Source: an uncultured Actinomycetes bacterium
GTDB lineage: Bacteria > Actinomycetota > Thermoleophilia > UBA2241
Assembly (NCBI GenBank): GCA_963725665.1
Contig: CAVRZA010000004.1
Span: forward strand, 64,001-128,000
Direction of reading: 5' to 3'
DNA: 64,000 nucleotides
Within the stretch, counting starts at the first letter, position 1. Every line of letters begins with the position of its first letter. This document shows positions 1 to 64,000 of the stretch, piece by piece. Under the pieces are notes generated by a model. It saw only the letters and a list, made by a program, of their open reading frames with translations. It was not told the origin of the DNA and searched no databases. Both the position numbers and the translations under genes were made by a program.

Positions 1-67
1 TCCTCATACTGTTCGGCTGCGCTGCCGCGCGCCGGGGCAGGTCCGCCGGCGTCGACAACACACGCAT

Positions 68-94
68 TTCGAGACTCCTGTTTCCGTACCTTCC
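68..94. repeat. Second-family att-like site, inverted partner of 585-609
   Basis: Reverse complement GGAAGGTACGGAAACAGGAGTCTCGAA aligns with GGAAGGCACCCAAACAGGA--CTCGAA at 585-609. Confidence 0.5.
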
Positions 95-181
95 GGCTTG
101 CGGCCGTTGATTATGCGGCACGACCCGGGACTTGCCGCAAGCCCCCACCTGCGCTGTATATTGAAAGTGGAAAGGAGGGGG

Positions 182-340
182 GTACCGTCCTTTCCCTCTT
201 CGCGGCACGAGAGGTTCTTCACCCTCTTCAGCAAGGCCGGCTCGATTGTCGTCGAGAGCGCCAGCATTCTCATCGAGTTCGTCGCAGCGCTGCACGGAGC
301 TCTCCAACCGCATGCACGACACCGAGCACGCCGACGACGC
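182..340 (+). pseudogene. N-terminal fragment of a DUF47 (PhoU-like phosphate transport regulator) gene
   Basis: Two frames give RHERFFTLFSKAGSIVVESASILIEFVAA and ELSNRMHDTEHADD, matching the DUF47 N-terminus; AGGAGG lies upstream but the start is degenerate; homology ends at an att-like site at 342. Confidence 0.65.
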
Positions 341-341
341 G

Positions 342-371
342 GGTTCGAGAGTTGTCCACAGAGTGCACCTG
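342..371 (+). repeat. Degenerate copy of the att-like repeat
   Basis: GGTTCGAGAGTTGTCC versus consensus AGTTCGAGAGCTGTCT; the minus strand reads GQLSNP; lies at the DUF47 breakpoint. Confidence 0.5.
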
Positions 372-427
372 AGGAGATCGGCGACCGTGCCGCCTGTGGC
401 TAATGCCGGGCCTCACGCCGAGAGATC

Positions 428-489
428 AGTATCCACCAGGCGCTGCAGTTCAATCCGAAAGTTCGAGAGCTGTCTGGTTAGATCCACCA
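428..489 (+). repeat. att-like direct repeat copy 1 (tRNA-Ala-like 3' end)
   Basis: AGTATCCACCAGGCGCTG...AAGTTCGAGAGCTGTCTGGTTAGATCCACCA; the core 459-489 differs from copy 2 at 1 of 31 nt. Confidence 0.85.
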
Positions 490-529
490 AGCATTAGCAC
501 GATAGTAGGGTCATTCAGACCTTGGTCTT

Positions 530-564
530 GAGCCTGTCACCCCTGTTGGGCGGCAGGCTCTTTT
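530..564 (+). terminator. Intrinsic terminator downstream of att-like copy 1
   Basis: GAGCCTGTCACCC/GGGCGGCAGGCTC stem followed by TTTT. Confidence 0.6.
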
Positions 565-568
565 CGTT

Positions 569-612
569 GAGTTCGAGCTGTCAGGGAAGGCACCCAAACA
601 GGACTCGAACTC
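569..612. repeat. Symmetric att-like site containing a tRNA 3'-half-like sequence on the minus strand
   Basis: GAGTTCGAG-N26-CTCGAACTC inverted repeat; the minus strand reads GTTCGAGTCCTGTTTGGGTGCC (T-loop, T-stem 3' strand, acceptor-like strand) with no 5' half. Confidence 0.55.
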
Positions 613-632
613 ACCGACTGACGCCGTCTTGT

Positions 633-839
633 CTACCTGACGGGTTCGGACTTCGGCGGTCGCCCTCTTCGTGGCAACTCGCCGACGTTCTGTGGCAGAC
701 GGCCTGCACGGAAGAGGGCGCTGCGCAAGAGGAGTTCGATGTGTGCGTTGGTGCTGCGTAGCTCATCGGACGCCCAGCGAGCCAAAGCATCGTGAACGGC
801 CGGGTCCACGCGGATGAGCAGACTCTTTCTCTCAGGCAT
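633..839 (-). CDS. Ribbon-helix-helix (Arc/HicB-like) DNA-binding protein
   Basis: MPERKSLLIRVDPAVHDALARWASDELRSTNAHIELLLRSAL...RRGRPP is typical of the actinobacterial RHH family. Confidence 0.85.
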   Translation of the reverse strand: MPERKSLLIRVDPAVHDALARWASDELRSTNAHIELLLRSALFRAGRLPQNVGELPRRGRPPKSEPVR

Positions 840-925
840 TGACTTGAGCCTCACAGGAGGTCAGGGCTGACTCGCTCAGATCGGCAACCTCGATTTGTTT
901 GTCTACAAGACGCAACTGTAATAAA

Positions 926-935
926 CTGATATCAG
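926..935. promoter_or_regulatory. Palindromic operator candidate CTGATATCAG
   Basis: Perfect palindrome in the AT-rich spacer between the divergent RHH and ABC genes. Confidence 0.5.
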
Positions 936-981
936 ATTATAGGCCCAAGACCGTGCCCAGTCTAGGGACCAAGGAAGAGCA

Positions 982-1977
982 GTGAACCAACGAGCGTCGG
1001 TGAAGAAATCAGCGAGAGCGAGCCAAGCAAAGGCCGGCGCAGAGGCCGTCCAGGCTCTTGTTGTTGAGCATCTTCGCAAGACGTACGAGGGGACGGTCGC
1101 GGTCGATGACGTCTCGTTTACAGTCGCCGAGGGCGAGATCTTCGGCATCATCGGTCCCAACGGCGCCGGCAAGACGACGACGGTCGAGTGCGCCATCGGT
1201 CTGCGGACGCCCGACTCCGGAACCATCCGCGTCATGGCATTCGATCCTCACGTCGACCGTGCCCAGGTGCACGCGATCGTGGGAGCGCAACTGCAGACGA
1301 GTGCACTCCAACCCAGGCTGAGGGTCGGTGAGATCCTCGATCTCTACCGCTCCTTCTACCGAGATCCAGCCGATGTGGGCGAGCTGCTCGATGCGCTCGG
1401 GCTTCGTGAGAAGCGGAGCGCCTACTACAAGTCGCTGTCCGGCGGGCAAAAGCAGCGGCTCTCACTGGCCCTGGCGCTGGTCGGCCAGCCCAAGATCGCG
1501 ATCCTTGACGAGATGACGACGGGCCTCGATCCACAAGCCCGGCGCGATACATGGGAGTTGATCGAGGGGGTTCGCGATCGGGGCGTCACTGTCGTCCTGG
1601 TCACGCACTACATGGACGAGGCGGAGCGGCTCTGCGACCGCGTGGCACTCATCGACCAAGGACGCGTCGTGGCCATCGACAGTCCGGCGGCGTTGGCCGA
1701 GCAGGCTGGCGGTGGCAAGCGTGTGCGCTTCGTGCCATCGCAGCCTTTTGACGACCGTCTGCTGACCGCTCTCCCTGAAGTGACGAGCCTCGAACGACAG
1801 GGCCGCCACGTGCTTGTGAATGGCACGGGCGATCTGGTCAACACCGTGATCCTCACGCTGGCGACCGCCGGGGTGACGGCGAATGAAGTCGAGGTAGAGT
1901 CCGGGACGCTGGAGGACGCCTTCGTCAAGCTCACGGGTCGCCACCTCCATGAGGGAGACGAGGTGGCGGCGGGATGA
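982..1977 (+). CDS. ABC transporter ATP-binding protein (ABC-2/drug exporter type)
   Basis: Walker A GPNGAGKT, signature LSGGQ, Walker B ILDE, H-loop THY. Confidence 0.95.
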   Translation: MNQRASVKKSARASQAKAGAEAVQALVVEHLRKTYEGTVAVDDVSFTVAEGEIFGIIGPNGAGKTTTVECAIGLRTPDSGTIRVMAFDPHVDRAQVHAIVGAQLQTSALQPRLRVGEILDLYRSFYRDPADVGELLDALGLREKRSAYYKSLSGGQKQRLSLALALVGQPKIAILDEMTTGLDPQARRDTWELIEGVRDRGVTVVLVTHYMDEAERLCDRVALIDQGRVVAIDSPAALAEQAGGGKRVRFVPSQPFDDRLLTALPEVTSLERQGRHVLVNGTGDLVNTVILTLATAGVTANEVEVESGTLEDAFVKLTGRHLHEGDEVAAG

Positions 1978-2753
1978 ATGCCTCCGGGGAAGGGCTTCCC
2001 GCCTCGCCGCCGCGGGCCGCGTTCGGAAGGCTCGTTGCTTGTGAAGCCAGGCTGGCGTGGAGGGAGCCGATCGGGCTGGTCTTCGGTCTTGCCATTCCCG
2101 TGGTGTTGCTCGTGATCTTCGGCGCCGTGCCGAGTTCCCACGAGCAGCAAGCACAACTCGGCGGCCTCACCGTCATCGCGGTCTACGTCCCGATTCTGAT
2201 TGCGTTCTGCATCGGGATGCTCGCGCTCTTCAGCCTCCCGCGTGCCTTGGTCACCTACCGCGAGTTGGGCATCCTGCGGCGTCTCTCGACGACGCCGCTG
2301 CCACCGAGCTGGGTGCTCGCCGCGCAGCTGGCCATCAACTTCGTGCTCGCCGTGTGGGCGCTTATCATCCTGGTTGTGGTGGGCGTCGCTGCCTTCGGGG
2401 CCGCTGCTCCTAAAAGTCCAGCAGGATTTGCCTTGGCCTTCCTGCTATCGGTCGCCGCGCTGTTTGCCATGGGCTTGTGGGTCGCGGCGGTGGCCCGCAG
2501 CGCCACTGCTGCGAACGCAATGGGAGCCGCACTGTTCTTCCCCCTGGTTTTTTTCGCCGGTCTGTGGTATCCGCAGGAGTTCATGCCGGCGGCTTTGCGC
2601 CACCTCGGTCAGCTGACGCCGCTCGGCGCGTCGGTGCAGGCCCTGCAGAGCGCAAGCCAGGGCAACTTTCCTCCGACCGGATCGCTGTTGGTCCTGGCCG
2701 CCTACGGCGTCGTTTTCGCTCTGCTGGCGGTGAGGTCGTTCCGGTGGGAGTGA
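1974..2753 (+). CDS. ABC-2 type permease
   Basis: About six hydrophobic segments, YRELGILRRLSTTP motif; ATGA overlap with the ATPase gene. Confidence 0.92.
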   Translation: MNASGEGLPASPPRAAFGRLVACEARLAWREPIGLVFGLAIPVVLLVIFGAVPSSHEQQAQLGGLTVIAVYVPILIAFCIGMLALFSLPRALVTYRELGILRRLSTTPLPPSWVLAAQLAINFVLAVWALIILVVVGVAAFGAAAPKSPAGFALAFLLSVAALFAMGLWVAAVARSATAANAMGAALFFPLVFFAGLWYPQEFMPAALRHLGQLTPLGASVQALQSASQGNFPPTGSLLVLAAYGVVFALLAVRSFRWE

Positions 2754-2755
2754 CA

Positions 2756-2881
2756 ATGGGGGGCAGATACCGCGTCGCCGCGGCATTCTGGATGCTCTCG
2801 GACACCCACAGGCTCTGGCTCCTGTTCTGGATGGGGACCGCCAACACCACCACGCTCGTGTGTGATCGGGCCGAAACATGA
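2756..2881 (+). CDS. Possible 41-aa peptide or gene remnant
   Basis: ATG two nt after the permease stop; MGGRYRVAAAFWMLSDTHRLWLLFWMG...; stop overlaps the next ATG (ATGA). Confidence 0.35.
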   Translation: MGGRYRVAAAFWMLSDTHRLWLLFWMGTANTTTLVCDRAET

Positions 2882-3096
2882 AACATCCCGCCGACAAACC
2901 GGGCCGCAAGCTGTTTCTGCTGCGCATCGATTGCGAGCTGTGGAATCAGGTCGAGACGCGTGCCGCGGATGATCTCCGGTCGATCAACGCGGAAGTGGAG
3001 TGGCTGCTGCGCGAGGCGCTTCGCGGCCATGATGACAGTGGCATGATGCCGAGTCGGCCCGAGCCCAGAGACGCAGAGGAGCACGAGACGCGCTGA
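2878..3096 (+). CDS. Second Arc-like ribbon-helix-helix protein
   Basis: RKLFLLRIDCELWNQVETRAADDLRSINAEVEWLLREAL, paralogous to 633-839. Confidence 0.8.
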   Translation: MKHPADKPGRKLFLLRIDCELWNQVETRAADDLRSINAEVEWLLREALRGHDDSGMMPSRPEPRDAEEHETR

Positions 3097-3231
3097 GGAC
3101 CGAGATGCAATTCAGTGTCGGCTTGTAGGCCGGAGGCGACGACGGGTGCCGCGATCCCCACATGTCAAACGAGCCTTCCCCCGAGTATCATTCGGCGCGC
3201 AATCCACTTGCTACAACGTCATTGGCCTAGT

Positions 3232-3300
3232 AGGCGCTGGACTTCGAGGCGTAAGTTCGAGAGCTGTCTGGTTAGGTCCACCAGCGTTGACAGTTCGCCA
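3232..3300 (+). repeat. att-like direct repeat copy 2
   Basis: AGGCGCTGGACTTCGAGGCGTAAGTTCGAGAGCTGTCTGGTTAGGTCCACCAGCGTTGACAGTTCGCCA; contains a CTGGT-N7-ACCAG dyad. Confidence 0.9.
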
Positions 3301-3554
3301 ACGTTTTCCCTGCAAATCTTAAGCTTCTGTTGTCCGGTCGCTCACCGTAGATCCGTATCCGGCTGCTCCCCCAAACCCGGGTCTCGGTTGAAGCACCCGT
3401 TCCTGGGCAATGAGACGGGGGGCCGGGAAGGACGACGGAGCTAGCCAGATTGCCGATGACCTATACGGTCCAGGGTCAGGCGTCAAATGGTTTAGCGTCG
3501 ATGATCCGGAGAACAACCATTGGATGATTGTGCAGGAAACAAGAAGGGACGGCC

Positions 3555-3926
3555 ATGAATCCTAGTGAAGAAATTGACAATTTGATCGCGCAGAATCAGG
3601 ACTGGCGCGGTGCCACGCTAGCGAAGCTCCGCAAGACCATCCTTGAGGTTGATCCCGAGATCATTGAGGAGTGGAAATGGATGGGGTCACCAGTCTGGTC
3701 ACTCAACGGGATTATCTGTGTTGGGAATATTTTCAAGAATAAGGTGCAGCTCGTCTTCATGGACGGTGCGGCACTCAGTGATCCTGACAAACTCTTCAAT
3801 GCCGGACTTGAAGGCAACAAAAGGCGAGCTATTGACGTCTATGAAGGGGATCACATAGAAGAAGGTTCGCTAAAGACTCTTGTTCGTGCTGCCATAAGCT
3901 ACAACCAGGCAAAAGGCAAGAAGTAG
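3555..3926 (+). CDS. DUF1801 (YdhG-like) domain protein
   Basis: DWRGATLAKLRKTILEVDPEIIEEWKWMGSPVWS...LSDPDKLFNAGLEGNKRRAID; visibly lower GC than its flanks. Confidence 0.9.
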   Translation: MNPSEEIDNLIAQNQDWRGATLAKLRKTILEVDPEIIEEWKWMGSPVWSLNGIICVGNIFKNKVQLVFMDGAALSDPDKLFNAGLEGNKRRAIDVYEGDHIEEGSLKTLVRAAISYNQAKGKK

Positions 3927-4181
3927 GTCTGTCGATGGGGAAGATGCGGGCGGACCTTCCGTGAACGGCGGCGCACGTATCCGTGCTCGTCATCTGAGCC
4001 TGCGTGCGTTGCCCGGGTAGTCGTAGGTAAGCCCGTCTCGGTCGAAGAGGATTTCGGCGCGAAAGTCGTCATCGAGCAGCCAATGGCTCGCGCGGGCGCC
4101 GGTAGCCGACTGACGGACTCTTCCCGCCGGTTTGGCCTCTCAATCATCGGAGTGAGGCTCCGACGCTTGTGCTACACTATT

Positions 4182-4260
4182 AGTATCAACCAGACTCTGA
4201 ACTTCAAGGCGTAAGTTCGAGAGCTGCCTGGTTAGGTCCACCACCGTTGTCAATTCGACA
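4182..4260 (+). repeat. att-like direct repeat copy 3
   Basis: AGTATCAACCAGACTCTGAACTTCAAGGCGTAAGTTCGAGAGCTGCCTGGTTAGGTCCACCACCGTTGTCAATTCGACA. Confidence 0.9.
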
Positions 4261-4268
4261 CGCCACGC

Positions 4269-4299
4269 AGCGACTCGTGGTTCTTGCGCACGAGTCGCT
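4269..4299. terminator. Hairpin downstream of att-like copy 3
   Basis: AGCGACTCGTG/CACGAGTCGCT 11-bp perfect stem, no U-tract. Confidence 0.4.
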
Positions 4300-4525
4300 C
4301 AAGCCGTACCTCAAGTAGCGGCGCTCGCTGGCGACTCCGGTGCCGGTGAGCCGCCCGATCGCGGCCTTGCGTGCGCTTCCACCACTTGTCCTCGCAGCCG
4401 AGAGGAGTAGGCTCAACCTGCGTGCGACACCCTCGCCATGGCTCCGCTGGCGGTCTGAGCGCGTGCGAGCCGGGGGCAGGACCACCGTGACCCGGGCGCC
4501 GGCCGGCCCGGCGAGGAGGCAGCGG

Positions 4526-7500
4526 ATGACGGCTGCGGTGAGACAGCCGAGCACGACTTTCAGGGTCTTCGTCAGCTCGACCTTCGAGGACTTCCGGGCC
4601 GAGCGGAACGCGCTCCAACGGTACGTCTTTCCGCGGCTGGCGGAGCTGTGCGCGACCCGGGACGCGCGGTTCCAGGCGATCGACCTGCGCTGGGGCGTCG
4701 GCGAGGAGGCAAGCCTCGACCAGCGCGCCATCCCCATCTGCCTTACCGAGATCGAGCGCTGCCAGCGGGTCACGCCGCGGCCCAACTTCATCGTGCTCAT
4801 GGGCGACCGCTACGGCTGGCGCCCGCTGCCCGCCCGCATCGACGCTGCGGAGTTCGAGCTGCTGCTCGCGACGATCCCGGAGGAGGATGCCGCGGTCCTG
4901 GCCTGGTCGCAAGGGCAGGCGGCGGGAGCCGAAGGCTGGTACCGCCGCGACGACAATGCGGTGCCTCCCGAGTACGTGCTACGGCCGCGCAGGTTAGTCG
5001 TGCCCGAGGGCGCGAGCGAGGAGGAACGTGAGGACGCCGCGGAGGCCGAGCGCCGGGAGTGGACGACGGTCGAGGCGCGGCTGCGGGCGATCCTTCTCCG
5101 CGCGGTGGATGCGCTCGGCTGGGCCGAGGCCGAGCCAGCGCGGCGTAAGTACGTGGCCTCGGCGACCGAGCAGGAGATCGTGCTCGGCGCCCTCGAGGCC
5201 GACGGCGCCGCCGAGCACGTCTTCGCTTTCTTCCGCACCATCGACGGCCTGCCCGCGGGCGAGTCCGCCAAGAGGTTCTGCGACCTGACGGCGTCGCCGA
5301 AGGGACTCGTCCCCGACGCGGACGCGCGGGCCAGGCTCACATCGCTCAGTGCGGAGTTGCGGGACGTGCTCGGCAGCCACGCGCTGGACTCCTACCGGGC
5401 GAGGTGGACGGGCGAAGGGATCACCACCGATCACCTGGGGACGCTGCCCGAGGATCTGAGCGACTGCTTGGGCCTGCTCGACGAGCCGGATGCGCCGCAT
5501 ACCCTCTGCGCCGATGTCTGGCGCAGCATCGCCGGCGTGATCAAGAGCGAGCTCGACCGGCCGGAGGCTGACGAGGCCATCGACCGGGAGATCGCGCGCC
5601 ACGCGAGGTTCGGCGAGGCGCGGTGTCGGGACTTCGTCGGCCGGGAGGAGGTCCGCACGGAGATCGCCGCCTACCTGGCGGGGACCGAGGCTCATCCGCT
5701 CGTGCTGGTGGGCGAGGGCGGCTCGGGCAAGTCGGCGCTCATGGCCAAAGCGGTGCAAGAGGCCGTGAGCGCACATCCGGGCGCCGTCGTCGCTGCGCGC
5801 TTCATCGGCGCCACACCCGCCGCCTCCGACGGGCGCTCGCTGCTCGACGCCGTCTGCCGCCAGCTGGCACGGGCCACCGGCGGCGACGAGGCGACGCTCC
5901 CGGCCGGGCTGTCGGACCTTTCGGTCGAGCTCGCCCGGCACCTCGCTCGCGCCACGGCGGAGCTGCCGGTCTTCGTGTTCCTCGACGCGCTGGACCAGCT
6001 CGGCGCCACCGACCCGGCTCGTGGCCTCGCTTGGCTGCCCGCGAGCCTGCCCGACCACGCCCGGCTGGTGGTCTCCACCGTGCCGGGCGCCTGCGAGACC
6101 GCTCTGCGGGCCAGGCGCCCGGAGCCGCGGTTCCTCAGCCTCGACAGGATGTCGCGCCGGGAAGGCGAGACGGTGCTTGAGATCTGGCTCGACAAGGAGG
6201 GCCGCACGCTGCAGGAAGGGCAGCGGGCGGCGGTGCTCGATGCGTTCGAGCCCGAAGGCCGCCCGCTCTATCTCAGGCTGGCCTTCGAGGAGGCGCGGCT
6301 GTGGCGCTCGTTCAGCGCGCCGGCCGAGACGAGGCTGCAACCCGGCATTCCCGGACTCATTCGAGGCAACCTGCTGGCCCGTCTGGAGGCGCCCGAGAAC
6401 CACGGCCGGCAGCTAGTGGCGCGTGCGCTCGCCGCCCTCGCCGCCTCGCGCCACGGCCTGGCGGAGGACGAGCTCGTGGCGCTGCTGTCGGCGGACGCCG
6501 ACGTGATCGCCGACTTCCGCCGCCGCTCGCCGCGCTCGCCCGCCGTCGGGCAACTGCCGGTGGTGGTGTGGTCGCGCCTCTACTTCGACCTTGAACCGTA
6601 CCTGTCCGAGCACGCCACCGACGGAGCCACGCTGCTGGCTTTCTACCACCGCGCCCTCGCCGAGGCGGCCCGGGAGGAGTACCTAGCGGATGAGCCCGAG
6701 CGGCGCGTCGTCAACTCGGGCCTCGCCCGCTACTTCCGCGGGGTGGCCGACCCGAACGGAGACGGCGACTGGCAGCCGCGCGCCCGGGCGCTGGCGGAGC
6801 TGCCGTTCCACCTGGCGGAGAGCGCGGCGGCCGGCGAGCGAGGCGCGGCGGAGGAGCTTGAGGCGCTCCTCACACAACTCGGGTACCTGGCCGCCCGGGT
6901 CGCCACCGGCAAGGCCTACGAGCTGGTCGCCGCATACGAGCTCACCGAGCCGCTGGGCCCGGCGCTCATCGAGTGGCGGGGCTTCCTGGAGAAGCACGCC
7001 CAGCGCCTGTACCAGCATCCGGCCATGCTCGTCGGGCTGGTGAACCACGAAGGCTTCGCCGCCGCCCGGGCGCAGGTGGACGACGTGCCGCACCCAGGCG
7101 TCTGGCTCCGCACGTCGCCGGAGTCCCTGCCGGGGCCCGAGCCCGGGCTCGGGCCCGAAGGCGGCGACGCGGAGGCGGTGGCCGCGGGCGGGATCGAGGT
7201 CGCCGCCAGCCTGTCCTTCTCCTCGCCGCGCGTGCTGGCGGTCGCGCCCGACCGGGAGGCGGGGTTCGTCCTCGATGGCCTCGGCATCCTGCGTGTGCTC
7301 GACTTGCGCGCCATGCGGGAGACGGAGACGACACTGCCGATCAGGCGCGAGCCGCTGCTCACGCTCGCCGCTGCGCCGGACGGCGGCGGCCTCATGGCGG
7401 TCTACGAGTCGGCGGTCGGCGAGCTCTACCGTTGCCACGAGGGCCCGGACGGCCTGCCGTCGAGCCTGGAGGCCGTGACCGCCGTCGAGTGTGGGCTGCC

Positions 7501-9049
7501 GGAGTTCGAGGCGCCGGTCGCCGTGTGGCACCGGCGCCGGTTCTGGTTCCAGGCCGGCTCGGGCGCGCTCGGCAGCGTGTCGCTCGAGGAGCCGGCGGTC
7601 GTGGAGGATCCGCTGCCGGGCGGCGAAGCCGCCGAGCTCGCGGCGCTCGTGCACGACACGGACGCGGGTGCGGCCGTGATCGTGCTGCGGGAGGCACACG
7701 ACACGCTGCTCATCGCGCCCGACGGTTCGACCCTGCGGCGGTCCGGGGTGGAGCCCGCGGCCGCCGTCGCGTGCGGCCCGGCCCGGTGTGCCGTGCTCTT
7801 CAGCGACGGCGAGCTCGTGGTCTACGACTGCGGCGCGGCGCTCACACCCGTGTGCCAGACGCGCGTCGGGGTCGTGCTGGGGCACATCGGCTGGGACGGC
7901 TCTCGGCTCCTCTGGCTGGACCCGGAACACAACGTGACGGCCTGGTCTCCCGGCGATGGCTCGCCCGCCCGGCTGCGGGGGGCCGAAAGCCTGTTCCCGC
8001 GAGGCCTGCTCAAGGTCCCGCTGGACTGGCTCCCCCGGCCCGGCGGCGGGATGCTGGCGGTCACCACGCACGGCGTGGACGCGTTCCGCGTCGCGATTGC
8101 GAAGCCGGGAGGCGCCGGCGTGTTCCAGGAGCTGTTCGGCGGCCAGGCTTGGCTGGCCGTCGACCGGCGGGGGGACGAGTGGTGGCTGGTCCGGGGCCAG
8201 CCCTCCAGCCAGGTGCCGCTCGCCCGCGCCCTCAGCGGCCGCTTCTTCTGCGCCGTGGACGGCCGCGGCAGCTTCTATGCGGCGAACGGCCATGGAGCCG
8301 ACGTCGTGGTCGACCTTGCCTCCCTGGACCGCGCACCCATCGAGGGCTGCCCCTTGGGTCTCAACGCCGCCGCCGGCGACCGGCGGGAAGGCTGCTGGCT
8401 GGTCGACCGGGCGGGCGACATCTACGCCGTCGACCCTGCCGGGCACTGCCGGCCGGCGGTGCGCTGCGAACTGCGGGAACCCTTGGGCGCCCGGCTGCTG
8501 GACTGCGGGGACTGGCTGGTGTGGTCCGGCCTGGCCAGCGCGACCTTCGCCGATGTCGGCGACGAGCCTGCGCCGACGTTGCTGTTCTACCGCAAGCTGT
8601 CGTCGGGGGCCGGCGCGACGCTGGAGCTGGCCGGCCGGTACGTGCGCCACCCGAACGAGGGCCAGTCCTCCGGCCTGTGGTTCGACGACGCCGCCGGCCG
8701 TCTCGTCTCCCTGTGGCTGGCGCCTCGTCATGAGGAGGAGCCCTACAGGCTGCTGGTCGCCCCGCTCGAGGACGCCACGGCCGGGCGCTTCACGGAGACG
8801 CCGGTCGTGGGCTTGGGCAACGTGCGATGCGCCGGCGGCAGCCTGTCTGCCGACGGCGCGTTCCTGGGCCTGCTGACCGGCGTCGGCGAGCTTCACTGTG
8901 TCCGCGTCGCTGACGGCAGGAGCGTCGCCATCCTGGCCGGCAGTCTGCCGTTCACGTCCGTGGCGGCCGGCCCGCGGGCCGCGGAGTTCTGGCTGGCCGA
9001 AGCACAGGCGCAGCCCTATCACTGCAGCGTAATCGGAGGGGACCCATGA
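4526..9049 (+). CDS. DUF4062-NACHT (STAND) NTPase with C-terminal beta-propeller-like repeats (NWD/TEP1-like architecture)
   Basis: N-terminal FRVFVSSTFEDFRAERNAL...IDLRWGV (DUF4062); Walker A GEGGSGKS; Walker B VFLDALDQL; GRPLYLRLA and GLAEDEL helical motifs; beta-rich Trp/Asp C-terminal half; GAGGAGG before ATG 4526. Confidence 0.88.
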   Translation: MTAAVRQPSTTFRVFVSSTFEDFRAERNALQRYVFPRLAELCATRDARFQAIDLRWGVGEEASLDQRAIPICLTEIERCQRVTPRPNFIVLMGDRYGWRPLPARIDAAEFELLLATIPEEDAAVLAWSQGQAAGAEGWYRRDDNAVPPEYVLRPRRLVVPEGASEEEREDAAEAERREWTTVEARLRAILLRAVDALGWAEAEPARRKYVASATEQEIVLGALEADGAAEHVFAFFRTIDGLPAGESAKRFCDLTASPKGLVPDADARARLTSLSAELRDVLGSHALDSYRARWTGEGITTDHLGTLPEDLSDCLGLLDEPDAPHTLCADVWRSIAGVIKSELDRPEADEAIDREIARHARFGEARCRDFVGREEVRTEIAAYLAGTEAHPLVLVGEGGSGKSALMAKAVQEAVSAHPGAVVAARFIGATPAASDGRSLLDAVCRQLARATGGDEATLPAGLSDLSVELARHLARATAELPVFVFLDALDQLGATDPARGLAWLPASLPDHARLVVSTVPGACETALRARRPEPRFLSLDRMSRREGETVLEIWLDKEGRTLQEGQRAAVLDAFEPEGRPLYLRLAFEEARLWRSFSAPAETRLQPGIPGLIRGNLLARLEAPENHGRQLVARALAALAASRHGLAEDELVALLSADADVIADFRRRSPRSPAVGQLPVVVWSRLYFDLEPYLSEHATDGATLLAFYHRALAEAAREEYLADEPERRVVNSGLARYFRGVADPNGDGDWQPRARALAELPFHLAESAAAGERGAAEELEALLTQLGYLAARVATGKAYELVAAYELTEPLGPALIEWRGFLEKHAQRLYQHPAMLVGLVNHEGFAAARAQVDDVPHPGVWLRTSPESLPGPEPGLGPEGGDAEAVAAGGIEVAASLSFSSPRVLAVAPDREAGFVLDGLGILRVLDLRAMRETETTLPIRREPLLTLAAAPDGGGLMAVYESAVGELYRCHEGPDGLPSSLEAVTAVECGLPEFEAPVAVWHRRRFWFQAGSGALGSVSLEEPAVVEDPLPGGEAAELAALVHDTDAGAAVIVLREAHDTLLIAPDGSTLRRSGVEPAAAVACGPARCAVLFSDGELVVYDCGAALTPVCQTRVGVVLGHIGWDGSRLLWLDPEHNVTAWSPGDGSPARLRGAESLFPRGLLKVPLDWLPRPGGGMLAVTTHGVDAFRVAIAKPGGAGVFQELFGGQAWLAVDRRGDEWWLVRGQPSSQVPLARALSGRFFCAVDGRGSFYAANGHGADVVVDLASLDRAPIEGCPLGLNAAAGDRREGCWLVDRAGDIYAVDPAGHCRPAVRCELREPLGARLLDCGDWLVWSGLASATFADVGDEPAPTLLFYRKLSSGAGATLELAGRYVRHPNEGQSSGLWFDDAAGRLVSLWLAPRHEEEPYRLLVAPLEDATAGRFTETPVVGLGNVRCAGGSLSADGAFLGLLTGVGELHCVRVADGRSVAILAGSLPFTSVAAGPRAAEFWLAEAQAQPYHCSVIGGDP

Positions 9050-9837
9050 ACGATGATGGCATGTTCGAACGCGGGGAGGGGCTGGCCGCCAAAGGTCGCC
9101 TCATGCCAGCCATCGAGGCCTTCGAAGAGGCTGGGCGGGCTGCGAGAGACCCGGCGTTCCAGGCGCTGGCGAGGTACGACATCGGTGTGGCCTATTGGCA
9201 TCTGCTCGGCAACGGCGAGGCCGCGCGCCGCGAGTTCTACGCCGTGGCCGACATCTGCGACGAGCACGGCGACCAGTTCCCCAGGCATCTCCGGGTACTG
9301 CACCCCAACGCGCTGGAGAACGCGATGCTGTGCGCCACGTCGTTCGACGAGTTCGAGGCGCTCGCCGGGCGGCTTCGCGCCCAGAACCCCTATTTGCCGA
9401 TCATCACGCGGCTGGTTCCCGAGGTGCAGCAGGACCGCGAAAACGGGGAACGCTGGTCGTCGCGACTGATGACCATCGCGCACAACTACTACGATCCGAG
9501 CCTGGACACCGGCCGGTACGGGGAGGCGGTGTCCACCTATCAGGTCCTGCTCCACAATCGCCGCGACCTGCGCCTGTCGAGGGATCTCTGGCGCACGGCC
9601 GTCAGCGAGTACTGCGCGGTGGCGCTGCGCCTGTTCACCGACTGCGTCAACCAGCGGGGCGGCGACGACGACCGCGATTCGCCCGAGGAGTTCCTGCCGA
9701 TCGCCACCGAGACCTTCCCGCTGGTGGACGAGTACCTGGCCGCCAACCCGGGCGACGAGACCGTGGAGGAGATACGGCGAAGGACGGGTGAGTTCGTCGA
9801 TCGCTTCCGGCAACGGTGGGCGGCGCTCAGCGGCTGA
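9046..9837 (+). CDS. Alpha-helical TPR-like protein coupled to the NACHT gene
   Basis: ATGA overlap; AIEAFEEA, ARYDIGVAYWHLLGNGEAARREF and GRYGEAVSTY TPR-like motifs. Confidence 0.75.
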   Translation: MNDDGMFERGEGLAAKGRLMPAIEAFEEAGRAARDPAFQALARYDIGVAYWHLLGNGEAARREFYAVADICDEHGDQFPRHLRVLHPNALENAMLCATSFDEFEALAGRLRAQNPYLPIITRLVPEVQQDRENGERWSSRLMTIAHNYYDPSLDTGRYGEAVSTYQVLLHNRRDLRLSRDLWRTAVSEYCAVALRLFTDCVNQRGGDDDRDSPEEFLPIATETFPLVDEYLAANPGDETVEEIRRRTGEFVDRFRQRWAALSG

Positions 9838-10025
9838 CGGCAACAGAAGCGGGGGGCCCGGCCATCATCGTGAGGGGGATTACGAGCGGCACCGTCTCCC
9901 CCCGGACGCACGTGGCTCCCGACGGTGACCGCTCACAGCATTGGACGAAAGGCGCCCTACCGGAAATCGACCAGCGGGGGAGGCGGTTGCCACCGCTCTG
10001 CTCCGCGATTACGGGCGGGATCGCG

Positions 10026-11297
10026 TCACATCGCAGCGGCGTTGCCTTTCCGCGGCCTGCCGAGCGGGGGTCTGGCTCTCGACGGTCGCAGTGACGTGGG
10101 GTGAACGAACTTGCTTCCGTTCGGGCCCGCCTTCACGGCCATGTGGAGCGCGCTGCCGTGCCACAGGTCGCGCCAGCTCAGGAACCAGACCGTCCAGCCG
10201 TTGCCCCAAGTCCCGCCGCGCGGGCTGCCGGTGATCGTCACCGGGTCGCCGGGGACGGAGAGGTTGTAGTAGGTGATGGCGTGCTCCGGTGAGAGGTTCA
10301 CGCAGCCGTGGCTCACGTTGGCGAATCCCTGGGACCCCACCGACCAGAAGGCGTCGTGCAGGTAGGCGCCGCTCCAGGTGAACCTGACCGAGTAGGGCAC
10401 CATGATGTCGTAGCCAGGCCCCTTCATCTCGGCCGGGTTCTGCTTCTCGATCGTCAGGTAGGTGCCGTTGGGCGTGTCGTCCCCGGGCTTTCCCGAGCTC
10501 ATCGGCCAGTTTCCGAGCAGCCGTCTGTTGAGGTAGACGTGCACCCGGTGAGTGTCCGTGTCGGCCACGGCGATGAGCGAGCGTCCGATGACGAAGCTCT
10601 GCCTCAAGGTGTGCCCTCCGTAGACACCGGGCGCACCCTCGACGCCGTTGAGGTGCCCGACGAAGCGGACTCGCGTGTGCTGGGGCCAGTAGTTCCGCGG
10701 CCGAAAGTAGAGGGTGGACGGTCCGTCCCAGTACCAGGCTCCGGTCACCGGCTTCGAGGTCCAGAGCTGGAGCGAGCGCTCCACGGCGCGGCGGTTCGTT
10801 ATGGGGACGCTGAACGTGAGCATCACGGGCATGCCGACGCCGTAGGTCTGGCGGTACCCCTCGAAGATCTGCGTGACGAACGTCTGGCGGGGAGTGAGGG
10901 TGCGGAAGGTGCTTGTCCCTGTGCTCAAGCGCCCTGCCGCGTCGCGAACCGTGACGCTCACCGTGTACCGCGTCCCCACGTCGAGAGGCCAGCGGTTGCG
11001 CCAGGCGGTGGCTGCGGGGTTGAGCGCGCCCGGCACGGGATCTCCCTTGGTCGTCACCGAGACGTGCACGATCGTCCCGTCGCTGACGCTGATCCTGATC
11101 CCCTTCTGGGGTTTCACCTTGGTGGCGCCGTCGGCAGGCGTGATCGACAGCTGGGCGGCGGGCAGGCTCGGCGTCGGCGAAGCCGACGGAGGCTGCCCGC
11201 CGCCCCCGCACGCCGCGGCGACGAGGCCCAGGCACAAGGTCGCCGCGACGGCCGCCATGATGCGCTTGGTCGCTGCCGTGATCACTACGCCGACCAC
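10026..11297 (-). CDS. L,D-transpeptidase lipoprotein (Ldt, Ig-like + YkuD domain)
   Basis: Lipobox-like VAAACG; YLHDAFWSVGSQGFANVSHGCVNL catalytic motif. Confidence 0.93.
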   Translation of the reverse strand: MVGVVITAATKRIMAAVAATLCLGLVAAACGGGGQPPSASPTPSLPAAQLSITPADGATKVKPQKGIRISVSDGTIVHVSVTTKGDPVPGALNPAATAWRNRWPLDVGTRYTVSVTVRDAAGRLSTGTSTFRTLTPRQTFVTQIFEGYRQTYGVGMPVMLTFSVPITNRRAVERSLQLWTSKPVTGAWYWDGPSTLYFRPRNYWPQHTRVRFVGHLNGVEGAPGVYGGHTLRQSFVIGRSLIAVADTDTHRVHVYLNRRLLGNWPMSSGKPGDDTPNGTYLTIEKQNPAEMKGPGYDIMVPYSVRFTWSGAYLHDAFWSVGSQGFANVSHGCVNLSPEHAITYYNLSVPGDPVTITGSPRGGTWGNGWTVWFLSWRDLWHGSALHMAVKAGPNGSKFVHPTSLRPSRARPPLGRPRKGNAAAM

Positions 11298-11478
11298 TCA
11301 CCCTCCGATGCCACCGGTGCCCCGAGATTCGGGAGCCGTGTGGTGAGCCCTCTTTTCCCCGACAAGGTGGGTAAGAAGCTGCGCGCTCGTCCCGTCGGCG
11401 TGATCCGGCGTCTACATGGCTGATGCGCACGGAGCTCAGCCCGACCACCCGCTCCATCGTGCTAAGGTCTTGAGTCCG

Positions 11479-11587
11479 GTGACCGCCTGACGGCGTCGCG
11501 GCGGCGACAAGAGCGACGATCGGAGTGGCAGCGTTCAGTGACCGCCTGACGCCACCGCGGCAGCGGCAACAGCGAAGTTCGGAGTGG
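11479..11587 (+). repeat. Two imperfect 50-bp direct repeats (59-bp period)
   Basis: 11479-11528 and 11538-11587, both GTGACCGCCTGACG...TCGGAGTGG, 42/50 identical. Confidence 0.8.
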
Positions 11588-11594
11588 TCTGGCT

Positions 11595-12394
11595 GTGCGC
11601 AGCCTCGATCGGCAGCAACTGGATCGCGTCTTGGTTCTGGCGCGCGATGTTCTCGGGCCGGATCTCGTCGGTGCCTATCTCTTCGGTTCGGCCGTACTCG
11701 GCGGGCTGCAGGCGCGGAGCGATCTCGACGTGCTCATCGTGTCCAGTCGAGCGACGACACGCGGCGAGAAGAAGCGTCTCGTCGATCGGCTACTCGCCGT
11801 CTCCGGACAAGACACTCCGCAAGGGCGGTGGCGCCACATCGAGCTGACGATCGTCGTCGAGGCGGACATACGGCCCTGGCGCTACCCGCCACGGTTCGAC
11901 TTCCAGTATGGCGACTGGCTGCGCGACGAGTTCGAGAGCGGCAACGTCGAGCCTTGGCCAACGACGACGAACCCGGATCTCGCGTCGCTGATCACGATGG
12001 TGCTGCTCGGGACGCCCCGTTGCTGGGTCCGCCGCCCGCGCAGGTCTTCGACCCCGTCCCGCACGACGATCTCATCAGGGCGATCGTCGGCGATATAGAC
12101 GCGCTGCTCGATGACTTGGACCGGGACACACGCAATGTGATCCTGACGCTGGCTCGAATCTGGAGTACCGTCGCCACCGGCACTATTCGCGCGAAGGACG
12201 CCGCCGCCGGATGGGCGCTCACGCGCCTCCCGCAGGAACATCGTGCGGTGCTCGTTCGTGCTCGCTCCGTCTATCTCGGCCAAGAGGAGGAACACTGGGA
12301 CGACCTGCAGTCGCGGGTTCGGCCGTGCGCCGAGTACGTTGTCGGTGAGATCGAACGGTGTGTCGCTTCCGACTCGGGCTCCTCTGACGGTTGA
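11595..12394 (+). CDS. Aminoglycoside adenylyltransferase family protein (ANT(9)/AadA-like), apparent frameshift near 12010
   Basis: YLFGSAVLGGL..SDLDVL, IELTIV, PWRYPPRFDFQYGDWLR in one frame; DTRNVILTLARIWSTVATGTIRAKDAAA in another. Confidence 0.88.
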
Positions 12395-12486
12395 TGACCT
12401 GCTCCCGTGCTCGTGAACTGCCACACTGTGCGGGACCCCGCATCGCGGCCACTTGACCCGTCCGTGATGCTGCGCGAGCATGGCCG

Positions 12487-13028
12487 GTGATGGCCAAGGT
12501 CGGCTGGAAGACGCACTGGCACAGGCACCCCGGTGTGCGCTCGGGCGATCAGTTGACCCTCGGAGAGCGGGCCGCCGACCGCATGCGCGACGTGATGGGG
12601 TCGTGGCCCTTCGTCTTCTGCTTCTTCGGCGTGATGATCGCTTGGGCGGTGGTCAACACCATCGTCCTGCACCGGGTGCTGCATCACAAGGCGTTCGACC
12701 CCTACCCCTACATCCTGCTCAACCTGTTCCTGTCGATGATGGCCGGCGTGCAGGCGGCGGCCCTGCTGATCGCCGCCAAGCGGGCCGACGCCATCGACTC
12801 GGAGATCGCCATCCACACCGAGAAGAACACCGACGAGCTCAAGCAACTCCTCGAGGAGAACACCGCGCTGACCCTGCAGGTGAAGAAGAACACCGACCTT
12901 CTGCAGGAGATCAGCCACGAGCTGGCCCTGCTGGAGGCCGCCGTGGGCGCGCCCGCAACGGGGGCCGGCCGGGGAGAGTCAACCGACCGTCGAACAGCCG
13001 CCACGCGGCGATCAGCCGCCGCCGCTGA
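12487..13028 (+). CDS. DUF1003 membrane protein (3' end uncertain)
   Basis: LTLGERAAD...GSWPFV...FDPYPYILLNLFLS; the frame runs on into an unrelated remnant, and an alternative-frame stop lies at 13028. Confidence 0.8.
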
Positions 13029-13066
13029 GCTGCCACCGAGCGGCGAGGAGCCGCCCACTCCTCCAA

Positions 13067-13640
13067 TTGACGTCGCGCCCCTTTCGCCGGCATGTCCAGG
13101 AGAGCTGCGGCGGGGTCGCTGCAGATCTTCGTCGGCGGCGACCCCGCCGACGTCGAGCAGATTCGGCCCGTCCTCGAGCACATGGGCGAACCGCGCACGA
13201 TCTACCACGTCGGCGGCCACGGCGCCGGCTACACGGTCAAGCTGCTCCTCAACCTGCTCTGGTTTCGACCAGCTCGTGGCTACGGCCGAGGCGCTCACCG
13301 TCGGTGCGCGAGCGGGCCTCGACCTGTCGGTCCTGCACAGTGTCCTGACCGAGAGCCCGGCCAGCAGCACCCTCCTCGAGCGCGATCTCCTGCCGCTCCT
13401 CAAGGACGGCGTCTACGAGCCGGGCCTCGCGCGCCAGCTTGCCTGTAAGGACCTACGGCTGGCGCTCGAGCTCGCGGACAGCGTCGGGGTGCCGGTCGAG
13501 CTGAGCGCCGTCGTCGAACGGGTCTTCCAGCAGGCCCGCGCCGACTACGGGGACACCGCCGGGGAGATGACCCCCGTGCGTCTTTACGAGGAGCGCGCCG
13601 GGACGAAGCTGCGCGCCGCCCAGAGGGCCACGTCCGTGCC
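13067..13640 (+). pseudogene. C-terminal remnant of a beta-hydroxyacid (3-hydroxyisobutyrate-type) dehydrogenase
   Basis: AAAGSLQIFVGGD...HVGGHGAGYTVKLLLNLL then AEALTVGARAGLD...LACKDLRLALELA; Rossmann N-terminus absent, frameshifted. Confidence 0.8.
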
Positions 13641-13645
13641 GTACA

Positions 13646-13870
13646 TCACCCGTTCGGGGTCGGCACCGCGAGCACTTCGAGGTCGCGCCAGGCTCCCCTC
13701 GCCGTGTTGCCGGCGGCATCGACGGCGATGGCGCGCCACCGGTAGTCGCCCGGCGCCATGGTGCAGAGGATCCTGGCAAGCAGCCGCCGGCCGACGTGCC
13801 TGCTCCCGAGCTGCCTAGTCGCCACGATCTTGCCGTTCTGCGCGATCACGAGGCGGCAACGTCCGGCTGA
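13646..13870 (-). pseudogene. Fragment encoding an Ig-like C-terminal beta domain
   Basis: RLVIAQNGKIVATRQLG...APGDYRWRAIAVDAAGN; no credible start. Confidence 0.4.
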
Positions 13871-14122
13871 CTGCCCAGCGGCTCCTGCGCCATCGTTGCC
13901 CGCCGAGCGTCTGTGGATCGCCGTATCGTCGCAGCCGCTCGGCCTGTGCGACCGTGTGGGGCACGCACCGTCACGACGGCGAAAGACTGAAGTCCCGCGA
14001 TACGTGGTATACTGACGCGTCTGTTTGCGGTGATCGTCGTCGTAGGCAGCGCTATAGTGAAGAGCGCGCATCGTTGCTACGACCGTCGCCGCGAACACGC
14101 TCAAGAGGTCAAGGAGAAAGAG

Positions 14123-14320
14123 TTGGCGCAAGGCAAAGTAAAGTGGTTCAGTAGCCAGAAGGGCTACGGCTTCATCGAGCAGGAAGAGGGCAAGGATGTG
14201 TTCGTTCACGCGAACGAGCTCGCCCCCGGTGTTGCTACGCTTGAAGAGAACCAGACAGTCGAGTTCGAGGTGACCCAGGGCCAGAAGGGCCCGCAGGCCG
14301 TCGGCGTACGGCCCGTCTGA
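14123..14320 (+). CDS. csp: Cold-shock protein (CspA family)
   Basis: GKVKWF, RNP1 KGYGFI, RNP2 VFVH; TTG start after AAGGAG. Confidence 0.95.
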
Positions 14321-14335
14321 GGACACCGCGCTCAT

Positions 14336-14375
14336 GCCCACCGGCGCGGTTCTCCGCGCCGGTGGGCTTTTCTTT
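14336..14375 (+). terminator. Intrinsic terminator after csp
   Basis: GCCCACCGGCGCGG/CCGCGCCGGTGGGC stem followed by TTTTCTTT. Confidence 0.85.
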
Positions 14376-14432
14376 CGCGCCGGCCGCATCGAGAGGCACG
14401 CGCCCGGCCACGATGAGCAGCAGGAAAGGCCC

Positions 14433-14492
14433 GTGAGCTATCCATCTGTGAGTAATCCGCCTGTGAGCAATCCGCCTGTGAGCAGCCCGTCT
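14433..14492 (+). repeat. Four 15-bp tandem units at the sigma 5' end
   Basis: GTGAGCTATCCATCT GTGAGTAATCCGCCT GTGAGCAATCCGCCT GTGAGCAGCCCGTCT. Confidence 0.85.
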
Positions 14493-15617
14493 GAGGCGCG
14501 CCCGGCTAGCGCCGCGCCCTCGGCGAGCGACGTGCTCGAACCGGCAGCCGAAGAGGTCGCGAACCTGCTCACCCAGGGCCACGAGCAGGGCTACCTGGCG
14601 ATCGCCGACATCCAGGAGCAGCTCAGAGACTTCGACCTGACTCCCGAACAGCTCGAGGCGATCCTCTTCCTCATGCACGACCACGGCGTCGATGTGATCG
14701 ACACCGAGGAGGGCGCCAACGGCGACGGCGAGGAAGCCGCAGCGCCGGCCGAGGAGGCGGTGACCCCGCTCGACGCCTCAGAGCCGGCGACCGCTACCGA
14801 CTCCATCCGTCTCTACCTCAGGGAGATCGGCAAGGTGCAGCTGCTCACGGCCGCCGAGGAGGTCTCGCTGGCCAAGCGCATCGAGCGCAAGGACATGGAT
14901 GCCAAGCGGAGACTGACCGAGGCCAACCTGCGCCTCGTCGTCTCGATCGCCAAGCGCTACGCGGGGACCCCGGTCCCGTTGCTCGACCTGATCCAGGAGG
15001 GCAACCTGGGCCTGATCCGCGCCGTCGAGAAGTTCGATTACCGGCGCGGCTTCAAGTTCTCCACCTACGCCACCTGGTGGATCCGCCAGGGCATCACCCG
15101 CGCCATCGCCGACCAGGCCAGGACGATCCGCGTGCCGGTGCACATGGTGGAGCAGATCAACAAGCTGATCCGCGTGCGCCGCTCTCTGGTGCAGGACATC
15201 GGGCGCGAGCCGACCCCCGAGGAGATCGCCCTCGAGATGGGCACGACCCCCGCCAAGGTGCGCGAGATCATCAAGATCAGCCAGGATCCCGTGTCGCTGG
15301 AGTCGCCGGTGGGTCTGGAGGGCGACGCCCAGCTCGGCGACTTCGTCGAGGACACGGCGGCGATCGAGCCGCTCGAGGCCGTGGGTGAGACGATGCGCAA
15401 GGAAGAGGTCGATTCGGTGCTCTGCGGCCTCACGTATCGGGAGCGCAAGATCATCGAGCTCCGTTTCGGTCTCAAGGACGGGCGCACGCGCACGCTCGAG
15501 GAGGTCGGCGACAGGTTCGGCGTGACGCGTGAGCGCATCCGCCAGATCGAGTTCAAGACGTTCGCGAAGCTGAGGAGCTGCCGCGAGGCGCGGCTCCTGC
15601 GCGAGTCGCTCGACTAG
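14433..15617 (+). CDS. RpoD/SigA-like sigma-70 factor
   Basis: Region 1.1-like segment, [11 protein letters not shown] (1.2), [62 protein letters not shown]. Confidence 0.95.
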
Positions 15618-15829
15618 CGCGGCCGCGGTCGCCCGCTCCGCGGAGCCTGCCGGAGCTCCGCGGTCGAAGAGGCCGCCGGCCACATCGGACTTCGTCAAGA
15701 CCGTCGCTTCACGCATCTCACATGAGCTTGACGTGCGCTTGTGGACTTCAACGGGGGTACACAAGCCATAGCAGGGGGTAGAATGCCCGCGATGCTCTTG
15801 CTCCTCCGCGGACCGTCAGGTAGGGGGCC

Positions 15830-17317
15830 ATGGCCACATCGACCACTGTGAAGGCGCGCACCATTGGTGCGGCGCGCACGAGAAGCCTCAAGATCCGCCT
15901 CATCGAGCCGGCGCCGCCGAGCATCAACATCCTGTCTTACGGGTTCTATCCGCGCCTCGGTCTGCCGGTCATCGGCGCGGCGCTCAAGGCCGCCGGCCAC
16001 GACGTGCTCATCTACTGTCCGCAGGCGGCCCCCATCGACCGCGACGACCTAGCCTCGGCCGACCTCGTCGGCATCTCGACGACCACCTCGACGGCGCCGG
16101 CTGCATTCGCGCTGGCCGACGAGCTGCGGGCCGCCGGCATGCCCGTGATCATCGGCGGACCGCACCCCACCTTCGGCCCCTGGGACGCCATGCCGCACGC
16201 CGACTTCGTGGCCCGCGGCGAGGGCGGCGATGAGCTCATGCTGGAGCTCATCGAGGCGCTCGCCGGCGAGCGCGAGCTGGAGAGCATCCGCGGGCTCTCG
16301 TTCTGGCGCGACGGGCAGCCGGTGCACAACGAGCTGCGCGACCCCCCGGCTGATCTCGACTCGATGCCCGTACCCGACCTCTCCCTGATCGTGGGCGCGG
16401 AGCGCATCTACGAGACGCCCATCATGACCAGCCTGGGGTGTCCGTTCGACTGCACCTTCTGCACGGTGACGCTCATGTTCGGGCGCAAGTACCGCTGCCG
16501 CAGTCCGGAGCACGTGGTCGCCGAGCTCGAGGCCAAGCGGCCGAAGAAGGTCTTCTTCTACGACGACAACCTCGCCGCCAACAAGAAACGGCTCAAGACC
16601 CTCCTGCGCATGATGATCGAGCGCGGCGTGACGATGCCCTGGCTGGCCCAGGTGCGCGCCGACGTGGCGCGCGACGAGGAGCTTCTGACCCTCATGCGGC
16701 AGTCGGGCTGCCGGCGTCTGGCGCTGGGGTTCGAGTCGGTCGATCAGGCGACGCTCGACAGCTACGACAAGTCACAGACCGTCGAGGACATCGTGCACGC
16801 CATCGACGCGCTGCACCGCCACGGCATCAAGGTCCACGGCATGTTCGTCGTGGGCGCCGACAACGACACCGTGCAGACCGCGCGCGACACGATCACCTTT
16901 GCCGAGAAGCACGGCATCGACACGCTCATGCTCAACGTCCTGACGCCCGGCCTCGGCACCAAGCAGTTCGAGATGATGGACGCCGGCAACCGCATCTTCG
17001 AGACGCGCTGGCAGTTCTACGACGGCCAGCACGTCATCTATGTGCCGCAGCAGATGACGCCGTCCGAGCTGCAGACCGAGGTCGTCGAAGGCTACCGGCA
17101 CTTCTACTCGCTGCGCCGAGGGCTGGGCCTCCTCGCGCGCCTGCGCTTCGCCGACCTGCTGCCGCACCTCTGGGGCTGGCTGTTCACCCGCCGCTGGCAG
17201 AAGGACCCGGCGAACCAGGCGTACGTCAAGGAACTGGCGGACGGGTCGTGGCAAGAGTCACTAGCTGCCCAGACGTTCTACCGGGCGGCTGGGGCTCGCG
17301 CCCCAGCCGCCCGGTAG
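15830..17317 (+). CDS. B12-binding domain radical SAM protein
   Basis: PRLGLP, DLVGIS, GGPHPT, RGEG cobalamin-domain motifs; CPFDCTFC; FFYDDN; GFES. Confidence 0.93.
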   Translation: MATSTTVKARTIGAARTRSLKIRLIEPAPPSINILSYGFYPRLGLPVIGAALKAAGHDVLIYCPQAAPIDRDDLASADLVGISTTTSTAPAAFALADELRAAGMPVIIGGPHPTFGPWDAMPHADFVARGEGGDELMLELIEALAGERELESIRGLSFWRDGQPVHNELRDPPADLDSMPVPDLSLIVGAERIYETPIMTSLGCPFDCTFCTVTLMFGRKYRCRSPEHVVAELEAKRPKKVFFYDDNLAANKKRLKTLLRMMIERGVTMPWLAQVRADVARDEELLTLMRQSGCRRLALGFESVDQATLDSYDKSQTVEDIVHAIDALHRHGIKVHGMFVVGADNDTVQTARDTITFAEKHGIDTLMLNVLTPGLGTKQFEMMDAGNRIFETRWQFYDGQHVIYVPQQMTPSELQTEVVEGYRHFYSLRRGLGLLARLRFADLLPHLWGWLFTRRWQKDPANQAYVKELADGSWQESLAAQTFYRAAGARAPAAR

Positions 17318-17356
17318 GTGTCCCGCATCGGCAGTCCGCGTCCGCTTCGTGGCGCG

Positions 17357-17443
17357 TCACCGACGAACGACGTGCACCGCTATCCAGGCCACGATGACGA
17401 CGATGGCGAGGACCAGCAGTATCCACAGGATGATCGCAAGCAT
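17357..17443 (-). CDS. 28-aa single-pass membrane peptide (absent from the ORF track)
   Basis: MLAIILWILLVLAIVVIVAWIAVHVVRR; AGAGGAA upstream. Confidence 0.6.
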   Translation of the reverse strand: MLAIILWILLVLAIVVIVAWIAVHVVRR

Positions 17444-17462
17444 GGTCGGGACGACGTTCCTC

Positions 17463-17502
17463 TCCGTCTAGCTTCCTTGCAGTCCGTCTAGCTTTCTTGC
17501 AG
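17463..17502. repeat. 20-bp tandem duplication spanning a stop codon
   Basis: TCCGTCTAGCTTCCTTGCAG TCCGTCTAGCTTTCTTGCAG. Confidence 0.8.
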
Positions 17503-17760
17503 CCCGCTGCTCGACAGCACGTCCTGGGCCTTGGCAAGGTCCTCTTCCCACACGCGGACGTGGAAGGGACCATGCGCCTCCGCCGTTCCTCCGCTGGACA
17601 GCTGCTCGTCCGAGAGGACGTCCTCCGGCCAGTACTTGACGAACTCGATACCGGCCTGCTGGAGCGCCGCGCAGATCTCCTGGGCGCGGGCGTGGTCTTT
17701 CACGACGACGAGATCGACTTCTACGCTCACTCTGTTGTCGAAGAAGCTGCCTTCGCTCAC
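17488..17760 (-). CDS. Small DUF2007-like (putative signal-transducing) protein
   Basis: AQEICAALQQAGIE...FHVRVWEEDLAKAQDVL pattern; GGAGG upstream. Confidence 0.7.
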   Translation of the reverse strand: MSEGSFFDNRVSVEVDLVVVKDHARAQEICAALQQAGIEFVKYWPEDVLSDEQLSSGGTAEAHGPFHVRVWEEDLAKAQDVLSSSGLQES

Positions 17761-17856
17761 GGTTCCTCCCGTCCGGTTCCTGGCCCTTCGGTCTTCTGAG
17801 GCACATGGGGAGATCGCCCTCAGATTCTACCCTTGGATCTGCGTGGGCGGCTGCCC

Positions 17857-18210
17857 TCACCCCTCGACCCGCTCGAGGCGCACGACGTGCCCGTCGCGTG
17901 CGGCCTCGAGCACGCTTGGATCACCGTCGAGCGCACCCACCAGGTTCACGGGGCTCACGGGCTGCTGGCCGAAGAACAGGCACACGGCCTTGCCCGGAGG
18001 CCAGTAGCCCACCGCGCCCGAGGTCACAGTGGCCTGCGGGTCTTCCTCGCCGCACTCCACGGGGACTGAGAAGTACACCTCGGCACCCCACGTCTGCGCC
18101 GGGCTCTCGAGCGGCAGCGCGCGCCAGAGCGCAGCCGTCGTCGCCGAGTCGTTGAGCTCGGCCGTCATCTCGACGCCGGCTTCCTCGATCAGGATGCGCA
18201 TGCGGGCCAT
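17857..18210 (-). CDS. Cyclophilin-like fold protein (TM1367/DUF369-like)
   Basis: LWRALPLES..QTWGAEVYFSVPV...YWPPGKAVCLFFG...PVSPVNLVG; AGGAGG RBS. Confidence 0.88.
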   Translation of the reverse strand: MARMRILIEEAGVEMTAELNDSATTAALWRALPLESPAQTWGAEVYFSVPVECGEEDPQATVTSGAVGYWPPGKAVCLFFGQQPVSPVNLVGALDGDPSVLEAARDGHVVRLERVEG

Positions 18211-18252
18211 CTTCGAACCTCCTCGCGCGTGGGGGTGGGTCACACCCGATGG

Positions 18253-19209
18253 TCATGGCTTCGTGGCGGTGAGCAGCCGCTGGGCACGGCCGTAGCAGCC
18301 CTGCGTCGACCGGCTCGTGCACGGCGAAGCCGCGCAGCCCGGCGTCCTCGCACCAGCGGCGGTAGTCCTCCTCTGAGTAGACGTCGCCGCCGCTCGTCGC
18401 CACGAGCATGTTGACGGCGAAGAGCGACGAAGACAGGCCCGTGCCGCGCAGGAAGTCGAAGATGGCCAGGGCGCCGCCGGCGCTAAGAGCGCCGGCGGCG
18501 CCCTCCACGACCGCAGCGCACTCCTCCGGCGACATCGAGTGAAAGAGGTTGCCGCAGAAGACCAGGTCGAAGTCCTGCGCGGGGATGCCCTGCGTCGCGT
18601 CGGCCTTGATGGCGGCGATGCCGGCCCGTTCGAGGTCGCCGGCCATGAGCTCGATCACGTCGGGGAAGTCGAGCACCGTCACCTGCCAGCCGTGGTCCTG
18701 GAAGGCGAGTGCTTGTGTGCCTGGCCCGCCGCCGATGTCGAGCACGGTCTTCGTGTGCGGGAACAGCTCCGCGAGGCGGTCGGCCAGCGGCCCGGCGCGC
18801 TGGCGGGCAACCCCACGCATGGCGCCGATGAAGGCGCCGAGTGACTCCGGCGTGCGCTCGAAGCGCGCCGGGCCGCCGTGACGCAGCACCTCGGGCAGCT
18901 GCACCCAGCGGGCGAGTATGTGGTGGAGGTGCAGCAGGCGGTCACCGACGAAGGCGTCGTCGTGAGGATCGAGCGAGCTCGGACGTCGGGGGCCACCACT
19001 ACGCCATCACCCTGCCGTTCGAGATAGCCGGCATCGACGAGCACGCCGACCACGCGCAGCGTGGCGCGCTCGTCGAGAGCGAGCTCCTGGGCCACCTCCG
19101 CCGGTTGCCGTGGTCGGTCGAGGAGCGCCTCGATCAGGCCGACCTCGAGCGCCGCCATGAGGACGACCTGCGGCTGCCACTGCCCGGGGAAGAGATCAGA
19201 TGCTGCCAC
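18253..19209 (-). CDS. SAM-dependent O-methyltransferase with dimerisation domain; apparent frameshifts near 18975 and 18290
   Basis: VLMAALEVGLIEAL winged-helix N-terminus; VLDIGGGPG motif I; CGNLFH; FAVNMLVATSGG. Confidence 0.85.
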
Positions 19210-19334
19210 CTTGCCTCCTGTCCTACCCGGCTGTGCCTCAGGAGAATCTTGTCGCTCACGTGCACCGTGCGCTGCCGCCTGGCCGGCGCGGCGGGCTCGC
19301 CGCTCGCGCGGCCGTGCGATAGACTGCCGCCGAC

Positions 19335-20418
19335 GTGGCCACGATTGCCCACACCACACGGCGCCCGACGGCGCGCCGCGAGTGGCTTGCCACCAGTCGC
19401 GCTCGCGAGCGGGCACGGGCGGCGAGCGGTGCGCGTCTCTGGCCCCAGGCCGTTGCCCGGGGCGTGGCGCTGTTCTTCGGCCTCTTCTCCCTGTTCAACC
19501 TGATCGCCGAGCTGCGCCGCCCTGGCTTCGATGAGAACGTGTGGTGGCTCGACCTGCGACCGCTGCCGGCGACGGTGACGACCATCATCCTCGCGCTCGC
19601 GGGGCTCCTGCTGGTGTGGTGGGGGCTGAGGCCGGCGAGGGCAGGCTGGCGTCGCGTCGCGACGCCGGCCATTGCCGCCGGCCTCAGCCTGGTCGCACTG
19701 CACAACGGCGTGACGTTCTACCGTGTCTGGGAGGCGGGGCAGATTCGGCCCTGGATGCCGCTGCCGTTGTCGTTCGTGCTGGCGGCTGCGCTCCTCTACA
19801 TCGCCTGGGCCGCGGCGCGGCCCGCGCCGGCGCGCCGCGGGCGCTCGCACGGCGCTGCTGGTCGCGGCGGCGCTGGTCTTGTGCGGCATCCTCTTTCCGC
19901 TGGCGCAGCAGGTCTTCTTCGGCAAGACGACCTACGTGCGGCCGGCGCAGGTGGCAGTTGTTTTCGGCGCCCAGGTGCACAACAACGGGCAGCCTTCCAT
20001 CAGCCTCGTCGACCGCGTGCGCACGGCCGCGCAGCTCTACAAGGCAGGCCTCACCGAGCGTCTACTCATGTCGGGGGCCCAGGGTCCGGGCGAACCGGTC
20101 AACGAGACGGCGATGATGCGCTCACTGGCGATCCGCTACGGGGTCCCGGCGGCTGCGATCGAGCTCGATCCCAATGGGGTGAACACGGACGCCACGGTGC
20201 GCGACACGGTGGCGCTCCTTCGGGCCGCCGGCTACCGTCGGGTCGCGGTGGTGAGCGACTTCTTCCACCTGCCGCGCGTCAAGCTCGCCTACCAGCGGTC
20301 GGGCTACGACGTGATCACCGTGCCCTCGCACGCGCGCCGCATCCCGCAGACGACGCGGCTCGTCCTGCGCGAGATCCCGGCCTTCTGGGTGTACTACCTT
20401 CGGGCCGTCGTTCACTGA
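19335..20418 (+). CDS. YdcF/ElyC/SanA (DUF218) family protein with N-terminal membrane domain; apparent frameshift near 19850
   Basis: VVFGAQV, LVDRV, LLMSGA, NETAMM, DPNGVNT, VSDFFHLPR. Confidence 0.85.
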
Positions 20419-20494
20419 CGAAGGATTGCGCCCAAAGCCTGCGCGCTGAGGTCCAGCTCTGAAGTCTTCTCGACCGGCACCCGCCGGCCTCACG

Positions 20495-22457
20495 ATGCCG
20501 GAGCAAGCGCCTCCGTCGCACGATCGCCGCCGTCAGCTCAGGCTGCTGCTCCTCAGCTTCCTGATGCTCTTCATCGAGCTCATGCTGATCCGCTGGGGCG
20601 CGGCCAACGTCCTCTATCTCGCCTACTTCACCAACTTCGTGCTGCTGGCGAGCTTTCTCGGCATCGGCGTCGGCTTCTTGCGCGCTGAGTCGCGAAGGGA
20701 TCACTTCGGGCAGGCTCCCATCGTCCTCGCGGTCCTCCTGGTCTTCGTCGTCCTCTTCCCCGTGCAGGTGGGTCACGGCGGCCGTGTGGTAGGGCTTTTC
20801 GGGTGGCCCGCCCTGCCGGTGTGGATCAGCCTGCCGGTCATCTTCGTGCTCGTGACGGCAGCCATGGCGCTGGTCGCCGAGGGAGTGGCGCGCACCTTTG
20901 CCACCTTCACGCCCCTCGCCGCCTACCGCCTCGACATCCTGGGGAGTCTGCTGGGGATCGCGGCCTTCTCGGGACTGGCGTTCCTCCATTCGCCGCCGGT
21001 CGTCTGGGGCGCCATCGTCGCGGTGGCCTTCCTCCTCCTGCTTCGCGGGCGCCTTCGGCCCGGGCAGATGGTGGCCTTGCTGGCCATCGTGCTCCTCTTC
21101 GGCGCGGTCTCTCTCACTCCGCGCCAGTACTGGTCGCCCTACTACAAGGTGAGCTTCTCGCACTTGCCTGAAGGGGTGGAGGCGATCAAGGTCAACGGTC
21201 TGCCGCACCAATCGATCTACCCCACGAGCCTGCTGCGTCAGCGCGACGCCTTCTACCTCTATCCTTACCGCCACCTTAAGGGGCGGTCCCTCGGCCGATG
21301 TCTTGATCGTGGGAGCAGGAAACGGCAACGACGTCGCCGTCGCCCTCTCGCAGGGCGCGCGGCACATCGACGCCGTCGAGATCGATCCGGTGATCCAGTC
21401 GATCGGCGCCCGCGACCACCCCGACCGCCCCTACCAGGACCCTCGCGTCAGCGTGCACATCGACGACGGACGAGCCTTTCTCGAGCGCAGCGACCACCGC
21501 TACGACCTCATCGTCTTCGCCCTGCCGGACTCGCTGACGCTCGTCAGCGGCCAGTCCTCGCTGCGCCTGGAGAGCTACTTGTTCACGCTGCAGGCCATCG
21601 AGTCCGTGCGACGCCATCTCCGCGCCGGTGGGGTCTTCACCATGTACAACTACTACCGACCCGACGTGTTCGATCGCTACGCCGAGACGATCACCAGGGC
21701 CTTCGGACATCCTCCCTGGATCGATCTCGGCCCCGACGAGCAGGGACCGCGGCGACAGGCCGTCCTGACCGTGGGACGGGCCGCGGGCGACATCTCCGGT
21801 GCGACGGCGTGGGTCTCCCCGCCGCGCGCTCCCCTGATCGCCACCGATGACTGGCCGTTCCCCTACCTCAAGTCCCGGACTATCCCGCAGTTCTACGTGA
21901 TCACTCTGCTCTTCATCCTCCTGGGATCGGCGGCGCTGACACGGTACTTCGGCGGGCGGTTCGGGGAGATGCGCCCCTACCTCGACCTGTTCTTCATGGG
22001 TGCCGCGTTCTTGCTGCTCGAGACGAAGAACGTGGTGCAGTTCGCCTTGTTGTTCGGGACCACCTGGTTCGTGAATGCGCTGGTGTTCTTCGGCATCCTC
22101 CTGGCCGTCCTGTTGGCCGTCGAGGTCGCCAGGCGCGTGACGCTGCCCCCGGCGAAGCTGCTCTACCTGCTGCTGACGGCGGCCCTCGTGATCGCGTGGC
22201 TGGTGCCCCCGGAGATGCTGCTCGCGATGCCGTTCGTGCCTCGTCTGGCCGCCGCCATCGGCATCGCTTTCGCGCCCGTCTTCCTCGCCAACCTCGTGTT
22301 CGCCCAGCGGTTCCGCGATGTCGGATCCTCAACGGTCGCCTTCGGCGCCAATCTCCTCGGGGCGATGGTGGGAGGACTGCTCGAGTACGCCGCGCTGATC
22401 ACCGGATACCGCGCCCTGTTGGTGGTGGTCTTCGTCCTCTACCTGCTGGCGTCTTGA
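20495..22457 (+). CDS. Membrane-bound spermidine synthase-like methyltransferase; apparent frameshift near 21296
   Basis: Multi-TM N-terminus, WSPYYK, LIVGAGNGND, VEIDP, DDGRAFL, ATDDWPFPYL. Confidence 0.88.
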
Positions 22458-22640
22458 CGGGTCCTGACGAGGCCGGCACTAGCCAAGGCGCTGCCGGGCA
22501 GGGCAGCAGCGGGGAGAGGTGCTTAGCGAGATGCCTCGGCAGCAGTAGGCGCAAGGCTGCGCAGGCTGTCGCCGCTCGCGGGAGTCCGAAACGGACTATC
22601 ATGGTGCGTTCCTGCACCCGGACAGGGAGATGTTGCCCGA

Positions 22641-23111
22641 ATGAAGATCCTCGTCGCCTTGCTTCATCTCGTCTTCGCCACGGCGTGGCTGGGGAGTGCT
22701 TTCTTCTACGTGCTCGTCCTCTCGCCCCGGGTGGCCGTTCTAGATACGGCCGGACAACGCGCCCTCGCCCGCTCGCTGCGCGGCGCGATGAGGCCGCTGC
22801 TCGGAGTGAGCGCCGTTGCGACCATCGTCACGGGGCTGGTGATGATGGTCCAGCTTCACCCGGTGCACCCCGGGCCCTTCGCGGCGAACCGCTGGGGGCT
22901 GTCGCTCATCATCGGCGCGATCGCCTCGGTCGCCGCCGGGGCGATCGCGCTCGGCATCGACATCCTCGTGCGCAGGAGGGGACGAGTCCCCGGCGGAGAA
23001 GGCGCCGTCACACTGGACTGGGTCGACGCGCGTGTGCGGGCGGCGCGCCTGACGGCCGTTCTTCTGCTCCTGGTCGCCCTGGGCACCATGGCGATAGCCC
23101 GCTACAGCTGA
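22641..23111 (+). CDS. Four-TM membrane protein (CopD/DUF2269-like pattern)
   Basis: LHLVFATAWLG and IVTGL motifs; hydrophobic segments. Confidence 0.65.
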   Translation: MKILVALLHLVFATAWLGSAFFYVLVLSPRVAVLDTAGQRALARSLRGAMRPLLGVSAVATIVTGLVMMVQLHPVHPGPFAANRWGLSLIIGAIASVAAGAIALGIDILVRRRGRVPGGEGAVTLDWVDARVRAARLTAVLLLLVALGTMAIARYS

Positions 23112-23308
23112 CGCCCGGAAGGACTGGCTCGCACGCCTGGACGCGGAGGTCAAGCACCACACCAAGCCGCAATCGAGCCGAAAGCGGCGAATGACGCGGG
23201 GTGGCCAGCCTGACCTATGCTGAACGGATTGTCATCTTGCTTGGGATTTCGGGTTGCTTTTACAATGGGGTCTAACGTGGGATACTTGTCTTGCCGAAGG
23301 AGGATCCC

Positions 23309-23698
23309 ATGAGCATGCAGGTGACCGACGTCCAGGCGTGTCACGACAAGGCGTGGCACATGCGTTTTCCCCAGCTTGCCGGAGAGCTGCGTGAGCTCCT
23401 GGGCGCGAAGCTGGTCGCCTATATTGGTTCGGTGAGCGAGACGCGCGCCGTGAGGGAGTGGTCAGAGGGTCGGCGCGCTCCGGGCAGCAGCGAGGTGCAG
23501 CTCAAGCTGCGGCTGACCTACGAGATCGCAGCCTGCATTGCCGACACCGACGGACGCGAGATCGCCCAAGCCTGGTTCCAAGGTCTGAACCCGCTCCTCA
23601 ACGATGTCTCGCCGGCTCGGCTCCTGCGGGACGGTGAGTATGAAGAGGTCGGACCACTCATCCTCGCGGCCGGCCGTCAGTTTCTCGCGCAGGGGTGA
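23309..23698 (+). CDS. Antitoxin of RES system (HTH + MbcA/Xre-like C-terminal domain)
   Basis: LRELLGAKLVAYIGSVSETRAVREW...AQAWFQGLNPLLNDVSPARLLR; AAGGAGG RBS; overlaps the RES gene. Confidence 0.85.
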   Translation: MSMQVTDVQACHDKAWHMRFPQLAGELRELLGAKLVAYIGSVSETRAVREWSEGRRAPGSSEVQLKLRLTYEIAACIADTDGREIAQAWFQGLNPLLNDVSPARLLRDGEYEEVGPLILAAGRQFLAQG

Positions 23699-24384
23699 AG
23701 CCGGCTTTCCATACAGCCGGGGTACCCAGCGAGCTCTTCAGAGTAGGGCGGCGGCCCGACGTTTGGCACTGGACTGAGTGGGGATTCGTCGGCAACAACC
23801 GTTGGGACGATCCTCGGGCAGCATACAGGGTCCTCTACGCGAGCCTCTTGCGACTGGGAGCCTTCCTTGAGGTCCTTGCTCAGCTTCGGCCGGATCCGAC
23901 CCTTCAGGCGGGCCTTCGCGCTATTCGCTCAAACGACCGCAGCGCGCCGAAGACCACTCCTGCAGGAGGTGTCTCGGCTCGGTGGCGGCACGAACGGATC
24001 GCCGGTCGCGGAATCCCCGATGATGTCGAGGGCGCCATGGTCGTCATCGGCGCATCCGGCTCGATCGCTATGCTTCGCAGCAGGATGGGCCGGGTCGCTC
24101 GCCGGTTCGGGCTTACCGATATCGACGCCGCCACGATCCGTCTGACAGCCCCCCGGGGTTTCACCCAGGAGGTGTCGCGTTTCGTGTTCGATCGGGTCGC
24201 AGAGGATGGCGACCGGTACGGTGGGATCCTGTACCTGTCGAAGCACGGCGATGACGTCGTTAACTGCGCCATCTTCGAGCGGCAGGAGGAGTTCCCGGTG
24301 CACTCCCTGGAGCGAAGCAGCATCGAGGGCGACGACGAAGACTTCCTGAGAGCGTGTGAGATGTTGGGGCTGGTTGCGGAGTAG
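23695..24384 (+). CDS. RES domain toxin (putative NAD+ phosphorylase)
   Basis: NRWDDP..YRVLYAS (R), AFLEVL (E), GILYLSKHG (S), CAIFER. Confidence 0.88.
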   Translation: MKPAFHTAGVPSELFRVGRRPDVWHWTEWGFVGNNRWDDPRAAYRVLYASLLRLGAFLEVLAQLRPDPTLQAGLRAIRSNDRSAPKTTPAGGVSARWRHERIAGRGIPDDVEGAMVVIGASGSIAMLRSRMGRVARRFGLTDIDAATIRLTAPRGFTQEVSRFVFDRVAEDGDRYGGILYLSKHGDDVVNCAIFERQEEFPVHSLERSSIEGDDEDFLRACEMLGLVAE

Positions 24385-24421
24385 GAGGCCTTCCTTCCGA
24401 GGACGATCCTTCTGAGGTGGG

Positions 24422-24560
24422 TCACACCACGATCTCGCGACCTACGACCACCTCGCGGTAGCGGTCGCCGAAGGCCTCTCTGAACTGGCCCAGGGTCCAG
24501 TCGCAGCTGTCGTGGGCGGAGATCGCCACAAGCTTGGGGGTCCTTCTCCCTATGAGCGGT
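24422..24560 (-). pseudogene. Orphan C-terminal gene fragment (metallo-hydrolase-like tail)
   Basis: PKLVAISAHDSCDWTLGQFREAFGDRYREVVVGREIVV* with no matching N-terminus. Confidence 0.4.
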
Positions 24561-24669
24561 CTTCCTGCAAAGTCGGGGACACTCTGCAAATGTATCGCCC
24601 ACAATTCTCAGAGTTCACCTCACTTTGAAGACGCCGAGGTGAGGAGGGGACTCGAGGGGCCGAAGACGA

Positions 24670-25077
24670 CTAACGGTGTCGTTTGAGCAGCTCCTTTGCC
24701 TCCGCGAGGCTCAGTCCCTTCAGATCAGTCTGGGCGTAGCCCGCCGCCAGAAGCGCTTGCACGAGGCCCAATGGCAGGAGGTCCCCCTCGGGCCGCGGCG
24801 GCTGGTTGTCGGGGCGTTGTGGCGTCTTGCCCGTACGCAACGCTGACCGGAACTCACGCTCGGTCACGCACAGCTCGTGCTTGAGGATGTGGGCCGCCAT
24901 CTCGGGCGTGTACTCGCCGCGCCCCTTGGAGATGATCACGCGGAGAGTCGTGCCGTCGGGGAGACTCCTCGTCCATACCTCGTGCTTACGGGTCTTGCGC
25001 CCCGGCTTGTCTGAGGTGCGAGCCCAGCCGTCGATGCGACAGAACGCGCGCAGCTCGTCGTAGTCGATCGGCTTCAC
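24670..25077 (-). CDS. HicA-like toxin candidate
   Basis: ELRAFCRIDGW...KHEVWTRSLPDGTTLRVIISKG...HILKHELCVTEREF; overlaps the upstream antitoxin gene. Confidence 0.75.
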   Translation of the reverse strand: MKPIDYDELRAFCRIDGWARTSDKPGRKTRKHEVWTRSLPDGTTLRVIISKGRGEYTPEMAAHILKHELCVTEREFRSALRTGKTPQRPDNQPPRPEGDLLPLGLVQALLAAGYAQTDLKGLSLAEAKELLKRHR

Positions 25078-25520
25078 GCGCTCTCGGTGTCAGCGGACGC
25101 CTCAGTATCGAGGTTAAGCATGGCCACGACCCTCTCCGCGTCGCCCGCCAGCTCGATGCGGCGTACATAGCCGACGTTGCCGCGATGGTTGGGCGTGTGG
25201 CGAAGGCGGTTCTCCCAGTCTTCGGCGTACTCGAGCATCACATCGGCCAGTTCCTGCAGCGCCTCTTCGAGCGTGGCCCCCACGGCGTGGGTGTTGAGCT
25301 CGGGGAGCCATAGACCCACGTCGTTCTCGCCCATCATGACTTGAGGGTGGAAGCGGTAGCCCGCACCGAGCAGCGTGCTGATCTCGTCGGCGTCGGCGAG
25401 AATGACCTCACGCCTGTTGCGCCGGCCGACAAGTTGCCAGTGGCCACGTTGTGCGCTGTCGAGGAGCGATGGGAGCTGTCTGCGGGCTTCGGTCACGGTC
25501 CACGTCTCCACGGAGGTCAC
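25074..25520 (-). CDS. Antitoxin with Phd/YefM-like N-terminus and HicB-like C-terminus
   Basis: WTVTEARRQLPSLLD (Phd-like); GLWLPELNTHAVGATLEEALQELADVMLEYAEDW (HicB-like). Confidence 0.78.
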   Translation of the reverse strand: MTSVETWTVTEARRQLPSLLDSAQRGHWQLVGRRNRREVILADADEISTLLGAGYRFHPQVMMGENDVGLWLPELNTHAVGATLEEALQELADVMLEYAEDWENRLRHTPNHRGNVGYVRRIELAGDAERVVAMLNLDTEASADTESA

Positions 25521-25558
25521 CTCTCGTCCAGATCAGAATAGCGTCTGCAGGGCGTATA

Positions 25559-25582
25559 TGTACATGATGTATCGATTGTACA
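25559..25582. promoter_or_regulatory. TGTACA-N12-TGTACA operator candidate for the TA operon
   Basis: Two TGTACA palindromes about 40-60 bp upstream of the antitoxin start; TGTACA is the core of YefM-type operators. Confidence 0.6.
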
Positions 25583-25639
25583 CCTGTTGACGTTGGTGTT
25601 GCGATCGGGGGCCTGCAGAGCGGAGGTTCATGCGACGAG

Positions 25640-26275
25640 GTGGCCGCCAAGGTCAGCGCCGCAGACCTGCTCGACGTGGGAGCCGACCCGGCCGCGGTCG
25701 ATCGCCTGCAGAAGGCGATCGCCCCCTTTGGAGCCGCCGCGGCGGCCTATGAGGCCGTCAAGGGGTCGATCCCGGTGTGTGGGCAGCCGAGGGCAAACCG
25801 GATCCTGTTGCACATCCAGAAGCTGCTCAACGGCAACTTCACGGCCCTGACCGCCTGGGACACGACGTGCTACCCGCATGAGCAGGTGTTCGCGGACCTG
25901 CAGTATCTCGAAAGCGCCATCAAGGCGCTCGAGGCGGCGACGCCGGGCTCGCCCGTGTCCACGGCGCTCGACGACTTGAGCAACGTCGCCGTGACCTTCA
26001 ACGGCCTGAACTTCAGCTACGACGTCTACACCTTTGACCTGACTCGCCGGCTGCCGTCCTACTACCGCGCCGACTGGGGCGCCCAGGGACAGCCCGTTCA
26101 CTACCTCGACGTGATCCCGCAGTACCGGGCGATCGAGGGCGGCACCTGGGATGAGCAGACGGTGAGCGAGCTGAAGGCGATGCGTGACCTCGACGTCTCT
26201 GAGCTGAACTGCCGGCTGAAGCGGATGTCATGCGCGCTCGAGAAGGCTGCAGCTCTCGCGGGGTGGCTCGATTAG
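25640..26275 (+). pseudogene. C-terminal fragment of a larger (peptidase-like) protein
   Basis: Good high-GC coding pattern but no RBS or catalytic N-terminus; begins at the edge of the TA islet. Confidence 0.5.
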
Positions 26276-26326
26276 GCCGCGAGACTGACTCGGCCGTCTT
26301 CGACGCAACGGGGTTAGGGAGACGGT

Positions 26327-26369
26327 GAGGGGGCGGGGAGCGAGCGTCACGCTCGCTCCCCGCCCCCTC
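26327..26369. terminator. 20-bp perfect GC hairpin
   Basis: GAGGGGGCGGGGAGCGAGCG-TCA-CGCTCGCTCCCCGCCCCCTC. Confidence 0.6.
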
Positions 26370-26464
26370 CATCTGCACGGCGCGAGTCCCCGCGGTGAGA
26401 AGCGAGACGCCGCGTGAGCGCCGCGACGCTATAATCCTCCTGCGCGGTAGCCTCCTAGCGGGAA

Positions 26465-27244
26465 GTGCGCTTCTTGAGGGTCCTCTTCATCGGCGAGATC
26501 TTCGGCCGGCAGGGCAGCGACGCCGTGCTGCGTCGGCTCCCCAACCTCGTCGCAGAGCGTGGCATCGACGTTGTCATCGCCAACGGCGAGAGCGCCGCCG
26601 ATGGAGCGGGCATCAGCCTGCGAATGGCCGACGCGCTCCTCCAAGGCGGGGTCGACGTCATCACGAGCGGCGAACAGATCTGGCGACGAAGCGACATAGC
26701 GCCCTTCCTCTCCAACAGCGATCGCATCCTGCGACCGGCGAACTACCCGGCGAGCGCTCCCGGCCGTGGGCTGACGGTATGCCGCCGCTGGTTCGGCGAG
26801 GTCGCGGTGATCAACGTGATGGGCAAGCTCTTCATGGGCAGCGGCCTCTCGCCCTTCCGCATCATCGACCGCCTCGTGAAGGAGGCCGGCACGCTGGCCG
26901 ACACCATCGTGGTAGACGTGCACGCCCAGGCGACCAGCGAGAAGGTGGCCATGGGCCTCTATCTCAACGGGCGGGTGACGGCAGTCATCGGCACGCACAC
27001 GCGGGTGCAGACGGCCGACGAGCGCGTCCTCTCCAAGGGCACCGCCTACATCACCGATGTGGGCATGACGGGCGCCGTCGAGTCGGTCTTGGGCGTCAAG
27101 GCCGACGTCATGGTGCGCGAGTTCACGACGCAGATCCCCATGCACCTCGAGGTCGCCGAAGGGGCCGTCAGGATCGATGCCGTGGTGATCCATTCCGAGG
27201 GCGGGCGGGCAACCGCGATCGAACGCCTTCGGGAGACGGTCTGA
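26465..27244 (+). CDS. ymdB: YmdB (TIGR00282) family metallophosphoesterase
   Basis: LFIGEIFG..G, IANGESAADG, LRPANYP, DVHAQATSEK, GTHTRVQTAD, YITDVGMTG. Confidence 0.88.
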   Translation: MRFLRVLFIGEIFGRQGSDAVLRRLPNLVAERGIDVVIANGESAADGAGISLRMADALLQGGVDVITSGEQIWRRSDIAPFLSNSDRILRPANYPASAPGRGLTVCRRWFGEVAVINVMGKLFMGSGLSPFRIIDRLVKEAGTLADTIVVDVHAQATSEKVAMGLYLNGRVTAVIGTHTRVQTADERVLSKGTAYITDVGMTGAVESVLGVKADVMVREFTTQIPMHLEVAEGAVRIDAVVIHSEGGRATAIERLRETV

Positions 27245-27478
27245 AGCGTTCTACTGGTGGGCTTGCACGATGGCGCGACCTCGGAAGGCGCCGAGCGCAA
27301 TGGCGTACAAGCCGCGCCACTCTGGACTGCCGTTTCGGCCGCGGAGGGCGCGTTCTGAGCGCATTGCGTCGGGGTAGACTTACTATTGCCACCGTCGCCT
27401 GCTGTGCTTCGGATGCGGTACTCGCTGTGCATGGGTGGGACCACAGCAGGCGGCGGGGCGGGGGTGCACAGGTAAGTC

Positions 27479-28363
27479 ATGGGTGGCTCGTCCTCGAACC
27501 CGAAGGTCACACGGCGCCGCTTTCCTGGGGTCGTACGCCGTGTCATGTGGCTGCGGCGGCACCGCCGCTTCGTGGTGGCGCTCACCGCTGCCAGCATCCT
27601 CGCGGCCCTGATCCTCGACATCGTCATACCGGGCTACGCGATCGCGGGCTTCTACCTCTTCCCCGTCATGCTGGTCGCCTTCACGCTGCGCGAGCGATTG
27701 GCCATCGCGGTCAGCGCGCTCTGTCTGGCACTCACGGTCTCGGTCATGGTGCTCCAGGGCCGCTCCAACGGCCAGAACATCCTGCTGATCGTCTTCGGCG
27801 TCCTGGGCGGAGCCGGGCTGATCGCGCTCGCCGACCTGTTCAACCGCGTCGACGAGCTGTACGAGTCTGAACGCTCGACCACGGTGAGGCTGCAGTACAT
27901 GACGGCGCGACTGGAGGCATTGCAGGAGGTCCTTGTGGCGGTCAACAAGCTTGTGACGCCGCAGGCGATCCTGGACCGGGTAGTGAGGTCGGGGGCCGAG
28001 CTTCTCAATGCCGGGTGCGTCGTTGTGACCCGTGATGGTCTCACGTCACGGACCCACGCGATGTGCTCGCCGTATGCGGAGGGCGGGGAGGAGTCACCGG
28101 CCCCGGTCGACGAGGCCTTGTTGTTGCAGTCGATCGGTGATGGCGCGGGCGGCACGCAGGATCGAGCCGCGATCGGCGGCCGCGTGCACCGCGTGTCGCT
28201 GGACGCCCGCCTCCTTGGCGCCGACGACCCTGGAGCTGAGGCGGCCATGGTCTTCGTGCGGCGGCCAGACGAGCCCGAGTTCGACCGAGAGGATGAGACG
28301 CTGGCGGCCACTCTGGCAGCCCTGCTCACTGCCGGTCTCGACCGCACGACGGCGCAGGTCTGA
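27479..28363 (+). CDS. Membrane sensor-like protein (4 TM + GAF-like domain), no output domain
   Basis: Four hydrophobic helices, coiled linker, ILDRVVRSGAELLNA...FDREDETLAATLAA GAF-like ends. Confidence 0.6.
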   Translation: MGGSSSNPKVTRRRFPGVVRRVMWLRRHRRFVVALTAASILAALILDIVIPGYAIAGFYLFPVMLVAFTLRERLAIAVSALCLALTVSVMVLQGRSNGQNILLIVFGVLGGAGLIALADLFNRVDELYESERSTTVRLQYMTARLEALQEVLVAVNKLVTPQAILDRVVRSGAELLNAGCVVVTRDGLTSRTHAMCSPYAEGGEESPAPVDEALLLQSIGDGAGGTQDRAAIGGRVHRVSLDARLLGADDPGAEAAMVFVRRPDEPEFDREDETLAATLAALLTAGLDRTTAQV

Positions 28364-28518
28364 GAGCGCGCCGCGATACAGTCGTCAGAGGGCGACCGGT
28401 CACGGTGTCTGAGGCCCGTCGATCCGACGCGCACCGAAGAGCCTGACGCGTCTGCCTGTAGAATCGGATCGGCGACGCTGGTGCCGGGCGCGTACCAGGG
28501 ACGGGAAAGGTGGCGGTC

Positions 28519-28806
28519 ATGGCCTACGTTCTCATCGAGCATCTGGTGGGCGACTACGAGACGTTCAAGAAGGTGTACCTAGACGACGGCGAGCGTCGCC
28601 AGAGGATCGGCTCCAAAGGCGGGAAGGTCTTTCGGGCGAGCGACGATCCGAACGACATCATCATCGTGCTCGAGTGGGACGACATAGCCCACGCGCGCGA
28701 GTTCGCCGCTTCGCTGGAGCTGCACGAGGCCATGCAGTGGTCGACCAGCAACGTCGCCACTCCGCGGGTCACGGTCATGGAGCACGCCATGGACTCGGAG
28801 GCCTGA
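28519..28806 (+). CDS. Small dimeric alpha-beta barrel (ABM/cyclase-like) protein
   Basis: EHLVGDYETFKKVY...VFRASDDPNDIIIVLEWDD..AREF. Confidence 0.75.
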   Translation: MAYVLIEHLVGDYETFKKVYLDDGERRQRIGSKGGKVFRASDDPNDIIIVLEWDDIAHAREFAASLELHEAMQWSTSNVATPRVTVMEHAMDSEA

Positions 28807-28971
28807 GCGTCAGAGGCCAAGCCTCGGAGGCGTGATCGGGCGGGAGGCCGCGCGGGCGAGATCACGGCGTCGTCTTTTGAGTCGCGCCTCTTTCTCGTGC
28901 CACGAACAGGTGTTCGCTTTGGCATGGCGAATTGATACTCTTCCTGGGTCAACGCAACAGAGGAGGTCGCC

Positions 28972-31101
28972 ATGCCAGCCGAAGGACTACTCTCTGGCAG
29001 GGCGACCTCTGACGGCGCCGTTTTCGCTGCCGAGTACCCCGCGCCCGAGCCCAGCGACGCCGAGCAGATCGCTTTGGCGGGGCTCAACCCGGAGCAGCAG
29101 CGGGCCGCGGCCGACGGCCGCGGCCCGCTGCTCATCGTCGCCGGCGCCGGCACGGGCAAGACGGCCACGCTGGCGCACCGCGTCGCCTACCTGATCGCCG
29201 GCGGGATCGACCCGCGCCGCCTCCTCCTGCTCACCTTCACCCGTCGCGCGGCGGGTGAGATGCTGCGCCGCGTCGACGGCCTCCTGAGATCGCGCGCCGG
29301 CAACGGCGGCGCGGCGGGCGCCGGGGAGCGCGTGTGGGGCGGCACCTTCCACGCCATCGCCGCCAGGCTGCTGCGCCTGCACGCGCGCGACCTGGGCATG
29401 GAGCCCGACTTCACCATCCTCGACCGCGGCGATGCCGAGGACCTCCTGCACGTGGCGCGCACCCAGCTCGGTCTCGGGAGCGGAGGGACGCGCTTCCCGC
29501 AGAAATCGACCTGCCTCGACATCTACTCCCGCTGCGTCAACGCTCAGCTCGCCCTCGGGGAGGTCCTTCCGGCGATCTTCCCCTGGTGTCGCGACGCCGA
29601 GGCCGACCTCAGCCGCCTCTTCGCCCGCTACACGGACCTCAAAGAAGAGCAGCAGGTGCTCGACTACGACGACCTGCTTCTCTTCTGGCACGGGCTCCTG
29701 CGCGACCCGGTCGCCGGCGCGCGCGTGCGCGAGCGCTTCGACGCCGTGCTCGTCGACGAGTACCAGGACACCAACGTGCTGCAGGCCGAGATCGTCTCGC
29801 TGCTGCGGCCCGACGGCTCGGGCGTGACGTGCGTCGGCGACGACGCGCAGGCGATCTACGGCTTTCGCGCCGCCACGGTGCGCAACATCCTCGACTTCGA
29901 GCAGCGCTTCCCCGGCGCCGCGGTGCTGACGCTCACCCAGAACTACCGCTCGACCGGCCCCATCCTGGCGGCGACCAACGCCATCATCGCCGAGGCCGCC
30001 GAGCGCCGAGAGAAGGAGCTCTGGACCGGCCGCGACGGTGGCGGCCGGCCGGTCCTCGTCACCTGTCGCGACGAAGACGAGCAGACGGCCTGGTTGTGCG
30101 AGCACGTCCTCGAGCACCGCGAAGAGGGCACGCAGCTCAAGCGCCAAGCCGTGCTCTTCCGCGCCCAGCACCACTCGATGGCGCTCGAGCTCGAGCTGTC
30201 ACGGCGCAACATCCCGTTCCGCAAGTACGGCGGCCTGCGCTTCGTCGAGACGGCGCACGTCAAGGACCTGGTGAGCTTCCTGCGTCTGGCCGAGAACCCG
30301 CGCGACGGCATGGCCGGTCTGCGGGTCCTCGGCCTCGTGCCCGGCATCGGTCCCAAGACGTCGGCCCTGCTGGCCGAGACGCTGGCGACGGCCGGCGGCG
30401 ACTTCGCCGCCTGGAGCGAGGTCAAGGTGCCCGAACCTGCAGGCAGCGTGTGGCCGGGGGTGGTCGAGCTTCTGCGGGCGCTCTCGGCCGCCGAGCCCGG
30501 CGAGGTGCCGGCTCAGGTGCACGCCGTGCGTAGCGTCTACGCGCCGCTGCTCGAGCGCCGCTACGACAACGTCACGGCGCGCCTGCGCGACCTGGAGCAG
30601 CTCGAAGGGCTTGCTTCACGCTCGCGCGACCGGGCACAGTTCCTCGCCGAGCTCGTGCTCGACCCGCCCTCCTACACGCAGGAGCTCGCCGGCCCGCCGC
30701 TGCTCGACGAGGACTACCTCGTGCTCTCGACCATGCATTCGGCCAAGGGGCTCGAGTTCGACGTCGTCTACGTGATCCACGCCGCCGACGGCAACATCCC
30801 CTCCGACATGGCCGCGGGTTCGGTCGAGGAGATAGAGGAGGAGCGCCGCCTCTTCTATGTCGCCTGCACGCGCGCGAGGAACCGCCTCTACGTGACGCAC
30901 CCGCTGCGCTACTACACGCAGCCCTGGGCCGCATCGGACAGACACGGCTACGCGCAGCGCTCGCGCTTCCTCACCGAGGCGGTGCTGCGGGAGTTCGTCG
31001 AGGCGCAGGCGGCTCCCGCGTCGCGTGGCGACGACGACGAGCCGCTCGAGAGGGCGACGACTGTGTCCATCCGCGCCGGCATCAGAGCGCTCTGGAGCTG
31101 A
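28972..31101 (+). CDS. UvrD/PcrA/Rep-family ATP-dependent DNA helicase
   Basis: LNPEQ, AGAGTGKT, LTFTRRAA, VDEYQDTN, VGDDAQAIYGFR, QNYRS, STMHSAKGLEF, EERRLFYVACTRA. Confidence 0.96.
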   Translation: MPAEGLLSGRATSDGAVFAAEYPAPEPSDAEQIALAGLNPEQQRAAADGRGPLLIVAGAGTGKTATLAHRVAYLIAGGIDPRRLLLLTFTRRAAGEMLRRVDGLLRSRAGNGGAAGAGERVWGGTFHAIAARLLRLHARDLGMEPDFTILDRGDAEDLLHVARTQLGLGSGGTRFPQKSTCLDIYSRCVNAQLALGEVLPAIFPWCRDAEADLSRLFARYTDLKEEQQVLDYDDLLLFWHGLLRDPVAGARVRERFDAVLVDEYQDTNVLQAEIVSLLRPDGSGVTCVGDDAQAIYGFRAATVRNILDFEQRFPGAAVLTLTQNYRSTGPILAATNAIIAEAAERREKELWTGRDGGGRPVLVTCRDEDEQTAWLCEHVLEHREEGTQLKRQAVLFRAQHHSMALELELSRRNIPFRKYGGLRFVETAHVKDLVSFLRLAENPRDGMAGLRVLGLVPGIGPKTSALLAETLATAGGDFAAWSEVKVPEPAGSVWPGVVELLRALSAAEPGEVPAQVHAVRSVYAPLLERRYDNVTARLRDLEQLEGLASRSRDRAQFLAELVLDPPSYTQELAGPPLLDEDYLVLSTMHSAKGLEFDVVYVIHAADGNIPSDMAAGSVEEIEEERRLFYVACTRARNRLYVTHPLRYYTQPWAASDRHGYAQRSRFLTEAVLREFVEAQAAPASRGDDDEPLERATTVSIRAGIRALWS

Positions 31102-31247
31102 AAGCCGGGGAGGCGGGCGGCGGGCTTTCGCCGCCGCCCGCGAAGGTGAAGTCCCTGCTCCGCGCGGAACGCGGTGTGGCGCTGCCCGCAGAAGGGCATA
31201 CCTTCGGGAGGTGGAGGGGTCCTGGCTCACAGCCTCGGAGGTCCTGG

Positions 31248-31811
31248 ATGAAAGCCCTGGTAATCATCGACATGTTGAACGATTTCGTCGACGGCGCGCT
31301 GGCCAATCCGCGCGCGCAGGCGATCGTGCCGTCGCTCAAGCGGCTCCTTGATCACGCTCGGCACGAGGGCTGGGTGGTGGTCTTCTCCAATGACGCTCAC
31401 GAGCCCGGTGACCCCGAGATCGCCGTCTGGGGTGAGCATGGCATGGCCGGCACTCCCGGCGCCCAGGTCATCGCCGAGCTGGCGCCTCAGCCCGGAGGAC
31501 GCGAGATCGTCTCGCCGAAGCGCTTCTACGGCGCCTTCGACAGCACCGGCCTCGAGGAGCAGCTGCGTGCTCTCGGCGTGGACGAGGTCGTCCTCGCCGG
31601 GCAGCACACGCACATCTGTGTGCGTCACACCTCCTACGAGGCGTTCCGCCGCGGCTTCACCATCACGGTGGCCCGTGACGCCGTGTGCACCTTCGAGGGT
31701 GTCGACGAAGACCAGGCCCTGGACTATCTGCGCGGGGTGTACGGCGCGCGCATCACCACGGTCGACGAGCTGATCGGCGCCGCCGAGCCGGCACGCGGGG
31801 CGGTCGCCTAG
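31248..31811 (+). CDS. Isochorismatase/cysteine hydrolase family protein
   Basis: ALVIIDMLNDF, KRFYGAF, GQHTHICV. Confidence 0.93.
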   Translation: MKALVIIDMLNDFVDGALANPRAQAIVPSLKRLLDHARHEGWVVVFSNDAHEPGDPEIAVWGEHGMAGTPGAQVIAELAPQPGGREIVSPKRFYGAFDSTGLEEQLRALGVDEVVLAGQHTHICVRHTSYEAFRRGFTITVARDAVCTFEGVDEDQALDYLRGVYGARITTVDELIGAAEPARGAVA

Positions 31812-31891
31812 TCCCGGCGAAATGGTAGCGGTCGGCGTCCTTGGGCGAGGCTCGAGTGTCCCGGCGAGAGGAGCGGGACGCGGTGTAGGGC

Positions 31892-31937
31892 AGCGGGCGG
31901 GGGAGCGAGCGCTCTCGCGCTCGCTCCCCCGCCCGCT
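31892..31937. terminator. 21-bp perfect GC hairpin between convergent genes
   Basis: AGCGGGCGGGGGAGCGAGCGC-TCTC-GCGCTCGCTCCCCCGCCCGCT. Confidence 0.6.
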
Positions 31938-31996
31938 CCGCACCCGCCGGACAGTCACACTCGAGAAGCGGGGGAGCGCGGGCGAAGCGAAGGTCG

Positions 31997-33193
31997 CTAC
32001 GAGTCTGAGGACGACGCGTGCGTCCCAGTCACCTCGAGGCCATAGTCGTAGCCGGTCAGCGTGCGACACCCGTCATTGGTGATCACTACCATGTCCTCGA
32101 GTCGCACTGCGCCCCAGCCGGCTTCGTGAATCGTCGGCTCCAGGGTGATCACATCGCCCGGCTCCAGAGGAGCCTCAGAGTAGGGAAAGGGCCCCGTCGT
32201 GTACTCGTGGAGCCCGAGTCCCACGCCGTGGCCCAGGAAGCGCGCGACGACCGGACCGGGTGCGCCCCCGAGCGCATCGGAAGGAAACAGCGCAGAGGCG
32301 AAGCCGTGGCCGTGCAGCAGCTCGCACACGCCCCGGTACATCTCGGCGCCGCGGGCTCCCGGCCGGGCGAGCTCGCGTGCGAGCTCGAGAGCAGCCTTGA
32401 CGGCGGCGTGAACGCGGCGCAGCTTGTCGGGCGGGTCGCCTACGCAGAAGACGCGCGAGATGTCGGCGAAGTAGCGCGTGTCACGGTGTCGGGGGAAGAG
32501 ATCGAAGAGGATGGGCTCACCTGCGCGCAAGGGACCGTGTCCGGCCTCGTTGATCAGCGCGGCTTGCGCACCGCCGGCGATATACGGCGTCTCTCCCTCG
32601 CAGTCTTTTGAGACCCAGTACGCCAACACCTCGCGCTGCAGTCTCTCCGAGGTGAGCGGCTCACCCAGCCACAACAGACCGTCGCCCCCGACCTCGGCGG
32701 CGGCAAGGAGGGCGCGCGCGTGGGACAGCGACTGCTCGGCGACGCGCAGGGTCGCCTCGATGGCCTCGACCTCGCGCGCGTCCTTGTGCCGCCGCCGCGC
32801 CGCGATGGAGCCGTTGTCGACGCGCACGGCGATGCCGTGCTCTCGCAGGTACTCCGCCGTCGCAAGCGGGAACCAATCGGGCACGAGAACGGACGTCACG
32901 CGCGCCCGCCGCACCGACTCGAGGGTGATCGTCAGAATGTCGCGGGGAGAAGGCTCGAGAAAGCCGCGGTCGCCTCGCCCTCTCAGGTCGCTGTCGATCC
33001 AGATCTCATCGACGTCGGCGATGGTCTGCGCCCGCGCGAGATCGGCCGGGTACGTGACGACGATGCGCTTCTCGTGCGTCTCCAGGTACACCAGAGCGTC
33101 GCCGTAGCCGGTCGCGTAGGCGATGTCGTCACACACCCAGTGGTCGCCGCCCACCATGAGGACGGCTTCGGCCGTCTCGCTGACATCGCGCAT
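31997..33193 (-). CDS. Xaa-Pro peptidase (M24B) family protein
   Basis: RRHKDAREVE, ILFDLFP, YFADISR, LGHGVGLGLHE, TLEPTI, VRLEDMV; GGAAGG RBS before ATG 33193. Confidence 0.92.
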   Translation of the reverse strand: MRDVSETAEAVLMVGGDHWVCDDIAYATGYGDALVYLETHEKRIVVTYPADLARAQTIADVDEIWIDSDLRGRGDRGFLEPSPRDILTITLESVRRARVTSVLVPDWFPLATAEYLREHGIAVRVDNGSIAARRRHKDAREVEAIEATLRVAEQSLSHARALLAAAEVGGDGLLWLGEPLTSERLQREVLAYWVSKDCEGETPYIAGGAQAALINEAGHGPLRAGEPILFDLFPRHRDTRYFADISRVFCVGDPPDKLRRVHAAVKAALELARELARPGARGAEMYRGVCELLHGHGFASALFPSDALGGAPGPVVARFLGHGVGLGLHEYTTGPFPYSEAPLEPGDVITLEPTIHEAGWGAVRLEDMVVITNDGCRTLTGYDYGLEVTGTHASSSDS

Positions 33194-33240
33194 CGCGTCA
33201 CCTTCCATCGTCGTCACTGCGCGGCGCAGGTCGCGCTGCG

Positions 33241-33377
33241 CCTCTGGGCCTCGAGGTGGAGCTTCTCCACCTCAGGGTTCCACCAATGCCCTGGTTCAGG
33301 CCCCCTCGACCGCGCTGGCCTTGAGGAACAAGGGGGGTATCCAGTCCGAGGGGTCGGGACTTTCCATGGACCAGAGG
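33241..33377. ncRNA. Candidate structured RNA (multi-branch) upstream of the peptidase gene
   Basis: Closing stem CCTCTGGGCC/GGACCAGAGG encloses GAGGTGGAG/CTCCACCTC, AGGG/CCCT and a nested CCCCTCG/CGAGGGG, CTGG/CCAG, CCTTG/CAAGG arm. Confidence 0.4.
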
Positions 33378-33420
33378 TCGCGTGCCGGCGTGGCTTTGCC
33401 AACTGAAGAAGGCCGTTAGC

Positions 33421-34533
33421 CTAGACGGTGTCGATCGTGAGCTGGCTCGCGCCGCCGCTGAAGCGCACCTCGTAGCGATCCTGCGCCGAGGCAAAGCCCG
33501 ACGACTCGAGGGCGTTGCGCCCGCCGACGGCTCCCAGCGTCTGCTCGTCGAAGACGAGCTGGCTCGCGCCGCCGCTGATGGCCGCCCGTAGGGCCGTCGC
33601 GACCGGTCGGTGAACGCGCACATGGCTTGCCCCTCCGGAGACACGGACGGGCACGAGGCCCACCGGTGCGGGCAGCCAGATCTCGACGTCGCTGGCGCCG
33701 CCGCTCACCTCGAGCGAGCGTAGCTCGAGGCCACGCAGGTCGGCGGTGAGCTTCCACATGCCGCCTCTCAGCGAGATGTCCCAGGGCACGGCGGCGGTCA
33801 GCCACACGTCGGACGTGCGCCCGCGCCAGTCGAAGGGCCGGAAGCGTCGCTGGTGGCCGATCACGACCGTCCCGCCGTCGACCTTGACGTCGGGGGTGCC
33901 GCCCTCGAACTCGGCGCGATAGAGCCCGGTCAGCGTCGGGTCGACGCGGATGTTCACCGTGGCCGCGCCGCGGGAGAACTCGAGGCGGCCGACGGTGACG
34001 CCGGCCAGCGGCGCCGTGAAGGGGCCCGCTTGCGCGCTGTCTTGGTCGGCGCCGCCGGCGCCACCGTCGGCCGCCGGACCGGCCACCGCGCTCACCTGCC
34101 CCTCGTAGAACTCGCGGATGCCGCGCACGTAGTCGCGGACGACCCTGACGTGGTCGGGCTCGAGTCCTTCCAGCTGAGCCCGGCCGGCGAGCTCGACCTC
34201 GCCGTAGACGCGCGCGCCCAGCTCACGCGTCGCGACCGTCGAGGTGACCAGCACGCGGCGGCGGTCGGTGGGGTCGGAGACGCGGTTCGCGTAGCCGCTC
34301 CGCTCCATGCGGTCGAGCACCGTCGTGATCGCGCCCGGCGTGAGCCCACTTTCCTCGGCGAGCTCACCGGCGGTGACGCGGCCCCGCCGATAGAGGATGC
34401 CGATGCAGCGCAGATCGGTGCGGTTGAGCCCGAACTGCGTCGCCACGGCTTCGTCGAGACGGTCCGCCGTGCGCCGCAGCTCGCCCAGCTCGATGCCGAC
34501 CTCGTCGATCAGCTTGTCTTTGTCGTCGGCCAT
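33421..34533 (-). CDS. MarR-family regulator fused to a beta-solenoid (DUF2154/DUF4097-like) domain
   Basis: GLNRTDLRC..L..TAGELA..GLTPGAITTVLDRME..DPTDRRRV; C-terminal repeated SGGAS strands. Confidence 0.88.
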   Translation of the reverse strand: MADDKDKLIDEVGIELGELRRTADRLDEAVATQFGLNRTDLRCIGILYRRGRVTAGELAEESGLTPGAITTVLDRMERSGYANRVSDPTDRRRVLVTSTVATRELGARVYGEVELAGRAQLEGLEPDHVRVVRDYVRGIREFYEGQVSAVAGPAADGGAGGADQDSAQAGPFTAPLAGVTVGRLEFSRGAATVNIRVDPTLTGLYRAEFEGGTPDVKVDGGTVVIGHQRRFRPFDWRGRTSDVWLTAAVPWDISLRGGMWKLTADLRGLELRSLEVSGGASDVEIWLPAPVGLVPVRVSGGASHVRVHRPVATALRAAISGGASQLVFDEQTLGAVGGRNALESSGFASAQDRYEVRFSGGASQLTIDTV

Positions 34534-34643
34534 CTTCGTCCTCGCTCCCGGCGGGTCGCGGGCGGGGCACGCCCGCTGCCACGCCGTTGCGTTCGTCCCG
34601 CGGTGGTTGATTCCTTGCGAAGAACTATACCACAGAAGAAAGA

Positions 34644-34674
34644 TTTGACAATCAAAACATATGGGGAATAAAGT
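34644..34674 (+). promoter_or_regulatory. Sigma70-like promoter with overlapping MarR-type palindrome
   Basis: TTGACA (34645) N18 TAAAGT; TTTGA-CAA-TCAAA palindrome. Confidence 0.6.
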
Positions 34675-34773
34675 GTCCCACGAGAAGGAACAACGTGACC
34701 GCGAGGCGCCCGGATCGGTGCTGCGCGGCGGACCGGTCAGCGCACACGGTCCGAGAAGGAAGGTGGAAGCGAC

Positions 34774-35742
34774 ATGAGCGATGTGATCGAGGTCGCAGGC
34801 CTCGTGAAGACGTACCCCAAGGGCGTGCGCGCGCTCGACGGCCTCGACTTCAACGTCGAGGCGGGCAGCGTGTTCGGGCTCCTGGGGCCCAACGGCGCCG
34901 GCAAGTCGACCGCCGTCAAGGTGCTGACGACCCTGACGCGGCCCGACGCCGGAGAGGCCCGCGTGGCGGGCCTCGACGTCGTGCGTCGGGCCGCGGAGGT
35001 CCGTCGCATCATCGGCGTGGTGGCGCAGCAGTCGGGCTGCGACCGCTCGGCGACCGGGCGCGAGAACCTGCGCCTGCAGGGGCGCATGTACGGCATGCGG
35101 GGAAGGGCGCTCGAGGAGCGCGTCTCCGCGCTCCTCGAGCGCCTCGACCTGGCCGAGGCCGCCGACCGCGTGGCCTCGACCTACTCGGGCGGCATGCAGC
35201 GCCGGCTCGACGTGGCCATCGGCCTGGTCCATCGCCCCCAGGTCCTGTTCCTCGACGAGCCCACGACCGGCCTCGATCCCGAGGGACGCGCCGGCCTGTG
35301 GGACGAGATCGAGCGCCTGATGGCCGACGAGGGCCTGACCATCCTGCTCACGACACACTACCTCGAGGAGGCCGATCGGCTGGCGCGGCGGCTGGTGATC
35401 GTCGATCGCGGCCGCGTGGTGGCCGGCGGCAGCCCCGAGCAGCTCAAGGGCGAGCTGGCCGGCGACACGCTGCACATCGAGCTGGCCTCCGCGCCGCAGA
35501 ACGGCAAGGTGCAGCGCGGCCTGGCGACGGTCGCGGGGCTGCGCGAGGTGGTCCTCGAGGGGCGCACTCTGAGAGCGCGCGCCGACAGCGGCGCCACCGC
35601 TGTGCCGGCCGTGCTCGCCGCCCTCGAGACGCAAGGCGTGGGGGTCGCGGCCGTCACGGTGGCGCGTCCCTCGCTCGACGATGTCTACCTTCGTTACGCC
35701 GGACGGGCGTTCAGCGAAGCCGACCGGGAGGTCGCACCGTGA
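34774..35742 (+). CDS. ABC transporter ATP-binding protein (DrrA-like)
   Basis: GPNGAGKS, YSGGMQRRLD, FLDEPTTGLDP, RPSLDDVYL. Confidence 0.95.
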   Translation: MSDVIEVAGLVKTYPKGVRALDGLDFNVEAGSVFGLLGPNGAGKSTAVKVLTTLTRPDAGEARVAGLDVVRRAAEVRRIIGVVAQQSGCDRSATGRENLRLQGRMYGMRGRALEERVSALLERLDLAEAADRVASTYSGGMQRRLDVAIGLVHRPQVLFLDEPTTGLDPEGRAGLWDEIERLMADEGLTILLTTHYLEEADRLARRLVIVDRGRVVAGGSPEQLKGELAGDTLHIELASAPQNGKVQRGLATVAGLREVVLEGRTLRARADSGATAVPAVLAALETQGVGVAAVTVARPSLDDVYLRYAGRAFSEADREVAP

Positions 35743-36515
35743 TCACTGGACTGCAACACACCTGGTACATGTGCGTCCGCCTGCTGCGCAACCTGTCGCG
35801 GCAGCCGGCGTGGATCGTGCTCTCCCTCATCCAGCCGCTGATCTACCTGCTGATCTTCGCGCCGACCTTCAAGAGCGTGGTGGAAATCCCCGGGTTCGGG
35901 GGCGGCTCCTACGTCGACTACCTCGTGCCGGGCATCGTCGTCATGACGGTGATGTTCTCCGGCGGCTGGGCGGGGATGGGCGTCGTCGAGGACATCGACC
36001 GCGGCGTCATGGACCGCTTCCTGGTGACGCCGGCGTCGCGCACGGCGATCATCTGCGGGCGGCTCCTCGAAGGGGCCGTGCTGGCGGTGATCCAGGCGGC
36101 CATCATCATCGGCATCGGCTGGCTGATGGGCGCGAACTACCCGGGCGGCGTCGGCGGCATGGTCGTGCTGCTGGCCGCCTCCATACTCCTCGGGGAGGGG
36201 CTGGCGGCGCTCTCCACGGGCCTCGCGCTCGTGGCGCGCAAGGAAGAGACCCTCATCGCGACGATCAACATGCTGCTCACGCCGCTGATGTTCCTGTCGG
36301 CGGTGTTCATGCGGCTGGAGCTCATGCCGCACTGGATCCAGACGGTGGCGCGCTACAACCCCGTGAACTGGGCCGTAGCGTCGGGTCGCGGGGCGATGCA
36401 GGCGAGCGTCGACTGGAGCGCGGTGCTCTGGCACGCCGGCTACCTGCTGGCGTTCACGGCCGTCTGCGCGGCACTGGCGACGCAAGCCTTCCGCGCCTAC
36501 CAGCGGTCGGCGTAG
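35739..36515 (+). CDS. ABC-2 permease (DrrB-like)
   Basis: LIQPLIYLLIF, YVDYLVPG, DRFLVTP, YNPVNWAV; GTGA overlap. Confidence 0.93.
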   Translation: MITGLQHTWYMCVRLLRNLSRQPAWIVLSLIQPLIYLLIFAPTFKSVVEIPGFGGGSYVDYLVPGIVVMTVMFSGGWAGMGVVEDIDRGVMDRFLVTPASRTAIICGRLLEGAVLAVIQAAIIIGIGWLMGANYPGGVGGMVVLLAASILLGEGLAALSTGLALVARKEETLIATINMLLTPLMFLSAVFMRLELMPHWIQTVARYNPVNWAVASGRGAMQASVDWSAVLWHAGYLLAFTAVCAALATQAFRAYQRSA

Positions 36516-36743
36516 AGGAGTCGGGACGCGGGCGAGGGGCGGGGCGGCCATGAGGCCGCCCCGCCCCTCGCACCCCCATCCGACCGCTTGACGGAGCGCC
36601 GCGTGCCGGCGGTCCTCCCGGTAGCTCGCGCGCACGGCCAGTTCCCGCCACGACGTCGCCGCTTTCGAGCGCACTGTAAGAAACTGGCCTCCCCGGTGTT
36701 CTGAACAGATGAGAGAAGAAGTCGGAACCTTGGGAGGTAGTCC

Positions 36744-37232
36744 ATGCAGACGCTCAAGACCATCGTCGCGACGGCCGTCATCACGCTCGCCGCGACCACC
36801 GTCGCTGTTGCCGGCGTGGGCAAGGTCAACGGTCAGAACCCGACCGCGCCGACGCCTGCGCCGGCGGTGGCCGCCCATCAGCAGCAGACCCAGGCCGGGT
36901 ACGCGCTTCGTCTCACCGATGCGCAGGTCAAGCAGCTCGCGTCGGCGCTCTCGACGAAGGTCAAGACGGAGGGCAGGCAGGAGCGGCACTCCGTCCGCCA
37001 CCAGGGCGACGCGAAGCATGCTCACGCCGGCCAGCACGCCTACGCAAGCGCCGGTCACGATGCCGGACACGCCGGTACCCAGACTCACGCGACTAGCCAA
37101 GCGAGGACTCAGGTCAGGAGCGGCGATCAGACGTGCGATCAGACGCGCCAACAGACGCACGACCAGACCTGCCAGCAGACGCGCGACCATGCCGGCAGCG
37201 ACTCCGGCGAGTGCGGGGGAGGCCACGACTGA
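36744..37232 (+). CDS. Secreted His/Gln/Thr-rich low-complexity protein
   Basis: GGAGG RBS, signal-like N-terminus, DQTCDQTRQQTHDQTCQQTRDH repeats. Confidence 0.75.
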   Translation: MQTLKTIVATAVITLAATTVAVAGVGKVNGQNPTAPTPAPAVAAHQQQTQAGYALRLTDAQVKQLASALSTKVKTEGRQERHSVRHQGDAKHAHAGQHAYASAGHDAGHAGTQTHATSQARTQVRSGDQTCDQTRQQTHDQTCQQTRDHAGSDSGECGGGHD

Positions 37233-37332
37233 GTAGGGCTGGGGCGGGGCGGCCCGCTGACGACAGCGGGCCGCCCCGCCCTCTATACTGTCCTCACATG
37301 GATCCCGCGAGCGGTTGAGGAGGATCCTCCGA

Positions 37333-38535
37333 GTGAAGTCCACGGCGGCAAGCGAACAGAAGCTGATTCGCGGCCTGCAGACCGGAGACCATCAAGCCTT
37401 CCGCAAGGTCTATGACGCCTACCATGCGGCCATCTACAACCTCTGTGCGCGCATCGTCGGCGATCGCGAGGAGGCCAAGGATTTGACACAAGAAGTCTTT
37501 CTGCGTGCCTTCAGCGCGCCGCCCGAGTCCCGCGCCGAGTTGGGTCTGCGACCGTGGCTCTACCGCGTGGCGACCAACCTCTGCCTGAACCATCTGCGCG
37601 GGGCAGGCGGGCACGGCGCGGGCGTCGCGGTCGGCGGGGACGAGATCGAGCAGGTCGCTTCTCCGGTCGACGGCTTCCAGCAAGCGCAGACCGCGACGCT
37701 GGTCGAGGAGACCCTGGCGCAGCTCAACGACCGCTACCGGACCGCCCTGGTCCTCAAGGACCTGCACGGTCTGCCGTCCGTCGAGCTTGCCGGCGTCATG
37801 GAGACGTCGCGCGCGAGCGCGGACGTGCTCGTGCACCGCGCTCGCGCGTCCTTTCAGGTCGGTCTTCTCCCGTCTCGCGGGCGACGGCGCTCCCGTGCCC
37901 GGCAACCTCGCTCTCGTGCTCGCGCCGCTGACCGTGCCGACTGCACTCCAGGTCATGCCGCCGCTGCCGCACGTCCCCATTCCGTTGCCCGCACGCCCCC
38001 GTCCCGATAGCCGCGCATCCCTTCGATGCCTCCGGAGGCGGACTGCTGGGCAAGCTGTCGGCTGCTCTGGGCTCCAAGGTGGCCGTGACGGCCGCCGCCG
38101 CGAGCCTGGTCGTGGGAGGGCTCGTCGCCGAGCGGGTCGTGACTCGTGGCGGGCACGACTCGCAAGCCGCCGCTGCAGCGGCGGCCGTCACGACGGGTGA
38201 CCGTGCGACGTTTTCACAGTCGGCGGCCGACGTTCGCGAGCATGAGGTCCTCATGAGACACCGCTCTGCTGACGGCTGCCTCGCCGGCGACGCGTCGTGC
38301 GCGGCCGACCACGTTGGCGAGCACGGGGCGACGCACGAGTCCGAGTCACACCACGGACCACGCCGGTGGCGCCGGGGCGAGCGAGACGACGACGTCACAT
38401 GACTCGACCGGCACGCACGCTGCGGGCGCGAGTGCGACGACCCATGATGGCGGCGCCGGGACGACGTCGGACGGACACGACAGCGGTACCGGTTCCACCT
38501 CGGCCTCCCACGACGGCGGCAGCGCGGACCACTGA
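37333..38535 (+). CDS. ECF sigma factor with Pro linker, TM helix and His-rich tail; apparent frameshifts near 37855, 38010 and 38350
   Basis: EAKDLTQEVFLRAF, WLYRVATNLCLNHLR, RYRTALVLKDLHGL..ELA, VHRAR; later frames give KVAVTAAAASLVVGGLV and a His/Asp/Gly/Thr-rich end. Confidence 0.8.
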
Positions 38536-38667
38536 CCCTCGGTCGCCAACGACGGCGGCAGACCACTGAGCCTTGGTCGCCCGACGCGCCGCCCCACTCA
38601 CTGAGCGGTTCGCAGGGATAGCACGTAGGGGCGGCGGCGGGGCTTGAAGCCCCGCCGCCGCTAGCGT

Positions 38668-40174
38668 CTATGCCCCCTCGTCCTCGAGATGGATGTGCGC
38701 CACGGCATTGATGGCCTCGGGCTTGCGGGACCGCAGCACCAACAGCAGCACGACACCGACGGTCACCCAGGCAGCCATGGCGTAGGGCGCGTACTTGTAG
38801 GGCGAAGTCAGCGCCGAGATGAACGACAGGCCTGGGATGCCCGTGATCCCGGCGACGCTGAAAAAGCCCGGGATCAGTATCAGGACGCCGATGATGGGCA
38901 CCACGACGTGGGAGACCCAGTGTCGCTCCTCCTCGCGATGGCGGGCGAAGTACCCGATGCAGGCGATGTTGGCGGTGATATACACGGGCACGATCACGAC
39001 GACGATCGCCGTCCCGATGATGCCGAAGGCCACCTGCGGCGTGTACTTGAAGCCGAGCGCAAGCGCAAGAGCGAGGCCGACGACGAGCGCCACCAGGATG
39101 CCCACTCTTGGCGACCTGAAGCGGGGGTGGAGTTCGGCCAGCCAGCGCGGGAACACGCCGATGCGCCCAAACGCGAAGGCGGTGCGTGTGAACACGTTGG
39201 TGTTCGCGTTCGCGTTGGCCAGCGTCGAGTTGATGATGGCGAAGAGCACCAGCGCCCAGAAGACCCCGGAGACCGTGCGCGCCAGACCGTCCCACGGCAC
39301 GCCGTTCGCTGAGGCTGCGAAGCCGGAGAACTTGCCCGGTCCGTACGCCACCGTCGCCGCGTACGTGGTGAAGATGTAGAGGGCGCCGATCAGGATGGTC
39401 GCCAGCAGCACCGCGCGGGGCACGTTGCGCCGCGGGTCTTTGGTTTCTTCGGCGAGCGGCGCCGCGGATTCGAAGCCTGCGAAGGCCAGCAGCGCGCCGA
39501 CGGCACCGGCGATCACACCCGTCATGCCATGGTAGCCCTGGGCCGTCGCGTAGTGGGTCGTGAAGACCGACAGGGTGTTGTTGCTCCCGGCCTTGACGAC
39601 CAGGACGATGGAGAGGGACAGGAAGACGATGATCTCGATGAAGCCGAGCACGACGCCGGTCCTCGTCGACGTCTTGACTCCGCGGTACACCAGGAAGCAC
39701 ACGAGCAGGATGCCGGCGGTGGTGAAGACCCACCACAGGCTGGTCGGAAACGATGATTGCTCGGAGTTCCACTCGCCGGCCACAGTGTAGCCGAGCTGCA
39801 GCATGACGAGCGGCATGACGAGGATCTCGAGCGCCGCGTACGCCCAGCCGACGAGGAAGCCGACCCACGGGGCGAGGCCCACGGCGTTGTAGGTGGCGAC
39901 CGAGCCCGCAGCCGGGATGTGCTTGGCGAGCTGGCCGATGCTCCACGCTGTGAAGAGCATGCCGATGAAGGCGAGGGTCACCGAGAGCGAGAGCGCGCCG
40001 GCGGCGAAAGCGGCACCGAGCGGGATCGACGCGGCGATCGCGGCGCCGGGAGCCATCGACGTGATCGACTGGAACAGCACGTCCAGCAGGCCGACGGCGT
40101 TTCGTTCGAGTTGTGGGACCGGAGGCTCCTGTGGGACAGGAGCCTCCGGTCCCGACGCGAGCTGGTTCAGCCAT
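38668..40174 (-). CDS. APC family amino acid permease; apparent frameshift just after the start
   Basis: LERNAVGL, ITSMAPG, PAAGS, FAGFESAAPLAEETKDPRRNVPRA; about 12 TM; AAGGAAAGG upstream of ATG 40174. Confidence 0.92.
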
Positions 40175-40227
40175 TGTTGTGCCTTTCCTTGGGTTGTTGG
40201 ATCAGGACTGGAATGGGTTGCTCGGAG

Positions 40228-41124
40228 TCACATCAAGTCTTGGCCGTAGCGTTCCAGGATCGCCTTGGGCATGGCGAAGCGCGCCGTCTTGAGCGGATCG
40301 ACGACTTGCGAGACCTGAAGCTGCCCCGCGGCGCTCATCAGCATGGTGACGTCCGCCGTGGACAGATGCAGGCGCAGCATCAGGAGATCGGCCATGTCGC
40401 GCGTGGCGACGTCGGCCGCCTCGTCCAGCGTCTCGGCGGACGCGATGGTCGCCACCACCTCGGAGGTCTCCACGATGGGGTTCGCGAGTGACACGTCGCG
40501 GCGCACGTCGACTCGCAGGGTGACGCTGCCGGCGACCTCGACGCCGGTGCCGCAGATCTCGCCGTCACCCATGACGGCGTGCAGGTCGCCGGCCGCCAGC
40601 AAGGCGCCGGGTGCGAAGACGGGCAGGTACACCGTCGCGCCCTCGCCGATCAGTCGCGTGTCCATGTTGCCGCCGTGCGCGCCCGGCGAGCCGCAGGGCA
40701 CCGGAGGTCCGTCGGGCGCCACGCCGATGACGCCGATCATGGGCCGGATGGGCACGACGGCGCCCGAGACGAGGGCGGCGCCGTCCTCGATGTCCACGAA
40801 CTGGAACGACATGCCCTCGAGACGCTCGCGGAGCACCCCGAACCCGTCGCTGACCGCCATCACTCCCCTTGCGGCGACGTCGACCCGCTCGATGAGCACC
40901 GACAGCACGTCCCCAGCCTTGGCGCCCTCCACGTAGACGGGACCCGTGGCGGGATTGACGTGCGCCCAGTCGACGGCCTCGAGAGAGTCGCGGGCAGAGC
41001 GCACCTGGCCACTGAAACAGTCGGCCGTCTCCAGTACCAGGCGCTCTCCGGGCTCGATCCGCGCGACAGGGGCGGCTTCGGCCGAGAGGCTGAAGACGCT
41101 GTCTTCTTTACTTACGCGAATCAC
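40228..41124 (-). CDS. Acetamidase/formamidase family protein
   Basis: ETADCF, NPATGPVYVEGA, PMIGVIGVAP, HGGNMD, GDLHAVMGDGEI. Confidence 0.93.
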   Translation of the reverse strand: MIRVSKEDSVFSLSAEAAPVARIEPGERLVLETADCFSGQVRSARDSLEAVDWAHVNPATGPVYVEGAKAGDVLSVLIERVDVAARGVMAVSDGFGVLRERLEGMSFQFVDIEDGAALVSGAVVPIRPMIGVIGVAPDGPPVPCGSPGAHGGNMDTRLIGEGATVYLPVFAPGALLAAGDLHAVMGDGEICGTGVEVAGSVTLRVDVRRDVSLANPIVETSEVVATIASAETLDEAADVATRDMADLLMLRLHLSTADVTMLMSAAGQLQVSQVVDPLKTARFAMPKAILERYGQDLM

Positions 41125-41433
41125 AGCAGCACGGTCCTTTCGCTCTCTCCATGAGGTCTCTCGACGCGGGCGGTCGCCGCGGCCATTCGCGGAGTGTTCC
41201 CCTCGTCGCTTCGAGGCGAAGCCTCGCGCCCGTTTACCATGAGGTGCGCGGTGTCCCTGAGGTGCGCGGTACGCCGAGGTGCGCGGTACTCTGAGGTTCA
41301 CGGTCGGTGACTCGCCCGGCGTCCGACCCCCGTCGCTGCCCAGAGCGAGTGACCGGATACCCGCTGGGGTATACACTTAGACGCACGCAGTGCCCGTCGA
41401 GGGCGACAGTAATGGCGACGAGGAGATTCCCAG

Positions 41434-41670
41434 ATGGCGGTGACCGTCTACACGACCCCGACCTGCAGTTTCTGCAAAGCGACGAAGCAGTACCTGCAGG
41501 AGAAGCGTGTCAGGTTTCGCGAGGTCGACGTGTCGCGCGACGCGACTGCTGCCGACGAGATCGCGCGTAGGACCGGCCGGCGCGCTGTGCCGGTCATCGA
41601 CGTCAACGGCAGGCTCATCGTGGGCTTCGACAAACGCCGTCTGAACGCGGCGCTCGGCATCAGGGGGTAG
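41434..41670 (+). CDS. Glutaredoxin-like protein (NrdH/YruB type)
   Basis: VYTTPTCSFC, AVPVI, IVGFD. Confidence 0.93.
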   Translation: MAVTVYTTPTCSFCKATKQYLQEKRVRFREVDVSRDATAADEIARRTGRRAVPVIDVNGRLIVGFDKRRLNAALGIRG

Positions 41671-41674
41671 TGGG

Positions 41675-42034
41675 ATGTGGCCTTTCGGTCGTGGCGACCA
41701 CGCGGGAGATGGGGCCGGCCCCATCACGATCGACGTGCGCGAAGCGTTCGCGCGCGCCGGCAAGGGTGCCCGACTCGTCGACGTGCGCTCCGAGCGCGAG
41801 TTCGCCGCCGGGCACCCCAAGGGCGCGCGCAACCTGCCCCCGGCGCGCCTCGCGAGCGGCGATGGCGGGTTGGCCCTGGACGACGAGATCCTCCTCATCT
41901 GCGCCAGCGGCCATCGCAGCCTGCGCGAGGCGCGCCGCCTGGCGAAAGCGGGCTACACGAACGTGGCCAACGTGGGGGGCGGCATGATCGCCTGGCAGCG
42001 CGCCGGCCTGCCCATCAAGGCGCGGCGCCGGTAG
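41675..42034 (+). CDS. Rhodanese-like domain protein
   Basis: LVDVRSEREFAAGH, ICASGHRS, GGMIAW. Confidence 0.92.
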   Translation: MWPFGRGDHAGDGAGPITIDVREAFARAGKGARLVDVRSEREFAAGHPKGARNLPPARLASGDGGLALDDEILLICASGHRSLREARRLAKAGYTNVANVGGGMIAWQRAGLPIKARRR

Positions 42035-42131
42035 CTCGAGGCGCTGGCAGCCCGAGGCGTCGCCAGCCCGAAGCGCTGGCAGTCCGAAGCACCGGTAACC
42101 TCATTCAAGTGCGTGGGGGAAGGGAGGCTAG

Positions 42132-42614
42132 GTGGAGATACAGCCCATCGTCTTCACGCCCATCGGCGTGATCCACAGCGAGCATCGCGAGCCAGAGCAG
42201 ACGCCGATCCAGCCTGTGTGTGCTACTGGGAGTGCCGGCACCGTCGAGGTGTTCGACGAGTTCGTCGAGGGTCTCGACGATGTCGATGGGTTCTCGCACA
42301 TCTACCTGCTCTACGCGTTTCACCGCGCCCGTCCGGCGCCGCTGAAGGTGGTGCCGTACCTCGACGACGTGCCCCGCGGCGTGTTCGCGACTCGCTCGCC
42401 CGACAGGCCCAACCCCCTCGGGCTCAGCCTCGTGCGCCTAGTCGAGCGTCGAGGAGCGGCGCTTTTCGTCGAGGACCTCGATGTCCTCGACGGCACGCCG
42501 CTCCTCGACATCAAACCCTACGTCGCGAGGTTCGACGACCGTCCAGATTCACGCGGAGGCTGGACCGACTCGGTCGACGACGAGACGTTCCGCCGCCGGG
42601 GCCGGCGCGAGTAG
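42132..42614 (+). CDS. tsaA: tRNA m6t6A37 methyltransferase TrmO/TsaA family
   Basis: PIGVIHS, GFSHIYLLYAFH, GVFATRSPDRPNPLGLS, LDVLDGTPLLDIKPY. Confidence 0.93.
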   Translation: MEIQPIVFTPIGVIHSEHREPEQTPIQPVCATGSAGTVEVFDEFVEGLDDVDGFSHIYLLYAFHRARPAPLKVVPYLDDVPRGVFATRSPDRPNPLGLSLVRLVERRGAALFVEDLDVLDGTPLLDIKPYVARFDDRPDSRGGWTDSVDDETFRRRGRRE

Positions 42615-42691
42615 AGTCGGTTCGCCGCAGGGCAAGCGAGTATCGGCGGCTGCGCGCCGTGACCGGTGATGCCTCGGGGCGGGCGACCGCT

Positions 42692-43588
42692 TCAGCCGCC
42701 GCGCTCGGGCGTCCAGACGAACGTCCCCGCGCGCAGGTCGCGCAGAGCCTGTTCTATCTCCTCGCGCGTGTTCATGACGAACGGTCCGTAGCGCGCGATC
42801 GGCTCGCCTAGAGGAGCCCCGGAGACCAGGAGGAAGCGCACCGAGCTCTCGTAGGCGCGCACGCGGACCTCGTCGCCGTCGTCGAACACGACCAGGCTCG
42901 GCGCATCCACGAGCGAGCCGTCGAGCTCGCCGCGGTAGCCGAGGTCGCAGGCGACGCCGAACTCCCCCTCACCTCGAAACACGTAGGCGAACGCGGTGTG
43001 ACCGCGAGGAACGGCCTGCGCGTAGTCTCCCCCGGCCGGCAGCGTGACGTCGATGTACTCGGGGTCGGCGTAGATCTCGCTGACCGGCCCCACGGCGTCG
43101 CCGGAGCGCCCGGCGACCACGCGCACGCGCGTGCCGTCCGGGCGCTCGTCTACGGTCATGTGCGCGTCGGGTACCTCCTGGTAGCGCGGCCGCGACATCT
43201 TCAGCTTGGCCGGCATGTTCACCCAGAGCTGGAAGCCGCCCATCTTGCCCTCGCGCGGCCGCGGCATCTCCTCGTGCATGATGCCGCCACCGGCCGTCAT
43301 CCACTGCACGTCGCCGGGTCCGATGGTGCCCGCGTTGCCGATGGTGTCCTTGTGGTCGACCTCTCCGGCGAGCATGTAGGTGACGGTCTCGATGCCACGA
43401 TGCGGGTGCATCGGGAAGCCCGCGAGGTAGTCGTCGGGGTTGTCGGACTCGAAGTGGTCGAAGAGCAGGAACGGGTCGAGGTAGTCGAGCGCCCAGCCGC
43501 CGATGCTGCGTCTGAGGTGCACGCCGGCGCCCTCCATCACGGGCTGCGGCTCGATGACTTGCGTGACCCGTCTGGCTTGCGGTTCCAT
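42692..43588 (-). CDS. Pirin family protein
   Basis: DPFLLFDH, HPHRGIETVTY, WMTAGGGIMHEE, FQLWVN, YGPFVMNT. Confidence 0.95.
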   Translation of the reverse strand: MEPQARRVTQVIEPQPVMEGAGVHLRRSIGGWALDYLDPFLLFDHFESDNPDDYLAGFPMHPHRGIETVTYMLAGEVDHKDTIGNAGTIGPGDVQWMTAGGGIMHEEMPRPREGKMGGFQLWVNMPAKLKMSRPRYQEVPDAHMTVDERPDGTRVRVVAGRSGDAVGPVSEIYADPEYIDVTLPAGGDYAQAVPRGHTAFAYVFRGEGEFGVACDLGYRGELDGSLVDAPSLVVFDDGDEVRVRAYESSVRFLLVSGAPLGEPIARYGPFVMNTREEIEQALRDLRAGTFVWTPERGG

Positions 43589-43716
43589 GGCGCCCCGTCT
43601 CCTGAGTTTCTGTCCGCTCCCGCGGTTCTTGCCGTGGGTGAGAAGTGCCCCGATCGAAGGCGGAGGAAACGACGGTCCTGGATGTCGGCGCGAGAGCGAA
43701 CGGGATCGTGGCCGGG

Positions 43717-43983
43717 CTAGCGGCCTCGCTGGCGGTCCATCTCGCGGCGGATCTCGTCCTCGCTGATCGGTCGGCGTCCGTACACGTCCCAGGCGTTGAG
43801 GGCGAGCCCGATGCCCCAGCCGCCGAGCACCCATGCCGGCCAGAAGTAGCTGTGTCCCGTGAAGTACCAGATGAGGATGAGCATGGCGTTCACGACCACG
43901 TACGACACCACGTGACGCCCGAACTCATGCTGCTTCTTGAGCTGGTGTATGGCAGCCTCGCGCAGTTCCTCTTCAGTCGCCAC
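43717..43983 (-). CDS. 2TM domain membrane protein
   Basis: HVVSYVVVNAML..IW...YFWPAWV..GWGIGL...ISEDEIRREM. Confidence 0.88.
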   Translation of the reverse strand: MATEEELREAAIHQLKKQHEFGRHVVSYVVVNAMLILIWYFTGHSYFWPAWVLGGWGIGLALNAWDVYGRRPISEDEIRREMDRQRGR

Positions 43984-44097
43984 TGTCTCCTCCTTGCTCC
44001 GGGCCCTTGAGGAACAGTATCACCCGAAGAGGGAAAGGATCGGCATCCGCTCCGGGTCAGTTGCCAGGCGAATCGTTAGTATGCTAACGTTTCTTGC

Positions 44098-44721
44098 GTG
44101 CGCCATGAGCGAGCCTTGACGACACCAGCCGAGTCGCGGACCGAGACAGTGGCCGCCGAGCCGCGGGACCCCCAGGTCCCAGGCACCGGTGCACGGATGT
44201 TCGGGGCTCCCCACATGGAGCTCGAGGGCGTTGAAGAGCTCTCGGCCGACGTCTTTCGCGCCTTCATCAACACGCTGCGTCTGCACCGGCAGCTCATGAG
44301 GCGGACTCTGGGCGGACACGGCACGCACCCGGGCCAGGGTATCTGCCTGCACCTCATCGCCGCGCACGGCCACAGCACGCAACGGGATCTCGCCGAGGCC
44401 CTGCACTTGTCGCGGCCGACGGTGAGCAAGATGGTGCAAGCCATGGAGAGGTCGGGCCTCGTCGAGCGGCGGCCCGACGAGAGCGACCAGCGGCTCACGC
44501 GCGTGGAGCTGACGGCCGCTGGTCGCTCTCTCGAGGAGGAGCTGCGCGGCGTCACGGCGCGTCTCGTCAACGAGACCGTCGGCGCTCTGCCCGAGGACGA
44601 TCGCCGCGAGCTCGCGCGGCTTCTCGGCGAGCTCGCGGCGAGCATGCGGCAGGCGATCGGTGCGCGCGCGGGCGTCTCGCCCGCGCGCGCACCCGACGGA
44701 CAAGAGGTCCGCGCGCCTTGA
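44098..44721 (+). CDS. MarR family transcriptional regulator
   Basis: QRDLAEALHLSRPTVSKMVQAME..GLVERRPDESDQRLTRVELT; true start may lie downstream. Confidence 0.9.
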   Translation: MRHERALTTPAESRTETVAAEPRDPQVPGTGARMFGAPHMELEGVEELSADVFRAFINTLRLHRQLMRRTLGGHGTHPGQGICLHLIAAHGHSTQRDLAEALHLSRPTVSKMVQAMERSGLVERRPDESDQRLTRVELTAAGRSLEEELRGVTARLVNETVGALPEDDRRELARLLGELAASMRQAIGARAGVSPARAPDGQEVRAP

Positions 44722-46449
44722 CCGCGCTGCTCAGGGAGCGCTTGACACCGTATTGGCGTCAGATCGTGCTCGTGCTCGTCCTGCTGCTCGTCCAGGCGAT
44801 CACGAACCTCTACCTGCCCACCCTCAACGCCGACCTCATCAACAACGGCGTCGTCAAGGGCGACACGCACTACATCATGGTCACCGGCGTCGTCATGCTG
44901 GTGGTCACCCTGCTGCTCGGCTATCGCCACCATCATCGCCGTCTACTGGGGCGCGAAGACGGCGATGGCCTTCGGGCGCGACGTACGCGGCGCTCTGTTC
45001 CGCAAGGTCGAGAGCTTCTCGCTGGCCGAGCTCAACCACTTCGGCACGCCGTCGCTGATCACGCGCACCACCAACGACGTGCAGCAGGTGCAGATGGTGG
45101 TCTTGCTGATGCTCAACGTGGTGGTCTCGGCGCCGATCATGTGCGTCGGCGGCATCATCATGGCGCTGCGTCTCAACGTGCCGCTTTCGAGCGTCATCGT
45201 CGTCGCCATCCCGATCATGGCGGTCTTCATCGCTCTCGTCGTGCGTAGGGCGCTGCCGCTCTACAGGGCCATGCAGGTGAAGATCGACCGTGTGAACCAG
45301 GTGACGCGCGAGGCGTTGAGCGGCATGCGCGTCATCCGCGCCTTCGACCGCATGGACTACGAGGAGCGGCGCTTCGCCGAGGCCAACGATGACCTGACGG
45401 GGACGGCGCTCAGAGTCACGCGCCTCTTCGCCGTGATGCTCCCGACCCTCACGGCGATCCTGCAGCTCTCGACCGTGGCCATCATGTGGTTCGGCAGCAT
45501 CCAGGTCGCCGAACACGGCATGCCGATCGGCGACCTCACGGCCTTCCTCACCTACATCATCCAGATCCTGCTGTCGGTGCTCATGGCGACCATCATGTTC
45601 GTCATGGTCCCGCGCGCGGCCGCCTCGGCCGCGCGCATCCAGGAGGTCCTCGAGACGGAACCGTCGGTGACCGACCCGCAGACTTCCGTGACCGGCGTCC
45701 CCGCGCAGGGGCTCGTCGAGTTCGACGACGTCGAGTTTCGCTACCCGGGCGCCGAGGAGCCGGTGCTCAGCGGCATCTCCTTCTCTTCGGGCCCGGGTGA
45801 GGTCACCGCCATCGTGGGCAGCACGGGCAGCGGCAAGTCGACCTTGGTCAATCTCATTCCGCGCTTCTACGACGTCACGGGGGGGAGCGTGCGCGTGGAC
45901 GGGGTCGATGTGCGCGAGATGGAGCTGCAGGACCTGTGGCGCCGGGTCGGTCTCGTCCCGCAGAAGTCGTTCCTGTTCAGCGGCACGGTGGCGAGCAACC
46001 TGCGGGACGGCAACGAGCAGGCCGGCGACGAGGAGATCTGGCGCCTGCTCGAGATCGCTCAGGGCAGTGAGTTCGTGCGCGAGATGCCCGAGGAGATCGA
46101 AGCGCCGATCGCCCAGGGCGGCGCCAACGTCTCGGGAGGGCAGCGCCAGCGCCTGGCCATCGCCCGTGCCCTCGCCAAGCGCGCCCAGATCTACATCTTC
46201 GACGACAGCTTCTCGGCGCTCGATTTCAAGACCGACGCGCTGCTGCGCGCGGCCCTCAAACGTGAGACGGCCGATGCGACGGTGCTGATCGTCGCGCAGC
46301 GGGTGGGCACGATCATGCACGCCGACCGCATCGTCGTGCTCGAGGACGGCACCATCGCCGGCACGGGCACGCACGAGGAGCTCATGGAGACCAGCGACAC
46401 CTACCGCGAGATCGTCGCCTCGCAGCTCGGCGCGGAGGACGTGGCGTGA
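44718..46449 (+). CDS. Heterodimeric ABC exporter subunit A; apparent frameshift near 44922
   Basis: TM domain, SLITRTTNDVQQ, GSTGSGKS, VSGGQRQR, degenerate FDD and AQR motifs. Confidence 0.92.
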
Positions 46450-46518
46450 GCGGGCAGCCACAAGGCGGCGCGCGCACGCCCCGGCGGCGGTCAAGGCGCT
46501 ACGCCCGGACCAGCCGGC

Positions 46519-48504
46519 ATGCCCGGGGCGGGTGGCGACGGCGGACGACCGGTCGTCCGTCCGCGAGGGCCGATGGGCCCCGGCCCAGGCGGCCCCGGCG
46601 CCCACATGCTGATCATGCCGGCGGCCAAGTCGAAGGACTTCCGCGGCACGATGAAGCGGCTCGTGAGCATGCTGCGGCCCGAGCGCGCCCGCATCGTGCT
46701 GGTGGTGCTTCTGGCCGTGGTCAGCGTGACGTTCGCCATCCTCGGTCCGAGGCTCCTGGGCGCGGCGACCAACATCCTCTTCGACGGCGTGGTGAGCAAG
46801 AGACTGCCCGCCGGCGTCACGCAGCAGCAGGCCGTCGCCGCGCTGAGGGCCAGGGGCGAAGGCACACTGGCCGACATGCTCTCGAGCATGCACCTGCATC
46901 CCGGCCAGGGTGTCGACTTCGCGGCTCTCGAGCGCACGCTGCTGCTGCTCGTCGGCGTCTATCTGGCGAGCGCTCTCTTCGGCTGGCTGCAGCAGTTCAT
47001 CATGGCAGGCGTAGCTCAGCGCACGGTCTACCGCCTGCGGCAGGCGGCGGACGAGAAGCTCGCCCGCCTGCCGCTCAAGTACTTCGACGACCACCCGCGC
47101 GGGGACGTGCTGAGCCGAGTGACCAACGACGTCGACAACATCTCGCAGTCGTTGCAGCAGACCATGACCCAGCTCATCACCGCCGTTCTGACGATCGTCG
47201 GCGTGCTCATCATGATGGTCTCGATCAGCGTCCTTCTGGCGGCCATCTGCGTGCTGTTCGTGCCGCTCTCCTTCGTGCTCACGATGCTCATCGCGAAGCG
47301 CTCGCAGAAGCAGTTCGCGGCGCAGTGGGAGCGCACCGGCGACCTCAACGGACACGTCGAGGAGATGTTCACGGGCCACAACGTCGTGAAGGTCTTCGGC
47401 CGCCAGGAGAAGGCGATCGCCCACTTCGACGACCAGAACGAGCAGCTCTATCAGGCGAGCTTCAAGGCGCAGTTCATCTCGGGGATGATCCAGCCGGTGC
47501 TCAACTTCGTCGGCAACCTCAACTACGTCGCCATCGCGGTTGTGGGCGGCCTCGGTGTGGCCAACGGTAGCCTCTCGCTCGGTGAGGTGCAGGCCTTCAT
47601 CCAGTACTCGCGTCAGTTCACCATGCCCATCACACAGACGGCCAGCATCATGAACGTGCTGCAGTCGACGGCGGCGTCGGCCGAGCGCGTCTTCGAGCTG
47701 CTCGACGAGCCCGAAGAGGCGGCCGACGCCGCCGAACCCGTCGCCCTCGCGCGCACGCGCGGCCACATCGCCTTCGAGGGCGTGTCGTTCCGCTACGCTC
47801 CCGACACGCCCCTCATCGACGATCTCGACCTCGACGTGCGCGCGGGCCAGACCGTCGCCATCGTAGGACCGACCGGGGCCGGCAAGACCACTCTGGTGAA
47901 CCTTCTGTTGCGCTTCTACGAGATCGACGGCGGGCGCATCACGATCGACGGCGTCGACACGCGTGCGATGACGCGCAGCGACCTGCGCCGGCTGTTCGGC
48001 ATGGTGCTGCAGGATGCCTGGCTGTTCACCGGCACGATCCACGACAACATCGCCTACGGGCGCGAGGGCGCGAACGACGAGGAGATCAGGGCCGCGTCAC
48101 GCGCCGCGCGCGTGGACCACTTCGTGCGCACGCTGCCCGAAGGCTACGCCACGGTCCTCGACGACGACGCGACGTCGGTCTCGGCGGGTGAGAAGCAGCT
48201 CCTCACCATCGCCAGAGCGTTTCTGGCCGACCCGCAGGTCCTCATCCTCGACGAAGCGACGAGCTCGGTCGACACGCGCACCGAGGTGCTCATCCAGGAG
48301 GCGATGGCCGAGCTCATGAAGGGCCGCACGAGCTTCGTCATCGCGCACCGCCTCTCGACCATCCGCGGCGCCGACATCATCCTCGTCATGGACCACGGGC
48401 GCATCATCGAGAAAGGCACGCACCAGGAGCTGCTCGACCTTCGCGGCTTCTACCACGACCTCTACGCAAGTCAGTTCGTCGAGGCGCTCGAGGAAGCCTC
48501 GTAG
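46519..48504 (+). CDS. Heterodimeric ABC exporter subunit B (true start possibly 46446 with an early frameshift)
   Basis: GDVLSRVTNDVDN, GPTGAGKT, VSAGEKQ, ILDEATSS, IAHRLST. Confidence 0.94.
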   Translation: MPGAGGDGGRPVVRPRGPMGPGPGGPGAHMLIMPAAKSKDFRGTMKRLVSMLRPERARIVLVVLLAVVSVTFAILGPRLLGAATNILFDGVVSKRLPAGVTQQQAVAALRARGEGTLADMLSSMHLHPGQGVDFAALERTLLLLVGVYLASALFGWLQQFIMAGVAQRTVYRLRQAADEKLARLPLKYFDDHPRGDVLSRVTNDVDNISQSLQQTMTQLITAVLTIVGVLIMMVSISVLLAAICVLFVPLSFVLTMLIAKRSQKQFAAQWERTGDLNGHVEEMFTGHNVVKVFGRQEKAIAHFDDQNEQLYQASFKAQFISGMIQPVLNFVGNLNYVAIAVVGGLGVANGSLSLGEVQAFIQYSRQFTMPITQTASIMNVLQSTAASAERVFELLDEPEEAADAAEPVALARTRGHIAFEGVSFRYAPDTPLIDDLDLDVRAGQTVAIVGPTGAGKTTLVNLLLRFYEIDGGRITIDGVDTRAMTRSDLRRLFGMVLQDAWLFTGTIHDNIAYGREGANDEEIRAASRAARVDHFVRTLPEGYATVLDDDATSVSAGEKQLLTIARAFLADPQVLILDEATSSVDTRTEVLIQEAMAELMKGRTSFVIAHRLSTIRGADIILVMDHGRIIEKGTHQELLDLRGFYHDLYASQFVEALEEAS

Positions 48505-48531
48505 ACGGCACGGAGTGAGCGGCGTCGAGGG

Positions 48532-49734
48532 CTAGCCTTGCACGCTCAGCGTCGCCATCTCGGCGCTCGCCTGACTGGCGACGCCGCGCGGCGAGATGAC
48601 GATCAGCGCGATATCGTCGGCCGCAGGTCCGCCGTTCGCGGCTCTGATGTCGTGGAGGAGCCGGTCTACGCTTTCGTCCGTCAGACCGAGGGGCCCCAGT
48701 CGGGACAGCTCATCGATGAGACGATCCTCCCCGTAGCGGGCAGAGCTGACCGGCGCCGCGCGGCCCTCGATGAGGCCGTCGGTGTAGGCGAACAGGGTCC
48801 AAGGGTCGGCTAGCGGCACGTCGGTGAACACCGGCTTGATGTGAGCGGCGACACCGAGGGGGAGTGTCGGGTGCGTCTCGAGCAGCCGGCTACCGTGCTC
48901 GTTGATCAGCAGAATCGGGGGGTGCCCGACGGACATGTAGGTGAGTCGATGCTCGCGCATATCTAGCCAAGCCAGGCAGACCGTGACGAAGGCGCCAGCG
49001 GGGGGTTCATCCCAGAAGACGGTCCTGTTGAGGGTGGCCAGAACGGTGGGAGGGTCGCTTCCCGCGAGTATCAGTCCCCTCCATGTTGAGCGCAGGGTCG
49101 TTCCGAGGGCCGCGGCCACAGGCCCGTGACCGGCGACGTCGCCGAGGATCATTGCCAGGCTGTGGCTCTCGACGGCGACGATGTCGAGGAAGTCGCCGCC
49201 GAGGTTGAGACGCCGCTCGCTGGGGACGTAGCGGGTGAGCACCCTCAAGCGAGGGTGAGTGAAGGGGAGGCGAGGGAGGAGGCCCGCCTCGAGCGTCTCG
49301 TAGAGAGCCGCCGTCTCCTCTTGCAGTTCGCGGCGCTCGGCGCTGGTGCGCATGGCGTCGGCGACGCGGCCGGCGACGAGAGCGGCTGCCGCCCAGATCA
49401 CAACGCCGCCGAGCGTTCCGATCGGGGTGCCGACATCGCCCAGGTCGGCGACGAACGCGAAGAACAGCGCGCCTGCCGTCACCGACACGAGCACCCCGAC
49501 GAGCGGTCCGGTCAGCACCGCCGCCACTACTACGATGAGGGCGACCCCCGAGCCGGGGATGCCGAGCAGGGTCTGGGACGAGTTGAGGATGCCGATCGGT
49601 GCCAGGAACACCGCGAGCGCCACGACGGAGACGAGGTAGACGAGGAGCCCGGAATGGCGGCGCCGCAGCGACAGCCAGCCATGTCGGCGCAGGACCGTCG
49701 TGCTACGTTCGGGGGGGCCCGATGCGTCCATCAC
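48532..49734 (-). CDS. Membrane-anchored PP2C/SpoIIE (RsbU-like) phosphatase
   Basis: N-terminal TMs; GGDFLD, GDVAGHG, GHPP, YTDGLIE, DDIALI. Confidence 0.92.
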   Translation of the reverse strand: MMDASGPPERSTTVLRRHGWLSLRRRHSGLLVYLVSVVALAVFLAPIGILNSSQTLLGIPGSGVALIVVVAAVLTGPLVGVLVSVTAGALFFAFVADLGDVGTPIGTLGGVVIWAAAALVAGRVADAMRTSAERRELQEETAALYETLEAGLLPRLPFTHPRLRVLTRYVPSERRLNLGGDFLDIVAVESHSLAMILGDVAGHGPVAAALGTTLRSTWRGLILAGSDPPTVLATLNRTVFWDEPPAGAFVTVCLAWLDMREHRLTYMSVGHPPILLINEHGSRLLETHPTLPLGVAAHIKPVFTDVPLADPWTLFAYTDGLIEGRAAPVSSARYGEDRLIDELSRLGPLGLTDESVDRLLHDIRAANGGPAADDIALIVISPRGVASQASAEMATLSVQG

Positions 49735-49969
49735 ACCTATTGAGGGAGCGTGTCATCACAAGTCGGACCTCTCCGTGGGTCGGGGGACTCTAAAAGGAGT
49801 CTTGCGCGGATTATACGCGGCGAGCGCCGCCGTCCGCCCCCGGGGGGAGGGGCTCCCTCGAGTGCAGCGTCGACTACGTCGGCTCGCGGGACGGTGGGTT
49901 GTGCCTCTTCCCAGAGTCCGCTGTCGAGCTACGCCTCAACACCGAGGCGCTCGACGGCGACCTCACCGA

Positions 49970-51389
49970 CTACTCCGCACAGCCGTACGACTGACTGTCA
50001 GCTACAAGTGCCGGCGCCCCGCCGAGGGACACCCGCCTGAGCATCCTGAGGTAGGCGCGGTTGGCCCTCTCCCTAGGCCACCGGCGCAGGAACCACCAGT
50101 ACCAGCTGTACAGGGCCATCGGGCCGAAACGGCGGGCAGCCAGGTACTTGAGCCACTGGCCCGGCGAGTAGAAGCGCGAGTAGGCGCGCAGCACCTCCCT
50201 CTGGAGCTCGTCGGCGGTCATCAGCGCCGGCGTGAAGACCACGTGCAGGGCGTCGTAGAGATCCCAGTGCCTGTCGAAGATGCGACCCGCCGTGTCAAGG
50301 TCGGTGAACTGCCGCGTGCCCGGGAGCGGGGTGAGGATGTTGAGCATCAGCGTGTCTACGTCGTGCTCCCGGGCGAACCTCACCGTGTCGCGTACGGTCT
50401 CGGCCGAGTCGGTGTCGGCGCCCAGCACGAACATGCCGTGGCTCTTGATGCCGTACTCGTGCAGCGTGTCGATGGCGCGCGCGATGTCGTCGAGGCTCTG
50501 CGACTTCTCGAAGCCATCCAACGTCGTCTGGCTGACCGATTCGAAGCCTATCGCGAGCAGGTCGCAGCCGGAACGTCGCATCAGGTCGAGCAGCTCGTGG
50601 GTCCTTCGCGACGTCGGCGCGTACCTGGGCCGACCAGGGGATCGCTCGGCCGCTGGCGATCATTGCACGCAGCAACGTCTTGAGCCGCCGCCTGTCGGCG
50701 GCGAAGTTGTCGTCGTAGAAGAAGATGCGCTGCGGGAGCTTCTCCTCGAGCTCGGCCATCACGTGCTCCACACTGCGGTAGCGGTACGTGCGGCCGAACA
50801 TGGCGGTGACCGAGCAGAAGTTGCAGACGAAGGGGCAGCCCCAGCTCGTCATGATCGGGGTTGCTCGCAACTCCTTGCAGCCGGCGATCAGCGAGAGGTC
50901 GGGTACGGGAAGAGCGTCGAGATCTTTGCAGCGGTCGCGCGGCCGGTTGTGAATGGCTACGCCACCCCGCGTGAACGAAAGACCTGGGATGTCCTCGAGC
51001 TCTCGCCGGCCTGCGAGCGCGTCGATGAGCTCGAGCATCAAGGCCTCGCCGCCTTCGCCGCGCGCCACGTAGTCGACGTGTTCGAGTGCCTCATCGGCCA
51101 TGAAGGTCACGTGGGAGCCGCCGATCACCGTGGGGATGCCGCGTTGGCGAAGCCGGTCGGCCATCTCGTAGGCGGCCGGCGCCGTCGACGTGGTGCTCGA
51201 GATGCCCACCAGGTCCGCAGCGAGCACGTCGTCCCAGTCGACAGGGTGGAGCTGAGGGCAGTAGATGACCACGTCGTGGCCGGCCGCCTTCAATGCCGCG
51301 CCGATCATGGGCAGGCCGAGACGCGGGAAGAAGGTGTAGGACCACATGTGGATGTGGGCAGGGGCTGGTTCTATGAGGCGGATCTTCAT
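49970..51389 (-). CDS. B12-binding radical SAM protein, paralog of 15830-17317; apparent frameshift near 50597
   Basis: KIRLIEPAP, PRLGLPMIGAALKAAGHDV, CPFVCNFC, FFYDDN, GFESV. Confidence 0.9.
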
Positions 51390-53041
51390 GCCGCGACCCG
51401 CCTGCGTATCAGAAGGAGAGCGATGTCGTCGGCCATAGGAGCGCCGTTGGCCGTCTCGACGTCGGCGAGGAGGCGGTCGATCTCATCATCGTCGCGCAGC
51501 GGCCTGCGTTGCAGCCGGTCAACAAGACGACCCTCGCCGTAACGTTCCGATTCCCCCGGCTGCGCGCGTCCCTCGACCAGTCCGTCCGTGTAGAACAGCA
51601 AGGACCACGAACCATCCAGATGGAAGTTGACCGGGCTCCAGATGTCGTTCCCCTCAACGCCGAGCGGGAGGGCCGGCGGGGAGTCGAGTGACGCCACTCG
51701 GGGCGTCAGCAGCAGGGGGAGGGGGTGACCGATGTTGAGGCAACGTACCTGGTCACCGACGGCGCTGACCCACGCCAGCGAGGCGGTCGCGAAGGTCTCC
51801 TCAGCGCGACGTTCCCTGACCACCACGGCATCGAGGGTGCTCCTGATCGTGCGTGGGGAGGCGCCGCTCATGACCAGGGCCTGCCACGTCGACCGCAGGC
51901 TGGCGCCGAGCGCCGCGGCGGCCGGACCGTGGCCGCTCACATCGCCCACGATCAGGGCCAGTTCGCCGTCGTCGAGCGCCAGCACGTCGAGGAAGTCGCC
52001 GCCCAGCCTGAGCCGGCTCTCCGAGGGGCGGTAGCGCCGAACGACCTCGAGGCTTCCATGCTCGACGAACGCGGGCGGGATGAGGTTCCCCTCGAGGGCG
52101 GCGTGGAGATAGACGAGCTGATGCTGGGCCTCGCGGCGGCGTGCGTTCTCGAGGGCGACACTCGCCTGATCGGCGAACCCCTGGGCCACGTTCGCAAGTT
52201 GGCCGTCAAGGCTGGGCAGGCCCACCTGCCAGCTCAGGGTGAGGAGTCCCTTCAGCCTCCCCCCACTGACCATAGGCGCGATGAGCGACCTGCGCAGCGG
52301 AAGATGCTTGGTCGCCGACAGGAGAGGTCCTCCCGATGCTGCTTCCTCGACGTCTCCCAGAACGACCGGCCGTCGGGTGCTGACCAGTGCCTCGACGTTG
52401 GGGAAGTCCGACAGGGAGAACGCGGCGAGAGCCGAGTTCATCGCCGCCTCGGGGTCACCTCCGATGAGGGTGACCGTCTGGCCTTCGACCGCGTACAGGC
52501 GCACCCAATCGGATCCGAAGATCTCGTGCGCGGTGCGGCAGATCTCCGCGCCCACATCGGCGGAGTCTTTCACGTGAAGCGATGGAGCGTGCAGCATGAT
52601 GCGCTCCATCGCTTCGCGCACCAGAGTCTCGCGACTGAGGGACTCGGCGGCGCGCTCACCGCTGCGCTGGTGACGTCGCAGCAAGTTGGCCAGGCTCCCC
52701 GCGAGGACCGCCGCGAGGCACCAGATGGCGGCTCCGCCGATCGTCCCGAAGGTGGAGGACGTGGCTCCGAGATGAGCCACGAGGAGGAAGAAGGCGACCG
52801 CGCCGACGAGGGCGCACACGATCCCGACCGTGGGGCCGGCGAGGATGGCAGCCAGCATGACGACGAGCGTGACCCCGGAGCCCGGGATCCCAAGGAGCAG
52901 CTCGGACGACGGGTTCGCGCCGGCAAGGGCGAGAAAGCAGACCTCGACGCTGGCCGCGACCGCGAGGACCACGAGCGGCCGCCGACGCGCCGGGAGTCGC
53001 TCGAGGAGTGGACGGACACGCAGTCGATTCGAGGGAGACAC
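51386..53041 (-). CDS. Membrane-anchored GAF + PP2C/SpoIIE phosphatase
   Basis: TMs, GAF (FADQASVALENAR), GGDFLD, GDVSGHG, YTDGLVE, DDIALL; stop overlaps the radical SAM start. Confidence 0.92.
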   Translation of the reverse strand: MSPSNRLRVRPLLERLPARRRPLVVLAVAASVEVCFLALAGANPSSELLLGIPGSGVTLVVMLAAILAGPTVGIVCALVGAVAFFLLVAHLGATSSTFGTIGGAAIWCLAAVLAGSLANLLRRHQRSGERAAESLSRETLVREAMERIMLHAPSLHVKDSADVGAEICRTAHEIFGSDWVRLYAVEGQTVTLIGGDPEAAMNSALAAFSLSDFPNVEALVSTRRPVVLGDVEEAASGGPLLSATKHLPLRRSLIAPMVSGGRLKGLLTLSWQVGLPSLDGQLANVAQGFADQASVALENARRREAQHQLVYLHAALEGNLIPPAFVEHGSLEVVRRYRPSESRLRLGGDFLDVLALDDGELALIVGDVSGHGPAAAALGASLRSTWQALVMSGASPRTIRSTLDAVVVRERRAEETFATASLAWVSAVGDQVRCLNIGHPLPLLLTPRVASLDSPPALPLGVEGNDIWSPVNFHLDGSWSLLFYTDGLVEGRAQPGESERYGEGRLVDRLQRRPLRDDDEIDRLLADVETANGAPMADDIALLLIRRRVAA

Positions 53042-53452
53042 GCAACCGGCCCCTGGTAGCGAAGCGCTGCCGGGGCGGTGCGACGAAGTGGTGGCGCGGT
53101 CCGAGGGCCCCGATATCCCTCGAATCGTAGCTAGGTCTCGTATCCTACGTCAAAGGACAATGAACGCAAACATTCATACGCAAAGATGCGGTGACTAGTG
53201 CTCACATCCTCTGCGCTCTCTTTGAGTACCAAGACCAACGCAAAAGGAGGAATTTCCAGGAATATGTCCCTCGATATAGAGGGATAGCTGCAAACTGCCG
53301 GGAATGTACGCTGAGATAAGGTTACGTCTGGAGTTCGACGGGGAGACTCAAAGTGAGCCGATCACGTTCTGTCAGGAATGACAGGCAGCGGCCGAACCGC
53401 CCGGCGAGCTCCCTCCTCGAGCTGGCTGTGCCCGATGCTTGGGGGCCGCCCA

Positions 53453-54103
53453 ATGAGCGAGCAACCTGGGGCACACGAACGTCTGCTCACCCCTGATCAA
53501 GTCGCCGAGCGATTGAGCCTGAGCGTCCTCACGGTGCGGGCCTGGTTGCGCTCGGGAAAGCTCCCGGGGGCCAAACCTGGAGGCAAGGTCTGGCGCGTGC
53601 GTGAGGCCGATCTCGACGAGTACATCCGTGCTCTTAGCCAGGGCGACGGCCACCGGGGCAACGGCCACCAGGGCGACGGTCACCAGAGCGACGGGCACCG
53701 GGCAACGGGCACCGCGTCGTCCAAGACCGGCGTTGAGAGCCGCGACGGCCGAGGCTGGTGCTACGCCGATCCGCCAACGGCGGCAGGCAGTGCAGAACCG
53801 CCGCCATCACCATCAGAGAGAGGGCAGCAATGCATCATTTTGGCGCCGCGCGACGACCGGTTAGCAGCCGCTATCGCGTCGCCACCTTCGAAGAACGCAG
53901 AGTCTGCGCCGAGGAGGGCTGTGTCACCCGGCTCTCGATCTACAATCCCGGCGCCTTCTGTGCTCTTCACGCGACGCGAGCCCGTTCATTCTCCACCTCG
54001 GGACGGTAGCGGCGGCGGGGCGGCGGCTGCTTTGAGCGGAGGCACCTTAGTAATCCGCAAAGACTCCTTAACACGAACTCAACAAGTATGGGGCAGACTG
54101 TGA
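53453..54103 (+). CDS. Excisionase/BldC-like HTH protein with (G/S)(D/N)GH(R/Q) repeats; C-terminal extent uncertain
   Basis: LLTPDQVAERLSLSVLTVRAWLRSGKLPGAK..KVWRVREADL; GDGHR GNGHQ GDGHQ SDGHR. Confidence 0.75.
   Translation: MSEQPGAHERLLTPDQVAERLSLSVLTVRAWLRSGKLPGAKPGGKVWRVREADLDEYIRALSQGDGHRGNGHQGDGHQSDGHRATGTASSKTGVESRDGRGWCYADPPTAAGSAEPPPSPSERGQQCIILAPRDDRLAAAIASPPSKNAESAPRRAVSPGSRSTIPAPSVLFTRREPVHSPPRDGSGGGAAAALSGGTLVIRKDSLTRTQQVWGRL
53830..54009 (+). CDS. 59-aa putative zinc-finger protein
   Basis: RVCAEEGCVTRLSIYNPGAFCALH (C-x4-C...C-x2-H); GAGAGG RBS before ATG 53830. Confidence 0.65.
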   Translation: MHHFGAARRPVSSRYRVATFEERRVCAEEGCVTRLSIYNPGAFCALHATRARSFSTSGR

Positions 54104-54168
54104 CCGTGGCTCCTTTCGCTGAATAAGCGAGACCCCCCTCCAGGAGGGCTTCCCCCAAAGCCCTCGAG

Positions 54169-54200
54169 AAGGCCCCGTTCCCGGCGGGGTCTTTTCTTTT
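54169..54200 (+). terminator. Intrinsic terminator
   Basis: AAGGCCCCGT/GCGGGGTCTT stem followed by TTCTTTT. Confidence 0.8.
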
Positions 54201-54250
54201 GCGCAGAACCTCGCGGCACAGACCCGTTGCCCGGCCCGTCTGAAAAGCCG

Positions 54251-54658
54251 TCAGCTCTCGAGCAGTCCGCGCAGCGCCCCCAGTGACCGCTCGGCCGCGT
54301 CGTGGTCGATGGCGTAGAAGGTCCACCTGCCGCGGGTCTCCTCCGTCACCAGGCCGGCCTCTTTGAGCACGCGGAGGTGGTACGAGGTCTTGGACTGGCC
54401 GAGCTCGAACTGCTCCTGGAACTCGCACACGCAGATGCCTTGCGGTTCGTCGCTTCCGGGAACACCACGGGTGCAGGGCGCGGACAGGCCACAACACCCG
54501 CGTCCTTGGGACATCATCTCGAGCATGCGCACTCGGATCGGGTCGGAGAGGGCCTTCGCGACCCGCACCAGGTCGGCCGTCTCGCTCTCCGCGACCCTGC
54601 GGCGGCTCGCGTCGGCACCGGTCCCTTTCTTCAGCTTCGTCACTGAGGTCCTCGTCAT
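54251..54658 (-). CDS. arsR: ArsR/SmtB family regulator
   Basis: KALSDPIRVRML, CC pair, ICVCEF, QSKTSYHLRVLKEAGLV; divergent from the ars genes. Confidence 0.92.
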   Translation of the reverse strand: MTRTSVTKLKKGTGADASRRRVAESETADLVRVAKALSDPIRVRMLEMMSQGRGCCGLSAPCTRGVPGSDEPQGICVCEFQEQFELGQSKTSYHLRVLKEAGLVTEETRGRWTFYAIDHDAAERSLGALRGLLES

Positions 54659-54736
54659 GGGTGATCCTCTCGGTACCTCTCGGCCAGACGATCGGTGGTT
54701 GATCGCGATGCTAGCACAACTTTTCTTGATGTGGGA

Positions 54737-54764
54737 TTGACATCAACTCTTCTTGATGTATTCT
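54737..54764 (+). promoter_or_regulatory. ars promoter/operator
   Basis: TTGACA N16 TATTCT overlapped by the palindrome ACATCAA-N6-TTGATGT; extra TTGATGT half-sites flank it. Confidence 0.75.
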
Positions 54765-54808
54765 AACACCTAACGAACTTGATGTGAACACGTCATTGGG
54801 AGGACGTC

Positions 54809-55627
54809 ATGAGCGAGATTGGGACGGGCGAGGACCTGAAGGACCGCGTGCGCGAGCATTACGCCGAACGGGCCAAGGCCGCGGCCGAGGCGCAGCCGTG
54901 TAGCTGTTGCGGCGGGGCCGCCGTGGAGCCACAGGACGAGTTCGCGCGCGGCCTGTACGCCGTCGATGAGGCTGGCTCGCTGCCGCCCGAGGCGGTGCTC
55001 GCCAGCCTCGGATGCGGCAACCCGACCGCGCTCGCTGAGCTGCACGAGGGTGAGGTCGTGCTCGACCTGGGGAGTGGCGGCGGCATCGACGTGCTCCTCT
55101 CGGCTCGCCGTGTGGGCCCGACGGGCAAGGCCTACGGTCTCGATATGACCGACGAGATGCTCGCGCTGGCGCGCGGCAACCAACGCAAGGCCGGCGTCGA
55201 GAACGTCGAGTTCCTCAAGGGCGAGATCGAGGACGTGCCGCTGCCCGACGAGACGGTCGACGTGATCATCAGCAACTGCGTCATCAACCTCTCGACCGAC
55301 AAGGATAAGGTGCTCGCCGAGGCGTTCCGCGTGCTCAAGCCGGGCGGTCGCTTCGCGGTCTCCGACGTCGTGTTCCAGGGCGACCTGAGCCTCGTGCCCG
55401 AGAGTGTGAAGGGCGACGCCGAGGCGTGGGCGGGCTGCATCGCCGGCGCGCTCGAGGAGCGCGACTATCTGGCGCGCCTCGAGCGCGCCGGCTTCGAGGA
55501 CGCGTCCCTCGAGGTGACTACCGTTTACGAGGCGTCGCCCGCCAGCTCGTGCTGCGGCAACCCGGCGTTGCCCGAGGGTGTGCGGCTGGTCAGCGGGTTC
55601 ATCCGGGCGACCAAACCGCGCCTGTAG
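54809..55627 (+). CDS. arsM: Arsenite S-adenosylmethionine methyltransferase
   Basis: SCC, SLGCGNP, VLDLGSGGGID, GLDMTDEM, IISNCVINLS, WAGCIAGAL. Confidence 0.95.
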   Translation: MSEIGTGEDLKDRVREHYAERAKAAAEAQPCSCCGGAAVEPQDEFARGLYAVDEAGSLPPEAVLASLGCGNPTALAELHEGEVVLDLGSGGGIDVLLSARRVGPTGKAYGLDMTDEMLALARGNQRKAGVENVEFLKGEIEDVPLPDETVDVIISNCVINLSTDKDKVLAEAFRVLKPGGRFAVSDVVFQGDLSLVPESVKGDAEAWAGCIAGALEERDYLARLERAGFEDASLEVTTVYEASPASSCCGNPALPEGVRLVSGFIRATKPRL

Positions 55628-55746
55628 CAGGGCTGATCGGACTCCGTGGTCGCGATCATGCCGGCACGAGAGAGCCAACGGCAGTCAGCGCGAGCTACAA
55701 TCAGCCTGCTAGACGGGGTAAGTTCGGGCAAACGGAAGGATGCGCC

Positions 55747-56004
55747 ATGAGCGACAAGGAAACGGCGGAGGATCTCGGGCGGATGAGCCCGGTACAGGTC
55801 GTGCAGTGCGCCGAAGGATCCAACACGGTCTGCTGGATCCGCGCCGAGGCGACCGCCGACGATGGCACGTCGACTTCGTATGAGTGCTGTGGCGGCGGCG
55901 GGACGAAGGCGAGCTTCACGGTGCGGACCGGGTTCTTGAGCAGCAAGTCCGTGGATCCGCAAGATGTACCCGACGGGCTGAGCTGGAGCAGGCGTTGCAT
56001 CTGA
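55747..56004 (+). CDS. 85-aa Cys-rich hypothetical protein inside the ars operon
   Basis: GAAGGA RBS, ATG 55747; five Cys including YECC. Confidence 0.7.
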   Translation: MSDKETAEDLGRMSPVQVVQCAEGSNTVCWIRAEATADDGTSTSYECCGGGGTKASFTVRTGFLSSKSVDPQDVPDGLSWSRRCI

Positions 56005-56056
56005 CACGGCAGGCACGAGGTCTGGCGAGGCGGGCACGAGGTCTGACGAGGTCGAG

Positions 56057-56566
56057 GTGATACTCGACCCGCCCCACGTCGCGCGACCAAAGGTCCTCTT
56101 CATCTGCACCGGCAACACTGCGCGCAGCCAGATGGCCGAGGGCTTCCTCCGCGCGCTGGCCGGCGAGCGCTTCGACACCTACAGCGCCGGGCTCGAGCCG
56201 GGCGAGCTGCACCCGCTCACCGTGCAGGTCATGAAGGAGTGCGGCATCGACGTGAGCGGCCAGCGCGCAAAGAGCCTCGACGAGTACCTGGGCAAGCTCA
56301 GCTTCGCCTTTGTGATCACGGTCTGCGACCGCGCCGCACGCAAGTGCCCCATCTTCCCGGGGACGGGCGAGCGGCTGCACTGGTCGTTCGAGGATCCTGC
56401 CGAGATCGTCGGCAGCGACGCGCAGACGCTGGCGAAGTTCCGCGAGGTGCGTGACCTGATCGAGGCGCGCATCCGCGACTGGATCGCAGCCTCGCCCGAT
56501 GCCGTCGTCGCGAGTCCGCCGACGATGATGATCGACCTGCCCGGAGAGGGGGGCGTCGATGGCTGA
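56057..56566 (+). CDS. arsC: Arsenate reductase (LMW-PTP type)
   Basis: [33 protein letters not shown]. Confidence 0.93.
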
Positions 56567-57668
56567 GGCCGGCGCTGCGGCGGCCGAGACCCGCGCGGCC
56601 GGGGGAAGGAGGCAACGGCTCTCGTTCCTCGACCGCTACCTCACGGCCTGGATCTTCCTCGCCATGGCGATCGGCGTGGGCATCGGCTGGGTGGCGCCGT
56701 CGATCAAGGACTTCTGGAACCAGTTCTCGGTGGGCACGACGAGCATCCCGATCGCCGTCGGGCTCATCGTCATGATGTACCCGCCGCTCGCCAAGGTGCG
56801 CTACGAGGAGCTGGGCGACGTCTTCCGCGACTACAGGATCCTCGGTCTCTCCCTGGTGCAGAACTGGCTCATCGGTCCCTTCGTGATGTTCTTCCTAGCG
56901 ATCATCTTCCTGCATAACTACCCCGAGTACATGGTGGGTCTCATCATGATGGGCCTCGCGCGCTGCATCGCCATGGTCATCGTCTGGAACCAGCTCGCCA
57001 AGGGCGACACCGAGTACGCCGCCGGCCTGGTCGCCTTCAACTCGATCTTCCAGGTCCTCTTCTACAGCGTTTACGCCTGGATCTTCGTCACCAAGCTGCC
57101 GCCGCTCTTCGGCCTGCAGGGCAGCGTGGTCGACATCTCCATCGGCCAGATCGCCAAGAGCGTCTTCATCTACCTCGGCATCCCCTTCGTCGCCGGCATG
57201 GTGACGCGCTACATCGGCCTGAGGACCAAGGGCCGTGAGTGGTACGAGCAGAGGTTCATCCCGCGCATCAGCCCGATCACCCTCGTGGCCTTGCTGTTCA
57301 CCATCTTCGTCATGTTCAGCTTCAAGGGCGACCTGATCGTGGAGCTGCCGCTGGACGTGCTGCGCATCGCCGTGCCGCTGCTGCTCTACTTCGTCATCAT
57401 GTTCTTCCTGAGCTTCTTCATGAGCTACCGGATGGGCGCCGACTACGAGAAGAGCGCTACCCTCTCGTTCACCGCCGCCAGCAACAACTTCGAGCTCGCC
57501 ATTGCCGTCTCGGTGGCCGTGTTCGGCATCGCCTCGGGCGAGGCGTTCGCCAGCGTCATCGGACCGCTGGTCGAGGTGCCCGTGCTGATCGGTCTGGTCA
57601 GTGTGGCCCTCTACTTCAAGCGCCGGTACTACTCTGGTGGGCGAGCTTTGGCGCGGGGAGAGACGTGA
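56559..57668 (+). CDS. acr3: ACR3 family arsenite efflux transporter
   Basis: [43 protein letters not shown]. Confidence 0.96.
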
Positions 57669-58208
57669 CGCGGCCGGCGGCGCTCGATCTCGAGCAGCAA
57701 GCGCTTGCGATCGATACCGCCGCCGAACCCCGTCAGGTCGCCGAGGTGACCCACGACGCGGTGGCACGGCACGACGATGGGGAGGGGGTTGCACGCCAGC
57801 GCCTGGCCGACGGCACGACCGGCGTGAGGCCGGCCGATGCGAGCGGCCAGCTCTCCGTAGGTGATCGTCTCCCCGTATCCGACCTCACGTAGTGCGTACC
57901 AGACCGCGAGCTGGAACTCCGTCCCGCTGCGTCGCGTAGGAACTGTGAAGGAGTCTGACTTCCCCGCGAAGTAGTCCCTCAAGCTGCCGTTTGGCAGTCG
58001 TGAGGATCTCGGTGTCGGCGTCGTTCGCAGCGTGGTCTGCGGCACGACGGCGCCCGTGGCTCGCGGCCGCAGGGTGCTCGTCTTCACCTTGTCCTTCCAT
58101 GCGGATCGCGACGAGCTCTCCGGCTTGCGCGACCAGCTCGAGCTCGCCTATCGGTGTGGTCATCCGCAGCGTCTTCGGGGCTTGCTTCGTCAGCCCTGCT
58201 CGTTCCAT
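57629..58208 (-). CDS. ogt: Methylated-DNA-protein-cysteine methyltransferase; apparent frameshift near 57990
   Basis: TPIGELEL N-terminus; [32 protein letters not shown]. Confidence 0.92.
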
Positions 58209-58259
58209 GTGTCCTCCTCGTTCCGACAGGACCATGTTGGCGCGTTGCGGCAGTGAGTT

Positions 58260-58316
58260 CTGGCGGGATTCGGCCACGGTCGTGCGCGTCGCACATGCCT
58301 GGCCGAATCCCGCTAG
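58260..58316. promoter_or_regulatory. Inverted pair of putative Ada-binding boxes
   Basis: CTGGCGGGATTCGGCCA and TGGCCGAATCCCGCTAG (17-bp inverted repeat, 1 mismatch) between the divergent ogt and ada-alkA genes. Confidence 0.6.
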
Positions 58317-58350
58317 TCAGGACGGCTGATGAGGGTAGACTGAGGCCACG

Positions 58351-59823
58351 ATGCTGCCGGATCTCGAGACCTGCTTCGCCGCCATGCAGAGCCGCGACAA
58401 GCGGTTCGACGGCTCGTTCTTCGTCGCCGTCGCGACGACGAGGATCTACTGCCGCCCGAGCTGCCCCGCCGTGAGTCCGAAGCGGACGAACGTGCGCTTC
58501 TACCCCACGGCGGCGGCGGCGCAGGCGGCCGGCTATCGCGCCTGCCTGCGCTGCCGCCCCGACGCCGTGCCCGGCTCTCCCGGCTGGAACCTGCGCTCCG
58601 ACGTGGCGGCGCGCGCCCTGCGGCTCGTCAGCGACGGCGTGGTGGACCGCGAGGGGGTCGAGGGGCTGGCCCGGCGCCTCGCCTACAGCCCGCGACAGCT
58701 CCGCCGGCTCCTGGTCGACGAGCTCGGCGCCGGGCCGCTCGACCTGGCCAGAGCGCAGCGCGCCCACACGGCGCGGCTGCTGATCGAGACGACGTCCCTT
58801 CCCTTCGGCGAGGTCGCCTTTGCGGCGGGGTTCTCGAGCATCCGCCAGTTCAACGACACGGTGCGCGCGATCTTCGCGCTCACGCCCAGCGATCTGCGCC
58901 GCCGCGCGGCGCGGCGGCGCGGCAGCGCCGGCGTCCCCCAGCAGCTTGGCGTCGTCGCCCTGCGGCTCCCGTTCCGGGCGCCCCTGCATCCGCAGGGGCT
59001 GCTCGACTTCTTCGCCGAACACGCGGTGTCCGGCGTCGAGGAGGTCCGTGACAACACGCTACGGCGCACGCTGCGACTACCCCACGCCTCGGGCATCGCC
59101 GAGCTGGCGCCGCGCGAGGGCTACGTGGAGTGCCTGCTGCGGCTGGGCGACCTGCGCGATCTCGCGACCGCTGTGGAGCGGTGTCGGGCGCTGTTCGACC
59201 TCGACGCCGACCCGGTCGCCGTCGATGAGGCCCTGGGACGCGATGGCCTGCTCGCTCCGCTCGTGCGCCGCGCGCCGGGTCGCCGCGTGCCCGGTACGGT
59301 GGACGGCGCCGAGCTCGCCGTCCGCGCCGTCCTGGGACAGCAGGTGTCCCTGAAGGCGGCCCGCACGCTGGCGGGGCGGCTGTCGGCGGCGCTTGGCGCT
59401 CCCATCGCCGACCCTCAGGGCACGCTGGAGCGCACGTTCCCGGCGCCCGGAGCGGTGGCCGACGCCGCTCCGTCGCTGCTGCCTATGCCGGCGAGCAAGC
59501 GCGAGACCGTGCTGACGCTCGCTCGCCTACTCGCCGAAGGAGGGCTCGTGCTCGATCCGGGAACCGACCGCGACGAAGCGCGGCGACGGCTCCTCGAGCT
59601 GCGCGGCGTGGGACCGTGGACGGCCGAGTACATCGCCATGCGCGCCCTGCGCGACGCCGACGCGTTCCCGGTCGGCGACCGCGGCGTCGCGCGCGGGCTC
59701 GAGGCGCTCGGCGAGGCGGGCGGCCGCACAGCGGCCGCCCGCCTCGCCGAGCGCTGGCGGCCCTGGCGCGCCTACGCGCTGCAGCATCTGTGGGCGGCGG
59801 CGGCGGGGCCCGTCGCTGGCTGA
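58351..59823 (+). CDS. alkA: AdaA-AlkA fusion (Ada Zn domain, AraC HTH, 3-methyladenine glycosylase)
   Basis: YCRPSC, RACLRCRP, AGFSSIRQFN, LGQQVS, LRGVGPWTA, WRPWRAYA. Confidence 0.95.
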   Translation: MLPDLETCFAAMQSRDKRFDGSFFVAVATTRIYCRPSCPAVSPKRTNVRFYPTAAAAQAAGYRACLRCRPDAVPGSPGWNLRSDVAARALRLVSDGVVDREGVEGLARRLAYSPRQLRRLLVDELGAGPLDLARAQRAHTARLLIETTSLPFGEVAFAAGFSSIRQFNDTVRAIFALTPSDLRRRAARRRGSAGVPQQLGVVALRLPFRAPLHPQGLLDFFAEHAVSGVEEVRDNTLRRTLRLPHASGIAELAPREGYVECLLRLGDLRDLATAVERCRALFDLDADPVAVDEALGRDGLLAPLVRRAPGRRVPGTVDGAELAVRAVLGQQVSLKAARTLAGRLSAALGAPIADPQGTLERTFPAPGAVADAAPSLLPMPASKRETVLTLARLLAEGGLVLDPGTDRDEARRRLLELRGVGPWTAEYIAMRALRDADAFPVGDRGVARGLEALGEAGGRTAAARLAERWRPWRAYALQHLWAAAAGPVAG

Positions 59824-59967
59824 CCGCAGCGGCGCGCAGGGGGTCGTCTCGCCGGATCGAAGCGAAGCAGCCATCTCGCGGCGGTCCTGCGCTGGCGCCG
59901 TCTCGCGTCTGGTCTTAGAGTGCCGCTGTCGAGCGGCGCCGATGTCGCGCGTCTCGAGGAGGTGACC

Positions 59968-61220
59968 ATGGGCCAGAGCGTGCTCATCCTGGGTGGCTAC
60001 GGGGTAGCCGGGCGGATGCTCGCTCGACTGTTGCTGCGCGAGTCGAAGGCCGATGTGATCCTTGCCGGACGTAGCCTCGCCAAGGCTGAGGCGGCTGCGG
60101 CGGCGCTCAATGCAGAGCCGGCGATGGACGCACGAGCGCTCGCGCCGCCGACGCCGCCGATCCCGTTTCGCTCGACGCCGCCTTCGCCGGGGTCGACCTG
60201 GTCGCCGTCTGCTCGAGCACGCTGGCCCACGTCGACACCGTGGCCAACGCCGCTCTGCGGGCCGGCGCCGACTACTTCGACCTGCAGCTCTCCGTGGCGA
60301 AGAAGTTCGCCGCTCTCGAGCGGCTGCGGAGCCGCATCGAGGACGAGGGGCGCTGCTTCATCACCGACGGCGGGATCCACCCCGGCTTGTCGGCGGCTCT
60401 GATCCGCGCGCTCGAGCCAGCCTTCGAGCGGCTCGAGCGCGCGCAGGTGGCCGGCCTCATGCGCGTCGACTGGAGGGCCTTCGACTTCTCGACCGCCACC
60501 ATCGAGGAGTTCGTCGAGGAGTTCAGGGACTACCGCGTCGAAGCGTTGCGGGACGGAGTGTGGGCCAAGGTCGGCTGGCGTGAGGCCCAACGGCGCGTCG
60601 ACTTCGGGCCGTACTTCGGCACGCACCCGTGTTCCCTGATGTACCTGGAGGAGTTGCGCCGGCTGCCGCGGCTCATCCCCAGCCTGCGGAGCTGCGGCTT
60701 CTACGTCGCCGGGTTCAACCGCGTCGTCGACTACGCCCTCATGCCGCTGGGCATGGTCGTGATGAAGGTCGCCCCCGGCCGCCTGGGGCCGCCCTACTCG
60801 AGACTGCTCGCCTGGGGGCTGCGCACCTTCCAGGAACCGCCGTACGCGACGGTGTGGCAGGTCGAGGCCGACGGCACGGCACGCGCCGACGCCGCCGACG
60901 ACGGGCGCAAGTCCGGCGGCGGGACACCGGCAGCCGGGGGCGGTGCGACACCGGCAGCCGGCGGCCGCAGGCCGCTTCATGTGCGTCTGCGCCTCATCCA
61001 CGAGGACGGCTACTTCCTCACGGCCGCCGCGGCCGCCGCGTGCCTGCTTCAGTACCTGGACGAGTCGATCCGCGCGCCGGGGCTGCATCTGCAGGCGCTC
61101 GTCGTCGAGCCCGGTCGTTTCCTTGACGATCTGCGCCGCCTTGGGGTGTCCATCGCCATCGAGGGCATCGACCTCGGTGCGCTGCTCCCCACGCGAGAGG
61201 CGCCGCCCGCGTCGGCTTGA
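59968..61220 (+). CDS. Saccharopine dehydrogenase-like NAD(P)-binding oxidoreductase; apparent frameshift near 60140
   Basis: ILGGYGVAG, ILAGRS, ADYFDL, DGGIHPGL. Confidence 0.85.
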
Positions 61221-61237
61221 CCTCCCCCGCCGCGCGG

Positions 61238-62174
61238 TCAGGCCGCGGCTTCCGGACGTGCTGCGGCGAGCGGGCTGAGGCTCGTGGCCAAGCGAGCGAC
61301 GAACCGCGGCAGCAGGTCGTCTTCGGCCACGGCGTGGTCGGGGTTCACCTCCGTGATGACGAGACCGCCGAAGGCAGGGTCTTCTGCGAACACCGATAGG
61401 GCCGCCATCGCATCGTCGATGGAGAGGCCCTGGTTGCGCTGATAGGCGTCGTCTGCGATGGGGAAGTCGACGAAGTCGATCGCGTCGACATCGAAGTGGA
61501 CGAGGAAGCGGTCGGCCCTCCCTCGTAGAGTGTCGGCGGCCTGTGCGGCGGCCTGGCGCGCGTGCCCGGCGACCTCGGTCGCCGGGTAGACCAGGCCGCC
61601 CTGCCTCGTGAGCAGGTCTCGCTCCCAGCTGGTGAGCTCGCTCTCGACAGCGGCGAAGAAGACGACATCGCCCCACGACAGGAGTGGAAAACGGGGGCCC
61701 AGGTGGCTCAGCGACGAGTCGGCCGTCGGCTCGCCGAGCACATGCGACATGCCCATCCAATCGAGGGCGCCTTTGATGGCGCTGTCGGGTGTGTTCAGGT
61801 CGGGATGGGCGTCGAGATACACGAGACCTACTCGATCGACCACGCGCACGTAGCCCGCGAGCGCGCCGAGGAGCAGAGTGCAGTCGCCGCCGATGATCAG
61901 GGGTAGCTCCTCCGCTCTGACGACCTCTTCGGTGGCGTCGGCGAGCGTGCGCGCGACCATCTCGACCCGGGGGAGGTTGTGACCTCGGGGGTGTCTCCTG
62001 TCGATGGCGAACGGCACGAGCGGCAGGTCGCCGCGATCGTCGAGCGCGATGCCGTCGCCGCGCAGACGTCTCAACGAGGCCCGCTGCGCGCAGTGCCGAC
62101 GGCGCCTTCTCGAGGCCGGGGGAGTGGGCGCCGGCCGCGCTGGGCGCCCCGATGAGTGCCAGAGTCCGTGTCAC
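61238..62174 (-). CDS. Arginase family (ureohydrolase) protein; apparent frameshift near 62070
   Basis: IGAPSAAG..GLEKAPSALR, IGGDCT, YLDAHPDLN, HFDVDAID, TEVNPD. Confidence 0.92.
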
Positions 62175-62394
62175 GTCGCCTCCAGTGCATCCGTCGGATG
62201 CTCCGTTTGCAGCCCGCCCGCAGCTAGCAGCCCGTTCCTGGCCCGGCCGTCGATCCTGCCTCCCGGGCCGGGAGTTGACTGGCTCCCGCGGCGACTATAG
62301 TCGCTGGAAGCGGCGCGCTAACCGATTGGCCGCGTGACGCGCCTCCTGTGGCTCTTCTTTGAGCGAGCTGAACCCTTGCTGTGGACGTAGTACG

Positions 62395-62414
62395 CGCTTA
62401 ACATCGCTTAACAT
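62395..62414 (+). promoter_or_regulatory. Tandem 10-bp repeat, OmpR/PhoB-type binding-site candidate
   Basis: CGCTTAACAT CGCTTAACAT about 70 bp upstream of a small secreted-protein gene. Confidence 0.5.
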
Positions 62415-62486
62415 GTTTCGAGCATGGTAATGCTCGCTTCGTGGGTATAAGGGTGCCAGACCTTATCCCGACCAAGGGGTGTGACA

Positions 62487-62714
62487 ATGCCTAGGAAGTA
62501 CCTTATCGGTCTCGTCGTGGTCCTCGTCCTCGCGCTCGCCGTGTGGCTTGTCCCCATGGCGCTGGCCGACAACAGCAGCAGTCCCGCGCCGAGCACGGCC
62601 CAGACGGCGAGCCCGGCGCCGTATCACAGCTCGGGCACGGCCAATGGCTGTGACGGAGACAACTCGGGCTCAGGCGGCTCGAGCTCCGGATCCACCTACT
62701 ACCAGACCTTCTGA
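62487..62714 (+). CDS. Small secreted Ser/Gly-rich protein
   Basis: Signal peptide MPRKYLIGLVVVLVLALAVWLVPMALA; AAGGGG RBS. Confidence 0.7.
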   Translation: MPRKYLIGLVVVLVLALAVWLVPMALADNSSSPAPSTAQTASPAPYHSSGTANGCDGDNSGSGGSSSGSTYYQTF

Positions 62715-62942
62715 CCTGCACGCGCCGGGGCACCGTGACCGCGGCGAGCCGCCGGCAGGCAACGCGAGGGGGCGGCTCCCGAGAGGGAGCCGCCCCCTCG
62801 CTGTTCCGCCGCCGCGCGCTCAGCTTAGGGCACGGGGGGCGGCGGTTCCTCGTGCTCCCATCCGGTCAGCCTCCGTGGTTGGTAGGATGTGACGTGTCTC
62901 GGTGTCGGCCGAGCACGCCTAACGAACGGAGGTCACATCGCC

Positions 62943-63221
62943 ATGACACTGCTGACCTGGGTGGTCGTCATCATCGTCGTCGCCATCGCAGCGGCGGTCG
63001 TCGGTTGGCTCGTTCTGCGGGCGCTCGGCCGCGGCACGCCGCGGGTCCCCGACGCTCTCGAGCACCTGCCGTCGCGTACCGACCAGCCCGTCGCCTTCTC
63101 GGAGGGGCGGGCGGTGACGGAAGCCGAGGAACCACCTGCAGGGACCAGCGACGACGCCGCCTTCGAACGGGTCCTGCGCGAGGAGCTCGACGAGGTCAGA
63201 GGAGAGGATCAGCAGGCCTGA
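62943..63221 (+). CDS. Small single-pass membrane protein
   Basis: GGAGG RBS, N-terminal hydrophobic helix, acidic tail. Confidence 0.7.
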   Translation: MTLLTWVVVIIVVAIAAAVVGWLVLRALGRGTPRVPDALEHLPSRTDQPVAFSEGRAVTEAEEPPAGTSDDAAFERVLREELDEVRGEDQQA

Positions 63222-63343
63222 TCCTAGCCCGGCACTGGGACGATCTGCGTGCTCAAACGGTTCCACCATCTCCGCGAAGGGAATGACGGGCGGGAACGTT
63301 TCCCTCGCCATTTGGCTATGGCCATACCGAACGGAGGCCCGCG

Positions 63344-63730
63344 ATGGGTACCGGCAATAAGGCGACATCGAAGTCTTTTGACAAGGCTGACGAACACGTA
63401 TCGAAGGGCGGCGTCGAGATCGAGGTGGTCCAGCTCGGCGATTTCAAGGCGAAGCGCGCTACCTACCCAGTGGGATGGAAGTTCTCGCGCGACATGGGCG
63501 CGCCGAAGTGCCACGACACGCACGTCGGCTACACCCTGTCCGGTCGCATAGTCGCGGAGTTCGATGACGGCACGCGGGTGGAGTTCGGGCCCGGCTCGGC
63601 CTTCATCGTGCCGGCAGGGCACGACGCCCACGTAGTCGGCGACGAGCCCTGCGTGATCGTGCAGTTCGACGAAGGTGAGTCGGCGGCGCGCCGCTTCAAC
63701 GTCCCGAGCGTCGTCTCGAAGGCTGCCTGA
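63344..63730 (+). CDS. Cupin domain protein
   Basis: YPVGWKFS, CHDTHVGY.LSG, VPAGHDAHVVGDEPC. Confidence 0.9.
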   Translation: MGTGNKATSKSFDKADEHVSKGGVEIEVVQLGDFKAKRATYPVGWKFSRDMGAPKCHDTHVGYTLSGRIVAEFDDGTRVEFGPGSAFIVPAGHDAHVVGDEPCVIVQFDEGESAARRFNVPSVVSKAA

Positions 63731-63909
63731 GTGTCTCGCGGAGACTGAATCTCACCGTCTGTGTGCGAGGGGCCGCCGGTAGGCGGCCCCTCGCCGTCCG
63801 GGCTCCGGAGTACACTCCCATCCGTGAAACGGCGCAGAAGCAGGCTGAGACGCGGCCGCGAGAGTCCTGCCCTGGGAGGGTCTGCGAACGAGGTCCGGGG
63901 AGAGACGGA

Positions 63910-64000
63910 ATGATCGACGGCATGCACGCCATCGTCTATACGCGCGATGCCAACGCGGCGCGCGCCTTCTTTCGCGACACCCTTGGTCTGCCCTCTGTCG
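63910..64000 (+). CDS. VOC/glyoxalase family protein (truncated by the window end)
   Basis: MIDGMHAIVYTRDANAARAFFRDTLGLPSV. Confidence 0.8.
   Translation, partial: MIDGMHAIVYTRDANAARAFFRDTLGLPSV

Follow-up and report, generated by a model that had tools for sequence, protein, structure and literature searches.

Minus-strand reading frames in tRNA-anchored repeats of a Thermoleophilia lineage: probable stubs of a two-HTH gene bounding integrase-less islets

Site copies and cassettes behind tRNA-Met(CAT)

The window, i.e. the whole stretch of 64,000 nucleotides analysed here, contains three copies of the core GTTCGAGAGCTGTCTGGTTAGGTCCACCA (461-489, 3255-3283 and 4215-4243). All three are on the plus strand with 0-1 mismatch in the window scan, whereas 100 shuffles of the sequence gave no match, and none is expected by chance. 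The gene for tRNA-Met(CAT) is located 504-580 bases left of the window. From there, the order is tRNA-Met(CAT), Arr, decayed site, site 1, ABC transporter, site 2, DUF1801, site 3. On the minus strand the copies translate as VDLTRQLSNFRIELQRLVDTDLSA* (487-413), VDLTRQLSNLRLEVQRLLGQ* (3281-3219) and VDLTRQLSNLRLEVQSLVDTNSVAQASEPHSDD* (4241-4140). The copies and translations given by an earlier sequence-only reading of this DNA were thus all reproduced. That reading also spoke of a "CCA end". What is present there is a CCACCA motif, ARAGORN having detected no tRNA gene anywhere in the window. The features, with cargo assigned by Pfam, are as follows.

343-369, plus strand: decayed fourth site copy, GTGCACC type, end of the Arr cassette (nhmmer and contig joints)
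413-489, minus strand: site copy 1, core 461-489, micro-ORF of 24 codons from 487 to 413 including the stop
490-565, plus strand: "type 2" flank (AAGCATTAGCA...) forming the left end of the cassette that follows, and ending in a terminator-like hairpin at 542-557
633-3096, plus strand: cargo of cassette 2
633-854, minus strand: weak HicB-like ORF of cassette 2
982-1977: ABC ATPase of cassette 2
1974-2753: ABC-2 permease of cassette 2
2878-3096: weak Arc-like ORF of cassette 2
3219-3283, minus strand: site copy 2, core 3255-3283, micro-ORF of 20 codons from 3281 to 3219
3284-3355, plus strand: left end of cassette 3, of "type 1", made up of an inverted repeat and then TTTTCCCTGCAA..CTTCTG..CCGGTCGC
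3555-3926, plus strand: cargo of cassette 3, a DUF1801 protein (Pfam, 2.4e-19)
4140-4243, minus strand: site copy 3, last of the array, core 4215-4243, micro-ORF of 33 codons from 4241 to 4140

The decayed copy was matched by nhmmer (C4:64337-64359, E 0.0066). A 1-nt deletion breaks its minus-strand frame; intact site letters occupy its place at the contig joints 359/360 of runs X6 and X2. A profile of 49 sites searched against the whole genome with nhmmer retrieved nothing beyond the known copies. A fifth copy is found on another contig, 1.5 kb behind tRNA-Ala(TGC). The "type 2" flank also follows sites in loci L007, L012, L035, L037 and L081. The "type 1" flank is homologous to the sequence directly behind the tRNA-Met(CAT) gene and, more generally, the flank after a site often resembles the flank after a tRNA. 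A promoter and terminator scan gave nothing at the sites themselves. The five frames upstream of tRNA-Met(CAT) comprise one alcohol dehydrogenase and four without a Pfam match, and no recombinase.

Cassette order differs between organisms. In run X6, on a contig from another organism, the Arr cassette is joined straight to the DUF1801 cassette (359 to 3299) with intact site letters between them. In run X2, also on a contig from another organism, it is joined to the flank after site 3 (360 to 4234). Positions 2701-3150 are uncovered in X2 and X6, which is not counted as evidence. The run data consist of contigs, which do not show strand, transcript ends or expression level. None of the sequencing runs checked held half or more of the window's sampled words. 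An RNA-library contig spans 3545-4066; the only RNA-library contig over a site may derive from DNA. Homologous recombination between the repeats could account for the reshuffling.

A pattern search retrieved the site in 42 of the 89 genomes of the family, often in arrays, whereas the reversed-pattern control gave one match in total. No match was found in viral contigs. Arrays reach 8 sites on one contig (G002:C165), of which a fuzzy scan of the first 17.5 kb re-found 7. At 14 loci the sites are downstream of, and co-oriented with, a tRNA gene (Met-CAT, Ala-TGC/GGC/CGC or Glu-TTC); two loci (L090 and L054) do not fit. Each site is a degenerate mimic of a tRNA 3' end, with a T-loop GGTTCGA, 16 nt, then CCACCA. 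It is 5 nt longer than the tRNA end and alike at four different tRNAs, and the letters it has in common with the tRNA are few, namely the T-loop and 5-9 nt at CCAC(CA). A plain tRNA fragment has little support: ARAGORN finds no tRNA in the window and alignment to the neighbouring tRNA 3' end recovers only T-loop and CCACCA.

Coding signature of the minus-strand frame

From three copies, the sequence-only reading had proposed that the minus-strand frame is constrained as protein, its differences being mostly synonymous or conservative. With more copies, the coding signature becomes clear and the codon-like pattern lies far beyond chance. A stop within 20 codons occurs in 1/49 copies in this frame, compared with 9-44/49 in the other five. 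The substitution ratios it had called for were computed: 18 independent nearest pairs carry 58.5 synonymous and 44.5 nonsynonymous differences (pN/pS 0.26), with variation on third codon positions. Copies were collected by a pattern covering codons 1-9, and omega is 0.23 in codons 10-19, i.e. outside that pattern. Arg11 is conserved in 68 of 84 copies, encoded by CGC/CGG/CGA/CGT/AGG/AGA, and Leu10 in 56 of 84, encoded by six codons; Arg and Leu columns generally use 5-6 synonymous codons. In the Thermoleophilia lineage, the consensus is VDL[ST][GR]QLSNLRxEV[QR]RL[LFV][DE]. ORF lengths cluster at 20, 21 and 24 codons (48/88 copies), and 21/88 run on for at least 35 codons into unrelated sequence. 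Neither a Shine-Dalgarno sequence nor a clear promoter was found before the frame. The codon patterns argue that the short frame is still under purifying selection, and the fallback of the sequence-only reading, a micropeptide of 20-33 aa at each site, fits the data.

The plus-strand frame ..RRKFESCLVRST.. has its third positions in common with the minus frame, and its ratios are the lowest after those of that frame (omega 0.45, pN/pS 0.33). It might therefore be suspected of encoding a C-terminal extension common to the cassette genes. We consider this extremely unlikely: the frame meets a stop within 60 nt in 9/49 copies, against 1/49 for the minus frame, a TGA lies 5 codons upstream in copy 3, no cassette gene of the window enters it, and only the minus frame matches a real protein family.

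Alternatively, the site could act as a folded nucleic acid, such as an attC-like hairpin or a tRNA-like small RNA, the triplets being incidental. The core contains GTTAGGT, which by eye fits GTTRRRY, the integron box at the 3' boundary, a weak feature alone. The cassettes are small, mostly co-oriented and devoid of integrase, like attC clusters. On the plus strand, the T-loop and CCA mimic precede a hairpin and a T-run, and in some cassettes a TGCTACAAT motif occurs about 50 nt upstream. However, RNAalifold on 49 copies yields 2 pairs at -0.04 kcal/mol with 0 compensatory pairs, Rfam at gathering thresholds gives 0 matches, ARAGORN finds nothing, and variation falls on third codon positions rather than on paired columns. 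The integron integrase is also absent: the best TIGR02249 score is 85.9 bits against a cut-off of 265, and the matches in this genome are Xer-like. With neither IntI nor attC hairpin or covariation, the integron reading was rejected, and a folded element of any kind is highly improbable.

A two-HTH protein family and the recombinase question

The peptide had been proposed as a recombinase C-terminus. The corresponding search was run on 5.8 billion proteins; no recombinase carries the peptide, and the 4 matches are all small spurious ORFs. By homology, the peptide corresponds instead to the N-terminal part of uncharacterised proteins of about 150 aa that form a family with two HTH domains (Pfam HTH_23/HTH_7/HTH_38) and start with (M)VDLTGQLSN. 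We found 113 database relatives. QLSN lies within the first 13 residues in 17 of the 25 fetched. At 29 of 32 metagenome loci, the beginning of the gene falls on the site motif. The same frame continues for 109-155 codons in L061, L085, L093, L098 and L096. Two HTH domains were detected in the four of these that were scanned; L093, outside the scan, is near-identical to L098. The full-length gene occurs in other Actinomycetota and in Saccharibacteria. There, too, its start lies at the tRNA-3'-end-like core, on the distal side of islets integrated behind tRNA-Ala. Among 183 neighbouring ORFs at 10 loci, it is the only family common to different loci.

In the full-length protein, a proline-rich linker connects a short N-terminal segment to two HTH domains. 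In the AlphaFold model of a relative, these are two three-helix HTH domains. The best Foldseek matches of the model are 2lvs, 1u78 and 6pax, none reaching E 0.001. NCBIfam HTH_Cbp1 scores 25-29 bits, below its curated cut-off, and NCBIfam and PHROGs otherwise gave generic HTH matches below cut-offs only. The window copies match P0008, P0009, P0072 and others over the VDLxGQLSN segment, with DNA identity over about 27 nt. They stop after 20-33 codons and lack the two C-terminal HTH domains, so the window ORFs appear to be stubs rather than members of the family.

In the 89 family genomes, searches with the HTH alignment gave only generic matches and no full-length gene, so the stub has no obvious partner there; the window's genome itself gave no match to the two-HTH family. 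The best three of the generic matches are a two-HTH protein whose C-terminal part is unrelated and two HTH frames, unrelated as well, which we take to be IS21-like transposase N-termini. Relatives were present in 12 of 401 genomes sampled from the phylum; of 8 that were read, none starts with a clean N-terminal motif. Plasmid and phage collections searched with P0008 gave no match.

The stubs might then be dead remnants of deletions in HTH genes, with an inherited codon pattern, only the DNA arm still mattering. Full-length genes exist elsewhere and none in this family, translation signals were not seen, the window copy at 343-369 is frameshifted, and the 21/88 copies of at least 35 codons run into unrelated sequence. 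Against this, 84/84 truncated copies share a consensus of their own, LRxEVxRL, which differs from PQPALxxLAD of the full-length proteins. The synonymous bias persists among close truncated copies (pN/pS 0.26 in the 18 independent pairs), and many independent random truncations would not give stops clustered at 20, 21 and 24 codons. We regard this reading of the stubs as dead fossils as rather unlikely.

The sequence-only reading had favoured a switch: an ORF, plausibly the recombinase, would read across the crossover, and integration or excision would swap its C-terminal tail. In many copies its frame does run through the core without a stop, and EL[S/T]T[L/V] is present upstream of V in copies 2 and 3 as claimed (ELSTL and ELTTV). 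This similarity, however, stems from the hairpin flank at the nucleotide level. The flank begins 1, 2, 3 or 4 nt after CCACC, i.e. in four registers, and EL[ST]T[LV] is thus read in different frames. The upstream frame is closed 2-50 codons away in most of 50 copies, and longer ones resemble random high-GC frames. Inspection of seven long ORFs that cross the core in either direction, upstream or downstream, showed only random-looking frames rich in Arg, Pro and Ala; the long frame of L066 merely runs into a response-regulator gene. The upstream part is thus not conserved as protein, and the motif is N-terminal, not C-terminal, in its real family.

Nor was a tyrosine or serine recombinase found in or beside any array, or within 1.5 kb of any site. 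Ten integrase frames of the window's genome, compared by tblastn with 38 loci, hit a single gene, which is separated from its nearest site by about 12.8 kb. Contig C4 contains no PF00589 match, and PF00239 (resolvase) matches nothing in the window's genome. In SSV-type elements, which have a comparable layout, integration splits the integrase gene; no integrase fragment abuts any site here. The tyrosine recombinase on G002:C165 adjoins no site. Integrases next to other tRNAs of the window's genome stop short of the tRNA by 60-130 nt and lack an arm of this kind. In a search that was not exhaustive, no cognate integrase-bearing element with the same att site was found among the loci examined. 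A swap of recombinase tails is therefore very unlikely. From the sequence-only interpretation, the minus-frame constraint and the micropeptide survive and the tail swap across the crossover does not.

Origin of the repeats and comparison with known systems

We consider it probable that the repeats bound integrase-less tRNA islets and that the peptide is the conserved stub of the start of the two-HTH gene. The repeats would be the distal attachment-type arms of small cargo islets without integrase, stacked head to tail behind a tRNA gene. Each arm would also hold the 5' end of the only hallmark gene of the element family, on the opposite strand, with a GTG start inside CCACCA. The full-length protein has no catalytic domain and is predicted to bind DNA site-specifically, as a protein of the paired/Tc3 type. 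The stub of 20-33 codons may be what is left of the gene in this Thermoleophilia lineage.

Since no site-linked recombinase, excised circle or empty site was seen, we infer mobility only from the anatomy and the two contig joints. The cassettes would move by site-specific recombination, presumably through a tyrosine recombinase acting in trans. The crossover is probably at or just right of CCACC, and could lie further right. The stub may be translated into a short amphipathic peptide, or at least have been so until recently. As the start codon is inside the core, recombination would alter what precedes the gene, a modified form of the proposed switch.

A more ambitious reading, which we hold to be possible and rather doubtful, is a dedicated, integron-like cassette system of Actinomycetota with tRNA 3' ends as platform. 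Small promoter-poor cargo cassettes would be captured and reshuffled at a site of 67-140 nt, whose only encoded function would be the bipartite-HTH protein or, in Thermoleophilia, the 20-codon amphipathic peptide. This product would serve as specificity or directionality factor for a recombinase of the host or of another element. With the start codon within the recombination core, each recombination event would rewire the 5' control region.

Under the preferred reading, that of integrase-less islets, a gene would have shrunk in one bacterial class to an ORF of 20 codons whose evolution is still that of a protein, a candidate functional micropeptide tied to DNA recombination. In uncultured Actinomycetota of soil and peat, the site could also serve as an easily searched marker of flexible-gene cassettes, whose cargo so far includes a rifampin ADP-ribosyltransferase, transporters and defence-like ATPases. 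The islets may be a test case of how integrase-less elements get mobilised. No such system was described among the top full-text matches of a literature search of incomplete coverage, confined to main texts.

Cis-mobilizable elements (CIMEs) have lost their integration genes and kept their att sites; they form tandem stacks at the 3' end of the gene they target and, if mobilised at all, depend on a recombinase in trans (PMC5704250). The general logic of tRNA islands is that of Islander (PMC4383910). As in CIME accretion, direct repeats bound units devoid of integration genes and stacked at a tRNA. Unlike in CIMEs, the repeat is a conserved mimic, longer than the tRNA end and unchanged from one tRNA to another, there are many cassettes of very small size (0.9-4.9 kb), the arm encodes a conserved ORF, and the cognate integrase-bearing element was not found among the loci examined. 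Tycheposons of Prochlorococcus carry cargo at tRNA genes including Met-CAT and Ala-GGC, neighbours being divided only by partial tRNA copies and older ones pushed deeper (bioRxiv 10.1101/2020.12.28.424599). They have integrases and replication genes of their own; the islets have none, and their hallmark is the two-HTH gene or its stub.

The bipartite HTH predicted from the model recalls Tc3/Mos1 transposase N-termini, the Pax paired domain and Cbp1, which binds CRISPR repeats, but there is no catalytic domain, and the VDLxGQLSN segment has no counterpart there. CALINs are arrays of attC sites without integrase. Like them, the islets consist of small, mostly co-oriented cassettes of 1-3 genes that each terminate in a conserved site of about 60-70 nt, with similar cargo (Arr, transporters, antitoxin-like genes). 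Unlike integrons and CALINs, they have no IntI and no attC hairpin symmetry or covariation, and their arrays are anchored at tRNA genes. At ICEclc Pcirc, IS junction promoters and lambda sib, gene expression depends on joined ends. Similarly, a gene lies here near the att site and its flanking control region would be changed by integration or excision. In those systems the gene is an integrase or transposase; its counterpart in the islets encodes a non-catalytic HTH protein or consists of a 20-codon stub, and no promoter was found for it. tRNA-anchored islands are already known; what sets these apart is a repeated arm that is a conserved mimic and doubles as a gene start.

tRNA-anchored sites in the window and in related genomes

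The core GTTCGAGAGCTGTCTGGTTAGGTCCACCA is present three times in the window, always on the plus strand and with 0-1 mismatch, and zero times in 100 shuffles. The three copies can be aligned over about 70 nt. Loci numbered with L here and below are site-bearing loci of other genomes or metagenomes.

Features of the window at the sites
461-489, plus strand: core copy 1
490-565: second conserved cassette left end, AAGCATTAGCA..GATAGTAGG.., also found in L007, L012, L035, L037 and L081
3255-3283, plus strand: core copy 2
4215-4243, plus strand: core copy 3
4340-9049, plus strand: STAND NTPase of 1569 aa (DUF4062, AAA_16/NACHT, NWD1-like wHTH), directly after the last site

No tRNA gene was found in the window and no Rfam family matched. 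A tRNA-Met(CAT) gene is located 504-580 bases to the left, on the same strand as the sites, and is followed by the Arr-ms gene on the minus strand. Besides the three window copies, the whole genome contains a decayed copy (window 343-369) and a diverged one on another contig, 1.5 kb behind tRNA-Ala(TGC); no others were found. Window 343-489 carries two sites back to back, as do L015 (1434-1527), L036 (6860-6957) and L010 (around 2228), where sites about 67 nt apart form 'empty' units made of the arm alone.

A search with a degenerate pattern (at most 2 mismatches; one match in total for the reversed-pattern control) identified the site in 42 of the 89 genomes of the organism's family. Among high-quality genomes of the family, 15 of 32 have it. 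The site arrays are a real feature. They run on one strand with a spacing of 0.9-4.9 kb and comprise 8 sites in G002:C165 (7 of them within the 17.5 kb that was rescanned), 5 in G061:C12 and 3 each in G051:C27 and G005:C7 (genome:contig). Among loci with a tRNA gene in reach, the sites are downstream of and co-oriented with the tRNA in 14, anchored at Met-CAT, Ala-TGC, Ala-GGC, Ala-CGC or Glu-TTC; two loci do not fit. Most of the 59 contig loci with a site come from MAGs of Thermoleophilia and other Actinomycetota; a few are from Saccharibacteria/Patescibacteria and Acidimicrobiales. Viral contigs gave zero matches.

Other repeats were seen in the window. Four adjoining inverted-repeat blocks (15885-16969 and 50306-51391; about 1.1 kb in total, 73-78% complementary, 33-35 kb apart) probably represent oppositely oriented paralogous genes that have diverged. 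A 55-nt unit occurring twice with a spacing of 59 nt and a 15-nt periodic, CCAGGGCGACGGCCA-like repeat were found at 11474-11587 and 53638-53697. ARAGORN also called tRNA-Pyl(CTA) (C6:343702-343774), which may be a false positive, and tRNA-SeC(TCA) (C11:550041-550138) in this genome.

Coding signal of the minus frame

The sequence-only reading had described a peptide on the minus strand of each site, with mostly synonymous differences between copies. Re-translation from the CAC of CCACCA gives exactly the three peptides of that reading, and the codon-like pattern is borne out. In 49 copies, a stop within 20 codons is met once in the minus frame and in 9, 21, 21, 38 and 44 copies in the other frames. 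For codons 10-19, which lie outside the reach of the search pattern, the Nei-Gojobori omega is 0.23 in the minus frame, 0.45 in the plus frame that has third positions in common with it and 1.2-1.95 in the remaining four. At codons 10, 11, 13, 16 and 17, entropy reaches 1.5-2.0 bits at third positions versus 0.4-1.1 at first and second ones. No consensus structure is observed in the same 49 copies (2 predicted pairs, -0.04 kcal/mol, zero compensatory changes).

Truncated copies behave likewise. Arg11 is kept in 68 of 84 via six codons (CGC 19, CGG 18, CGA 16, CGT 11, AGG 2, AGA 2), Leu10 in 56, also with six codons used, Arg16 in 58 and Leu17 in 67. Eighteen independent nearest-neighbour pairs, 1-10 differences apart, show 58.5 synonymous versus 44.5 nonsynonymous differences (pN/pS 0.26). 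Counted from the V codon, ORF lengths in 88 copies peak at 20, 21 and 24 codons (15, 14 and 19 copies), and 21 copies have an ORF of 35 codons or longer. The consensus, V D L [ST] [GR] Q L S N L R x E [VL] [QR] R L [LFV] [DE], appears amphipathic by eye, with Leu/Val at heptad-like spacing.

A two-HTH gene starting within the site

The frame had been proposed to cross the crossover point, so that recombination would swap the C-terminal tail of a protein, plausibly the recombinase. This is not supported. Upstream of V no protein is conserved, most frames being closed 2-50 codons upstream; proteins were searched with the 52-aa frame of the third copy, which returned four small spurious ORFs and no recombinase; and none is found at the sites. 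The supporting argument, an in-frame EL[ST]T[LV] beyond the core, falls with the flanks. Sequence right of CCACC varies by cassette and groups into families, the commonest being an inverted repeat followed by TTTCTCCCTGCAA and CTTCTG..CCGGTCGC. This hairpin begins 1, 2, 3 or 4 nt past CCACC in 6, 20, 2 and 4 of 88 copies and is therefore read in different frames.

In five loci of other taxa (L061, L085, L093, L098 and L096) the frame instead runs on for 109-155 codons. The domain scan covered the long frames of L061, L085, L098 and L096 and found two HTH domains in them (HTH_23, HTH_7, HTH_38, Sigma70_r4); the L093 frame is almost identical to the one in L098. For the L085 protein, 113 relatives were found. 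Of 25 examined, 17 have QLSN within their first 13 residues, typically as (M)VDLTGQLSNPQPAL..LAD, one has a variant, six have called N-terminal extensions and one lacks the segment. Within the family, conservation is highest in this N-terminal segment, and of 32 metagenome loci, 29 have the gene starting at the site motif.

In L061 and L085, islets of about 3.9 kb follow tRNA-Ala, and the HTH gene occupies their distal end, pointing from the core into the islet. One islet carries DUF5677 and an AAA_15 ATPase, the other a MacB-type permease and PadR; a recombinase is absent from both. L164 and L191 have the same layout. The ends of elements with a full-length HTH gene include left arms rich in GTACG. 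Among 183 neighbouring ORFs of 10 loci, the HTH gene is the only family common to different loci. L151 carries two full-length HTH genes (4997-5449 and 10605-11096) in one orientation, 5.6 kb apart; full-length elements therefore also stack in tandem.

In the AlphaFold model (mean pLDDT 81.6), the N-terminal 45 residues have low confidence and include one short helix; two confident three-helix HTH domains follow. By fold, it comes closest to a CRISPR repeat-binding protein, the Tc3 bipartite DNA-binding domain and Pax paired domains, with no match reaching E 0.001, and family libraries gave generic HTH matches only. In the Atlas, relatives belong to unnamed Actinomycetota clusters; none was found on plasmids or phages, and neither the window's genome nor the 89 family genomes yielded a full-length member. 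Separately, ORFs of 763-990 aa with three or more tandem two-HTH-module matches (G396:C1:222082-224205 and G160:C27:56448-58745) are long multi-HTH proteins of other Actinomycetota.

We propose that the repeats form the distal arms of islets that lack an integrase and have accumulated behind tRNA genes. The peptide would be the 5' stub of the hallmark two-HTH gene of this element family, with its GTG inside the tRNA-like core, and the stub alone would survive in the window's lineage. The stub could be a pure fossil of that gene. However, it has its own consensus (LRxEVxRL versus PQPALxxLAD in full-length genes) and close copies still show purifying selection; because of these two features, we favour a translated micropeptide as the likelier reading of the sequences. 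One RNA-library contig covers a site, and the strand is not readable from it.

Cassettes, crossover and known systems

Window cargo consists of Arr, then a weak HicB-like ORF, an ABC ATPase, an ABC-2 permease and a weak Arc-like ORF, then DUF1801. The STAND NTPase at the island border looks like a defence-type gene. Relatives carry an aminotransferase with saccharopine dehydrogenase, a beta-helix protein, ArsR with an aspartyl protease, or TetR with MMPL. Cargo genes mostly share the orientation of tRNA and sites.

Site-tRNA likeness is limited to the T-loop and 5-9 nt at CCAC(CA), the site being 5 nt longer, which suggests a crossover probably at or right of CCACC. The commonest flank is also present directly behind the tRNA-Met(CAT) gene, as expected if every unit brings its own left arm. 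In two contigs from other samples, the Arr cassette is joined straight to the DUF1801 cassette with intact site letters between (X6, 359 to 3299) or to the flank after site 3 (X2, 360 to 4234). Thus, as observed in two contigs from two studies, cassette order varies between organisms, with breaks at sites. With the start codon inside the core, recombination would give the gene a different upstream region; the proposed switch survives in this weaker form, and not as a swap of the recombinase C-terminal tail.

In the window, a terminator-like hairpin (542-557) comes after the second left-end type (490-565), which may represent a small RNA or an operator. In a subset of cassettes (window 3195-3215 and 4170-4190; L014, L022, L035, L036), the plus strand carries a TGCTACAAT-like motif some 50 nt ahead of the core. 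The motif is similar to an extended -10, and transcription from it would run antisense to the micro-ORF.

PF00589 has no match on the window's contig, PF00239 none in the window's genome (97.5% complete), and no integron integrase was found. When 10 integrase frames of this genome were compared with 38 loci (tblastn), a single gene was matched, about 12.8 kb from the nearest site. Given 16 matches to PF00589 in the genome and the lack of a resolvase, a tyrosine recombinase supplied in trans is our conservative guess for the acting enzyme. Elsewhere in this genome (G000:C1:464000-484300), tRNA-Arg(CCT) at 468624-468699 has one tyrosine-recombinase fragment upstream (plus strand) and three downstream (minus strand); this region is an ordinary decayed tandem island whose att differs from the window site.

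Among the top results of literature searches, none described such a system. CIME-type tandem accretion (PMC5704250) and tycheposon islands (bioRxiv preprint) are among the nearest known kinds; integron/CALIN arrays are comparable by analogy only. The present sites differ from CIME accretion, tycheposons and integrons in being a conserved mimic, not itself tRNA sequence, that serves at several tRNAs. They are further set apart by very small cassettes, by a protein-coding signal inside the arm and by the lack of any cognate integrase element among our findings. The main interest lies in the selected 20-codon ORF and in the integron-like behaviour of the cassettes.

Follow-up and report, generated by a model that had tools for sequence, protein, structure and literature searches.

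How unrelated gene modules come to be stacked between copies of one tRNA-like repeat, and by which enzyme, is the question raised by a 64,000-nt stretch of DNA (the window) from an uncultured member of the Thermoleophilia. The pattern AAGTTCGAGAGCTGYCTGGTTAGRTCCACCA matches the window at 459-489, 3253-3283 and 4213-4243, in each case on the plus strand, with 0 matches expected from 100 dinucleotide shuffles; the three direct repeats described in the initial annotation are thus real. A repeat search returned a single family of three 69-nt copies (438-506, 3232-3300 and 4192-4260) at spacings of 2794 and 960 nt. Apart from these three, no copy with up to 3 mismatches is present in the 3.73-Mb assembly. 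A fourth, more diverged copy was detected by profile search on contig 1 (C1:121913-121971), 1.5 kb beyond a tRNA-Ala(TGC) gene, and the same search found no additional copy beyond the third one on contig 4 (C4; 654 kb), to which the window belongs.

The stack is headed by tRNA-Met(CAT), located at C4:63421-63497, 0.5 kb left of the window (ARAGORN), and continues with the cassettes of arr, RHH-ABC-permease-RHH and DUF1801 and with a NACHT gene. Every cassette is devoid of a recombinase gene and closes with a right end (RE) of ~75 nt, the last bases of which are TCCACCA. Cassette 1 (C4:63498-64489, 992 nt; right part at 1-489 of the window, plus strand) begins directly after the tRNA with a hairpin left end, harbours arr on the minus strand (C4:63585-63995; Pfam PF12120 Arr-ms, E 5.9e-46) and terminates with RE1 (413-489, plus strand; nhmmer E 1.3e-16), whose TCCACCA ends at 489. 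Some 100 nt upstream of RE1, a second, shorter tRNA-end-like box beginning GGTTCGAGAGTTGTCCAC is located on the plus strand (340-362); such boxes also precede REs in the related genomes G028 and G001. Cassette 2 (490-3283, plus strand, 2794 nt) opens with a terminator-like hairpin flank of type B (about 490-600), followed by genes for a HicB/RHH-like protein (633-854, minus strand), an ABC ATPase (982-1977), an ABC-2 permease (1974-2753) and an Arc-like RHH protein (2878-3096), all assigned by Pfam, and by RE2 (3212-3283, plus strand; nhmmer E 5.9e-17). Cassette 3 (3284-4243, plus strand, 960 nt, 55% G+C) starts with a type-A left end (LE; 3284-3365, plus strand; nhmmer E 3.6e-8) composed of a hairpin plus T-run, TTTTCCCTGCAAAT and CCGGTCGC, and contains the DUF1801 gene (3555-3926; Pfam PF08818) and RE3 (4173-4243, plus strand; nhmmer E 1.7e-15). 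Directly after RE3, a cut-short hairpin, CCGTTGTCAATTCGACACG (4244-4262, plus strand), probably represents either the terminator that first closed the tRNA locus or a left end that has been cut. Right of this last RE, the DUF4062/NACHT (STAND) gene (4340-9049, plus strand; Pfam) is a candidate for either cargo or chromosome. The Pfam assignments confirm the previously proposed gene content.

Alignment to genuine tRNA 3' halves revealed the RE to consist of a tRNA-Ala(TGC)-like 3' half with a 5-nt insertion, AGYTG, after GGTTCGAG, which disrupts the T arm and exactly accounts for the distance between TTCGA and CCA, described earlier as 5 nt too long. The RE may accordingly be described as an apparent descendant of a tRNA-Ala 3' end that gained this insertion. 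Its copies were correctly held not to be tRNA genes: ARAGORN found 0 tRNA or tmRNA genes in the window, and Rfam yielded no family for window positions 1-6000 at E up to 10, nor, at E up to 0.05, for 60 kb of metagenome sequence comprising nine loci with several REs. The link to tRNA-Ala drawn at the outset holds for the make-up of the RE and for other RE arrays, which are headed by tRNA-Ala genes, but not for the head of the present array. To the left of the window, a tRNA-Ala or tmRNA ending TAGGTCCACCA had been expected; instead, the tRNA-Met(CAT) found there ends GGGCCCACCA and has only GGTTCGAG and CCACCA in common with the RE. The TGGT-N7-ACCA geometry, previously taken for a recombinase core site, is not conserved, 14 of the 43 aligned REs reading GTCCACYTAGG or similar. 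The RE furthermore bears 2-3 T-loop-like GTTCGAG boxes, and the LE carries a hairpin, a CCCTGCAAA box and 1-3 tandem CCTACCCGGTCG units. The conserved right arm noted after copies 2 and 3 is real and consists of a hairpin that is likewise present 3' of the genuine tRNA gene: tRNA-Met(CAT) and RE2 are succeeded by one and the same hairpin/CCCTGCAAA/CCGGTCGC flank, the type-A left end of cassette 3 being homologous to the sequence 3' of the real tRNA. A search of the window's genome (G000) for an exact LE 12-mer elsewhere gave no informative cluster. Type-C flanks with repeated CTGATCCTTGACGG boxes also occur after tRNA-Met, and no integrase was found with them. An attC-like or RNA hairpin nature of the RE was rejected, since the RNAalifold consensus of 43 REs amounts to -0.47 kcal/mol, with 6 trivial pairs and no covariation.

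Among relatives, the same cassettes are reused in different orders, with precise boundaries, in common orientation and without a local recombinase. A six-frame peptide profile found the RE in 53 of 89 genomes of the family, the relatives being uncultured Thermoleophilia. Overall, 241 REs were counted over 166 loci; 95 REs directly adjoin a type-A LE, and in each of the 50 loci that hold two or more full REs (50/50) the REs are co-oriented. One standard RE/LE pair is shared by no fewer than 76 distinct cargos, which range from 0.4 to 6.5 kb. The arr cassette occurs in 40 of the 89 genomes. The order tRNA-arr-ABC-DUF1801 of the window's genome is replaced by tRNA-arr-DUF1801 in G036, by tRNA-ABC in G015 (where the ABC cassette begins 6 nt past tRNA-Met), by tRNA-X-arr-Y in G028 and by RE-ABC-RE-arr-DUF1801 in G001, in which arr and DUF1801 adjoin with no RE between them. 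The ABC cassette takes another array position in G001, G073 and G061, and cassettes common to differently ordered arrays share 78-93% identity. Cassette content and order hence both differ between relatives, as the initial annotation had proposed to examine, and a precise empty site exists: in a contig from a peat metagenome, the last base of the tRNA is fused to the flank (type B) found 3' of RE1 in the window's genome, and in four family genomes flank B stands directly 3' of tRNA-Met. For the tRNA-end joints, reliance was placed on 698->1729 and 687->1797 in assembled contigs; other contig joints were set aside on account of short sides (20-31 nt, one 58) or a position within conserved genes. 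Among sequencing runs, none contained more than 0.22 of the sampled words. Because the tRNA is joined straight to cassette 2 in the peat contig and the four genomes, the arr cassette represents an insertion of 992 nt, placed precisely behind CCACCA.

Homologous recombination after DNA uptake, with RE, LE and tRNA as portable homology and no dedicated recombinase, could also reshuffle cassettes within a flexible island, and we regard this as rather unlikely. The arr insertion is base-exact at CCACCA on both sides, where tRNA and RE have no more in common than about 7 nt and the GGTTCGAG box, a stretch below the length needed for exchange of the RecA type; moreover, the 50/50 co-orientation and the standard ends on 76 cargos favour site-specific insertion. 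Homologous recombination would, on the other hand, agree with the absence of a recombinase near any RE, with the joint arr and DUF1801 of G001 and with the mosaic structure of the arr cassette, whose copies are 26-66% identical over ~40 nt past the LE hairpin and 85-100% identical in the remainder, as expected from gene conversion at LE. A simple crossover at CCACCA would not produce this low identity, for which gene conversion or a second exchange point is the suggested cause.

In the reading that we favour, and consider moderately probable, minimal integrative cassettes without a recombinase of their own have formed an accretion array at this locus, moved by an integrase in trans. Each cassette would comprise one to few cargo genes and the two halves (LE and RE) of an attP-like site, the RE ending in a putative crossover core, (T/C)CCACCA. 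Insertion would occur exactly 3' of CCACCA and in a single orientation, whether this CCACCA ends tRNA-Met(CAT), a tRNA-Ala or an RE already in place, so that new cassettes would pile up behind the tRNA. We infer the enzyme to be a tyrosine integrase of the arm-binding lambda type, the gene for which would lie elsewhere or on an element absent from these assemblies; by comparison with a lambda-type attP, the tandem CCTACCCGGTCG units of the LE and the GTTCGAG boxes of the RE are candidate arm-type sites. Several observations count against this reading: no integrase is tied to the RE/LE sites or located near any of the 241 REs; in the assembled contigs, neither an excised circle nor an RE|LE circle junction was seen; and, with respect to specificity, many tRNAs of the window's genome end CCCACCA or TCCACCA yet are without RE cassettes. 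The mosaic arr copies described above, and the micro-ORF and the ribozyme-associated RE cores described below, likewise weigh against it.

The search for a recombinase bore out the view that the cassettes lack one of their own. In the window's genome, 18 PF00589 matches were obtained, none of them on contig 4, and an integrase profile (control: 28 matches in the same genome) gave 0 matches across 170 RE loci, about 0.95 Mb. A further 370 kb of loci produced one weak, broken match to the profile. Upstream of its second copy of tRNA-Met, G030 has an integrase-like ORF that is short, appears broken and was set aside. For 130 cargo ORFs, the 25 commonest of the 121 matched families include no recombinase. 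A serine recombinase was rejected as the mechanism, PF00239 being absent from G000 and G028, and so was an IS200/IS605 mechanism, Y1 (PF01797) and TnpB (PF07282) being absent from G000, G001 and G028 (controls positive in 6 and 8 of 14 genomes, respectively). The idea that the RE forms the start of a long 'master' recombinase gene was likewise rejected: in long frames the motif lies at the C-terminal end, and no RE ORF exceeds 98 aa in 95 metagenome copies. In viral contigs, the RE pattern had 0 matches. A link to tyrosine integrases, in favour of the trans-acting enzyme, comes from the CCCTGCAAA box directly 3' of the tRNA: it also follows 7 or 8 other tRNAs of the window's genome, and at five of these an integrase gene or a fragment of one lies no more than 5 kb away.

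These surroundings bear on the notion of a dead fossil, i.e. that the cassettes are now immobile remnants of once-autonomous tRNA-integrating islands with decayed integrases (a classic CIME), the RE representing a diverged, displaced tRNA fragment. At 10 or more other tRNAs, the window's genome does contain classical stacks with true tRNA 3' fragments, some with broken integrases, and broken integrase paralogues are common. However, integrase fragments are absent from about 0.95 Mb around the REs, the same cassettes, at 85-93% identity, occupy differing array positions across genera, and 180 unique REs on unrelated cargo are alike in their 5-nt insertion and over their ~75 nt, which means one propagating lineage of ends rather than independent decays. 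We thus judge a fossil origin to be quite unlikely.

Several known systems resemble an accretion array moved in trans. Integrons collect small cassettes of accessory cargo, each with one recombination site, at one entry site, the recombinase (the tyrosine recombinase IntI, with its gene adjacent to the array) being encoded outside the cassettes; their attC sites are imperfect inverted repeats folding into a bulged hairpin, and the cassettes are mostly promoterless and uniformly oriented. Stacked small cassettes, accessory cargo (resistance, toxin-antitoxin, detoxification) and the lack of a recombinase inside the cassettes are shared features; in contrast to integrons, the entry site here is a tRNA 3' end, no intI lies beside the array, and the RE has no attC-type fold. 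Cargo is found on both strands and not in one orientation (97 ORFs on the RE strand and 54 opposite, according to a crude ORF caller). Since an attC-like fold and a single cargo strand are both missing, the integron-like array of the initial annotation stands as a functional analogy only. IMEX elements and pdif modules are recombinase-less, bounded by dif-like sites and moved by the host XerC/D, and the present cassettes likewise would depend on an enzyme encoded elsewhere. RE and LE are, however, unlike the dif-like site of the window's genome (C8:215857), a comparison which is a weak test, and a Xer/dif mechanism was rejected on this basis.

The closest known kind are CIMEs and accretion arrays. 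CIMEs (cis-mobilizable elements; PMC5704250) miss integration and transfer genes while keeping att sites, and form tandem stacks through site-specific integration into the att site that ends a target gene on its 3' side, e.g. the ICESt1-related elements of Streptococcus thermophilus; they are described there as decay products of individual ICEs or IMEs, attR being a copy of the target's end. The present cassettes are similarly flanked by direct att-like sites (CCACCA ends) next to a tRNA target, and those of the window lack integration and transfer genes (Pfam). They differ from CIMEs in the number of cargos under one standardised RE/LE pair, apparently in a tRNA-Ala-derived RE that matches its tRNA-Met target only at GGTTCGAG and CCACCA, in the lack of an ICE, IME or integrase remnant beside any array and in a conserved opposite-strand micro-ORF of 20-25 codons in the RE. 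Tycheposons of Prochlorococcus (bioRxiv 10.1101/2020.12.28.424599) carry an integrase and are flanked by partial tRNAs, and successive integrations push older elements deeper, leaving degenerate remnants and partial tRNAs strewn in islands. Cargo elements located next to tRNA genes and stacked there are common to both; unlike tycheposons, the present cassettes are free of tyrosine and large serine recombinases, and the tRNA beside them is not the source of a partial copy in their repeat. Classical tRNA/tmRNA islands (Islander) are characterized (PMC4383910) by a tyrosine integrase targeting the 3' part of a tRNA, which stays intact, and by direct repeats at the ends. Islands of this type occur in the window's genome at other tRNAs; they differ in bringing their own integrase and in a repeat that is an identical displaced tRNA fragment.

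The array is an unusual, standardised form of the known building of genomic islands by accretion. In the limited literature searched, no description of the RE/LE cassette family was found, and we know of no report of integrons in Actinomycetota. If the cassettes are moved in trans, they would constitute a cassette system in this phylum, through which soil and peat bacteria would trade resistance (arr), efflux, detoxification and toxin-antitoxin functions in units of 1-3 genes. The RE and LE ends provide a sequence handle for cataloguing the mobile genes of an abundant uncultured class, and RE|LE versus the tRNA end is a defined substrate for finding the recombinase.

A feature not foreseen by the accretion-array model, and of interest as it overlaps the recombination core, is the conserved ORF of 20-25 codons that starts in the core on the RE minus strand. 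Micro-ORF 1 (413-487, minus strand) begins with GTG within the CCACCA core and comprises 24 codons (VDLTRQLSNFRIELQRLVDTDLSA) before a stop; micro-ORF 2 (3219-3281, minus strand) has 20 codons (VDLTRQLSNLRLEVQRLLGQ) and micro-ORF 3 (4140-4241, minus strand) 33, each likewise followed by a stop. Across 180 unique REs, this frame contains 2 stops, whereas 108-218 are found in the remaining frames of the minus strand. Column entropies at codon positions 1, 2 and 3 are 0.82, 0.71 and 1.17, a pattern reached by 289 of 20000 permutations. A stop follows within 7 codons past codon 19 in 131 of the 180 REs versus 22 and 43 in the other frames, and 55.5% of single-base codon differences are synonymous versus at most 51.7% in 200 column shuffles. 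Together with a plus-strand box that resembles an extended -10 element and stands upstream of several RE copies, this coding signature fits the idea that the RE is mainly a small gene module, specifying a 20-25-aa peptide and possibly an antisense RNA running from the TGCTACAAT box to the hairpin terminator, i.e. an addiction-like or regulatory unit travelling with cargo, its repetition being secondary. Exact abutment to the tRNA end or LE and the co-orientation would then be left unexplained. Being charged and amphipathic, the peptide (VDLTRQLSNLRxEVQRLL) differs from the small hydrophobic toxins of type I toxin-antitoxin systems, and it matches no Pfam or PHROG family. A gene module as the primary nature of the RE is therefore considered very improbable.

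A broader possibility, which we entertain only tentatively, is a chromosomal gene-capture platform of the Thermoleophilia, integron-like in action and built from other parts: entry at a tRNA 3' end, a tRNA-Ala-derived composite site of ~170 nt per cassette, a recombinase that is distant or of an unrecognised family, and a conserved, leaderless micro-protein of 20-25 aa that has its start codon in the crossover core and would act in the reaction or its control. Outside the class, low-G+C contigs of other phyla contain an identical RE core beside a hammerhead ribozyme. The 66-aa ORF of this low-G+C version matched no Pfam or PHROG family, and a comparison with proteins of 36-116 aa yielded a single homologue. 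The proximity of core and ribozyme hints at a role on the RNA level and, were the platform real, would mark a wider, undescribed family of elements.

The three direct repeats proposed in the initial annotation are real. Pattern matching located the 31-nt core at 459-489, 3253-3283 and 4213-4243, all on the plus strand (no match expected by chance, 100 shuffles), and a repeat search extended them to 69-nt copies with spacings of 2794 and 960 nt. These copies (RE1, RE2 and RE3) represent the right end (RE) of about 75 nt, terminating in CCACCA, that closes each cassette. At up to three mismatches they are the sole copies in the assembly (3.73 Mb, 12 contigs); a profile built from relatives detected a fourth RE at C1:121913-121971 (E 1.9e-12). 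The gene content between the repeats is likewise as annotated: Pfam assigned a HicB/RHH-like gene (633-854, minus strand), an ABC ATPase (982-1977), an ABC-2 permease (1974-2753), an Arc-like RHH gene (2878-3096) and DUF1801 (3555-3926), followed by a DUF4062/NACHT protein (4340-9049) right of RE3. ARAGORN detected no tRNA or tmRNA gene in the window, which spans C4:64001-128000, and Rfam returned no match above chance for positions 1-6000.

A tRNA-Ala or tmRNA gene had been predicted left of the window; ARAGORN analysis of the whole assembly revealed tRNA-Met(CAT) there instead (C4:63421-63497, plus strand), roughly 0.5 kb before the window begins, and placed the tmRNA gene at a distance of 360 kb. 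By resemblance, this tRNA-Met may be the lysidine tRNA-Ile2. Between it and RE1 resides a rifampin ADP-ribosyltransferase gene (arr, minus strand; PF12120, E 5.9e-46), and the array thus reads tRNA, arr, ABC module, DUF1801, NACHT. The tRNA terminates in GGGCCCACCA, the RE in GGTCCACCA. A hairpin with T-run (CGTTGTCAGATTGACAACGTTT), a CCCTGCAAA box and CCGGTCGCC follow 3' of the tRNA; this flank, the type-A left end (LE) opening a cassette, recurs after RE2 and as a stump after RE3, its hairpin being the conserved right arm noted previously. After RE1 comes another conserved sequence (type B), in which an extra RE-like box (GAGTTCGAGCTGTCAGGGAAGGCACC, 570-596), also conserved in type-B flanks of relatives, is located just beyond a terminator-like hairpin (522-559). 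A third kind of flank, with repeated CTGAT(C/G)CTTGACRG boxes after tRNA-Met or RE, was observed in two other loci (L088, i.e. G070:C19, and L056); the G070 example delimits a unit of 2.2 kb that carries a molybdate-transporter gene and closes with a true partial tRNA-Met copy.

Alignment of the RE with real tRNA 3' halves revealed a common GGTTCGA(G/C), a 5-nt insertion (AGYTG) and then TC..TTAGGTCCACCA, while the contig-1 copy differs from the end of tRNA-Ala(TGC) at 2 of the last 17 positions. Judged from these similarities, the RE is therefore a tRNA-Ala-derived 3' end unable to form a T arm any more, in agreement with the hybrid site originally suggested. The proposed TGGT-N7-ACCA core geometry did not hold, since 14 of 43 REs carry GTCCACYTAGG or similar. 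No conserved fold was found among these 43 copies (RNAalifold consensus, -0.47 kcal/mol).

The cassettes travel as units. The arr cassette, present in 40 of 89 family genomes, lies directly 3' of tRNA-Met in the source assembly and in G012, G023 and G036, at second position in G028 and, in G001:C165, behind the seventh RE. The ABC cassette begins 6 nt 3' of the tRNA in G015 and takes other array positions in G001, G073 and G061; the DUF1801 cassette follows arr in G036 and G001. From these positions the orders are arr-ABC-DUF1801 (source assembly), arr-DUF1801 (G036), ABC first (G015) and ABC-arr-DUF1801 (G001), i.e. content and order differ between relatives, the comparison suggested at the outset. 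In a peat-metagenome contig (contigs only, 90% likeness) the last base of the tRNA is fused to a type-B flank running into post-RE1 sequence, and the same junction occurs in four family genomes; the arr cassette of the source assembly is therefore a precise insertion of 992 nt, with a CCACCA end on either side.

The RE core was detected in 11 of 36 sampled family genomes versus none of 24 genomes representing seven further families within the class, and a six-frame profile detected REs in 53 of 89 family genomes. Public contigs with matches are labelled as uncultured Thermoleophilia and other Actinomycetota MAGs. The 166 genome and metagenome loci surveyed (898 kb, without de-duplication) contain 241 REs and 123 type-A LEs, an LE directly adjoining 95 REs. 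Wherever a locus holds two or more full REs (50 of 50 loci), these share one orientation. RE-to-RE spacings amount to 377-6511 nt (59 cases, median 1651) or 71-106 nt (7 cases). Of the 166 loci, 19 contain tRNA-Met(CAT), with an LE immediately 3' in 15; tRNA-Ala(GGC), tRNA-Ala(TGC) and tRNA-Ala(CGC) also occur upstream of REs. Among 81 cassettes (76 unique; Pfam on 130 ORFs), the commonest cargo families are HepT, zinc ADH and TetR (7 each) and ABC ATPase (5), followed by Arr, 2-phosphosulfolactate phosphatase and MNT-type nucleotidyltransferases (3 each); none of the 25 commonest families, out of 121 matched, is a recombinase. The RE strand carries 97 cargo ORFs and the opposite strand 54, as counted by a crude ORF caller that overlooked arr itself.

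As initially annotated, no recombinase resides beside the array. None of the 18 PF00589 matches of the source assembly is on contig 4, and a profile of seven of its integrase domains, matching 28 segments there as a control, matched none of 5366 open segments in 170 RE loci. In 89 more loci (370 kb) it gave one weak match, a seemingly broken, short ORF located upstream of a second tRNA-Met copy in G030. PF00239 is absent from the source assembly and G028, PF01797 and PF07282 from these two and G001, leaving tyrosine recombinases as the sole classical class in these assemblies. The TTTC-CCCTGCAAA box is also found 3' of tRNA-Pro(GGG), Arg(CCT), Arg(TCT), Leu(TAA), Phe, Thr(TGT) and Cys in the source assembly, and integrase genes or fragments lie at most 5 kb from five of these tRNAs, a lead toward such an enzyme. 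Many broken integrase paralogues are present in this assembly, and an intact G028 integrase shares 61% identity with C2:582114-583247. Xer/dif was rejected on a weak test, the dif-like site at C8:215857 being unlike RE or LE. The dif-pattern scan also encountered several very AT-rich stretches near the contig-4 end (C4:644500-651500; genome, 68% G+C), which may be foreign or mis-binned DNA.

The succession of RE, CCACCA and LE looks like a lambda-type attP, with a short core, a P arm of 2-3 GTTCGAG boxes and a P' arm of 1-3 CCTACCCGGTCG units. Boundaries, co-orientation and reuse of the cassettes are directly documented; we infer circles of cargo plus attP that would integrate at a CCACCA end, catalysed by an integrase presumably acting in trans. 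Two findings count against this simple picture of integration: arr cassettes are only 26-66% identical over ~40 nt past the LE hairpin versus 85-100% elsewhere, and many other tRNAs of the source assembly end in CCACCA yet lack RE cassettes.

The RE minus strand forms a micro-ORF from a GTG within the core, V-D-L-(T/S)-(R/G)-Q-L-S-N-(L/F)-R-x-E-V-x-R-L-L. Among 180 unique REs, whose relatedness means that the following figures overstate significance, its first 18 codons contain 2 stops versus 108-218 in the other minus-strand frames, and codon positions 1/2/3 show column entropies of 0.82/0.71/1.17 (reached by 289 of 20000 permutations). It closes within 7 codons past codon 19 in 131 of 180 copies (other frames, 22 and 43) and measures 20-25 codons in 126. 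In a further comparison, the synonymous share of single-base codon differences was 55.5%, above the maximum of 51.7% among 200 column shuffles. A long version was never seen among the copies examined. Just left of its stop, a subset of REs carries on the plus strand an extended -10-like box (TGCTACAAT and variants; 3205-3217 and 4176-4188 in the window, also loci L062, L033 and L055) that could drive an antisense RNA of ~70 nt ending at the LE hairpin.

Cores identical to the RE core were also observed in L058:2917-3173 (contig labelled Candidatus Saccharibacteria, 41.5% G+C) and in L154 (53.6% G+C, three REs). In both loci a type III hammerhead ribozyme match (RF00008) lies on the same strand 175-230 nt upstream of the core, scoring 31.5 (L058, E 0.0036) and 41.2 bits (L154, E 6.5e-6), below the gathering threshold of 48.5; the interval holds a minus-strand ORF of 65-66 codons, each end of which carries the RE peptide motif. 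The fold of L058:2900-3215 has z = -6.1, and L154 a weak RAGATH-10 match.

The array is a real feature, largely as first read; the process is a known one, and the array stands out by its ends and the micro-ORF. The stacking of RE cassettes matches CIME accretion (PMC5704250) and the pile-up of elements described for tycheposons (10.1101/2020.12.28.424599). Unlike both, RE arrays place one standard tRNA-Ala-derived end pair on many unrelated small cargos, no trace of parent elements was found, and the micro-ORF is present. No description of the RE/LE cassette family was found in the literature searched. The source assembly also harbours classical stacks of true tRNA 3' fragments at at least 10 other tRNAs, some without integrases. 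Such direct repeats occur downstream of tRNA-Glu(CTC), Ala(TGC), Arg(CCT), Pro(GGG), Lys(CTT), two other tRNA-Met(CAT) and others (contigs C1, C2, C6 and C8), several of them delimiting units of 1.4-1.8 kb that have no integrase close by. A tRNA-Pyl(CTA) gene (C6:343702-343774, ARAGORN) has a repeat of its 3' fragment 1.2 kb downstream.
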